The position numbers and the translations under genes are program-made. Below are positions 1-64,000 of a stretch of DNA of 64,000 nucleotides, in pieces. The notes under the pieces were generated by a model that made no database searches, was not told the origin of the DNA, and was given only the letters and a program-made list of their open reading frames with translations. Origin of the DNA: Paragordius varius (Eukaryota; Animalia; Nematomorpha). Location of the stretch: NCBI GenBank assembly GCA_964247055.1, contig OZ176053.1:13082001-13146000 (forward strand). The letters are read 5' to 3'. Position 1 is the stretch's first letter; each line of letters starts with the position of its first letter.

Positions 1-1056
1 ACTTTAAAAATTAATGTGTTAAACTAGTCGCATACTCAAGTTAAACTTTGTCCTTAAAAATCGGATATTGGTCACCGGTGAACAAAATTATTTTTTATAC
101 ATTCTCTTAGTAAGACTACATTAAAATATAGAGATAGTTTGACAAACTCTTTCATATCCGATTTTTACAACGATACTTTAAAAATTAATGTATAAAACTA
201 GTCGTATCAATAAATCGTATCAATACTCAAGTTAAACTTTGTCCTTAAAAATCGGATATTGGTCACCGGTGAACAAAATTATTTTTTATACATTCTCTTA
301 GTAGGACTACATTAAAATATAGAGATATTTTGACAAACTCTTTCATATCCGATTTTTACAACGATACTTTAAAAATTAATGTGTTAAACTAGTCGCATTA
401 ATAATCAAGTTAAACTTTGTCCTTAAAAATCGGATATTGGTCACCGGTGAACAAAATAATTTTTTATACATTCTCTTAGTAAGACTACATCAAAATATAG
501 AGATAGTTTGACAAACTCTTTCCATATCCGATTTTTACAACGATACTTTAAAAATTAATGTGTTAAACTAGTCGCATCAATACTCAAGTTAAACTTTGTC
601 CTTAAAAATCGGATATTGGTCACCGAACAAAATTATTTTTTATACATTCTCTTAGTAAGACTACTTGAAAATATAGAGATAGTTTGACAAACTCTTTCAT
701 ATCCGATTAAAAATTAATGTATTAAACTAGTCGCATCAATATTCAAGTTAAACTTTGTCCTTAAAAATCGGATATTGGTCACCGGTGAACAAAATAATTT
801 TTATACATTCTAGTAAGACTACATCAAAATATAGAGATAGTTTGACAAACTCTTTCCATATCCGATTTTTACAACGATACTTTAAAAATTAATGTATTAA
901 ACTAGTCGCATGATTACTCAAGTTAAACTTTGTCCTTAAAAATCGGATATTGGTCCCCGGTGAACCAAATAATTTTTTATACATTCTCTTAGTAAGACTA
1001 CATCAAAATATAGAGATAGTTTGACAAACTCTTTCATATCCGATTTTTACAACGAT

Positions 1057-1234
1057 ACTTTAAAAATTAATGTATTAAACTAGTCGCATCAATACTCAAG
1101 TTAAACTTTGTCCTTAAAAATCGGATATTGGTCACCGGTGAACAAAATTATTTTTTATACATTCTCTTAGTAAGACTACATCAAATAATAGAGATAGTTT
1201 GACAAACTCTTTCATATCCGATTTTTACAACGAT
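1057..1234 (+). repeat. Representative 178-bp monomer with internal 14-bp inverted repeat and several short palindromes
   Basis: TAAAAATCGGATAT 1115-1128 / ATATCCGATTTTTA 1214-1227; ACTAGT 1079-1084; TCACCGGTGA 1132-1141; TCTTA-G-TAAGA 1165-1175; also AAGTT-A-AACTT and AGTTTG-A-CAAACT. Confidence 0.97.
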
Positions 1235-4200
1235 ACTTTATAAATTAATGTATAAAACTAGTCGTATCAATAAGTCGCATCAATACTCAAGTTAAACTTA
1301 TCCTTAAAAATCGGATATTGGTCCCCGGTGAACAAAATAATTTTTTATACATTCTCTTAGCAAGACTACATCAAAATATAAAGATAGTTTGACAAACTCT
1401 TTCATATCCGATTTTTACAACGATACTTTAAAAATTAATGTATTAAACTAGTCGCATCAATACTCAAGTTAAACTTTGTCCTTAAAAATCGGATATTGGT
1501 CACCGGTAAACAAAATAATTTTTTATACATTCTCTTAGCAAGACTACATCAAATAATAGAGATAGTTTGACAAACTCTTTCATATCCGATTTTTACAACG
1601 ATACTTTATAAATTAATGTATAAAACTAGTCGTATCAATAAGTCGCATCAATACTCAAGTTAAACTTTGTCCTTAAAAATCGGATATTGGTTACCGGTGA
1701 ACAAAATAATCTTTTATACATTCTCTTAGTAAGACTACATCAAATTATAGAGATAGTTTGACAAACTCTTTCATATCCGAATTTTACAACGATACTTTAA
1801 AAATTATGGTATAACCAGTCGCATCAATACTCAAGTTAAACTTTGTCCTTAAAAATCGGATATTGGTCACCGGTGAACAAAATTATTTTTTATACATTCT
1901 CTTAGTAAGACTACATCAAAATATAGAGATATTTTGACAAACTCTTTCATATCCGATTTTTACAACGATACTTTAAAAATTAATGTGTTAATCTAGTCGC
2001 ATTAATACTCAAGTTAAACTTTGTCCTTAAAAATCGGATATTGGTCACCGGTGAACAAAATAATTTTTTATACATTCTCTTAGTAAGACTACATCAAAAT
2101 ATAGAGATAGTTTGACAAACTCTTTCCATATCCGAATTTTACAACGATACTTTAAAAATTAATGTGTTAAACTAGTCGCATACTCAAGTTAAACTTTGTC
2201 CTTAAAAATCGGATATTGGTCACCGGTGAACAAAATTATTTTTTATACATTCTCTTAGTAAGACTACATTAAAATATAGAGATAGTTTGACAAACTCTTT
2301 CATATCCGATTTTTACAACGATACTTTAAAAATTAATGTATAAAACTAGTCGTATCAATAAATCGTATCAATAGTCAAGTTAAACTTTGTCCTTAAAAAT
2401 CGGATATTGGTCACCGGTGAACAAAATTATTTTTTATACATTCTCTTAGTAGGACTACATTAAAATATAGAGATAGTTTGGCAAACTCTTTCCTATCCGG
2501 ATTGTACAACGATACTTTAAAAATTAATGTATTAAACTAGTCGCATCAATACTCAAGTTAAACTTTGTCCTTAAAAATCGGATATTGGTCATCGGTGAAC
2601 AAAATAATTTTTTATACATTCTCTTAGCAAGACTACATCAAATAATAGAGATAGTTTGACAAACTCTTTCATATCCGATTATTACAACAATACTTTATAT
2701 ATTAATGTATAAAACTAATCGTATCAATAAGTCGCATCAATACTCAAGTTAAACTTTGTCCTTAAAAATCGGATATTGGTCACCGGTGAACAAAATAATT
2801 TTTTATACATTCTCTTAGTAAGACTACATCAAAATATAGAGATAGTTTGACAAACTCTTTCATATCCGGATTGTACAACGATACTTTAAAAATTATGGTA
2901 TTAAACCAGTCGCATCAATACTCAAGTTAAACTTTGTCCTTAAAAATCGGATATTGGTCACCGGTGAACAAAATTACTTTTTATACATTCTCTTAGTAAG
3001 ACTACATCAAAATATAGAGATAGTTTGACAAACTCTTTCATATCCGATTTTTACAACGATACTTTAAAAATTAATGTATTAAACTAGTCGCATCAATATT
3101 CAAGTTAAACTTTGTCCTTAAAAATCGGATATTGGTCACCGGTGAACAAAATAATTTTTTATACATTCTCTTAGCAAGACTACATCAAATAATAGAGATA
3201 GTTTGACAAACTCTTTCATATCCGATTTTTACAACGATACTTTATAAATTAATGTATAAAACTAGTCGTATCAATAAGTCGCATCAATACTCAAGTTAAA
3301 CTTTGTCCTTAAAAATCGGATATTGGTCACCGGTGAACAAAATAATCTTTTATACATTCTCTTAGTAAGACTACATCAAATTATAGAGATAGTTTGACAA
3401 ACTCTTTCATATCCGATTTTTACAACGATACTTTAAAAATTATGGTATAACCAGTCGCATCAATACTCAAGTTAAACTTTGTCCTTAAAAATCGGATATT
3501 GGTCACCGGTGAACAAAATTATTTTTTATACATTCTCTTAGCAAGACTACATCAAATAATAGAGATAGTTTGACAAACTCCTTCATATCCGATTTTTACA
3601 ACGATACTTTATAAATTAATGTATAAAACTAGTCGTATCAATAAGTCGCATCAATACTCAAGTTAAACTTTGTCCTTAAACATCGGATATTGGTCACCGG
3701 TGAACAAAATAATTTTTTATACATTCTCTTAGTAAGACTACATCAAAATATAGAGATAGTTTGACAAACTCTTTCATATCTGATTTTTACAACGATACTT
3801 TAAAAATTATGGTATTAAACCAGTCGCATCAATACTCAAGTTAAACTTTGTCCTTAAAAATCGGATATTGGTCACCGGTGAACAAAATAATTTTTTATAC
3901 ATTCTCTTAGCAAGACTACATCAAATAATAGAGATAGTTTGACAAACTCTTTCATATCCGATTTTTACAACGATACTTTATAAATTAATGTATAAAACTA
4001 GTCGTATCAATAAGTCGCATCAATACTCAAGTTAAACTTTGTCCTTAAAAATCGGATATTGGTCACCGGTGAACAAAATAATCTTTTATACATTCTCTTA
4101 GTAAGACTACATCAAATTATAGAGATAGTTTGACAAACTCTTTCATATCCGATTTTTACAACGATACTTTAAAAATTATGGTATAACCAGTCGCATCAAT

Positions 4201-6119
4201 ACTCAAGTTAATCTTTGTCCTTAAAAATCGGATATTGGTCACCGGTGAACAAAATTATTTTTTATACATTCTCTTAGTAAGACTACATCAAAATATAGAG
4301 ATATTTTGACAAACTCTTTCATATCCGATTTTTACAACGATACTTTAAAAATTAATGTGTTAAACTAGTCGCATTAATACTCAAGTTAAACTTTGTCCTT
4401 AAAAATCGGATATTGGTCACCGGTGAACAAAATTATTTTTTATACATTCTCTTAGTAAGACTACATCAAAATATAGAGATATTTTGACAAACTCTTTCAT
4501 ATCCGATTTTTACAACGATACTTTATAAATTAATGTATAAAACTAGTCGTATCAATAAGTCGCATCGTTAAACTTTGTCCTTAAAAATCGGATATTGGTC
4601 ACCGGTGAACAAAATAATCTTTTATACATTCTCTTAGTAAGACTACATTAAATTATAGAGATAGTTTGACAAACTCTTTCATATCCGATTTTTACAACGA
4701 TACTTTAAAAATTATGGTATAACCAGTCGCATCAATACTCAAGTTAAACTTTGTCCTTAAAAATCGGATATTGGTCACCGGTGAACAAAATTATTTTTTA
4801 TACATTCTCTTAGTAAGACTACATCAAAATATAGAGATATTTTGACAAACTCTTTCATATCCGATTTTTACAACGATACTTTAAAAATTTATGTATTAAA
4901 CTAGTCGCATCAATACTCAAGTTAAACTTTGTCCTTAAAAATCGGATATTGGTCATCGGTGAACAAAATAATTTTTTATACATTCTCTTAGCAAGACTAC
5001 ATCAAATAATAGAGATAGTTTGACAAACTCTTTATATCCGATTATTACAACAATACTTTATATATTAATGTATAAAACTAATCGTATCAATAAGTCGCAT
5101 CAATACTCAAGTTAAACTTTGTCCTTAAAAATCGGATATTGGTCACCGGTGAACAAAATAATTTTTTATACATTCTCTTAGTAAGACTACATCAAAATAT
5201 AGAGATAGTTTGACAAACTCTTTCATATCCGGATTGTACAACGATACTTTAAAAATTATGGCATTAAACCAGTCGCATCAATACTCAAGTTAAACTTTGT
5301 CCTTAAAAATCGGATATTGGTCACCGGTGAACAAAATAATTTTTTATACATTCTCTTAGCAAGACTACATCAAATAATAGAGATAATTTGACAAACTCTT
5401 TCATATCCGATTTTTACAACGATACTTTATAAATTAATGTATAAAACTAGTCGTATCAATAAGTCGCATCAATACTCAAGTTAAACTTTGTCCTTAAAAA
5501 TCGGATATTGGTTACCAGTGAACAAAATAATCTTATATACATTCTCTTAGTAAGACTACATCAAATTATAGAGATAGTTTGACAAACTCTTTCATATCCG
5601 ATTTTTACAACGATACTTTAAAAATTATGGTATAACCAGTCGCATCAATACTCAAGTTAAACTTTGTCCTTAAAAATCGGATATTGGTCACCGGTGAACA
5701 AAATAATTTTTTATACATTCTCTTAGCAAGACTACATCAAATAATAGAGATAGTTTGACAAACTCCTTCATATCCGATTTTTACAACGATACTTTATAAA
5801 TTAATGTATAAAACTAGTCGTATCAATAAGTCGCATCAATACTCAAGTTAAACTTTGTCCTTAAAAATCGGATATTGGTCACCGGTGAACAAAATAATCT
5901 TTTATACATTCTCTTAGTAAGACTACATCAAATTATAGAGATAGTTTGACAAACTCTTTCATATCCGATTTTTACAACGATACTTTAAAAATTATGGTAT
6001 AACCAGTCGCATCAATACTCAAGTTAAACTTTGTCCTTAAAAATCGGATATTGGTCACCGGTGAACAAAATTATTTTTTATACATTCTCTTAGCAAGACT
6101 ACATCAAATAATAGAGATA

Positions 6120-6790
6120 GTTTGAAAAATTCTTTCATATCCGATTTTTACAACGATACTTTAAAAATTTATGTATAAAACTAGTCGCATCAATACTCAA
6201 GTTAAACTTTGTCCTTAAAAATCGGATATTGGTCACCGGTGAACAAAACTATTTTTTATACATTCTTTTAGTAAGACTACATTAAAATATAGAGATAGTT
6301 TGACAAATTCTTTCATATCCGATTTTTACAACGATACTTTAAAAATTTATGTATAAAACTAGTCGCATCAATACTCAAGTTAAACTTTGTCAAAAATCGG
6401 ATATTGGTCACCGGTGAACAAAACTATTTTTTATAATTCTTTTAGTATGACTACATCAAAATATAGAGATAGTTTGACAAACTCTTTATTATCTGATTTT
6501 TACAACGATACTTTAAAAATTAATGTATAATTTAGCATACGACAATATTCAAGTTAAACTTTGTCCTTAAAAATCGGATATTGGTAACCGGTGAACGAAA
6601 CTATTTTCTATACATTCTCTTAGAAGGACTACATTAAAATATAGAGATAGTTTGACAAACTCTTTCATATCCGATTTTTACAACGATACTTTAAAAATTA
6701 ATGTATAAAACTAATCGCATCAATACTCAAGTTAAACTTTGTCTTTAAAAATCGGATATTGGTCACCGGTGAACAAAATTATTTTTTATA
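6120..6790 (+). repeat. Block of ~4 diverged monomers
   Basis: Dense private changes such as TTATAATTCTTTTAGTATGA, TAATGTATAATTTAGCATACGACAATATTC and GGTAACCGGTGAACGAAACTATTTTCTA. Inverted copy at ~20670-21340. Confidence 0.9.
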
Positions 6791-9700
6791 CATTCTCTTA
6801 GTAAGACTACATGAAAATATAGAGATAGTTTGACAGACTCTTTCATATCCGATTTTTACAACGATACTTTATAAATTAATGTATTAAACTAGTCGCATCA
6901 ATATTCAAGTTAAACTTTGTCCTTAAAACTCGGATATTGGTCACGGTGAACAAAATAATTTTTTATACATTCTCTTAGCAAGACTACATCAAATAATAGA
7001 GATAGTTTGACAAACTCCTTCATATCCGATTTTTACAACGATACTTTATAAATTAATGTATAAAACTAGTCGTATCAATAAGTCGCATCAATACTCAAGT
7101 TAAACTTTGTCCTTAAACATCGGATATTGGTCACCGGTGAACAAAATAATTTTTTATACATTCTCTTAGTAAGACTACATCAAAATATAGAGATAGTTTG
7201 ACAAACTCTTTCATATCTGATTTTTACAACGATACTTTAAAAATTATGGTATTAAACCAGTCGCATCAATACTCAAGTTAAACTTTGTCCTTAAAAATCG
7301 GATATTGGTCACCGGTGAACAAAATAATTTTTTATACATTCTCTTAGCAAGACTACATCAAATAATAGAGATAGTTTGACAAACTCTTTCATATCCGATT
7401 TTTACAACGATACTTTATAAATTAATGTATAAAACTAGTCGTATCAATAAGTCGCATCAATACTCAAGTTAAACTTTGTCCTTAAAAATCGGATATTGGT
7501 TACCGGTGAACAAAATAATCTTTTATACATTCTCTTAGTAAGACTACATCAAATTATAGAGATAGTTTGACAAACTCTTTCATATCCGAATTTTACAACG
7601 ATACTTTAAAAATTATGGTATAACCAGTCGCATCAATACTCAAGTTAAACTTTGTCCTTAAAAATCGGATATTGGTCACCGGTGAACAAAATTATTTTTT
7701 ATACATTCTCTTAGTAAGACTACATCAAAATATAGAGATATTTTGACAAACTCTTTCATATCCGATTTTTACAACGATACTTTAAAAATTAATGTGTTAA
7801 TCTAGTCGCATTAATACTCAAGTTAAACTTTGTCCTTAAAAATCGGATATTGGTCACCGGTGAACAAAATAATTTTTTATACATTCTCTTAGTAAGACTA
7901 CATCAAAATATAGAGATAGTTTGACAAACTCTTTCTATATCCGAATTTTACAACGATACTTTAAAAATTAATGTGTTAAACTAGTCGCATACTCAAGTTA
8001 AACTTTGTCCTTAAAAATCGGATATTGGTCACCGGTGAGCAAAATTATTTTTTATACATTCTCTTAGTAAGACTACATTAAAATATAGAGATAGTTTGAC
8101 AAACTCTTTCATATCCGATTTTTACAACGATACTTTAAAAATTAATGTATAAAACTAGTCGTATCAATAAATCGTATCAATACTCAAGTTAAACTTTGTC
8201 CTTAAAAATCGGATATTGGTCACCGGTGAACAAAATTATTTTTTATACATTCTCTTAGTAGGACTACATTAAAATATAGAGATATTTTGACAAACTCTTT
8301 CATATCCGATTTTTACAACGATACTTTAAAAATTAATGTGTTAAACTAGTCGCATTAATAATCAAGTTAAACTTTGTCCTTAAAAATCGGATATTGGTCA
8401 CCGGTGAACAAAATAATTTTTTATACATTCTCTTAGTAAGACTACATTAAAATATAGAGATAGTTTGACAAACTCTTTCATATCCGATTTTTACAACGAT
8501 ACTTTAAAAATTAATGTATAAAACTAGTCGTATCAATAAATCGTATCAATACTCAAGTTAAACTTTGTCCTTAAAAATCGGATATTGGTCACCGGTGAAC
8601 AAAATTATTTTTTATACATTCTCTTAGTAGGACTACATTAAAATATAGAGATAGTTTGGCAAACTCTTTCCTATCCGGATTGTACAACGATACTTTAAAA
8701 ATTAATGTATTAAACTAGTCGCATCAATACTCAAGTTAAACTTTGTCCTTAAAAATCGGATATTGGTCATCGGTGAACAAAATAATTTTTTATACATTCT
8801 CTTAGCAAGACTACATCAAATAATAGAGATAGTTTGACAAACTCTTTCATATCCGATTATTACAACAATACTTTATATATTAATGTATAAAACTAATCGT
8901 ATCAATAAGTCGCATCAATACTCAAGTTAAACTTTGTCCTTAAAAATCGGATATTGGTCACCGGTGAACAAAATAATTTTTTATACATTCTCTTAGTAAG
9001 ACTACATCAAAATATAGAGATAGTTTGACAAACTCTTTCATATCCGGATTGTACAACGATACTTTAAAAATTATGGTATTAAACCAGTCGCATCAATACT
9101 CAAGTTAAACTTTGTCCTTAAAAATCGGATATTGGTCACCGGTGAACAAAATTACTTTTTATACATTCTCTTAGTAAGACTACATCAAAATATAGAGATA
9201 GTTTGACAAACTCTTTCATATCCGATTTTTACAACGATACTTCTAAAATTAATGTATTAAACTAGTCGCATCAATATTCAAGTTAAACTTTGTCCTTAAA
9301 AATCGGATATTGGTCACCGGTGAACAAAATAATTTTTTATACATTCTCTTAGCAAGACTACATCAAATAATAGAGATAGTTTGACAAACTCTTTCATATC
9401 CGATTTTTACAACGATACTTTATAAATTAATGTATAAAACTAGTCGTATCAATAAGTCGCATCAATACTCAAGTTAAACTTTGTCCTTAAAAATCGGATA
9501 TTGGTCACCGGTGAACAAAATAATCTTTTATACATTCTCTTAGTAAGACTACATCAAATTATAGAGATAGTTTGACAAACTCTTTCATATCCGATTTTTA
9601 CAACGATACTTTAAAAATTATGGTATAACCAGTCGCATCAATACTCAAGTTAAACTTTGTCCTTAAAAATCGGATATTGGTCACCGGTGAACAAAATTAT

Positions 9701-12700
9701 TTTTTATACATTCTCTTAGCAAGACTACATCAAATAATAGAGATAGTTTGACAAACTCCTTCATATCCGATTTTTACAACGATACTTTATAAATTAATGT
9801 ATAAAACTAGTCGCATCAATATTCAAGTTAAACTTTGTCCTTAAAAATCGGATATTGGTCACCGGTGAACAAAATAATTTTTTATACATTCTCTTAGCAA
9901 GACTACATCAAATAATAGAGATAGTTTGACAAACTCTTTCATATCCGATTTTTACAACGATACTTTATAAATTAATGTATAAAACTAGTCGTATCAATAA
10001 GTCGCATCAATACTCAAGTTAAACTTTGTCCTTAAAAATCGGATATTGGTCACCGGTGAACAAAATAATCTTTTATACATTCTCTTAGTAAGACTACATG
10101 AAAATATAGAGATAGTTTGACAGACTCTTTCATATCCGATTTTTACAACGATACTTTATAAATTAATGTATTAAACTAGTCGCATCAATATTCAAGTTAA
10201 ACTTTGTCCTTAAAACTCGGATATTGGTCACGGTGAACAAAATAATTTTTTATACATTCTCTTAGCAAGACTACATCAAATAATAGAGATAGTTTGACAA
10301 ACTCCTTCATATCCGATTTTTACAACGATACTTTATAAATTAATGTATAAAACTAGTCGTATCAATAAGTCGCATCAATACTCAAGTTAAACTTTGTCCT
10401 TAAACATCGGATATTGGTCACCGGTGAACAAAATAATTTTTTATACATTCTCTTAGTAAGACTACATCAAAATATAGAGATAGTTTGACAAACTCTTTCA
10501 TATCTGATTTTTACAACGATACTTTAAAAATTATGGTATTAAACCAGTCGCATCAATACTCAAGTTAAACTTTGTCCTTAAAAATCGGATATTGGTCACC
10601 GGTGAACAAAATAATTTTTTATACATTCTCTTAGCAAGACTACATCAAATAATAGAGATAGTTTGACAAACTCTTTCATATCCGATTTTTACAACGATAC
10701 TTTATAAATTAATGTATAAAACTAGTCGTATCAATAAGTCGCATCAATACTCAAGTTAAACTTTGTCCTTAAAAATCGGATATTGGTTACCGGTGAACAA
10801 AATAATCTTTTATACATTCTCTTAGTAAGACTACATCAAATTATAGAGATAGTTTGACAAACTCTTTCATATCCGAATTTTACAACGATACTTTAAAAAT
10901 TATGGTATAACCAGTCGCATCAATACTCAAGTTAAACTTTGTCCTTAAAAATCGGATATTGGTCACCGGTGAACAAAATTATTTTTTATACATTCTCTTA
11001 GTAAGACTACATCAAAATATAGAGATATTTTGACAAACTCTTTCATATCCGATTTTTACAACGATACTTTAAAAATTAATGTGTTAATCTAGTCGCATTA
11101 ATACTCAAGTTAAACTTTGTCCTTAAAAATCGGATATTGGTCACCGGTGAACAAAATAATTTTTTATACATTCTCTTAGTAAGACTACATCAAAATATAG
11201 AGATAGTTTGACAAACTCTTTCTATATCCGAATTTTACAACGATACTTTAAAAATTAATGTGTTAAACTAGTCGCATACTCAAGTTAAACTTTGTCCTTA
11301 AAAATCGGATATTGGTCACCGGTGAACAAAATTATTTTTTATACATTCTCTTAGTAAGACTACATTAAAATATAGAGATAGTTTGACAAACTCTTTCATA
11401 TCCGATTTTTACAACGATACTTTAAAAATTAATGTATAAAACTAGTCGTATCAATAAATCGTATCAATACTCAAGTTAAACTTTGTCCTTAAAAATCGGA
11501 TATTGGTCACCGGTGAACAAAATTATTTTTTATACATTCTCTTAGTAGGACTACATTAAAATATAGAGATATTTTGACAAACTCTTTCATATCCGATTTT
11601 TACAACGATACTTTAAAAATTAATGTGTTAAACTAGTCGCATTAATAATCAAGTTAAACTTTGTCCTTAAAAATCGGATATTGGTCACCGGTGAACAAAA
11701 TAATTTTTTATACATTCTCTTAGTAAGACTACATTAAAATATAGAGATAGTTTGACAAACTCTTTCATATCCGATTTTTACAACGATACTTTAAAAATTA
11801 ATGTATAAAACTAGTCGTATCAATAAATCGTATCAATACTCAAGTTAAACTTTGTCCTTAAAAATCGGATATTGGTCACCGGTGAACAAAATTATTTTTT
11901 ATACATTCTCTTAGTAGGACTACATTAAAATATAGAGATAGTTTGGCAAACTCTTTCCTATCCGGATTGTACAACGATACTTTAAAAATTAATGTATTAA
12001 ACTAGTCGCATCAATACTCAAGTTAAACTTTGTCCTTAAAAATCGGATATTGGTCATCGGTGAACAAAATAATTTTTTATACATTCTCTTAGCAAGACTA
12101 CATCAAATAATAGAGATAGTTTGACAAACTCTTTCATATCCGATTATTACAACAATACTTTATATATTAATGTATAAAACTAATCGTATCAATAAGTCGC
12201 ATCAATACTCAAGTTAAACTTTGTCCTTAAAAATCGGATATTGGTCACCGGTGAACAAAATAATTTTTTATACATTCTCTTAGTAAGACTACATCAAAAT
12301 ATAGAGATAGTTTGACAAACTCTTTCATATCCGGATTGTACAACGATACTTTAAAAATTATGGTATTAAACCAGTCGCATCAATACTCAAGTTAAACTTT
12401 GTCCTTAAAAATCGGATATTGGTCACCGGTGAACAAAATTACTTTTTATACATTCTCTTAGTAAGACTACATCAAAATATAGAGATAGTTTGACAAACTC
12501 TTTCATATCCGATTTTTACAACGATACTTCTAAAATTAATGTATTAAACTAGTCGCATCAATATTCAAGTTAAACTTTGTCCTTAAAAATCGGATATTGG
12601 TCACCGGTGAACAAAATAATTTTTTATACATTCTCTTAGCAAGACTACATCAAATAATAGAGATAGTTTGACAAACTCTTTCATATCCGATTTTTACAAC

Positions 12701-13099
12701 GATACTTTATAAATTAATGTATAAAACTAGTCGTATCAATAAGTCGCATCAATACTCAAGTTAAACTTTGTCCTTAAAAATCGGATATTGGTCACCGGTG
12801 AACAAAATAATCTTTTATACATTCTCTTAGTAAGACTACATCAAATTATAGAGATAGTTTGACAAACTCTTTCATATCCGATTTTTACAACGATACTTTA
12901 AAAATTATGGTATAACCAGTCGCATCAATACTCAAGTTAAACTTTGTCCTTAAAAATCGGATATTGGTCACCGGTGAACAAAATTATTTTTTATACATTC
13001 TCTTAGCAAGACTACATCAAATAATAGAGATAGTTTGACAAACTCCTTCATATCCGATTTTTACAACGATACTTTATAAATTAATGTATAAAACTAGTC
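6790..13099 (+). repeat. Near-tandem duplication, period 3287 bp (18 monomers): ~6790-9812 / ~10077-13099
   Basis: TGACAGACTC 6831/10118, TTTGGCAAA 8659/11946, CTTCTAAAA 9243/12530, all offset 3287. Confidence 0.9.
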
Positions 13100-14329
13100 G
13101 TATCAATAAGTCGCATCAATACTCAAGTTAAACTTTGTCCTTAAACATCGGATATTGGTCACCGGTGAACAAAATAATTTTTTATACATTCTCTTAGTAA
13201 GACTACATCAAAATATAGAGATAGTTTGACAAACTCTTTCATATCTGATTTTTACAACGATACTTTAAAAATTATGGTATTAAACCAGTCGCATCAATAC
13301 TCAAGTTAAACTTTGTCCTTAAAAATCGGATATTGGTCACCGGTGAACAAAATAATTTTTTATACATTCTATTAGCAAGACTACATCAAATAATAGAGAT
13401 AGTTTGACAAACTCTTTCATATCCGATTTTTACAACGATACTTTATAAATTAATGTATAAAACTAGTCGTATCAATAAGTCGCATCAATACTCAAGTTAA
13501 ACTTTGTCCTTAAAAATCGGATATTGGTCACCGGTGAACAAAATAATCTTTTATACATTCTCTTAGTAAGACTACATCAAATTATAGAGATAGTTTGACA
13601 AACTCTTTCATATCCGATTTTTACAACGATACTTTAAAAATTATGGTATAACCAGTCGCATCAATACTCAAGTTAATCTTTGTCCTTAAAAATCGGATAT
13701 TGGTCACCGGTGAACAAAATTATTTTTTATACATTCTCTTAGTAAGACTACATCAAAATATAGAGATATTTTGACAAACTCTTTCATATCCGATTTTTAC
13801 AACGATACTTTAAAAATTAATGTGTTAAACTAGTCGCATTAATACTCAAGTTAAACTTTGTCCTTAAAAATCGGATATTGGTCACCGGTGAACAAAATTA
13901 TTTTTTATACATTCTCTTAGTAAGACTACATCAAAATATAGAGATATTTTGACAAACTCTTTCATATCCGATTTTTACAACGATACTTTATAAATTAATG
14001 TATAAAACTAGTCGTATCAATAAGTCGCATCGTTAAACTTTGTCCTTAAAAATCGGATATTGGTCACCGGTGAACAAAATAATCTTTTATACATTCTCTT
14101 AGTAAGACTACATCAAATTATAGAGATAGTTTGACAAACTCTTTCATATCCGATTTTTACAACGATACTTTAAAAATTATGGTATAACCAGTCGCATCAA
14201 TACTCAAGTTAAACTTTGTCCTTAAAAATCGGATATTGGTCACCGGTGAACAAAATTATTTTTTATACATTCTCTTAGTAAGACTACATCAAAATATAGA
14301 GATATTTTGACAAACTCTTTCATATCCGA

Positions 14330-16950
14330 TTTTTACAACGATACTTTAAAAATTTATGTATTAAACTAGTCGCATCAATACTCAAGTTAAACTTTGTCCT
14401 TAAAAATCGGATATTGGTCATCGGTGAACAAAATAATTTTTTATACATTCTCTTAGCAAGACTACATCAAATAATAGAGATAGTTTGACAAACTCTTTAT
14501 ATCCGATTATTACAACAATACTTTATATATTAATGTATAAAACTAATCGTATCAATAAGTCGCATCAATACTCAAGTTAAACTTTGTCCTTAAAAATCGG
14601 ATATTGGTCACCGGTGAACAAAATAATTTTTTATACATTCTCTTAGTAAGACTACATCAAAATATAGAGATAGTTTGACAAACTCTTTCATATCCGGATT
14701 GTACAACGATACTTTAAAAATTATGGCATTAAACCAGTCGCATCAATACTCAAGTTAAACTTTGTCCTTAAAAATCGGATATTGGTCACCGGTGAACAAA
14801 ATAATTTTTTATACATTCTCTTAGCAAGACTACATCAAATAATAGAGATAATTTGACAAACTCTTTCATATCCGATTTTTACAACGATACTTTATAAATT
14901 AATGTATAAAACTAGTCGTATCAATAAGTCGCATCAATACTCAAGTTAAACTTTGTCCTTAAAAATCGGATATTGGTTACCAGTGAACAAAATAATCTTT
15001 TATACATTCTCTTAGTAAGACTACATCAAATTATAGAGATAGTTTGACAAACTCTTTCATATCCGATTTTTACAACGATACTTTAAAAATTATGGTATAA
15101 CCAGTCGCATCAATACTCAAGTTAAACTTTGTCCTTAAAAATCGGATATTGGTCACCGGTGAACAAAATAATTTTTTATACATTCTCTTAGCAAGACTAC
15201 ATCAAATAATAGAGATAATTTGACAAACTCTTTCATATCCGATTTTTACAACGATACTTTATAAATTAATGTATAAAACTAGTCGTATCAATAAGTCGCA
15301 TCAATACTCAAGTTAAACTTTGTCCTTAAAAATCGGATATTGGTTACCAGTGAACAAAATAATCTTTTATACATTCTCTTAGTAAGACTACATCAAATTA
15401 TAGAGATAGTTTGACAAACTCTTTCATATCCGATTTTTACAACGATACTTTAAAAATTATGGTATAACCAGTCGCATCAATACTCAAGTTAAACTTTGTC
15501 CTTAAAAATCGGATATTGGTCACCGGTGAACAAAATAATTTTTTATACATTCTCTTAGCAAGACTACATCAAATAATAGAGATAGTTTGACAAACTCTTT
15601 CATATCCGATTTTTACAACGATACTTTATAAATTAATGTATAAAACTAATCGTATCAATAAGTCGCATCAATACTCAAGTTAAACTTTGTCCTTAAAAAT
15701 CGGATATTGGTTACCAGTGAACAAAATAATCTTTTATACATTCTCTTAGTAAGACTACATCAAATTATAGAGATAGTTTGACAAACTCTTTCATATCCGA
15801 TTTTTACAACGATACTTTAAAAATTTATGTATTAAACTAGTCGCATCAATACTCAAGTTAAACTTTGTCCTTAAAAATCGGATATTGGTCATCGGTGAAC
15901 AAAATAATTTTTTATACATTCTCTTAGCAAGACTACATCAAATAATAGAGATAGTTTGACAAACTCTTTATATCCGATTATTACAACAATACTTTATATA
16001 TTAATGTATAAAACTAATCGTATCAATAAGTCGCATCAATACTCAAGTTAAACTTTGTCCTTAAAAATCGGATATTGGTCACCGGTGAACAAAATAATTT
16101 TTTATACATTCTCTTAGTAAGACTACATCAAAATATAGAGATAGTTTGACAAACTCTTTCATATCCGGATTGTACAACGATACTTTAAAAATTATGGCAT
16201 TAAACCAGTCGCATCAATACTCAAGTTAAACTTTGTCCTTAAAAATCGGATATTGGTCACCGGTGAACAAAATAATTTTTTATACATTCTCTTAGCAAGA
16301 CTAAATCAAATAATAGAGATAATTTGACAAACTCTTTCATATCCGATTTTTACAACGATACTTTATAAATTAATGTATAAAACTAGTCGTATCAATAAGT
16401 CGCATCAATACTCAAGTTAAACTTTGTCCTTAAAAATCGGATATTGGTTACCAGTGAACAAAATAATCTTTTATACATTCTCTTAGTAAGACTACATCAA
16501 ATTATAGAGATAGTTTGACAAACTCTTTCATATCCGATTTTTACAACGATACTTTAAAAATTATGGTATAACCAGTCGCATCAATACTCAAGTTAAACTT
16601 TGTCCTTAAAAATCGGATATTGGTCACCGGTGAACAAAATAATTTTTTATACATTCTCTTAGCAAGACTACATCAAATAATAGAGATAGTTTGACAAACT
16701 CTTTCATATCCGATTTTTACAACGATACTTTATAAATTAATGTATAAAACTAGTCGTATCAATAAGTCGCATCAATACTCAAGTTAAACTTTGTCCTTAA
16801 AAATCGGATATTGGTCACCGGTGAACAAAATAATCTTTTATACATTCTCTTAGTAAGACCACATCAAATTATAGAGATAGTTTGACAAACTCTTTCATAT
16901 CCGATTTTTACAACGATACTTTAAAAATTATGGTATAACCAGTCGCATCA
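14330..16950 (+). repeat. 1471-bp (8-mer) duplication containing three tandem 367-bp dimers (176+191)
   Basis: ATGGCATT marker 14727/16198 (1471). TTACCAGTG marker 14982/15349/15716 (367 each). Confidence 0.82.
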
Positions 16951-17377
16951 ATACTCAAGTTAAACTTTGTCTTTAAAAATCGGATATTGGTCACCGGTGA
17001 ACAAAATTATTTTTTATACATTCTCTTAGTAAGACTACATGAAAATATAGAGATAGTTTGACAGACTCTTTCATATCCGATTTTTACAACGATACTTTAT
17101 AAATTAATGTATTAAACTAGTCGCATCAATATTCAAGTTAAACTTTGTCCTTAAAACTCGGATATTGGTCACGGTGAACAAAATAATTTTTTATACATTC
17201 TCTTAGCAAGACTACATCAAATAATAGAGATAGTTTGACAAACTCCTTCATATCCGATTTTTACAACGATACTTTATAAATTAATGTATAAAACTAGTCG
17301 TATCAATAAGTCGCATCAATACTCAAGTTAAACTTTGTCCTTAAACATCGGATATTGGTCACCGGTGAACAAAATAA

Positions 17378-18341
17378 TTTTTTATACATTCTCTTAGTAA
17401 GACTACATCAAAATATAGAGATAGTTTGACAAACTCTTTCATATCTGATTTTTACAACGATACTTTAAAAATTATGGTATTAAACCAGTCGCATCAATAC
17501 TCAAGTTAAACTTTGTCCTTAAAAATCGGATATTGGTCACCGGTGAACAAAATAATTTTTTATACATTCTCTTAGCAAGACTACATCAAATAATAGAGAT
17601 AGTTTGACAAACTCTTTCATATCCGACTTTTACAACGATACTTTATAAATAAATGTATAAAACTAGTCGTATCAATAAGTCGCATCAATACTCAAGTTAA
17701 ACTTTGTCCTTAAAAATCGGATATTGGTTACCGGTGAACAAAATAATCTTTTATACATTCTCTTAGTAAGACTACATCAAAATATAGAGATAGTTTGACA
17801 AACTCTTTCATATCCGACTTTTACAACGATACTTTATAAATAAATGTATTAAACTAGTCGCATCAATAAGTCGCATCAATACTCAAGTTAAACTTTGTCC
17901 TTAAAAATCGGATATTGGTCACCGGTGAACAAAATTATTTTTTATACATTCTCTTAGTAAGACTACATCAAAATATAGAGATAGTTTGACAAACTCTTTC
18001 ATATCTGATTTTTACAACGATACTTTAAAAATTATGGTATTAAACCAGTCGCATCAATACTCAAGTTAAACTTTGTCCTTAAAAATCGGATATTGGTCAC
18101 CGGTGAACAAAATAATTTTTTATACATTCTCTTAGCAAGACTACATCAAATAATAGAGATAGTTTGACAAACTCTTTCATATCCGACTTTTACAACGATA
18201 CTTTATAAATAAATGTATAAAACTAGTCGTATCAATAAGTCGCATCAATACTCAAGTTAAACTTTGTCCTTAAAAATCGGATATTGGTTACCGGTGAACA
18301 AAATAATCTTTTATACATTCTCTTAGTAAGACTACATCAAA
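17378..18341 (+). repeat. 560-bp (3-mer) duplication next to the junction
   Basis: ATATCTGATT 17441/18001; ATCCGACTTT 17627/18187. Confidence 0.85.
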
Positions 18342-18404
18342 TTATAGAGATAGTTTGACAAACTCTTTCATATCCGATTTTTACAACGATACTTTAAAAA
18401 TTAA

Positions 18405-18430
18405 TGTGTTAAACTAGTCGCATTAATACT
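18405..18430. other. Array inversion junction; 25-nt unpaired spacer between inverted arms
   Basis: ...ACTTTAAAAATTAA (ends 18404) [TGTGTTAAACTAGTCGCATTAATAC] TTAATTTTTAAAGT... (starts 18430). The flanks are reverse complements. Confidence 0.97.
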
Positions 18431-18589
18431 TAATTTTTAAAGTATCGTTGTAAAAATCGGATATGAAAGAGTTTGTCAAACTATCTCTATATTTTGATGT
18501 AGTCTTGCTAAGAGAATGTATAAAAAATTATTTTGTTCACCGGTGACCAATATCCGATTTTTAAGGACAAAGTTTAACTTGAGTATTCA

Positions 18590-21500
18590 TGCGACTAGTT
18601 TAATACATTAATTTTTAAAGTATCGTTGTAAAAATCGGATATGGAAAGAGTTTGTCAAACTATCTCTATATTTTGATGTAGTCTTACTAGAATGTATAAA
18701 AAATTATTTTGTTCACCGGTGACCAATATCCGATTTTTAAGGACAAAGTTTAACTTGAATATTGATGCGACTAGTTTAATACATTAATTTTTAATCGGAT
18801 ATGAAAGAGTTTGTCAAACTATCTCTATATTTTGAAGTAGTCTTACTAAGAGAATGTATAAAAAATAATTTTGTTCGGTGACCAATATCCGATTTTTAAG
18901 GACAAAGTTTAACTTGAGTATTGATGCGACTAGTTTAACACATTAATTTTTAAAGTATCGTTGTAAAAATCGGATATGGAAAGAGTTTGTCAAACTATCT
19001 CTATATTTTGATGTAGTCTTACTAAGAGAATGTATAAAAAATTATTTTGTTCACCGGTGACCAATATCCGATTTTTAAGGACAAAGTTTAACTTGATTAT
19101 TAATGCGACTAGTTTAACACATTAATTTTTAAAGTATCGTTGTAAAAATCGGATATGAAAGAGTTTGTCAAAATATCTCTATATTTTAATGTAGTCCTAC
19201 TAAGAGAATGTATAAAAAATAATTTTGTTCACCGGTGACCAATATCCGATTTTTAAGGACAAAGTTTAACTTGAGTATTGATACGATTTATTGATACGAC
19301 TAGTTTTATACATTAATTTTTAAAGTATCGTTGTAAAAATCGGATATGAAAGAGTTTGTCAAACTATCTCTATATTTTAATGTAGTCTTACTAAGAGAAT
19401 GTATAAAAAATAATTTTGTTCACCGGTGACCAATATCCGATTTTTAAGGACAAAGTTTAACTTGAGTATGCGACTAGTTTAACACATTAATTTTTAAAGT
19501 ATCGTTGTAAAATTCGGATATAGAAAGAGTTTGTCAAACTATCTCTATATTTTGATGTAGTCTTACTAAGAGAATGTATAAAAAATTATTTTGTTCACCG
19601 GTGACCAATATCCGATTTTTAAGGACAAAGTTTAACTTGAGTATTAATGCGACTAGATTAACACATTAATTTTTAAAGTATCGTTGTAAAAATCGGATAT
19701 GAAAGAGTTTGTCAAAATATCTCTATATTTTGATGTAGTCTTACTAAGAGAATGTATAAAAAATAATTTTGTTCACCGGTGACCAATATCCGATTTTTAA
19801 GGACAAAGTTTAACTTGAGTATTGATGCGACTGGTTATACCATAATTTTTAAAGTATCGTTGTAAAATTCGGATATGAAAGAGTTTGTCAAACTATCTCT
19901 ATAATTTGATGTAGTCTTACTAAGAGAATGTATAAAAGATTATTTTGTTCACCGGTAACCAATATCCGATTTTTAAGGACAAAGTTTAACTTGAGTATTG
20001 ATGCGACTTATTGATACGACTAGTTTTATACATTAATTTATAAAGTATCGTTGTAAAAATCGGATATGAAAGAGTTTGTCAAACTATCTCTATTATTTGA
20101 TGTAGTCTTGCTAAGAGAATGTATAAAAAATTATTTTGTTCACCGGTGACCAATATCCGATTTTTAAGGACAAAGTTTAACTTGAGTATTTATGCGACTG
20201 GTTTAATACCATAATTTTTAAAGTATCGTTGTAAAAATCAGATATGAAAGAGTTTGTCAAACTATCTCTATATTTTGATGTAGTCTTACTAAGAGAATGT
20301 ATAAAAAATTATTTTGTTCACCGGTGACCAATATCCGATGTTTAAGGACAAAGTTTAACTTGAGTATTGATGCGACTTATTGATACGACTAGTTTTATAC
20401 ATTAATTTATAAAGTATCGTTGTAAAAATCGGATATGAAGGAGTTTGTCAAACTATCTCTATTATTTGATGTAGTCTTGCTAAGAGAATGTATAAAAAAT
20501 TATTTTGTTCACCGTGACCAATATCCGAGTTTTAAGGACAAAGTTTAACTTGAATATTGATGCGACTAGTTTAATACATTAATTTATAAAGTATCGTTGT
20601 AAAAATCGGATATGAAAGAGTCTGTCAAACTATCTCTATATTTTCATGTAGTCTTACTAAGAGAATGTATAAAAAATAATTTTGTTCACCGGTGACCAAT
20701 ATCCGATTTTTAAAGACAAAGTTTAACTTGAGTATTGATGCGATTAGTTTTATACATTAATTTTTAAAGTATCGTTGTAAAAATCGGATATGAAAGAGTT
20801 TGTCAAACTATCTCTATATTTTAATGTAGTCCTTCTAAGAGAATGTATAGAAAATAGTTTCGTTCACCGGTTACCAATATCCGATTTTTAAGGACAAAGT
20901 TTAACTTGAATATTGTCGTATGCTAAATTATACATTAATTTTTAAAGTATCGTTGTAAAAATCAGATAATAAAGAGTTTGTCAAACTATCTCTATATTTT
21001 GATGTAGTCATACTAAAAGAATTATAAAAAATAGTTTTGTTCACCGGTGACCAATATCCGATTTTTGACAAAGTTTAACTTGAGTATTGATGCGACTAGT
21101 TTTATACATAAATTTTTAAAGTATCGTTGTAAAAATCGGATATGAAAGAATTTGTCAAACTATCTCTATATTTTAATGTAGTCTTACTAAAAGAATGTAT
21201 AAAAAATAGTTTTGTTCACCGGTGACTAATATCCGATTTTTAAGGACAAAGTTTAACTTGAGTATTGATGCGACTAGTTTTATACATAAATTTTTAAAGT
21301 ATCGTTGTAAAAATCGGATATGAAAGAATTTGTCAAACTATCTCTATTATTTGATGTAGTCTTGCTAAGAGAATGTATAAAAAATAATTTTGTTCACCGG
21401 TGACCAATATCCGATTTTTAAGGACAAAGTTTAACTTGAGTATTGATGCGACTGGTTATACCATAATTTTTAAAGTATCGTTGTAAAAATCGGATATGAA

Positions 21501-24500
21501 AGAGTTTGTCAAACTATCTCTATAATTTGATGTGGTCTTACTAAGAGAATGTATAAAAGATTATTTTGTTCACCGGTGACCAATATCCGATTTTTAAGGA
21601 CAAAGTTTAACTTGAGTATTGATGCGACTTATTGATACGACTAGTTTTATACATTAATTTATAAAGTATCGTTGTAAAAATCGGATATGAAAGAGTTTGT
21701 CAAACTATCTCTATTATTTGATGTAGTCTTGCTAAGAGAATGTATAAAAAATTATTTTGTTCACCGGTGACCAATATCCGATTTTTAAGGACAAAGTTTA
21801 ACTTGAGTATTGATGCGACTGGTTTAATGCCATAATTTTTAAAGTATCGTTGTACAATCCGGATATGAAAGAGTTTGTCAAACTATCTCTATATTTTGAT
21901 GTAGTCTTACTAAGAGAATGTATAAAAAATTATTTTGTTCACCGGTGACCAATATCCGATTTTTAAGGACAAAGTTTAACTTGAGTATTGATGCGACTTA
22001 TTGATACGATTAGTTTTATACATTAATATATAAAGTATTGTTGTAATAATCGGATATAAAGTTTGTCAAACTATCTCTATTATTTGATGTAGTCTTGCTA
22101 AGAGAATGTATAAAAAATTATTTTGTTCACCGATGACCAATATCCGATTTTTAAGGACAAAGTTTAACTTGAGTATTGATGCGACTAGTTTAATACATAA
22201 ATTTTTAAAGTATCGTTGTAAAAATCGGATATGAAAGAGTTTGTCAAAATATCTCTATATTTTGATGTAGTCTTACTAAGAGAATGTATAAAAAATAATT
22301 TTGTTCACCGGTGACCAATATCCGATTTTTAAGGACAAAGTTTAACTTGAGTATTGATGCGACTGGTTATACCATAATTTTTAAAGTATCGTTGTAAAAA
22401 TCGGATATGAAAGAGTTTGTCAAACTATCTCTATAATTTGATGTAGTCTTACTAAGAGAATGTATAAAAGATTATTTTGTTCACCGGTGACCAATATCCG
22501 ATTTTTAAGGACAAAGTTTAACGATGCGACTTATTGATACGACTAGTTTTATACATTAATTTATAAAGTATCGTTGTAAAAATCGGATATGAAAGAGTTT
22601 GTCAAAATATCTCTATATTTTGATGTAGTCTTACTAAGAGAATGTATAAAAAATAATTTTGTTCACCGGTGACCAATATCCGATTTTTAAGGACAAAGTT
22701 TAACTTGAGTATTAATGCGACTAGTTTAACACATTAATTTTTAAAGTATCGTTGTAAAAATCGGATATGAAAGAGTTTGTCAAAATATCTCTATATTTTG
22801 ATGTAGTCTTACTAAGAGAATGTATAAAAAATAATTTTGTTCACCGGTGACCAATATCCGATTTTTAAGGACAAAGATTAACTTGAGTATTGATGCGACT
22901 GGTTATACCATAATTTTTAAAGTATCGTTGTAAAAATCGGATATGAAAGAGTTTGTCAAACTATCTCTATAATTTGATGTAGTCTTACTAAGAGAATGTA
23001 TAAAAGATTATTTTGTTCACCGGTGACCAATATCCGATTTTTAAGGACAAAGTTTAACTTGAGTATTGATGCGACTTATTGATACGACTAGTTTTATACA
23101 TTAATTTATAAGGTATTGTTGTAAAATTCGGATATGAAAGAGTTTGTCAAACTATCTCTATTATTTGATGTAGTCTTGCTAAGAGAATGTATAAAAAATT
23201 ATTTTGTTCACCGGTGACCAATATCCGATTTTTAAGGACAAAGTTTAACTTGAGTATTGATGCGACTGGTTTAATACCATAATTTTTAAAGTATCGTTGT
23301 AAAAATCAGATATGAAAGAGTTTGTCAAACTTTCTCTATATTTTGATGTAGTCTTACTAAGAGAATGTATAAAAAATTATTTTGTTCACCGGTGACCAAT
23401 ATCCGATGTTTAAGGACAAAGTTTAACTTGAGTATTGATGCGACTTATTGATACGACTAGTTTTATACATTAATTTATAAAGTATCGTTGTAAAAATCGG
23501 ATATGAAGGAGTTTGTCAAACTATCTCTATTATTTGATGTAGTCTTGCTAAGAGAATGTATAAAAAATAATTTTGTTCACCGGTGACCAATATCCGATTT
23601 TTAAGGACAAAGTTTAACTTGAGTATTGATGCGACTGGTTATACCATAATTTTTAAAGTATCGTTGTAAAAATCGGATATGAAAGAGTTTGTCAAACTAT
23701 CTCTATAATTTGATGTAGTCTTACTAAGAGAATGTATAAAAGATTATTTTGTTCACCGGTGACCAATATCCGATTTTTAAGGACAAAGTTTAACTTGAGT
23801 ATTGATGCGACTTATTGATACGACTAGTTTTATACATTAATTTAAAGAGTATCGTTGTAAAAATCGGATATGAAAGAGTTTGTCAAACTATCTCTATTAT
23901 TTGATGTAGTCTTGCTAAGAGAATGTATAAAAAATTATTTTGTTCACCGGTGACCAATATCCGATTTTTAAGGACAAAGTTTAACTTGAATATTGATGCG
24001 ACTAGTTTAATACATTAATTTTTAAAGTATCGTTGTAAAAATCGGATATGAAAGAGTTTGTCAAACTATCTCTATATTTTGATGTAGTCTTACTAAGAGA
24101 ATGTATAAAAAGTAATTTTGTTCACCGGTGACCAATATCCGATTTTTAAGGACAAAGTTTAACTTGAGTATTGATGCGACTGGTTTAATACCATAATTTT
24201 TAAAGTATCGTTGTACAATCCGGATATGAAAGAGTTTGTCAAACTATCTCTATATTTTGATGTAGTCTTACTAAGAGAATGTATAAAAAATTATTTTGTT
24301 CACCGGTGACCAATATCCGATTTTTAAGGACAAAGTTTAACTTGAGTATTGATGCGACTTATTGATACGATTAGTTTTATACATTAATATATAAAGTATT
24401 GTTGTAATAATCGGATATGAAAGAGTTTGTCAAACTATCTCTATTATTTGATGTAGTCTTGCTAAGAGAATGTATAAAAAATTATTTTGTTCACCGATGA

Positions 24501-25600
24501 CCAATATCCGATTTTTAAGGACAAAGTTTAACTTGAGTATTGATGCGACTAGTTTAATACATTAATTTTTAAAGTATCGTTGTAAAAATCGGATATGAAA
24601 GAGTGTCAAACTATCTCTATATTTTGATGTAGTCTTACTAAGAGAATGTATAAAAAATAATTTTGTTCACCGGTGACCAATATCCGATTTTTAAGGACAA
24701 AGTTTAACTTGAGTATTGATACGATTTATTGATACGACTAGTTTTATACATTAATTTTTAAAGTATCGTTGTAAAAATCGGATATGAAAGAGTTTGTCAA
24801 ACTATCTCTCTTTTTTAATGTAGTCTTACTAAGAGAATGTATAAAAAATAATTTTGTTCACCGGTGACCAATATCCGATTTTTAAGGACAAAGTTTAACT
24901 TGAGTATGCGACTAGTTTAACACATTAATTTTTAAAGTATCGTTGTAAAATTCGGATATGGAAAGAGTTTGTCAAACTATCTCTATATTTTGATGTAGTC
25001 TTACTAAGAGAATGTATAAAAAATTATTTTGTTCACCGGTGACCAATATCCGATTTTTAAGGACAAAGTTTAACTTGAGTATTAATGCGACTAGATTAAC
25101 ACATTAATTTTTAAAGTATCGTTGTAAAAATCGGATATGAAAGAGTTTGTCAAAATATCTCTATATTTTGATGTAGTCTTACTAAGAGAATGTATAAAAA
25201 ATAATTTTGTTCACCGGTGACCAATATCCGATTTTTAAGGACAAAGTTTAACTTGAGTATTGATGCGACTGGTTATACCATAATTTTTAAAGTATCGTTG
25301 TAAAATTCGGATATGAAAGAGTTTGTCAAACTATCTCTATAATTTGATGTAGTCTTACTAAGAGAATGTATAAAAGATTATTTTGTTCACCGGTAACCAA
25401 TATCCGATTTTTAAGGACAAAGTTTAACTTGAGTATTGATGCGACTTATTGATACGACTAGTTTTATACATTAATTTATAAAGTATCGTTGTAAAAATCG
25501 GATATGAAAGAGTTTGTCAAACTATCTCTATTATTTGATGTAGTCTTGCTAAGAGAATGTATAAAAAATTATTTTGTTCACCGGTGACCAATATCCGATT
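18590..25600 (-). repeat. Inverted homolog of left-arm blocks (1-~910 and ~1500-8430)
   Basis: Position p pairs with 19501-p for p=1-~780. Position p pairs with 27458-p for p=~6000-8430. Ordered markers continue to left ~1700 / right ~25400. Confidence 0.9.
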
Positions 25601-26700
25601 TTTAAGGACAAAGTTTAACTTGAGTATTGATGCGACTAGTTTAATACATTAATTTTTAAAGTATCGTTGTACAATCCGGATAGGAAAGAGTTTGCCAAAC
25701 TATCTCTATATTTTAATGTAGTCCTACTAAGAGAATGTATAAAAAATAATTTTGTTCACCGGTGACCAATATCCGATTTTTAAGGACAAAGTTTAACTTG
25801 AGTATTGATACGATTTATTGATACGACTAGTTTTATACATTAATTTTTAAAGTATCGTTGTAAAAATCGGATATGAAAGAGTTTGTCAAACTATCTCTAT
25901 ATTTTAATGTAGTCTTACTAAGAGAATGTATAAAAAATAATTTTGTTCACCGGTGACCAATATCCGATTTTTAAGGACAAAGTTTAACTTGAGTATGCGA
26001 CTAGTTTAACACATTAATTTTTAAAGTATCGTTGTAAAATTCGGATATGGAAAGAGTTTGTCAAACTATCTCTATATTTTGATGTAGTCTTACTAAGAGA
26101 ATGTATAAAAAATTATTTTGTTCACCGGTGACCAATATCCGATTTTTAAGGACAAAGTTTAACTTGAGTATTAATGCGACTAGATTAACACATTAATTTT
26201 TAAAGTATCGTTGTAAAAATCGGATATGAAAGAGTTTGTCAAAATATCTCTATATTTTGATGTAGTCTTACTAAGAGAATGTATAAAAAATAATTTTGTT
26301 CACCGGTGACCAATATCCGATTTTTAAGGACAAAGTTTAACTTGAGTATTGATGCGACTGGTTATACCATAATTTTTAAAGTATCGTTGTAAAATTCGGA
26401 TATGAAAGAGTTTGTCAAACTATCTCTATAATTTGATGTAGTCTTACTAAGAGAATGTATAAAAGATTATTTTGTTCACCGGTAACCAATATCCGATTTT
26501 TAAGGACAAAGTTTAACTTGAGTATTGATGCGACTTATTGATACGACTAGTTTTATACATTAATTTATAAAGTATCGTTGTAAAAATCGGATATGAAAGA
26601 GTTTGTCAAACTATCTCTATTATTTGATGTAGTCTTGCTAAGAGAATGTATAAAAAATTATTTTGTTCACCGGTGACCAATATACGATTTTTAAGGACAA
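24720..26700 (-). repeat. 1089-bp (6-mer) tandem duplication
   Basis: Short-variant GAGTATGCG at 24902 and 25991, with the same flanking variant order. Confidence 0.8.
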
Positions 26701-27049
26701 AGTTAAACTTGAGTATTCATGCGACTAGTTTAATACATTAATTTTTAAAGTATCGTTGTAAAAATCGGATATGAAAGAGTTTGTCAAACTATCTCTATAT
26801 TTTGATGTAGTCTTACTAAGAGAATGTATAAAAAATTATTTTGTTCACCGGGGACCAATATCCGATTTTTAGGGACAAAGTTTAACTTGAGTATTAATGC
26901 GACTAGTTTAACACATTAATTTTTAAAGTATCGTTGTAATAATCGGATATGAAAGAGTTTGTCAAAATATCTCTATATTTTGATGTAGTCTTACTAAGAG
27001 AATGTATAAAAAATAATTTTGTTCACCGGTGACCAATATCCGATTTTTA

Positions 27050-30000
27050 AGGACAAAGTTTAACTTGAGTATTGATGCGACTGGTTATACCATAATTTTT
27101 AAAGTATCGTTGTAAAAATCGGATATGAAAGAGTTTGTCAAACTATCTCTATAATTTGATGTAGTCTTACTAAGAGAATGTATAAAAGATTTTGTTCACC
27201 GGTGACCAATATCCGATTTTTAAGGACAAAGTTTAACTTGAGTATTGATGCGACTTATTGATACGACTAGTTTTATACATTAATTTATAAAGTATCGTTG
27301 TAAAAATCGGATATGAAAGAGTTTGTCAAACTATCTCTATTATTTGATGTAGTCTTGCTAAGAGAATGTATAAAAAATTATTTTGTTCACCGGTGACCAA
27401 TATCCGATTTTTAAGGACAAAGTTTAACTTGAGTATTGATGCGACTAGTTTAATACATTAATTTTTAAAGTATCGTTGTAAAAATCGGATATGAAAGAGT
27501 TTGTCAAACTATCTCTATATTTTGATGTAGTCTTACTAAGGGAATGTATAAAAAATTATTTTGTTCACCGGGGACTAATATCCGATTTTTAAGGATAAGT
27601 TTAACATGAGTATCGATGCGACTTATTGATACGACTAGTTTTATACATTAATTTATAAAGTATCGTTGTAAAAATCGGATATGAAAGAGTTTGTCAAACT
27701 ATCTCTATTATTTGATGTAGTCTTACTAAGAGAATGTATAAAAAATAATTTTGTTCACCGGTGACCAATATCCGATTTTTAAGGACAAAGTTTAACTTGA
27801 GTATTGATGCGACTAGTTTAATACATTAATTTTTAAAGTATCGTTGTAAAAATCGGATATGAAACAGTTAGTCAAACTATCTCTATATTTTGATGTAGTC
27901 TTACTAAGAGAATGTATAAAAAATTATTTGGTTCACCGGGGACCAATATCCGATTTTTAAGGACAAAGTTTAACTTGAGTAATCTAGCGACTAGTTTAAT
28001 ACATTAATTTTTAAAGTATCGTTGTAAAAATCGGATATGGAAAGAGTTTGTCAAACTATCTCTATATTTTGATGTAGTCTTACTAAGAGAATGTATAAAA
28101 AATTATTTTGTTCACCGGTGACCAATATCCGATTTTTAAGGACAAAGTTTAACTTGAGTATTAATGCGACTAGTTTAACACATTAATTTTTAAAGTATCG
28201 TTGTAAAAATCGGATATGAAAGAGTTTGTCAAAATATCTCTATATTTTGATGTAGTCTTAGTAAGAGAATGTATAAAAAATAATTTTGTTCACCGGTGAC
28301 CAATATCCGATTTTTAAGGACAAAGTTTAACTTGAGTATTCATGCGACTAGTTTAATACATTAATTTTTAAAGTATCGTTGTAAAAATCGGATATGAAAG
28401 AGTTTGTCAAACAATCTCTATATTTTGATGTAGTCTTACTAAGAGAATGTATAAAAAATTATTTTGTTCACCGGGGACCAATATCCGATTTTTAAGGATA
28501 AGTTTATCTTGAGTATTGATGCGACTTATTGATACGACTAGTTTTATACATTAATTTATAAAGTATCGTTGTAAAAATCGGATATGAAAGAGTTTGTCAA
28601 ACTATCTCTATTATTTGATGTAGTCTTGCTAAGAGAATGTATAAAAAATTATTTTGTTCACCGGTGACCAATATACGATTTTTAAGGACAAAGTTTAACT
28701 TGAGTATTGATGCGACTAGTTTAATACATTAATTTTTAAAGTATCGTTGTAAAAATCGGATATGAAAGAGTTTGTCAAACTATCTCTATATTTTGATGTA
28801 GTCTTACTAAGAGAATGTATAAAAAATTATTTTGTTCACCGGGGACCAGTATCCGATTTTTAAGGACAAAGTTTAACTTGAGTATTGATGCGACTTATTG
28901 ATACGACTAGTTTTATACATTAATTTATAAAGTATCGTTGTAAAAATCGGATATGAAAGAGTTTGTCAAACTATCTCTATTATTTGATGTAGTCCTACTA
29001 AGAGAATGTATAAAAAATAATTTTGTTCACCGGTGACCAATATCCGATTTTTAAGGACAAAGTTTAACTTGAGTATTGATGCGACTAGTTTAATACATTA
29101 ATTTTTAAAGTATCGTTGTAAAAATCGGATATGAAAGAGTTTGTCAAACTATCTCTATATTTTGATGTAGTCTTACTAAGAGAATGTATAAAAAATAATT
29201 TTGTTCACCGGTGACCAATATCCGATTTTTAAGGACAAAGTTTAACTTGAGTATTGATACGATTTATTGATACGACTAGTTTTATACATTAATTTTTAAA
29301 GTATCGTTGTAAAAATCGGATATGAAAGAGTTTGTCAAACTATCTCTATATTTTGATGTAGTCTTACTAAGAGAATGTATTAAAAATAATTTTGTTCACC
29401 GGTGACCAATATCCGATTTTTAAGGACAAAGTTTAACTTGAGTATTAATGCGACTAGTTTAATACATTAATTTTTAAAGTATCGTTGTAAAAATCGGATA
29501 TGAAAGAGTTTGTCAAACTATCTCTATATTTTGATGTAGTCTTGCTAAGAGAATGTATAAAAAATTATTTTGTTCACCGGTGACCAATATCCGATTTTTA
29601 AGGACAAAGTTTAACTTGAGTATTGATGCGACTGGTTATACCATAATTTTTAAAGTATCGTTGTAAAAATCGGATATGAAAGAGTTTGTCAAACTATCTC
29701 TATAATTTGATGTAGTCTTACTAAGAGAATGTATAAAAGATTTTGTTCACCGGTGACCAATATCCGATTTTTAAGGACAAAGTTTAACTTGAGTATTGAT
29801 GCGACTTATTGATACGACTAGTTTTATACATTAATTTATAAAGTATCGTTGTAAAAATCGGATATGAAAGAGTTTGTCAAACTATCTCTATTATTTGATG
29901 TAGTCTTGCTAAGAGAATGTATAAAAAATTATTTTGTTCACCGGTGACCAATATCCGATTTTTAAGGACAAAGTTTAACTTGAGTATTGATGCGACTAGT

Positions 30001-30230
30001 TTAATACATTAATTTTTAAAGTATCGTTGTAAAAATCGGATATGAAAGAGTTTGTCAAACTATCTCTATATTTTGATGTAGTCTTACTAAGAGAATGTAT
30101 AAAAAATTATTTTGTTCACCGGGGACTAATATCCGATTTTTAAGGATAAGTTTAACATGAGTATCGATGCGACTTATTGATACGACTAGTTTTATACATT
30201 AATTTATAAAGTATCGTTGTAAAAATCGGA
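27050..30230 (-). repeat. Block duplication, offset 2551 bp (14 monomers)
   Basis: 3-bp deletion AAAAGATTTTG 27181/29732; GGGACTAAT 27576/30127. Ends approximate. Confidence 0.8.
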
Positions 30231-30879
30231 TATGAAAGAGTTTGTCAAACTATCTCTATATTTTGATGTAGTCTTACTAAGAGAATGTATAAAAAATTAT
30301 TTTGTTCACCGGGGACCAATATCCGATTTTTAAGGATAAGTTTAACTTGAGTATTGATGCGACTTATTGATACGACTAGTTTTATACATTAATTTATAAA
30401 GTATCGTTGTAAAAATCGGATATGTAAGAGTTTGTCAAACTATCTCTATTATTTGATGTAGTCTTACTAAGAGAATGTATAAAAAATTATTTGGTTCACC
30501 GGGGACCAATATCCGATTTTTAAGGACAAAGTTTAACTTGAGTATTGATGCGACTAGTTTAATACATTAATTTTTAAAGTATCGTTGTAAAAATCGGATA
30601 TGAAAGAGTTTGTCAAACTATCTCTATATTTTGATGTAGTCTTACTAAGAGAATGTATAAAAAATTATTTTGTTCACCGGTGACCAATATCCGATTTTTA
30701 AGGACAAAGTTTAACTTGAGTATTAATGCGACTAGTTTAACACATTAATTTTTAAAGTATCGTTGTAAAAATCGGATATGAAAGAGTTTGTCAAAATATC
30801 TCTATATTTTGATGTAGTCTTACTAAGAGAATGTATAAAAAATAATTTTGTTCACCGGTGACCAATATCCGATTTTTAA

Positions 30880-31960
30880 GGACAAAGTTTAACTTGAGTA
30901 TTAATGCGACTAGTTTAATACATTAATTTTTAAAGTATCGTTGTAAAAATCGGATATGAAAGAGTTTGTCAAACTATCTCTATATTTTGATGTAGTCTTG
31001 CTAAGAGAATGTATAAAAAATTATTTTGTTCACCGGTGACCAATATCCGATTTTTAAGGACAAAGTTTAACTTGAGTATTCATGCGACTAGTTTAATACA
31101 TTAATTTTTAAAGTATCGTTGTAAAAATCGGATATGAAAGAGTTTGTCAAACTATCTCTATATTTTGATGTAGTCTTACTAAGAGAATGTATAAAAAATT
31201 ATTTTGTTCACCGGGGACCAATATCCGATTTTTAAGGACAAAGTTTAACTTGAGTATTAATGCGACTAGTTTAACACATTAATTTTTAAAGTATCGTTGT
31301 AAAAATCGGATATGAAAGAGTTTGTAAAAATATCTCTATATTTTGATGTAGTCTTACTAAGAGAATGTATAAAAAATAATTTTGTTCACCGGTGACCAAT
31401 ATCCGATTTTTAAGGACAAAGTTTAACTTGAGTATTAATGCGACTAGTTTAATACATTAATTTTTAAAGTATCGTTGTAAAAATCGGATATGAAAGAGTT
31501 TGTCAAACTATCTCTATATTTTGATGTAGTCTTGCTAAGAGAATGTATAAAAAATTATTTTGTTCACCGGTGACCAATATCCGATTTTTAAGGACAAAGT
31601 TTAACTTGAGTATTCATGCGACTAGTTTAATACATTAATTTTTAAAGTATCGTTGTAAAAATCGGATATGAAAGAGTTTGTCAAACTATCTCTATATTTT
31701 GATGTAGTCTTACTAAGAGAATGTATAAAAAATTATTTTGTTCACCGGGGACCAATATCCGATTTTTAAGGACAAAGTTTAACTTGAGTATTAATGCGAC
31801 TAGTTTAACACATTAATTTTTAAAGTATCGTTGTAAAAATCGGATATGAAAGAGTTTGTAAAAATATCTCTATATTTTGATGTAGTCTTACTAAGAGAAT
31901 GTATAAAAAATAATTTTGTTCACCGGTGACCAATATCCGATTTTTAAGGACAAAGTTTAA
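30880..31960 (-). repeat. 534-bp (3 x 178) tandem trimer duplication
   Basis: TTTGTAAAAATATC marker 31326/31860; a third copy at 32405 (+545). Confidence 0.78.
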
Positions 31961-33849
31961 CTTGAGTATTGATGCGACTGGTTATACCATAATTTTTAAA
32001 GTATCGTTGTAAAAATCGGATATGAAAGAGTTTGTCAAACTATCTCTATAATTTGATGTAGTCTTACTAAGAGAATGTATAAAAGATTATTTTGTTTACC
32101 GGTGACCAATATCCGATTTTTAAGGACAAAGTTTAACTTGAGTATTGATGCGACTTATTGATACGACTAGTTTTATACATTAATTTATAAAGTATCGTTG
32201 TAAAAATCGGATATGAAAGAGTTTGTCAAACTATCTCTATTATTTGATGTAGTCTTACTAAGAGAATGTATAAAAAATTATTTTGTTCACCGGGGACCAA
32301 TATCCGATTTTTAAGGACAAAGTTTAACTTGAGTATTAATGCGACTAGTTTAACACATTAATTTTTAAAGTATCGTTGTAAAAATCGGATATGAAAGAGT
32401 TTGTAAAAATATCTCTATATTTTGATGTAGTCTTACTAAGAGAATGTATAAAAAATAATTTTGTTGTGACCAATATCCGATTTTTAAGGACAAAGTTTAA
32501 CTTGAGTATTGATGCGACTGGTTATACCATAATTTTTAAAGTATCGTTGTAAAAATCGGATATGAAAGAGTTTGTCAAACTATCTCTATTATTTGATGTA
32601 GTCTTGCTAAGAGAATGTATAAAAAATTATTTTGTTCACCGGTGACCAATATCCGATTTTTAAGGACAAAGTTTAACTTGAGTATTGATGCGACTAGTTT
32701 AATACATTAATTTTTAAAGTATCGTTGTAAAAATCGGATATGAAAGAGTTTGTCAAACTATCTCTATATTTTGATGTAGTCTTACTAAGAGAATGTATAA
32801 AAAATTATTTTGTTCACCGGGGACCAATATCCGATTTTTAAGGATAAATTTAACTTGAGTATTGATGCGACTTATTGATACGACTAGTTTTATACATTAA
32901 TTTATAAAGTATCGTTAAAATCGGATATGAAAGAGTTTGTCAAACTATCTCTATTATTTGATGTAGTCTTACTAAGAGAATGTATAAAAAATAATTTTGT
33001 TCACCGGTGACCAATATCCGATTTTTAAGGACAAAGTTTAACTTGAGTATTGATGCGACTAGTTTAATACATTAATTTTTAAAGTATTGTTGTAAAAATC
33101 GGATATGAAAGAGTTTGTCAAACTATCTCTATATTTTGATGTAGTCTTACTAAGAGAATGTATAAAAAATTATTTGGTTCACCGGGGACCAATATCCGAT
33201 TTTTAAGGACAAAGTTTAACTTGAGTAATCATGCGACTAGTTTAATACATTAATTTTTAAAGTATCGTTGTAAAAATCGGATATGGAAAGAGTTTGTCAA
33301 ACTTACTCTATATTTTGATGTAGTCTTACTAAGAGAATGTATAAAAAATTATTTTGTTCACCGGTGACCAATATCCGATTTTTAAGGACAAAGTTTAACT
33401 TGAATATTGATGCGACTAGTTTAATACATTAATTTTTAAAGTATCGTTGAACAATTCGGATAGGAAAGAGTTTGCCAAACTATCTCTATATTTTGATGTA
33501 GTCCTACTAAGAGAATGTATAAAAAATAATTTTGTTCACCGGTGACCAATATCCGATTTTTAAGGACAAAGTTTAACTTGAGTATTGATACGATTTATTG
33601 ATACGACTAGTTTTATACATTAATTTATAAAGTATCGTTGTAAAAATCGGATATGAAAGAGTTTGTCAAACTATCTCTATTATTTGATGTAGTCCTACTA
33701 AGAGAATGTATAAAAAATAATTTTGTTCACCGGTGACCAATATCCGATTTTTAAGGACAAAGTTTAACTTGAGTATTGATGCGACTTATTGATTTGACTA
33801 GTTTTATACATTAATTTATAAAGTATCGTTGTAAAAATCGGATATGAAA

Positions 33850-36800
33850 GAGTTTGTCAAACTATCTCTATTATTTGATGTAGTCTTGCTAAGAGAATGT
33901 ATAAAAAATTATTTTGTTCACCGGTGACCAATATACGATTTTTAAGGACAAAGTTAAACTTGAGTATTCATACGACTAGTTTAATACATTAATTTTTAAA
34001 GTATCGTTGTAAAAATCGGATATGAAAGAGTTTGTCAAACTATCTCTATATTTTGATGTAGTCTATACTAAGAGAATGTATAAAAAATTATTTTGTTCAC
34101 CGGGGACCAATATCCGATTTTTAAGGACAAAGTTTAACTTGAGTATTAATGCGACTAGTTTAACACATTAATTTTTAAAGTATCGTTGTAAAAATCGGAT
34201 ATGAAAGAGTTTGTCAAAATATCTCTATATTTTGATGTAGTCTTAGTAAGAGAATGTATAAAAAATAATTTTGTTCACCGGTGACCAATATCCGATTTTT
34301 AAGGACAAAGTTTAACTTGAGTATTGATGCGACTGGTTATACCATAATTTTTAAAGTATCGTTGTAAAAATCGGATATGAAAGAGTTTGTCAAACTATCT
34401 CTATAATTTGATGTAGTCTTACTAAGAGAATGTAAAGATTATTTTGTTCACCGGTGACCAATATCCGATTTTTAAGGACAAAGTTTAACTTGAGTATTGA
34501 TGCGACTTATTGATACGACTAGTTTTATACATTAATTTATAAAGTATCGTTGTAAAAATCGGATATGAAAGAGTTTGTCAAACTATCTCTATTATTTGAT
34601 GTAGTCTTGCTAAGAGAATGTATAAAAAATTATTTTGTTCACCGGTGACCAATATACGATTTTTAAGTACAAAGTTAAACTTGAGTATTCATACGACTAG
34701 TTTAATACATTAATTTTTAAAGTATCGTTGTAAAAATCGGATATGAAAGAGTTTGTCAAATTATCTCTATATTTTGATGTAGTCTTACTAAGAGAATGTA
34801 TAAAAAATTATTTTGTTCACCGGGGACCAATATCCGATTTTTAACGACAAAGTTTAACTTGAGTATTAATGCGACTAGTTTAACACATTAATTTTTAAAG
34901 TATCGTTGTAAAAATCGGATATGAAAGAGTTTGTCAAAATATCTCTATATTTTGATGTAGTCTTACTAAGAGAATGTATAAAAAATAATTTTGTTCACCG
35001 GTGACCAATATTCGATTTTTAAGGACAAAGTTTAACTTGAGTATTGATGCGACTGGTTATACCATAATTTTTAAAGTATCGTTGTAAAAATCGGATATGA
35101 AAGAGTTTGTCAAACTATCTCTATAATTTGATGTAGTCTTACTAAGAGAATGTATAAAAGATTATTTTGTTCACCGGTGACCAATATCCGATTTTTAAGG
35201 ACAAAGTTTAACTTGAGTATTGATGCGACTTATTGATACGACTAGTTTTATACATTAATTTATAAAGTATCGTTGTAAAAATCGTATATGAAAGAGTTTG
35301 TCAAACTATCTCTATTATTTGATGTAGTCTTGCTAAGAGAATGTATAAAAAATTATTTTGTTCACCGGGGACCAATATCCGATTTTTAAGGACAAAGTTT
35401 AACTTGAGTAATCATGCGACTAGTTTAATACATTAATTTTTAAAGTATCGTTGTAAAAATCGGATATGGAAAGAGTTTGTCAAACTTACTCTATATTTTG
35501 ATGTAGTCTTACTAAGAGAATGTATAAAAAATTATTTTGTTCACCGGTGACCAATATCCGATTTTTAAGGACAAAGTTTAACTTGAATATTGATGCGACT
35601 AGTTTAATACATTAATTTTTAAAGTATCGTTGAACAATTCGGATAGGAAAGAGTTTGCCAAACTATCTCTATATTTTGATGTAGTCCTACTAAGAGAATG
35701 TATAAAAAATAATTTTGTTCACCGGTGACCAATATCCGATTTTTAAGGACAAAGTTTAACTTGAGTATTGATACGATTTATTGATACGACTAGTTTTATA
35801 CATTAATTTATAAAGTATCGTTGTAAAAATCGGATATGAAAGAGTTTGTCAAACTATCTCTATTATTTGATGTAGTCCTACTAAGAGAATGTATAAAAAA
35901 TAATTTTGTTCACCGGTGACCAATATCCGATTTTTAAGGACAAAGTTTAACTTGAGTATTGATGCGACTTATTGATTTGACTAGTTTTATACATTAATTT
36001 ATAAAGTATCGTTGTAAAAATCGGATATGAAAGAGTTTGTCAAACTATCTCTATTATTTGATGTAGTCTTACTAAGAGAATGTATAAAAAATAATTTTGT
36101 TCACCGGTGACCAATATCCGATTTTTAAGGACAAAGTTTAACTTGAGTATTGATGCGACTGGTTATACCATAATTTTTAAAGTATCGTTGTAAAAATCGG
36201 ATATGAAAGAGTTTGTCAAACTATCTCTATAATTTGATGTAGTCTTACTAAGAGAATGTATAAAAAATAATTTTGTTCACCGGTGACCAATATCCGATTT
36301 TTAAGGACAAAGTTTAACTTGAGTATTGATGCGACTTATTGATACGACTAGTTTTATACATTAATTTATAAAGTATCGTTGTAAAAATCGGATATGAAAG
36401 AGTTTGTCAAACTATCTCTATTATTTGATGTAGTCTTGCTAAGAGAATGTATAAAAAATTATTTTGTTCACCGGTGACCAATATACGATTTTTAAGGACA
36501 AAGTTAAACTTGAGTATTCATACGACTAGTTTAATACATTAATTTTTAAAGTATCGTTGTAAAAATCGGATATGAAAGAGTTTGTCAAACTATCTCTATA
36601 TTTTGATGTAGTCTTACTAAGAGAATGTATAAAAAATTATTTTGTTCACCGGGGACCAATATCCGATTTTTAAGGACAAAGTTTAACTTGAGTATTAATG
36701 CGACTAGTTTAACACATTAATTTTTAAAGTATCGTTGTAAAAATCGGATATGAAAGAGTTTGTCAAAATATCTCTATATTTTGATGTAGTCTTAGTAAGA

Positions 36801-39800
36801 GAATGTATAAAAAATAATTTTGTTCACCGGTGACCAATATCCGATTTTTAAGGACAAAGTTTAACTTGAGTATTGATTCGACTGGTTATACCATAATTTT
36901 TAAAGTATCGTTGTAAAAATCGGATATGAAAGAGTTTGTCAAACTATCTCTATAATTTGATGTAGTCTTACTAAGAGAATGTATAAAAGATTATTTTGTT
37001 CACCGGTGACCAATATCCGATTTTTAAGGACAAAGTTTAACTTGAGTATTGATGCGACTTATTGATACGACTAGTTTTATACATTAATTTATAAAGTATC
37101 GTTGTAAAAATCGGATATGAAAGAGTTTGTCAAACTATCTCTATTATTTGATGTAGTCTTGCTAAGAGAATGTATAAAAAATTATTTTGTTCACCGGTGA
37201 CCAATATACGATTTTTAAGGACAAAGTTAAACTTGAGTATTCATACGACTAGTTTAATACATTAATTTTTAAAGTATCGTTGTAAAAATCGGATATGAAA
37301 GAGTTTGTCAAACTATCTCTATATTTTGATGTAGTCTTACTAAGAGAATGTATAAAAAATTATTTTGTTCACCGGGGACCAATATCCGATTTTTAAGGAC
37401 AAAGTTTAACTTGAGTATTAATGCGACTAGTTTAATACATTAATTTTTAAAGTATCGTTGAACAATTCGGATAGGAAAGAGTTTGCCAAACTATCTCTAT
37501 ATTTTGATGTAGTCCTACTAAGAGAATGTATAAAAAATAATTTTGTTCACCGGTGACCAATATCCGATTTTTAAGGACAAAGTTTAACTTGAGTATTGAT
37601 ACGATTTATTGATACGACTAGTTTTATACATTAATTTATAAAGTATCGTTGTAAAAATCGGATATGAAAGAGTTTGTCAAACTATCTCTATTATTTGATG
37701 TAGTCCTACTAAGAGAATGTATAAAAAATAATTTTGTTCACCGGTGACCAATATCCGATTTTTAAGGACAAAGTTTAACTTGAGTATTGATGCGACTTAT
37801 TGATTTGACTAGTTTTATACATTAATTTATAAAGTATCGTTGTAAAAATCGGATATGAAAGAGTTTGTCAAACTATCTCTATTATTTGATGTAGTCTTAC
37901 TAAGAGAATGTATAAAAAATAATTTTGTTCACCGGTGACCAATATCCGATTTTTAAGGACAAAGTTTAACTTGAGTATTGATGCGACTGGTTATACCATA
38001 ATTTTTAAAGTATCGTTGTAAAAATCGGATATGAAAGAGTTTGTCAAACTATCTCTATAATTTGATGTAGTCTTACTAAGAGAATGTATAAAAAATAATT
38101 TTGTTCACCGGTGACCAATATCCGATTTTTAAGGACAAAGTTTAACTTGAGTATTGATGCGACTTATTGATACGACTAGTTTTATACATTAATTTATAAA
38201 GTATCGTTGTAAAAATCGGATATGAAAGAGTTTGTCAAACTATCTCTATTATTTGATGTAGTCTTGCTAAGAGAATGTATAAAAAATTATTTTGTTCACC
38301 GGTGACCAATATACGATTTTTAAGGACAAAGTTAAACTTGAGTATTCATACGACTAGTTTAATACATTAATTTTTAAAGTATCGTTGTAAAAATCGGATA
38401 TGAAAGAGTTTGTCAAACTATCTCTATATTTTGATGTAGTCTTACTAAGAGAATGTATAAAAAATTATTTTGTTCACCGGGGACCAATATCCGATTTTTA
38501 AGGACAAAGTTTAACTTGAGTATTAATGCGACTAGTTTAACACATTAATTTTTAAAGTATCGTTGTAAAAATCGGATATGAAAGAGTTTGTCAAAATATC
38601 TCTATATTTTGATGTAGTCTTAGTAAGAGAATGTATAAAAAATAATTTTGTTCACCGGTGACCAATATCCGATTTTTAAGGACAAAGTTTAACTTGAGTA
38701 TTGATTCGACTGGTTATACCATAATTTTTAAAGTATCGTTGTAAAAATCGGATATGAAAGAGTTTGTCAAACTATCTCTATAATTTGATGTAGTCTTACT
38801 AAGAGAATGTATAAAAGATTATTTTGTTCACCGGTGACCAATATCCGATTTTTAAGGACAAAGTTTAACTTGAGTATTGATGCGACTTATTGATACGACT
38901 AGTTTTATACATTAATTTATAAAGTATCGTTGTAAAAATCGGATATGAAAGAGTTTGTCAAACTATCTCTATTATTTGATGTAGTCTTGCTAAGAGAATG
39001 TATAAAAAATTATTTTGTTCACCGGTGACCAATATACGATTTTTAAGGACAAAGTTAAACTTGAGTATTCATACGACTAGTTTAATACATTAATTTTTAA
39101 AGTATCGTTGTAAAAATCGGATATGAAAGAGTTTGTCAAACTATCTCTATATTTTGATGTAGTCTTACTAAGAGAATGTATAAAAAATTATTTTGTTCAC
39201 CGGGGACCAATATCCGATTTTTAAGGACAAAGTTTAACTTGAGTATTAATGCGACTAGTTTAACACATTAATTTTTAAAGTATCGTTGTAAAAATCGGAT
39301 ATGAAAGAGTTTGTCAAAATATCTCTATATTTTGATGTAGTCTTACTAAGAGAATGTATAAAAAATAATTTTGTTCACCGGTGACCAATATCCGATTTTT
39401 AAGGACAAAGTTTAACTTGAGTATTGATACGATTTATTGATACGACTAGTTTTATACATTAATTTATAAAGTATCGTTGTAAAAATCGGATATGAAAGAG
39501 TTTGTCAAACTATCTCTATTATTTGATGTAGTCCTACTAAGAGAATGTATAAAAAATAATTTTGTTCACCGGTGACCAATATCCGATTTTTAAGGACAAA
39601 GTTTAACTTGAGTATTGATGCGACTGGTTATACCATAATTTTTAAAGTATCGTTGTAAAAATCGGATATGAATGAGTTTGTCAAACTATCTCTATAATTT
39701 GATGTAGTCTTACTAAGAGAATGTATAAAAAATAATTTTGTTCACCGGTGACCAATATCCGATTTTTAAGGACAAAGTTTAACTTGAGTATTGATGCGAC

Positions 39801-42800
39801 TTATTGATACGACTAGTTTTATACATTAATTTATAAAGTATCGTTGTAAAAATCGGATATGAAAGAGTTTGTCAAACTATCTCTATTATTTGATGTAGTC
39901 TTGCTAAGAGAATGTATAAAAAATTATTTTGTTCACCGGTGACCAATATACGATTTTTAAGGACAAAGTTAAACTTGAGTATTCATACGACTAGTTTAAT
40001 ACATTAATTTTTAAAGTATCGTTGTAAAAATCGGATATGAAAGAGTTTGTGAAACTATCTCTATATTTTGATGTAGTCTTACTAAGAGAATGTATAAAAA
40101 ATAGTTTTGTTCACCGGTGACCAATATCCGATTTTTTAGGACAAAGTTTTACTTGAGTATTGATGCGACTAGTTTTATACATTAATTTTTAAAGTATCGT
40201 ATAAAAATCGGATATGAAAGAGGTAAAACTATCATTTTGATGTAGTTTTATGAGAGAATGTATAAAAAATAGTTTTGTTCACCGGTGACCAATATACGAT
40301 TTTTAAGGACAAAGTTAAACTTGAGTATTCATACGACTAGTTTAATACATTAATTTTTAAAGTATCGTTGTAAAAATCGGATATGAAAGAGTTTGTCAAA
40401 CTATCTCTATATTTTGATGTAGTCTTACTAAGAGAATGTATAAAAAATTATTTTGTTCACCGGGGACCAATATCCGATTTTTAAGGACAAAGTTTAACTT
40501 GAGTATTAATGCGACTAGTTTAACACATTAATTTTTAAAGTATCGTTGTAAAAATCGGATATGAAAGAGTTTGTCAAAATATCTCTATATTTTGATGTAG
40601 TCTTAGTAAGAGAATGTATAAAAAATAATTTTGTTCACCGGTGACCAATATCCGATTTTTAAGGACAAAGTTTAACTTGAGTATTGATGCGACTGGTTAT
40701 ACCATAATTTTTAAAGTATCGTTGTAAAAATCGGATATGAAAGAGTTTGTCAAACTATCTCTATAATTTGATGTAGTCTTACTAAGAGAATGTATAAAAG
40801 ATTATTTTGTTCACCGGTGACCAATATCCGATTTTTATGGACAAAGTTTAACTTGAGTATTGATGCGACTTATTGATACGACTAGTTTTATACATTAATT
40901 TATAAAGTATCGTTGTAAAAATCGGATATGAAAGAGTTTGTCAAACTATCTCTATTATTTGATGTAGTCTTGCTAAGAGAATGTATAAAAAATTATTTTG
41001 TTCACCGGTGACCAATATACGATTTTTAAGGACAAAGTTAAACTTGAGTATTCATACGACTAGTTTAATACATTAATTTTTAAAGTATCGTTGTAAAAAT
41101 CGGATATGAAAGAGTTTGTCAAACTATCTCTATATTTTGATGTAGTCTTACTAAGAGAATGTATAAAAAATTATTTTGTTCACCGGGGACCAATATCCGA
41201 TTTTTAAGGACAAAGTTTAACTTGAGTATTAATGCGACTAGTTTAACACATTAATTTTTAAAGTATCGTATAAAAATCGGATATGAAAGAGGTAAAACTA
41301 TCATTTTGATGTAGTTTTATGAGAGAATGTATAAAAAATAGTTTTGTTCACCGGTGACCAATATACGATTTTTAAGGACAAAGTTAAACTTGAGTATTCA
41401 TACGACTAGTTTAATACATTAATTTTTAAAGTATCGTTGTAAAAATCGGATATGAAAGAGTTTGTCAAACTATCTCTATATTTTGATGTAGTCTTACTAA
41501 GAGAATGTATAAAAAATTATTTTGTTCACCGGGGACCAATATCCGATTTTTAAGGACAAAGTTTAACTTGAGTATTAATGCGACTAGTTTAACACATTAA
41601 TTTTTAAAGTATCGTTGTAAAAATCGGATATGAAAGAGTTTGTCAAACTATCTCTATTATTTGATGTAGTCCTACTAAGAGAATGTATAAAAAATAATTT
41701 TGTTCACCGGTGACCAATATCCGATTTTTAAGGACAAAGTTTAACTTGAGTATTGATGCGACTTATTGATTTGACTAGTTTTATACATTAATTTATAAAG
41801 TATCGTTGTAAAAATCGGATATGAAAGAGTTTGTCAAACTATCTCTATTATTTGATGTAGTCTTACTAAGAGAATGTATAAAAAATAATTTTGTTCACCG
41901 GTGACCAATATCCGATTTTTAAGGACAAAGTTTAACTTGAGTATTGATGCGACTGGTTATACCATAATTTTTAAAGTATCGTTGTAAAAATCGGATATGA
42001 AAGAGTTTGTCAAACTATCTCTATAATTTGATGTAGTCTTACTAAGAGAATGTATAAAAAATAATTTTGTTCACCGGTGACCAATATCCGATTTTTAAGG
42101 ACAAAGTTTAACTTGAGTATTGATGCGACTTATTGATACGACTAGTTTTATACATTAATTTATAAAGTATCGTTGTAAAAATCGGATATGAAAGAGTTTG
42201 TCAAACTATCTCTATTATTTGATGTAGTCTTGCTAAGAGAATGTATAAAAAATTATTTTGTTCACCGGTGACCAATATACGATTTTTAAGGACAAAGTTA
42301 AACTTGAGTATTCATACGACTAGTTTAATACATTAATTTTTAAAGTATCGTTGTAAAAATCGGATATGAAAGAGTTTGTCAAACTATCTCTATATTTTGA
42401 TGTAGTCTTACTAAGAGAATGTATAAAAAATTATTTTGTTCACCGGGGACCAATATCCGATTTTTAAGGACAAAGTTTAACTTGAGTATTAATGCGACTA
42501 GTTTAACACATTAATTTTTAAAGTATCGTTGTAAAAATCGGATATGAAAGAGTTTGTCAAAATATCTCTATATTTTGATGTAGTCTTAGTAAGAGAATGT
42601 ATAAAAAATAATTTTGTTCACCGGTGACCAATATCCGATTTTTAAGGACAAAGTTTAACTTGAGTATTGATGCGACTGGTTATACCATAATTTTTAAAGT
42701 ATCGTTGTAAAAATCGGATATGAAAGAGTTTGTCAAACTATCTCTATAATTTGATGTAGTCTTACTAAGAGAATGTATAAAAGATTATTTTGTTCACCGG

Positions 42801-45800
42801 TGACCAATATCCGATTTTTAAGGACAAAGTTTAACTTGAGTATTGATGCGACTTATTGATACGACTAGTTTTATACATTAATTTATAAAGTATCGTTGTA
42901 AAAATCGGATATGAAAGAGTTTGTCAAACTATCTCTATTATTTGATGTAGTCTTGCTAAGAGAATGTATAAAAAATTATTTTGTTCACCGGTGACCAATA
43001 TACGATTTTTAAGGACAAAGTTAAACTTGAGTATTCATACGACTAGTTTAATACATTAATTTTTAAAGTATCGTTGTAAAAATCGGATATGAAAGAGTTT
43101 GTCAAACTATCTCTATATTTTGATGTAGTCTTACTAAGAGAATGTATAAAAAATTATTTTGTTCACCGGGGACCAATATCCGATTTTTAAGGACAAAGTT
43201 TAACTTGAGTATTAATGCGACTAGTTTAACACATTAATTTTTAAAGTATCGTTGTAAAAATCGGATATGAAAGAGTTTGTCAAAATATCTCTATATTTTG
43301 ATGTAGTCTTACTAAGAGAATGTATAAAAAATAATTTTGTTCACCGGTGACCAATATCCGATTTTTAAGGACAAAGTTTAACTTGAGTATTGATACGATT
43401 TATTGATACGACTAGTTTTATACATTAATTTATAAAGTATCGTTGTAAAAATCGGATATGAAAGAGTTTGTCAAACTATCTCTATTATTTGATGTAGTCC
43501 TACTAAGAGAATGTATAAAAAATAATTTTGTTCACCGGTGACCAATATCCGATTTTTAAGGACAAAGTTTAACTTGAGTATTGATGCGACTGGTTATACC
43601 ATAATTTTTAAAGTATCGTTGTAAAAATCGGATATGAATGAGTTTGTCAAACTATCTCTATAATTTGATGTAGTCTTACTAAGAGAATGTATAAAAAATA
43701 ATTTTGTTCACCGGTGACCAATATCCGATTTTTAAGGACAAAGTTTAACTTGAGTATTGATGCGACTTATTGATACGACTAGTTTTATACATTAATTTAT
43801 AAAGTATCGTTGTAAAAATCGGATATGAAAGAGTTTGTCAAACTATCTCTATTATTTGATGTAGTCTTGCTAAGAGAATGTATAAAAAATTATTTTGTTC
43901 ACCGGTGACCAATATACGATTTTTAAGGACAAAGTTAAACTTGAGTATTCATACGACTAGTTTAATACATTAATTTTTAAAGTATCGTTGTAAAAATCGG
44001 ATATGAAAGAGTTTGTGAAACTATCTCTATATTTTGATGTAGTCTTACTAAGAGAATGTATAAAAAATAGTTTTGTTCACCGGTGACCAATATCCGATTT
44101 TTTAGGACAAAGTTTTACTTGAGTATTGATGCGACTAGTTTTATACATTAATTTTTAAAGTATCGTATAAAAATCGGATATGAAAGAGGTAAAACTATCA
44201 TTTTGATGTAGTTTTATGAGAGAATGTATAAAAAATAGTTTTGTTCACCGGTGACCAATATACGATTTTTAAGGACAAAGTTAAACTTGAGTATTCATAC
44301 GACTAGTTTAATACATTAATTTTTAAAGTATCGTTGTAAAAATCGGATATGAAAGAGTTTGTCAAACTATCTCTATATTTTGATGTAGTCTTACTAAGAG
44401 AATGTATAAAAAATTATTTTGTTCACCGGGGACCAATATCCGATTTTTAAGGACAAAGTTTAACTTGAGTATTAATGCGACTAGTTTAACACATTAATTT
44501 TTAAAGTATCGTTGTAAAAATCGGATATGAAAGAGTTTGTCAAAATATCTCTATATTTTGATGTAGTCTTAGTAAGAGAATGTATAAAAAATAATTTTGT
44601 TCACCGGTGACCAATATCCGATTTTTAAGGACAAAGTTTAACTTGAGTATTGATGCGACTGGTTATACCATAATTTTTAAAGTATCGTTGTAAAAATCGG
44701 ATATGAAAGAGTTTGTCAAACTATCTCTATAATTTGATGTAGTCTTACTAAGAGAATGTATAAAAGATTATTTTGTTCACCGGTGACCAATATCCGATTT
44801 TTATGGACAAAGTTTAACTTGAGTATTGATGCGACTTATTGATACGACTAGTTTTATACATTAATTTATAAAGTATCGTTGTAAAAATCGGATATGAAAG
44901 AGTTTGTCAAACTATCTCTATTATTTGATGTAGTCTTGCTAAGAGAATGTATAAAAAATTATTTTGTTCACCGGTGACCAATATACGATTTTTAAGGACA
45001 AAGTTAAACTTGAGTATTCATACGACTAGTTTAATACATTAATTTTTAAAGTATCGTTGTAAAAATCGGATATGAAAGAGTTTGTCAAACTATCTCTATA
45101 TTTTGATGTAGTCTTACTAAGAGAATGTATAAAAAATTATTTTGTTCACCGGGGACCAATATCCGATTTTTAAGGACAAAGTTTAACTTGAGTATTAATG
45201 CGACTAGTTTAACACATTAATTTTTAAAGTATCGTTGTAAAAATCGGATATGAAAGAGTTTGTCAAAATATCTCTATATTTTGATGTAGTCTTACTAAGA
45301 GAATGTATAAAAAATAATTTTGTTCACGGGTGACCAATATCCGATTTTTAAGGACAAAGTTTAACTTGAGTATTGATACGATTTATTGATACGACTAGTT
45401 TTATACATTAATTTATAAAGTATCGTTGTAAAAATCGGATATGAAAGAGTTTGTCAAACTATCTCTATTATTTGATGTAGTCCTACTAAGAGAATGTATA
45501 AAAAATAATTTTGTTCACCGGTGACCAATATCCGATTTTTAAGGACAAAGTTTAACTTGAGTATTGATGCGACTGGTTATACCATAATTTTTAAAGTATC
45601 GTTGTAAAAATCGGATATGAAAGAGTTTGTCAAACTATCTCTATAATTTGATGTAGTCTTACTAAGAGAATGTATAAAAAATAATTTTGTTCACCGGTGA
45701 CCAATATCCGATTTTTAAGGACAAAGTTTAACTTGAGTATTGATGCGACTTATTGATACGACTAGTTTTATACATTAATTTATAAAGTATCGTTGTAAAA

Positions 45801-47400
45801 ATCGGATATGAAAGAGTTTGTCAAACTATCTCTATTATTTGATGTAGTCTTGCTAAGAGAATGTATAAAAAATTATTTTGTTCACCGGTGACCAATATAC
45901 GATTTTTAAGGACAAAGTTAAACTTGAGTATTCATACGACTAGTTTAATACATTAATTTTTAAAGTATCGTTGTAAAAATCGGATATGAAAGAGTTTGTC
46001 AAACTATCTCTATATTTTGATGTAGTCTTACTAAGAGAATGTATAAAAAATTATTTTGTTCACCGGGGACCAATATCCGATTTTTAAGGACAAAGTTTAA
46101 CTTGAGTATTAATGCGACTAGTTTAACACATTAATTTTTAAAGTATCGTTGTAAAAATCGGATATGAAAGAGTTTGTCAAAATATCTCTATATTTTGATG
46201 TAGTCTTAGTAAGAGAATGTATAAAAAATAATTTTGTTCACCGGTGACCAATATCCGATTTTTAAGGACAAAGTTTAACTTGAGTATTGATGCGACTGGT
46301 TATACCATAATTTTTAAAGTATCGTTGTAAAAATCGGATATGAAAGAGTTTGTCAAACTATCTCTATAATTTGATGTAGTCTTACTAAGAGAATGTATAA
46401 AAGATTATTTTGTTCACCGGTGACCAATATCCGATTTTTAAGGACAAAGTTTAACTTGAGTATTGATGCGACTTATTGATACGACTAGTTTTATACATTA
46501 ATTTATAAAGTATCGTTGTAAAAATCGGATATGAAAGAGTTTGTCAAACTATCTCTATTATTTGATGTAGTCTTGCTAAGAGAATGTATAAAAAATTATT
46601 TTGTTCACCGGTGACCAATATACGATTTTTAAGGACAAAGTTAAACTTGAGTATTCATACGACTAGTTTAATACATTAATTTTTAAAGTATCGTTGTAAA
46701 AATCGGATATGAAAGAGTTTGTCAAACTATCTCTATATTTTGATGTAGTCTTACTAAGAGAATGTATAAAAAATTATTTTGTTCACCGGGGACCAATATC
46801 CGATTTTTAAGGACAAAGTTTAACTTGAGTATTAATGCGACTAGTTTAACACATTAATTTTTAAAGTATCGTTGTAAAAATCGGATATGAAAGAGTTTGT
46901 CAAAATATCTCTATATTTTGATGTAGTCTTACTAAGAGAATGTATAAAAAATAATTTTGTTCACCGGTGACCAATATCCGATTTTTAAGGACAAAGTTTA
47001 ACTTGAGTATTGATACGATTTATTGATACGACTAGTTTTATACATTAATTTATAAAGTATCGTTGTAAAAATCGGATATGAAAGAGTTTGTCAAACTATC
47101 TCTATTATTTGATGTAGTCCTACTAAGAGAATGTATAAAAAATAATTTTGTTCACCGGTGACCAATATCCGATTTTTAAGGACAAAGTTTAACTTGAGTA
47201 TTGATGCGACTTATTGATACGACTAGTTTTATACAATAATTTATAAAGTATCGTTGTAAAAATCGGATATGAAAGAGTTTGTCAAACTATCTCTATTATT
47301 TGATGTAGTCTTGCTAAGAGAATGTATAAAAAATTATTTTGTTCACCGGTGACCAATATACGATTTTTAAGGACAAAGTTAAACTTGAGTATTCATACGA
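33850..47400 (-). repeat. Higher-order repeat domain built on a 723-bp tetramer (178+178+176+191), with nested 1828-bp and 3966-bp duplications
   Basis: Marker ATATACGATTTTTAAGGACAAAGTTAAACTTGAGTATTCATACG at 36486/37209 (723) and 36486/38314, 37209/39037 (1828). Offset 3966 for 37805/41771, 39673/43639, 40051/44017, 40221/44187, 40838/44804. Confidence 0.9.
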
Positions 47401-50400
47401 CTAGTTTTAATTTTTAAAGTATCGTTGTAAAAATCGGATATGAAAGAGTTTGTCAAACTATCTCTATATTTTGATGTAGTCTTAGTAAGAGAATGTATAA
47501 AAAATAATTTTGTTCACCGGTGACCAATATCCGATTTTTAAGGACAAAGTTTAACTTGAGTATTAATGCGACTAGTTTAACACATTAATTTTTAAAGTAT
47601 CGTTGTAAAAATCGGATATGAAAGAGTTTGTCAAAATATCTCTATATTTTGATGTAGTCTTACTAAGAGAATGTATAAAAAATAATTTTGTTCACCGGTG
47701 ACCAATATCCGATTTTTAAGGACAAAGTTTAACTTGAGTATTGATGCGACTGCTTATACCATAATTTTTAAAGTATCGTTGTAAAAATCGGATATGAAAG
47801 AGTTTGTCAAACTATCTCTATAATTTGATGTAGTCTTACTAAGAGAATGTATAAAAGATTATTTTGTTCACCGGTGACCAATATCCGATTTTTAAGGACA
47901 AAGTTTAACTTGAGTATTGATGCGACTTATTGATACGACTAGTTTTATACATTAATTTATAAAGTATCGTTGTAAAAATCGGATATGAAAGAGTTTGTCA
48001 AACTATCTCTATTATTTGATGTAGTCTTGCTAAGAGAATGTATAAAAAATTATTTTGTTCACCGGTGACCAATATCCGATTTTTAAGGACAAAGTTTAAC
48101 TTGAGTATTGATGCGACTAGTTTAATACATTAATTTTTAAAGTATCGTTGTAAAAATCGGATATGAAAGAGTTTGTCAAACTATCTCTATATTTTGATGT
48201 AGTCTTACTAAGAGAATGTATAAAAAATTATTTTGTTCACCGGGGACCAATATCCGATTTTTAAGGATAAGTTTAACTTGAGTATCGATGCGACTTATTG
48301 ATACGACTAGTTTTATACATTAATTTATAAAGTAAAAAATCGGATATGAAAGAGTTTGTCAAACTATCTCTATTATTTGATGTAGTCTTACTAAGAGAAT
48401 GTATAAAAAATAATTTTGTTCACCGGTGACCAATATCCGATTTTTAAGGACAAAGTTTAACTTGAGTATTGATGCGACTAGTTTAATACATTAATTTTTA
48501 AAGTATCGTTGTAAAAATCGGATATGAAACAGTTTGTCAAACTATCTCTATATTTTGATGTAGTCTTACTAAGAGAATGCATAAAAAATTATTTGGTTCA
48601 CCGGGGACCAATATCCGATTTTTAAGGACAAAGTTTAACTTGAGTAATCTAGCGACTAGTTTAACACATTAATTTTTAAAGTATCGTTGTAAAAATCGGA
48701 TATGAAAGAGTTTGTCAAAATATCTCTATATTTTGATGTAGTCTTACTAAGAGAATGTATAAAAAATAATTTTGTTCACCGGTGACCAATATCCGATTTT
48801 TAAGGACAAAGTTTAACTTGAGTATTGATGCGACTGGTTATACCATAATTTTTAAAGTATCGTTGTAAAAATCGGATATGAAAGAGTTTGTCAAACTATC
48901 TCTATAATTTGATGTAGTCTTACTAAGAGAATGTATAAAAGATTATTTTGTTCACCGGTGACCAATATCCGATTTTTAAGGACAAAGTTTAACTTGAGTA
49001 TTGATGCGACTTATTGATACGACTAGTTTTATACATTAATTTATAAAGTATCGTTGTAAAAATCGGATATGAAAGAGTTTGTCAAACTATCTCTATTATT
49101 TGATGTAGTCTTGCTAAGAGAATGTATAAAAAATTATTTTGTTCACCGGTGACCAATATCCGATTTTTAAGGACAAAGTTTAACTTGAGTATTGATGCGA
49201 CTAGTTTAATACATTAATTTTTAAAGTATCGTTGTAAAAATCGGATATGAAAGAGTTTGTCAAACTATCTCTATATTTTGATGTAGTCTTACTAAGAGAA
49301 TGTATAAAAAATTATTTTGTTCACCGGGGACCAATATCCGATTTTTAAGGATAAGTTTAACTTGAGTATCGATGCGACTTATTGATACGACTAGTTTTAT
49401 ACATTAATTTATAAAGTATCGTTGTAAAAATCGGATATGAAAGAGTTTGTCAAACTATCTCTATTATTTGATGTAGTCTTACTAAGAGAATGTATAAAAA
49501 ATAATTTTGTTCACCGGTGACCAATATCCGATTTTTAAGGACAAAGTTTAACTTGAGTATTGATGCGACTAGTTTAATACATTAATTTTTAAAGTATCGT
49601 TGTAAAAATCGGATATGAAACAGTTTGTCAAACTATCTCTATATTTTGATGTAGTCTTACTAAGAGAATGTATAAAAAATAATTTTGTTCACCGGTGACC
49701 AATATCCGATTTTTAAGGACAAAGTTTAACTTGAGTATTGATGCGACTAGTTTAATACATTAATTTTTAAAGTATCGTTGTAAAAATCGGATATGAAAGA
49801 GTTTGTCAAACTATCTCTATATTTTGATGTAGTCTTACTAAGAGAATGTATAAAAAATTATTTTGTTCACCGGGGACCAATATCCGATTTTTAAGGATAA
49901 GTTTAACTTGAGTATCGATGCGACTTATTGATACGACTAGTTTTATACATTAATTTATAAAGTAAAAAATCGGATATGAAAGAGTTTGTCAAACTATCTC
50001 TATTATTTGATGTAGTCTTACTAAGAGAATGTATAAAAAATAATTTTGTTCACCGGTGACCAATATCCGATTTTTAAGAACAAAGTTTAACTTGAGTATT
50101 GATGCGACTAGTTTAATACATTAATTTTTAAAGTATCGTTGTAAAAATCGGATATGAAACAGTTTGTCAAACTATCTCTATATTTTGATGTAGTCTTACT
50201 AAGAGAATGCATAAAAAATTATTTGGTTCACCGGGGACCAATATCCGATTTTTAAGGACAAAGTTTAACTTGAGTAATCTAGCGACTAGTTTAACACATT
50301 AATTTTTAAAGTATCGTTGTAAAAATCGGATATGAAAGAGTTTGTCAAAATATCTCTATATTTTGATGTAGTCTTACTAAGAGAATGTATAAAAAATAAT

Positions 50401-53400
50401 TTTGTTCACCGGTGACCAATATCCGATTTTTAAGGACAAAGTTTAACTTGAGTATTGATGCGACTGGTTATACCATAATTTTTAAAGTATCGTTGTAAAA
50501 ATCGGATATGAAAGAGTTTGTCAAACTATCTCTATAATTTGATGTAGTCTTACTAAGAGAATGTATAAAAGATTATTTTGTTCACCGGTGACCAATATCC
50601 GATTTTTAAGGACAAAGTTTAACTTGAGTATTGATGCGACTTATTGATACGACTAGTTTTATACATTAATTTATAAAGTATCGTTGTAAAAATCGGATAT
50701 GAAAGAGTTTGTCAAACTATCTCTATTATTTGATGTAGTCTTGCTAAGAGAATGTATAAAAAATTATTTTGTTCACCGGTGACCAATATCCGATTTTTAA
50801 GGACAAAGTTTAACTTGAGTATTGATGCGACTAGTTTAATACATTAATTTTTAAAGTATCGTTGTAAAAATCGGATATGAAAGAGTTTGTCAAACTATCT
50901 CTATATTTTGATGTAGTCTTACTAAGAGAATGTATAAAAAATTATTTTGTTCACCGGGGACCAATATCCGATTTTTAAGGATAAGTTTAACTTGAGTATC
51001 GATGCGACTTATTGATACGACTAGTTTTATACATTAATTTATAAAGTAAAAAATCGGATATGAAAGAGTTTGTCAAACTATCTCTATTATTTGATGTAGT
51101 CTTACTAAGAGAATGTATAAAAAATAATTTTGTTCACCGGTGACCAATATCCGATTTTTAAGGACAAAGTTTAACTTGAGTATTGATGCGACTAGTTTAA
51201 TACATTAATTTTTAAAGTATCGTTGTAAAAATCGGATATGAAACAGTTTGTCAAACTATCTCTATATTTGGATGTAGTCTTACTAAGAGAATGCATAAAA
51301 AATTATTTGGTTCACCGGGGACCAATATCCGATTTTTAAGGACAAAGTTTAACTTGAGTAATCTAGCGACTAGTTTAACACATTAATTTTTAAAGTATCG
51401 TTGTAAAAATCGGATATGAAAGAGTTTGTCAAAATATCTCTATATTTTGATGTAGTCTTACTAAGAGAATGTATAAAAAATAATTTTGTTCACCGGTGAC
51501 CAATATCCGATTTTTAAGGACAAAGTTTAACTTGAGTATTGATGCGACTGGTTATACCATAATTTTTAAAGTATCGTTGTAAAAATCGGATATGAAAGAG
51601 TTTGTCAAACTATCTCTATAATTTGATGTAGTCTTACTAAGAGAATGTATAAAAGATTATTTTGTTCACCGGTGACCAATATCCGATTTTTAAGGACAAA
51701 GTTTAACTTGAGTATTGATGCGACTTATTGATACGACTAGTTTTATACATTAATTTATAAAGTATCGTTGTAAAAATCGGATATGAAAGAGTTTGTCAAA
51801 CTATCTCTATTATTTGATGTAGTCTTGCTAAGAGAATGTATAAAAAATTATTTTGTTCACCGGTGACCAATATCCGATTTTTAAGGACAAAGTTTAACTT
51901 GAGTATTGATGCGACTAGTTTAATACATTAATTTTTAAAGTATCGTTGTAAAAATCGGATATGAAAGAGTTTGTCAAACTATCTCTATATTTTGATGTAG
52001 TCTTACTAAGAGAATGTATAAAAAATTATTTTGTTCACCGGGGACCAATATCCGATTTTTAAGGATAAGTTTAACTTGAGTATCGATGCGACTTATTGAT
52101 ACGACTAGTTTTATACATTAATTTATAAAGTATCGTTGTAAAAATCGGATATGAAACAGTTTGTCAAACTATCTCTATATTTTGATGTAGTCTTACTAAG
52201 AGAATGTATAAAAAATAATTTTGTTCACCGGTGACCAATATCCGATTTTTAAGGACAAAGTTTAACTTGAGTATTGATGCGACTAGTTTAATACATTAAT
52301 TTTTAAAGTATCGTTGTAAAAATCGGATATGAAAGAGTTTGTCAAACTATCTCTATATTTTGATGTAGTCTTACTAAGAGAATGTATAAAAAATTATTTT
52401 GTTCACCGGGGACCAATATCCGATTTTTAAGGATAAGTTTAACTTGAGTATCGATGCGACTTATTGATACGACTAGTTTTATACATTAATTTATAAAGTA
52501 AAAAATCGGATATGAAAGAGTTTGTCAAACTATCTCTATTATTTGATGTAGTCTTACTAAGAGAATGTATAAAAAATAATTTTGTTCACCGGTGACCAAT
52601 ATCCGATTTTTAAGGACAAAGTTTAACTTGAGTATTAATGCGACTAGTTTAACACATTAATTTTTAAAGTATCGTTGTAAAAATCGGATATGAAAGAGTT
52701 TGTCAAAATATCTCTATATTTTGATGTAGTCTTACTAAGAGAATGTATAAAAAATAATTTTGTTCACCGGTGACCAATATCCGATTTTTAAGGACAAAGT
52801 TTAACTTGAGTATTGATACGATTTATTGATACGACTAGTTTTATACATTAATTTATAAAGTATCGTTGTAAAAATCGGATATGAAAGAGTTTGTCAAACT
52901 ATCTCTATTATTTGATGTAGTCCTACTAAGAGAATGTATAAAAAATAATTTTGTTCACCGGTGACCAATATCCGATTTTTAAGGACAAAGTTTAACTTGA
53001 GTATTGATGCGACTTATTGATACGACTAGTTTTATACAATAATTTATAAAGTATCGTTGTAAAAATCGGATATGAAAGAGTTTGTCAAACTATCTCTATT
53101 ATTTGATGTAGTCTTGCTAAGAGAATGTATAAAAAATTATTTTGTTCACCGGTGACCAATATACGATTTTTAAGGACAAAGTTAAACTTGAGTATTCATA
53201 CGACTAGTTTTAATTTTTAAAGTATCGTTGTAAAAATCGGATATGAAAGAGTTTGTCAAACTATCTCTATATTTTGATGTAGTCTTAGTAAGAGAATGTA
53301 TAAAAAATAATTTTGTTCACCGGTGACCAATATCCGATTTTTAAGGACAAAGTTTAACTTGAGTATTAATGCGACTAGTTTAACACATTAATTTTTAAAG

Positions 53401-56400
53401 TATCGTTGTAAAAATCGGATATGAAAGAGTTTGTCAAAATATCTCTATATTTTGATGTAGTCTTACTAAGAGAATGTATAAAAAATAATTTTGTTCACCG
53501 GTGACCAATATCCGATTTTTAAGGACAAAGTTTAACTTGAGTATTGATGCGACTGCTTATACCATAATTTTTAAAGTATCGTTGTAAAAATCGGATATGA
53601 AAGAGTTTGTCAAACTATCTCTATAATTTGATGTAGTCTTACTAAGAGAATGTATAAAAGATTATTTTGTTCACCGGTGACCAATATCCGATTTTTAAGG
53701 ACAAAGTTTAACTTGAGTATTGATGCGACTTATTGATACGACTAGTTTTATACATTAATTTATAAAGTATCGTTGTAAAAATCGGATATGAAAGAGTTTG
53801 TCAAACTATCTCTATTATTTGATGTAGTCTTGCTAAGAGAATGTATAAAAAATTATTTTGTTCACCGGTGACCAATATCCGATTTTTAAGGACAAAGTTT
53901 AACTTGAGTATTGATGCGACTAGTTTAATACATTAATTTTTAAAGTATCGTTGTAAAAATCGGATATGAAAGAGTTTGTCAAACTATCTCTATATTTTGA
54001 TGTAGTCTTACTAAGAGAATGTATAAAAAATTATTTTGTTCACCGGGGACCAATATCCGATTTTTAAGGATAAGTTTAACTTGAGTATCGATGCGACTTA
54101 TTGATACGACTAGTTTTATACATTAATTTATAAAGTAAAAAATCGGATATGAAAGAGTTTGTCAAACTATCTCTATTATTTGATGTAGTCTTACTAAGAG
54201 AATGTATAAAAAATAATTTTGTTCACCGGTGACCAATATCCGATTTTTAAGGACAAAGTTTAACTTGAGTATTGATGCGACTAGTTTAATACATTAATTT
54301 TTAAAGTATCGTTGTAAAAATCGGATATGAAACAGTTTGTCAAACTATCTCTATATTTTGATGTAGTCTTACTAAGAGAATGCATAAAAAATTATTTGGT
54401 TCACCGGGGACCAATATCCGATTTTTAAGGACAAAGTTTAACTTGAGTAATCTAGCGACTAGTTTAACACATTAATTTTTAAAGTATCGTTGTAAAAATC
54501 GGATATGAAAGAGTTTGTCAAAATATCTCTATATTTTGATGTAGTCTTACTAAGAGAATGTATAAAAAATAATTTTGTTCACCGGTGACCAATATCCGAT
54601 TTTTAAGGACAAAGTTTAACTTGAGTATTGATGCGACTGGTTATACCATAATTTTTAAAGTATCGTTGTAAAAATCGGATATGAAAGAGTTTGTCAAACT
54701 ATCTCTATAATTTGATGTAGTCTTACTAAGAGAATGTATAAAAGATTATTTTGTTCACCGGTGACCAATATCCGATTTTTAAGGACAAAGTTTAACTTGA
54801 GTATTGATGCGACTTATTGATACGACTAGTTTTATACATTAATTTATAAAGTATCGTTGTAAAAATCGGATATGAAAGAGTTTGTCAAACTATCTCTATT
54901 ATTTGATGTAGTCTTGCTAAGAGAATGTATAAAAAATTATTTTGTTCACCGGTGACCAATATCCGATTTTTAAGGACAAAGTTTAACTTGAGTATTGATG
55001 CGACTAGTTTAATACATTAATTTTTAAAGTATCGTTGTAAAAATCGGATATGAAAGAGTTTGTCAAACTATCTCTATATTTTGATGTAGTCTTACTAAGA
55101 GAATGTATAAAAAATTATTTTGTTCACCGGGGACCAATATCCGATTTTTAAGGATAAGTTTAACTTGAGTATCGATGCGACTTATTGATACGACTAGTTT
55201 TATACATTAATTTATAAAGTATCGTTGTAAAAATCGGATATGAAAGAGTTTGTCAAACTATCTCTATTATTTGATGTAGTCTTACTAAGAGAATGTATAA
55301 AAAATAATTTTGTTCACCGGTGACCAATATCCGATTTTTAAGGACAAAGTTTAACTTGAGTATTGATGCGACTAGTTTAATACATTAATTTTTAAAGTAT
55401 CGTTGTAAAAATCGGATATGAAACAGTTTGTCAAACTATCTCTATATTTTGATGTAGTCTTACTAAGAGAATGTATAAAAAATAATTTTGTTCACCGGTG
55501 ACCAATATCCGATTTTTAAGGACAAAGTTTAACTTGAGTATTGATGCGACTAGTTTAATACATTAATTTTTAAAGTATCGTTGTAAAAATCGGATATGAA
55601 AGAGTTTGTCAAACTATCTCTATATTTTGATGTAGTCTTACTAAGAGAATGTATAAAAAATTATTTTGTTCACCGGGGACCAATATCCGATTTTTAAGGA
55701 TAAGTTTAACTTGAGTATCGATGCGACTTATTGATACGACTAGTTTTATACATTAATTTATAAAGTAAAAAATCGGATATGAAAGAGTTTGTCAAACTAT
55801 CTCTATTATTTGATGTAGTCTTACTAAGAGAATGTATAAAAAATAATTTTGTTCACCGGTGACCAATATCCGATTTTTAAGGACAAAGTTTAACTTGAGT
55901 ATTGATGCGACTAGTTTAATACATTAATTTTTAAAGTATCGTTGTAAAAATCGGATATGAAACAGTTTGTCAAACTATCTCTATATTTTGATGTAGTCTT
56001 ACTAAGAGAATGCATAAAAAATTATTTGGTTCACCGGGGACCAATATCCGATTTTTAAGGACAAAGTTTAACTTGAGTAATCTAGCGACTAGTTTAACAC
56101 ATTAATTTTTAAAGTATCGTTGTAAAAATCGGATATGAAAGAGTTTGTCAAAATATCTCTATATTTTGATGTAGTCTTACTAAGAGAATGTATAAAAAAT
56201 AATTTTGTTCACCGGTGACCAATATCCGATTTTTAAGGACAAAGTTTAACTTGAGTATTGATGCGACTGGTTATACCATAATTTTTAAAGTATCGTTGTA
56301 AAAATCGGATATGAAAGAGTTTGTCAAACTATCTCTATAATTTGATGTAGTCTTACTAAGAGAATGTATAAAAGATTATTTTGTTCACCGGTGACCAATA

Positions 56401-58394
56401 TCCGATTTTTAAGGACAAAGTTTAACTTGAGTATTGATGCGACTTATTGATACGACTAGTTTTATACATTAATTTATAAAGTATCGTTGTAAAAATCGGA
56501 TATGAAAGAGTTTGTCAAACTATCTCTATTATTTGATGTAGTCTTGCTAAGAGAATGTATAAAAAATTATTTTGTTCACCGGTGACCAATATCCGATTTT
56601 TAAGGACAAAGTTTAACTTGAGTATTGATGCGACTAGTTTAATACATTAATTTTTAAAGTATCGTTGTAAAAATCGGATATGAAAGAGTTTGTCAAACTA
56701 TCTCTATATTTTGATGTAGTCTTACTAAGAGAATGTATAAAAAATTATTTTGTTCACCGGGGACCAATATCCGATTTTTAAGGATAAGTTTAACTTGAGT
56801 ATCGATGCGACTTATTGATACGACTAGTTTTATACATTAATTTATAAAGTAAAAAATCGGATATGAAAGAGTTTGTCAAACTATCTCTATTATTTGATGT
56901 AGTCTTACTAAGAGAATGTATAAAAAATAATTTTGTTCACCGGTGACCAATATCCGATTTTTAAGGACAAAGTTTAACTTGAGTATTGATGCGACTAGTT
57001 TAATACATTAATTTTTAAAGTATCGTTGTAAAAATCGGATATGAAACAGTTTGTCAAACTATCTCTATATTTGGATGTAGTCTTACTAAGAGAATGCATA
57101 AAAAATTATTTGGTTCACCGGGGACCAATATCCGATTTTTAAGGACAAAGTTTAACTTGAGTAATCTAGCGACTAGTTTAACACATTAATTTTTAAAGTA
57201 TCGTTGTAAAAATCGGATATGAAAGAGTTTGTCAAAATATCTCTATATTTTGATGTAGTCTTACTAAGAGAATGTATAAAAAATAATTTTGTTCACCGGT
57301 GACCAATATCCGATTTTTAAGGACAAAGTTTAACTTGAGTATTGATGCGACTGGTTATACCATAATTTTTAAAGTATCGTTGTAAAAATCGGATATGAAA
57401 GAGTTTGTCAAACTATCTCTATAATTTGATGTAGTCTTACTAAGAGAATGTATAAAAGATTATTTTGTTCACCGGTGACCAATATCCGATTTTTAAGGAC
57501 AAAGTTTAACTTGAGTATTGATGCGACTTATTGATACGACTAGTTTTATACATTAATTTATAAAGTATCGTTGTAAAAATCGGATATGAAAGAGTTTGTC
57601 AAACTATCTCTATTATTTGATGTAGTCTTGCTAAGAGAATGTATAAAAAATTATTTTGTTCACCGGTGACCAATATCCGATTTTTAAGGACAAAGTTTAA
57701 CTTGAGTATTGATGCGACTAGTTTAATACATTAATTTTTAAAGTATCGTTGTAAAAATCGGATATGAAAGAGTTTGTCAAACTATCTCTATATTTTGATG
57801 TAGTCTTACTAAGAGAATGTATAAAAAATTATTTTGTTCACCGGGGACCAATATCCGATTTTTAAGGATAAGTTTAACTTGAGTATCGATGCGACTTATT
57901 GATACGACTAGTTTTATACATTAATTTATAAAGTATCGTTGTAAAAATCGGATATGAAACAGTTTGTCAAACTATCTCTATATTTTGATGTAGTCTTACT
58001 AAGAGAATGTATAAAAAATAATTTTGTTCACCGGTGACCAATATCCGATTTTTAAGGACAAAGTTTAACTTGAGTATTGATGCGACTAGTTTAATACATT
58101 AATTTTTAAAGTATCGTTGTAAAAATCGGATATGAAAGAGTTTGTCAAACTATCTCTATATTTTGATGTAGTCTTACTAAGAGAAGGTATAAAAAATTAT
58201 TTTGTTCACCGGGGACCAATATCCGATTTTTAAGGATAAGTTTAACTTGAGTATCGATGCGACTTATTGATACGACTAGTTTTATACATTAATTTATAAA
58301 GTAAAAAATCGGATATGAAAGAGTTTGTCAAACTATCTCTATTATTTGATGTAGTCTTACTAAGAGAATGTATAAAAAATAATTTTGTTCACCG
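46792..58394 (-). repeat. Near-perfect 5803-bp (32-mer) tandem duplication: ~46792-52594 / ~52595-58394
   Basis: Offset 5803 for 47236/53039, 47401/53204, 47753/53556, 48332/54135, 51270/57073, 52498/58301. Confidence 0.92.
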
Positions 58395-61300
58395 GGGACC
58401 AATATCCGATTTTTAAGGATAAGTTTAACTTGAGTATCGATGCGACTTATTGATACGACTAGTTTTATACATTAATTTATAAAGTATCGTTGTAAAAATC
58501 GGATATGAAAGAGTTTGTCAAACTATCTCTATTATTTGATGTAGTCTTACTAAGAGAATGTATAAAAAATAATTTTGTTCACCGGTGACCAATATCCGAT
58601 TTTTAAGGACAAAGTTTAACTTGAGTATTGATGCGACTAGTTTAATACATTAATTTTTAAAGTATCGTTGTAAAAATCGGATATGAAACAGTTTGTCAAA
58701 CTATCTCTATATTTTGATGTAGTCTTACTAAGAGAATGTATAAAAAATAATTTTGTTCACCGGTGACCAATATCCGATTTTTAAGGACAAAGTTTAACTT
58801 GAGTATTGATGCGACTAGTTTAATACATTAATTTTTAAAGTATCGTTGTAAAAATCGGATATGAAAGAGTTTGTCAAACTATCTCTATATTTTGATGTAG
58901 TCTTACTAAGAGAATGTATAAAAAATTATTTTGTTCACCGGGGACCAATATCCGATTTTTAAGGATAAGTTTAACTTGAGTATCGATGCGACTTATTGAT
59001 ACGACTAGTTTTATACATTAATTTATAAAGTAAAAAATCGGATATGAAAGAGTTTGTCAAACTATCTCTATTATTTGATGTAGTCTTACTAAGAGAATGT
59101 ATAAAAAATAATTTTGTTCACCGGTGACCAATATCCGATTTTTAAGGACAAAGTTTAACTTGAGTATTGATGCGACTAGTTTAATACATTAATTTTTAAA
59201 GTATCGTTGTAAAAATCGGATATGAAACAGTTTGTCAAACTATCTCTATATTTTGATGTAGTCTTACTAAGAGAATGCATAAAAAATTATTTGGTTCACC
59301 GGGGACCAATATCCGATTTTTAAGGACAAAGTTTAACTTGAGTAATCTAGCGACTAGTTTAACACATTAATTTTTAAAGTATCGTTGTAAAAATCGGATA
59401 TGAAAGAGTTTGTCAAAATATCTCTATATTTTGATGTAGTCTTACTAAGAGAATGTATAAAAAATAATTTTGTTCACCGGTGACCAATATCCGATTTTTA
59501 AGGACAAAGTTTAACTTGAGTATTGATGCGACTGGTTATACCATAATTTTTAAAGTATCGTTGTAAAAATCGGATATGAAAGAGTTTGTCAAACTATCTC
59601 TATAATTTGATGTAGTCTTACTAAGAGAATGTATAAAAGATTATTTTGTTCACCGGTGACCAATATCCGATTTTTAAGGACAAAGTTTAACTTGAGTATT
59701 GATGCGACTTATTGATACGACTAGTTTTATACATTAATTTATAAAGTATCGTTGTAAAAATCGGATATGAAAGAGTTTGTCAAACTATCTCTATTATTTG
59801 ATGTAGTCTTGCTAAGAGAATGTATAAAAAATTATTTTGTTCACCGGTGACCAATATCCGATTTTTAAGGACAAAGTTTAACTTGAGTATTGATGCGACT
59901 AGTTTAATACATCAATTTTTAAAGTATCGTTGTAAAAATCGGATATGAAAGAGTTTGTCAAACTATCTCTATATTTTGATGTAGTCTTACTAAGAGAATG
60001 TATAAAAAATTATTTTGTTCACCGGGGACCAATATCCGATTTTTAAGGATAAGTTTAACTTGAGTATCGATGCGACTTATTGATACGACTAGTTTTATAC
60101 ATTAATTTATAAAGTATCGTTGTAAAAATCGGATATGAAAGAGTTTGTCAAACTATCTCTATTATTTGATGTAGTCTTACTAAGAGAATGTATAAAAAAT
60201 AATTTTGTTCACCGGTGACCAATATCCGATTTTTAAGGACAAAGTTTAACTTGAGTATTGATGCGACTAGTTTAATACATTAATTTTTAAAGTATCGTTG
60301 TAAAAATCGGATATGAAACAGTTTGTCAAACTATCTCTATATTTTGATGTAGTCTTGCTAAGAGAATGTATAAAAAATAATTTTGTTCACCGGTGACCAA
60401 TATCCGATTTTTAAGGACAAAGTTTAACTTGAGTATTGATGCGACTGCTTATACCATAATTTTTAAAGTATCGTTGTAAAAATCGGATATGAAAGAGTTT
60501 GTCAAACTATCTCTATAATTTGATGTAGTCTTACTAAGAGAATGTATAAAAGATTATTTTGTTCACCGGTGACCAATATCCGATTTTTAAGGACAAAGTT
60601 TAACTTGAGTATTGATGCGACTTATTGATACGACTAGTTTTATACATTAATTTATAAAGTATCGTTGTAAAAATCGGATATGAAAGAGTTTGTCAAACTA
60701 TCTCTATTATTTGATGTAGTCTTGCTAAGAGAATGTATAAAAAATTATTTTGTTCACCGGTGACCAATATCCGATTTTTAAGGACAAAGTTTAACTTGAG
60801 TATTGATGCGACTAGTTTAATACATTAATTTTTAAAGTATCGTTGTAAAAATCGGATATGAAAGAGTTTGTCAAACTATCTCTATATTTTGATGTAGTCT
60901 TACTAAGAGAATGTATAAAAAATTATTTTGTTCACCGGGGACCAATATCCGATTTTTAAGGATAAGTTTAACTTGAGTATCGATGCGACTTATTGATACG
61001 ACTAGTTTTATACATTAATTTATAAAGTAAAAAATCGGATATGAAAGAGTTTGTCAAACTATCTCTATTATTTGATGTAGTCTTACTAAGAGAATGTATA
61101 AAAAATAATTTTGTTCACCGGTGACCAATATCCGATTTTTAAGGACAAAGTTTAACTTGAGTATTGATGCGACTAGTTTAATACATTAATTTTTAAAGTA
61201 TCGTTGTAAAAATCGGATATGAAACAGTTTGTCAAACTATCTCTATATTTTGATGTAGTCTTACTAAGAGAATGCATAAAAATTGGTTCACCGGGGGCCA

Positions 61301-62350
61301 ATATCCGATTTTTAAGGACAAAGTTTAACTTGAGTAATCTAGCGACTAGTTTAACACATTAATTTTTAAAGTATCGTTGTAAAAATCGGATATGAAAGAG
61401 TTTGTCAAAATATCTCTATATTTTGATGTAGTCTTACTAAGAGAATGTATAAAAAATAATTTTGTTCACCGGTGACCAATATCCGATTTTTAAGGACAAA
61501 GTTTAACTTGAGTATTGATGCGACTGGTTATACCATAATTTTTAAAGTATCGTTGTAAAAATCGGATATGAAAGAGTTTGTCAAACTATCTCTATATTTT
61601 GATGTAGTCTTACTAAGAGAATGTATAAAAGATTATTTTGTTCACCGGTGACCAATATCCGATTTTTAAGGACAAAGTTTAACTTGAGTATTGATGCGAC
61701 TTATTGATACGACTAGTTTTATACATTAATTTATAAAGTATCGTTGTAAAAATCGGATATGAAAGAGTTTGTCAAACTATCTCTATTATTTGATGTAGTC
61801 TTGCTAAGAGAATGTATAAAAAATTATTTTGTTCACCGGTGACCAATATCCGATTTTTAAGGACAAAGTTTAACTTGAGTATTGATGCGACTAGTTTAAT
61901 ACATTAATTTTTAAAGTATCGTTGTAAAAATCGGATATGAAAGAGTTTGTCAAACTATCTCTATATTTTGATGTAGTCTTACTAAGAGAATGTATAAAAA
62001 ATTATTTTGTTCACCGGGGACCAATATCCGATTTTTAAGGATAAGTTTAACTTGAGTATCGATGCGACTTATTGATACGACTAGTTTTATACATTAATTT
62101 ATAAAGTATCGTTGTAAAAATCGGATATGAAAGAGTTTGTCAAACTATCTCTATTATTTGATGTAGTCTTACTAAGAGAATGTATAAAAAATAATTTTGT
62201 TCACCGGTGACCAATATCCGATTTTTAAGGACAAAGTTTAACTTGAGTATTGATGCGACTAGTTTAATACATTAATTTTTAAAGTATCGTTGTAAAAATC
62301 GGATATGAAACAGTTTGTCAAACTATCTCTATATTTTGATGTAGTCTTAC
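47500..62350 (-). repeat. Higher-order repeat domain built on a ~1084-1091-bp hexamer
   Basis: Recurring ordered markers GAAACAGTTT, GAGTAATCTAGCG, GGATAAGTTT and GAGTATCGATGCG (ClaI). 7-bp-deletion marker spaced 1630, 1084, 1452, 1637, 1630, 1084, 1452 bp. Confidence 0.88.
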
Positions 62351-64000
62351 TAAGAGAATGTATAAAAAATTATTTGGTTCACCGGGGACCAATATCCGAT
62401 TTTTAAGGACAAAGTTTAACTTGAGTAATCTAGCGACTAGTTTAATACATTAATTTTTAAAGTATCGTTGTAAAAATCGGATATGGAAAGAGTTTGTCAA
62501 ACTATCTCTATATTTTGATGTAGTCTTACTAAGAGAATGTATAAAAAATTATTTTGTTCACCGGTGACCAATATCCGATTTTTAAGGACAAAGTTTAACT
62601 TGAATATTGATGCGACTAGTTTAATACATTAATTTTTAAAGTATCGTTGTACAATCCGGATAGGAAAGAGTTTGCCAAACTATCTCTATATTTTGATGTA
62701 GTCCTACTAAGAGAATGTATAAAAAATAATTTTGTTCACCGGTGACCAATATCCGATTTTTAAGGACAAAGTTTAACTTGAGTATTGATACGATTTATTG
62801 ATACGACTAGTTTTATACATTAATTTTTAAAGTATAGTTGTAAAAATTGGATATGAAAGAGTTTGTCAAACTATCTCTATATTTTGATGTAGTCTTACTA
62901 AGAGAATGTATAAAAAATAATTTTGTTCACCGGTGACCAATATCCGATTTTTAAGGACAAAGTTTAACTTGAGTATTGATGCGACTAGTTTAACACATTA
63001 ATTTTTAAAGTATCGTTGTAAAAATCGGATATGGAAAGAGTTTGTCAAACTATCTCTATATTTTGATGTAGTCTTACTAAGAGAATGTATAAAAAATTAT
63101 TTTGTTCACCGGTGACCAATATCCGATTTTTAAGGACAAAGTTTAACTTGAGTATTAATGCGACTAGTTTAACACATTAATTTTAAAGTATCGTTGTAAA
63201 AATCGGATATGAAAGAGTTTGTCAAAATATCTCTATATTTTGATGTAGTCTTAGTAAAAGAATGTATAAAAAATAATTTTGTTCACCGGTGACCAATATC
63301 CGATTTTTAAGGACAAAGTTTAACTTGAGTATTCATGCGACTAGTTTAATACATTAATTTTTAAAGTATCGTTGTAAAAATCGGATATGAAAGAGTTTGT
63401 CAAACAATCTCTATATTTTGATGTAGTCTTACTAAGAGAATGTATAAAAAATTATTTTGTTCACCGGGGACCAATATCCGATTTTTAAGGATAAGTTTAT
63501 CTTGAGTATTGATGCGACTTATTGATACGACTAGTTTTATACATTAATTTATAAAGTATCGTTGTAAAAATCGGATATAAAAGAGTTTGTCAAACTATCT
63601 CTATTATTTGATGTAGTCTTACTAAGAGAATGTATAAAAAATAATTTTGTTCACCGGTGACCAATATCCGATTTTTAAGGACAAAGTTTAACTTGAGTAT
63701 TGATGCGACTGGTTTAATACCATAATTTTTAAAGTATCGTTGTACAATCCGGATATGAAAGAGTTTGTCAAACTATCTTTATATTTTGATGTAGTCTTAC
63801 TAAGAGAATGTATAAAATATTATTTTGTTCACCGGTGACCAATATCCGATTTTTAAGGACAAAGTTTAACTTGAGTATTGATGCGACTTATTGATACGAT
63901 TAGTTTTATACATTAATTTATAAAGTATTGTTGTAATAATCGGATATGAAAGAGTTTGTCAAACTATCGCTATTATTTGATGTAGTCTTGCTAAGAGAAT

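Follow-up and report, generated by a model that had tools for sequence, protein, structure and literature searches.

A strand switch in a 64-kb satellite array, read as the probable inner junction of a fold-back-type inverted duplication

Fold-back inverted duplications have been described among human inv-dup rearrangements (PMC3907307) and as foldback inversions in yeast (PMC10622511), in both of which a direct copy, a non-duplicated spacer and an inverted copy follow one another and a short inverted microhomology is found at the end of the spacer. In the human cases the spacers measure 766–70,466 bp and the inverted microhomologies 2–8 bp (PMC3907307). Strand changes are also known from satellite DNA. 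In Tribolium, multi-kb subarrays of opposite orientation meet at inversion sites to give macro-dyads capable of forming long hairpins, and in Tribolium madens these sites consist of diverged subunits, are conserved in thousands of copies, as a single event amplified later on, and have been confirmed on raw HiFi reads (PMC13081366). For human beta-satellite, HSat3 and alpha-satellite, the accessible part of a recent preprint reports that strand switches are frequent and scale in number with array length, and its authors take them to be by-products, stochastic in nature, of expanding arrays (bioRxiv 10.64898/2026.07.22.740206).

The window analyzed here, the whole stretch of 64 kb, is a single AT-rich animal satellite of 178/191-bp monomers that changes strand once. 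TRF returns a period of 178 bp (97 and 251 copies) and, at equal score, one of 369 bp (178 + 191), which points to a dimer as higher-order period; with head-to-tail monomers at a constant period over many kb, the array is tandem satellite DNA with higher-order structure. According to TRF, anchors, and GC skew, the left arm (positions 1–18422) runs forward and holds ~100 monomers of 178/191 bp with the 369-bp dimer period. The right arm (18423–64000) is assigned to the reverse strand by anchors and GC skew and holds ~250 monomers up to the window end. All 101 anchors before 18288 are forward and all 251 after 18541 are reverse, the GC skew is negative until ~18 kb and positive in the right arm, and the consensus of the forward arm is that of the reverse arm after rotation. 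No further orientation switch is present in the 64 kb (0 wrong-strand anchors, 0 wrong-strand pieces of at least 24 bp), nor does the window contain an ORF of 90 aa or more or an Rfam family at gathering score. The satellite is extremely abundant in the public reads of organism A, with 16,545 to 233,851 contigs matched per run; metagenome contigs scanned with a monomer 26-mer and with the motif pair at 80–90 bp spacing gave no match, and neither did the literature when searched with the satellite's sequence strings.

The monomer carries a 14-bp perfect inverted repeat at fixed spacing, both arms of which are consensus in 252 of 346 monomers. Across the junction, forward copies of this motif (18271–18284, 18451–18464 and 18629–18642) alternate with reverse-complement copies (18370–18383, the last before the junction, and 18550–18563), and the starts and spacings (99, 81, 99, and 79 bp) are exactly those that the earlier note had listed. 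The first copy past the junction thus starts 81 bp after the preceding start, a shift of +2 bp from the usual 79. The earlier note's account of the center of the head-to-head junction, a 25-nt loop around 18417 containing ACTAGT, is confirmed by a mirror-center scan and by the pairing of the arms: in ungapped comparison the center at 18417.0 gives 247 of 400 matches versus 101–158 at all other centers tried, and the arms pair outward from 18404/18430, leaving 18405–18429 unpaired. The ACTAGT palindrome (18413–18418) has its center at 18415.5, 0.5 bp from the motif-pair axis at 18416.0 and 1.5 bp to the left of the junction center, which lies 1 bp from the motif-pair axis. Together the flanks make a local palindrome (18268–18566) with arms of ~145 bp and a few mismatches that is predicted to be capable of hairpin or cruciform formation, the DNA fold prediction being −142.5 kcal/mol (z = −36). 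Sub-threshold matches to plant miRNA hairpin models at the junction, on both strands, were discarded as merely reflecting this palindrome.

The join itself coincides with one of the monomer's short inverted repeats, which reads GTATT/AATAC in the consensus and flanks ACTAGT. In the junction copy the left half of this quasi-palindrome reads GTGTTAA (18406–18412, + strand; consensus GTATTAA) and the right half TTAATAC (18423–18429, + strand), the latter being the microhomology common to the forward monomer and the inverted copy. The breakpoint is ambiguous inside 18423–18430, so that the join reads equally as 1 bp of microhomology (T) or as 7 bp (TTAATAC) with one A lost; a TAATAC microhomology with one base missing, as previously proposed, is therefore a valid reading and not the sole one. 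In either reading an inverted microhomology stands at the end of the spacer, as in fold-back inverted duplications. The 24-mer 18406–18429 is an ordinary monomer haplotype, also found forward at 4357 and 13822 and at at least 25 sites in the reverse arm, and the perfect 7-bp pair GTATTAA/TTAATAC, made by the TTAATAC variant (C to T), occurs in 4 monomers. Short imperfect inverted repeats are the strand-switch sites of quasi-palindrome template-switch mutation, which classically corrects a few bases within a hairpin; the site here is of the same kind, but the switch ran on for kilobases. An inversion of the NAHR type was considered and rejected: the join is outside both the 14-bp motif pair and the 10-bp palindrome TCACCGGTGA, and the repeat at which it lies is one of 5–7 bp with one base missing or unmatched.

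Comparison of the array with itself by monomer-level edit distances, together with blastn and alignment, places the counterpart of the right arm far from the junction. The segment abutting the junction (B′, 18423–19500, reverse) is an inverted copy of the first 1078 bp of the window (B, 1–1078, forward; blastn identity 99.35% over 1079 bp), of which only the part within the window is visible, and the blastn and monomer matches leave between them a forward spacer C of 17.3 kb (1079–18422). Monomers R0–R4 differ from F4–F0 by 2, 1, 0, 0, and 0 edits. Among these, the 159-bp monomer at 18749–18907 is 1 edit away from F3 and 21 edits from its next best match; the left arm has its only 159-bp monomer at 594–752, and the 159-bp length is unique in each arm. 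A further mirror block on the reverse strand (19456–25422) sets R5–R36 colinear with F42–F9 (~1665–8000) at 0–3 edits per monomer, and identity with the left arm fades past ~26702, the mean minimum distance being 0.48 edits for R0–R43 versus 2.65 for R44–R69. The arms adjoining the junction are not mirror images in monomer order, the lengths outward from the junction being 191, 178, 191, and 191 bp on the left and 176, 159, 179, and 178 bp on the right; they diverge after ~150 bp, with a 13-bp indel between them ~190 bp from the center. One 191-bp monomer of the left arm occupies 18071–18261. In a three-way alignment most informative sites, beginning with the first at 18427, group the right arm with B and not with the left arm beside it. 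We rejected sequencing error as the origin of the private variants of B, since, of four variant strings looked up, three are found again in other monomers (CACCGGGGACC in 53 copies of the right arm, ATTTGGTTCACC in 11, GAGTAATCATG in 2). The layout is that of a fold-back inverted duplication, in which the spacer ends where the inverted copy begins.

These data suggest, with moderate confidence, that a fold-back-type inverted duplication, A-B-C-B′-A′, has its inner junction at the switch, and that the near-preservation of motif phase is a by-product. The forward array would run to 18422–18430 and then continue as the reverse complement of 1078 back to 1, presumably past the window start. Such an event would most likely have begun when a 3′ end broke or stalled within a monomer linker; using an inverted microhomology of a few bases, this end would have annealed to the same or the sister strand ~97 monomers upstream and then been extended; the candidate microhomology is the GTATTAA/TTAATAC quasi-palindrome of the monomer. 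As the monomers share one register, a join at a monomer inverted repeat centers itself near the axis of that repeat, whichever monomers pair. The repeat putatively used here and the axis of the 14-bp motifs are 1.5 bp apart, and with one base lost the spacing would change by only 2 bp, so that the near-kept phase would follow geometrically from where the microhomology lies. The 17.3-kb spacer fits this type of event, as it falls inside the 0.77–70 kb range reported for human fold-backs (PMC3907307).

The right arm also holds features that fit less simple histories. B′ could derive from another B-like block elsewhere in the array, because R5–R36 also mirror F42–F9 and near-identical blocks abound. 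Over its first 143 bp the right arm shows 3 differences from B and 4 from the mirror of the adjacent left arm, and this stretch has exact matches among monomers far down the right arm; given the differences from B and the distant matches, the junction may have undergone conversion afterwards or have had a more complex origin. The same junction might have arisen from a spacerless, hairpin-primed fold-back followed by loss of ~17.3 kb of the right arm through in-register unequal exchange, or from a two-break inversion by end joining between already duplicated blocks. A local fold-back could be primed by a 7-bp stem with a 10-nt loop (GTGTTAA ... TTAATAC), tandem arrays do lose and gain whole blocks in register, of which the duplicated blocks of the window itself are an illustration, and the first 143 bp are about equally close to both possible templates. 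We nevertheless regard these histories as rather improbable: they require one extra event, most informative sites from 18427 on ally the right arm to B and not to its neighbor on the left, and a two-break inversion alone leaves unexplained the unique 159-bp monomer found once per arm in mirror order.

A strand change within near-identical repeats may also be an artifact, produced when a long read is chimeric or the assembly graph is followed along a wrong path, in which case there would be no real change of strand. The array is rich in identical or nearly identical blocks of 0.4–1.1 kb (0–3 score points lost over 368–1082 bp) and hence hard to assemble, and the 18.4 kb of the visible left arm correspond to roughly a single long read. 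The junction is known from the assembly, the public-read contigs over the satellite being ~70–90 bp long in the four runs compared; none is shown bridging 18405–18429, and no strand-changing joint appears among those listed from these short contigs. A fold-back chimeric read, however, mirrors directly from the turn, and here the arms diverge after ~150 bp and the source is 17.3 kb away. The satellite is moreover too weakly self-complementary to overlap falsely with its reverse strand, N runs are absent from the window, and inverted microhomology is present at the join, as in biological fold-backs (PMC3907307). An assembly artifact is thus possible but, in our judgment, unlikely.

The earlier note had offered a different reading, namely that the monomer's own pseudo-symmetry directed the switch and that a protein or nucleosome lattice keyed to the motif would pass it almost unperturbed. 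On such a model the dyad directs strand switches to its axes, where inversions would recur and preserve the lattice, through mutational bias or through selection against flips that are out of phase. Several observations are in line with this proposal: the junction center is just 1 bp from the motif-pair axis, with 81 versus 79 bp between motif starts, the join is on the inverted repeat flanking ACTAGT, and a 13-bp duplication found in the array begins exactly at the ACTAGT center, a hint of a fragile site. The pseudo-symmetry of the monomer holds for the 14-bp inverted repeat and for small palindromes that lie no more than 1 bp from either of its axes (consensus 66 and 155) but goes no further. 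In ungapped comparison, 70 of 178 positions are self-complementary about the motif axis, 28 of which are the motifs themselves, and the best axis of the whole monomer reaches 78/178 (P = 0.36 against 2000 shuffles, likewise ungapped), so that the monomer as a whole is not dyad-symmetric (quasi-palindromic) above chance. Neither do the 14-bp arms show compensatory change, with 0 symmetric variant pairs against 94 asymmetric monomers, and the longest palindrome of the monomer, the 10-bp TCACCGGTGA, was not used by the junction. Although the join does fall on a short monomer repeat, what the right arm copies lies 17.3 kb upstream and is not the same monomer; the turn was not made around the dyad of one monomer, and a template switch directed by monomer pseudo-symmetry is not supported.

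The lattice itself proves to be loose. The alternation at 99 and 79 bp that had been described stands for the forward-to-reverse spacing, which is 99 bp in 240 of ~256 pairs, but the reverse-to-forward spacing is 79 (110 cases), 92 (72), 77 (45), or 91 bp (13). All common indels are confined to this reverse-to-forward linker (consensus 122–178), where a 13-bp insertion is present in 35% of monomers and a 2-bp deletion in 16%, and motif spacing varies there by up to 15 bp. The motif register is indeed kept across the junction to within 2 bp, but as such insertions and deletions are common in the very linker in which the junction lies, the lattice is not rigid, the shift is smaller than normal variation, and 81 bp is inside the normal range. 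Nothing in the near-kept phase points to selection or direction.

On monomer coordinates a strand switch can be written as s = (forward + reverse breakpoint) mod 178; if the consensus is counted from CTTTGTCC, the motif axis has the value s = 130. A shift of at most 2 bp from the motif axis has a chance of 2.8% under a uniform null. The chance of landing as close to the axis is 2.8–3.9% under the uniform null (3.9% for a distance within 3 bp) and 9–15% under a microhomology null, before any correction for the feature having been picked afterwards. Inverted microhomologies of at least 5 bp are somewhat enriched near the motif axis, with 5 of 33 pairs within 3 bp of it (15% versus 4% if uniform), an enrichment that is only modest. 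With a single junction and a linker of variable length, the near-phase join could be chance, and we consider a dyad-directed switch quite improbable.

As an inverted duplication of the fold-back type, our preferred reading, the junction is an ordinary member of an already known kind, and it shares with the human and yeast cases the order of direct copy, spacer, and inverted copy, the inverted microhomology at the spacer end and the range of spacer length (PMC3907307, PMC10622511). It differs from them in lying within a tandem satellite, where a single-copy spacer is so only in a relative sense, and in that no terminal deletion, dicentric stage or telomere capture is visible in the window, the far ends of the duplication being outside it. 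The likeness to the Tribolium macro-dyads is in the meeting of multi-kb opposite subarrays at a site capable, here by prediction, of a long hairpin; unlike the sites of Tribolium madens, the present one is a single junction in 64 kb, has ordinary monomer sequence and comes from an assembly alone (PMC13081366). The human arrays differ in that their breakpoints are not placed on monomer coordinates in the accessible part of that report (bioRxiv 10.64898/2026.07.22.740206).

Satellite strand switches are now found in many complete assemblies and have seldom been placed on monomer coordinates. The junction described here is one well-described case with a plausible known mechanism, and it supplies the null model for a genome-wide test (2.8–3.9% uniform, 9–15% microhomology-weighted). 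It is conceivable, though we think it very improbable, that satellites with a fixed inverted-repeat pair invert preferentially at the two axes of the pair, leaving a motif-keyed lattice undisturbed. If this were true, arrays could flip strand and build multi-kb macro-dyads while any chromatin or protein lattice that follows the motif stayed intact, and no example outside beetles would have been mapped before the present one. If many independent junctions of this satellite sat on motif axes, the architecture of the monomer would be tied to array-scale rearrangement and to chromatin phasing.

The window is a single tandem satellite throughout its 64 kb, AT-rich (28% G+C), with a period of 178 bp and an equally strong period of 369 bp that represents a 178-bp plus a 191-bp monomer; no ORFs of at least 90 amino acids and no Rfam families were found in the 64 kb. 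Strand-specific anchors place forward monomers no further than 18288 and reverse monomers no earlier than 18541, no wrong-strand pieces of 24 bp or more occur anywhere else in the window, and the GC skew changes sign where the anchors switch. There is therefore exactly one orientation switch in the window, a head-to-head junction. The satellite itself is extremely abundant in public runs of one organism (16,545 to 233,851 short contigs per run), and an aquatic metagenome run contains one 201-bp contig matching 17886–18086 with 13 mismatches, which may come from a related strain or animal.

Re-measurement of the motif starts, mirror centre, loop and ACTAGT bore out all of the coordinates in the earlier note. 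The 14-bp motif TAAAAATCGGATAT and its reverse complement alternate across the junction with starts at 18271, 18370, 18451, 18550 and 18629. The ungapped mirror centre is at 18417.0, within an unpaired centre of 18405–18429, ACTAGT occupies 18413–18418 (centre 18415.5), and the flanking motif pair has its axis at 18416.0. The junction is thus displaced by 1 bp from the motif-pair axis and by 1.5 bp from the ACTAGT centre, so that the motif spacing over it is 81 bp, not 79. The predicted single-stranded DNA fold of 18268–18566 is a near-perfect hairpin with arms of ~145 bp each (−142.5 kcal/mol, z = −36).

Outward from the junction, monomer lengths are 191, 178, 191 and 191 on the left and 176, 159, 179, 178 and 191 on the right, so neither arm mirrors the other. 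Contigs from public runs cover the satellite in pieces of ~70–90 bp, and none is shown to bridge the loop. Against a simple assembly artefact, a fold-back read would give arms mirrored from the turn, and such mirroring is absent; the satellite is also too little self-complementary for a false overlap, and there are no N runs. We consider an artefact unlikely.

The partner of the right arm lies at the start of the window, as 18423–19500 (B′) matches the reverse complement of 1–1078 (B) at 99.35% identity. A 159-bp monomer is present once in the left arm (F3, counting forward monomers from the window start; 594–752) and once at the mirror position in the right arm (R1, counting reverse monomers from the junction; 18749–18907), the two being 1 edit apart with the next best match at 21 edits. 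It has a 19-bp deletion taking most of one 14-bp motif (...TTTTTAA/TCGGATAT...), and, being unique, is well suited as a marker when reads are checked. Most informative sites of a three-way alignment, beginning with the first at 18427, place the right arm with B and not with the neighbouring left arm. Further out, R5–R36 (19456–25422) are colinear with F42–F9 at 0–3 edits per monomer, and identity to left-arm monomers fades past about 26702. The right-arm subfamily changes at ~26700, where the mean distance to the nearest left-arm monomer is 0.5 edits for R0–R43 versus 2.7 for R44–R69, the latter carrying variants such as CACCGGGGACC (53 copies). The inverted duplication may have its outer end at this change. 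Within the left arm, F40–44 (7474–8371) and F58–62 (10761–11658), offset by 3.3 kb, lose 2 score points (~1 difference) in 898 bp, F0–1 are identical to F61–62, and 4213–5294 has about one difference in 1082 bp from 13678–14759, offset by 9.5 kb. The two offset block pairs point to very recent segmental duplication within the array. Since the left arm itself repeats blocks, the simplest reading of the window is A-B-C-B′-A′, an inverted duplication with its source running from 1078 leftward out of the window and a 17.3-kb spacer C (1079–18422).

B and B′ differ increasingly as the junction is approached, with 0, 0, 0, 1 and 2 edits per monomer followed by three differences and one indel in the last 143 bp. 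All seven differences fall in the 410 bp nearest the junction (667–1078 versus 18423–18834), none in the remaining 666 bp, and at five of the seven the source copy is the non-consensus side. These differences could stem from error-prone synthesis that followed the switch of strand or from gene conversion at a later time. Sequencing error in B was considered and set aside: three of the four variant strings examined are found again in other parts of the array, and later conversion reads better.

At the join, the 24-mer of 18406–18429 is an ordinary monomer haplotype, present in forward orientation also at 4357 and 13822 and, among the matches listed, at no fewer than 25 reverse-arm sites, where it is followed by TCAAG; the forward arm may therefore extend to 18429 or 18430. 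B, in its inverted copy, reads TTAATACATTAAT here. Two readings fit: forward sequence to ...TTAATAC(T) and then TAATTTTT..., with 1-bp microhomology and no base missing, or a switch within the 7-bp TTAATAC common to both copies, in which the next base, an A, was lost. Microhomology with one base missing, as first proposed, is hence compatible with the sequence, but a 1-bp microhomology without loss fits equally. Under both readings the join is at a quasi-palindrome, GTATTAA-10 nt-TCAATAC in the consensus, with its axis 1.5 bp from the motif axis. Four reverse-arm monomers (29442, 30898, 31432 and 37415) carry a perfect 7-bp inverted repeat GTATTAA ... TTAATAC, which has one mismatch in the consensus, and quasi-palindrome correction is a possible origin of these perfect pairs.

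Forward-to-reverse motif spacing is 99 bp (n = 240), and reverse-to-forward spacing is 79 (n = 110), 92 (72), 77 (45) or 91 bp (13). In the monomer alignment, all of the common length changes fall in the reverse-to-forward linker and almost none between the motifs, namely a 13-bp tandem duplication (35% of monomers), a 2-bp deletion (16%) and a 7-bp deletion (about 4%); the linker also has the highest substitution rate of the monomer, peaking at consensus 141–160. The junction falls in this variable linker. That the lattice stays in register across the inversion is arithmetically true but undemanding, as the 2-bp shift is smaller than the ordinary length variation of the array. The 13-bp duplication, AGTCG[C/T]ATCAATA twice (18225–18250, 17856–17881), makes the 191-bp monomer, and its left edge coincides exactly with the ACTAGT centre and its right edge falls within the AATAC microhomology, so the same few bases host both the main indel of the array and the inversion join.

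The motif copies at 10–23 and 109–122 of the 178-bp consensus have axes at 66 and 155, within 1 bp of which lie CTTAgTAAG (61–69) and ACTAGT (152–157). The symmetry of the monomer is this motif pair and these two palindromes, nothing further. Self-complementary positions at the motif axis number 70 of 178, of which the motifs themselves supply 28, and the best axis in the monomer, at 78 of 178, is equalled by 36% of composition-matched shuffles in an ungapped test. In 94 asymmetric monomers one motif arm varies and the other stays consensus, with no symmetric variant pairs; the lack of matching change gives no sign of selection for arm pairing. Symmetry over the monomer as a whole is not supported. 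The monomer looks like a constrained 113-bp unit with 14-bp inverted repeats at its bounds (consensus 10–122) next to a free linker (123–178), a layout reminiscent of transposon-derived repeats that bear terminal inverted repeats.

A head-to-head join is defined by the sum of both breakpoints modulo 178, and a uniform null gives a shift of ≤2 bp in 5/178 cases (2.8%) and of ≤3 bp in 3.9%. With inverted microhomology of at least 5 bp as the null, 5 of 33 consensus pairs lie within 3 bp of the axis (15%), and with at least 4 bp, 9 of 97 do (9%). The monomer's longest palindrome, TCACCGGTGA (10 bp), is 69 bp out of register and unused by the join. Because there is one junction and the feature was picked after seeing it, the near-axis landing is not significant. 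The observation is borne out and the earlier interpretation in part, through a join at a short inverted repeat that flanks ACTAGT; the satellite may keep phase when it inverts, a proposal that these results do not refute.

The junction is most simply read as that of a fold-back-type inverted duplication in a satellite, a kind already known, and its layout, spacer and microhomology are read directly from the window. In the fold-back model of inverted duplications, a 3′ end lying in a monomer's linker would have paired with inverted microhomology ~97 monomers upstream, on the same or sister strand, and then been extended. Human fold-back cases have spacers of 766–70,466 bp (median 3.4 kb) and 2–8 bp of inverted microhomology (PMC3907307), and this junction is typical of them. 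Human beta-satellite, HSat3 and alpha-satellite arrays commonly show strand switches, in numbers that scale with the length of the array, and these have been interpreted as stochastic by-products of its expansion (bioRxiv 10.64898/2026.07.22.740206). Tribolium satellites contain multi-kb 'macro-dyad symmetries' with inversion sites conserved in thousands of copies and confirmed in raw reads (PMC13081366); clustered junctions may thus be one amplified event, so that only junctions differing in sequence count as independent. Throughout a tandem array the microhomology recurs in identical register in each monomer, and the phase outcome is therefore independent of which monomers take part, which is the sound core of the idea that this satellite can invert in phase.
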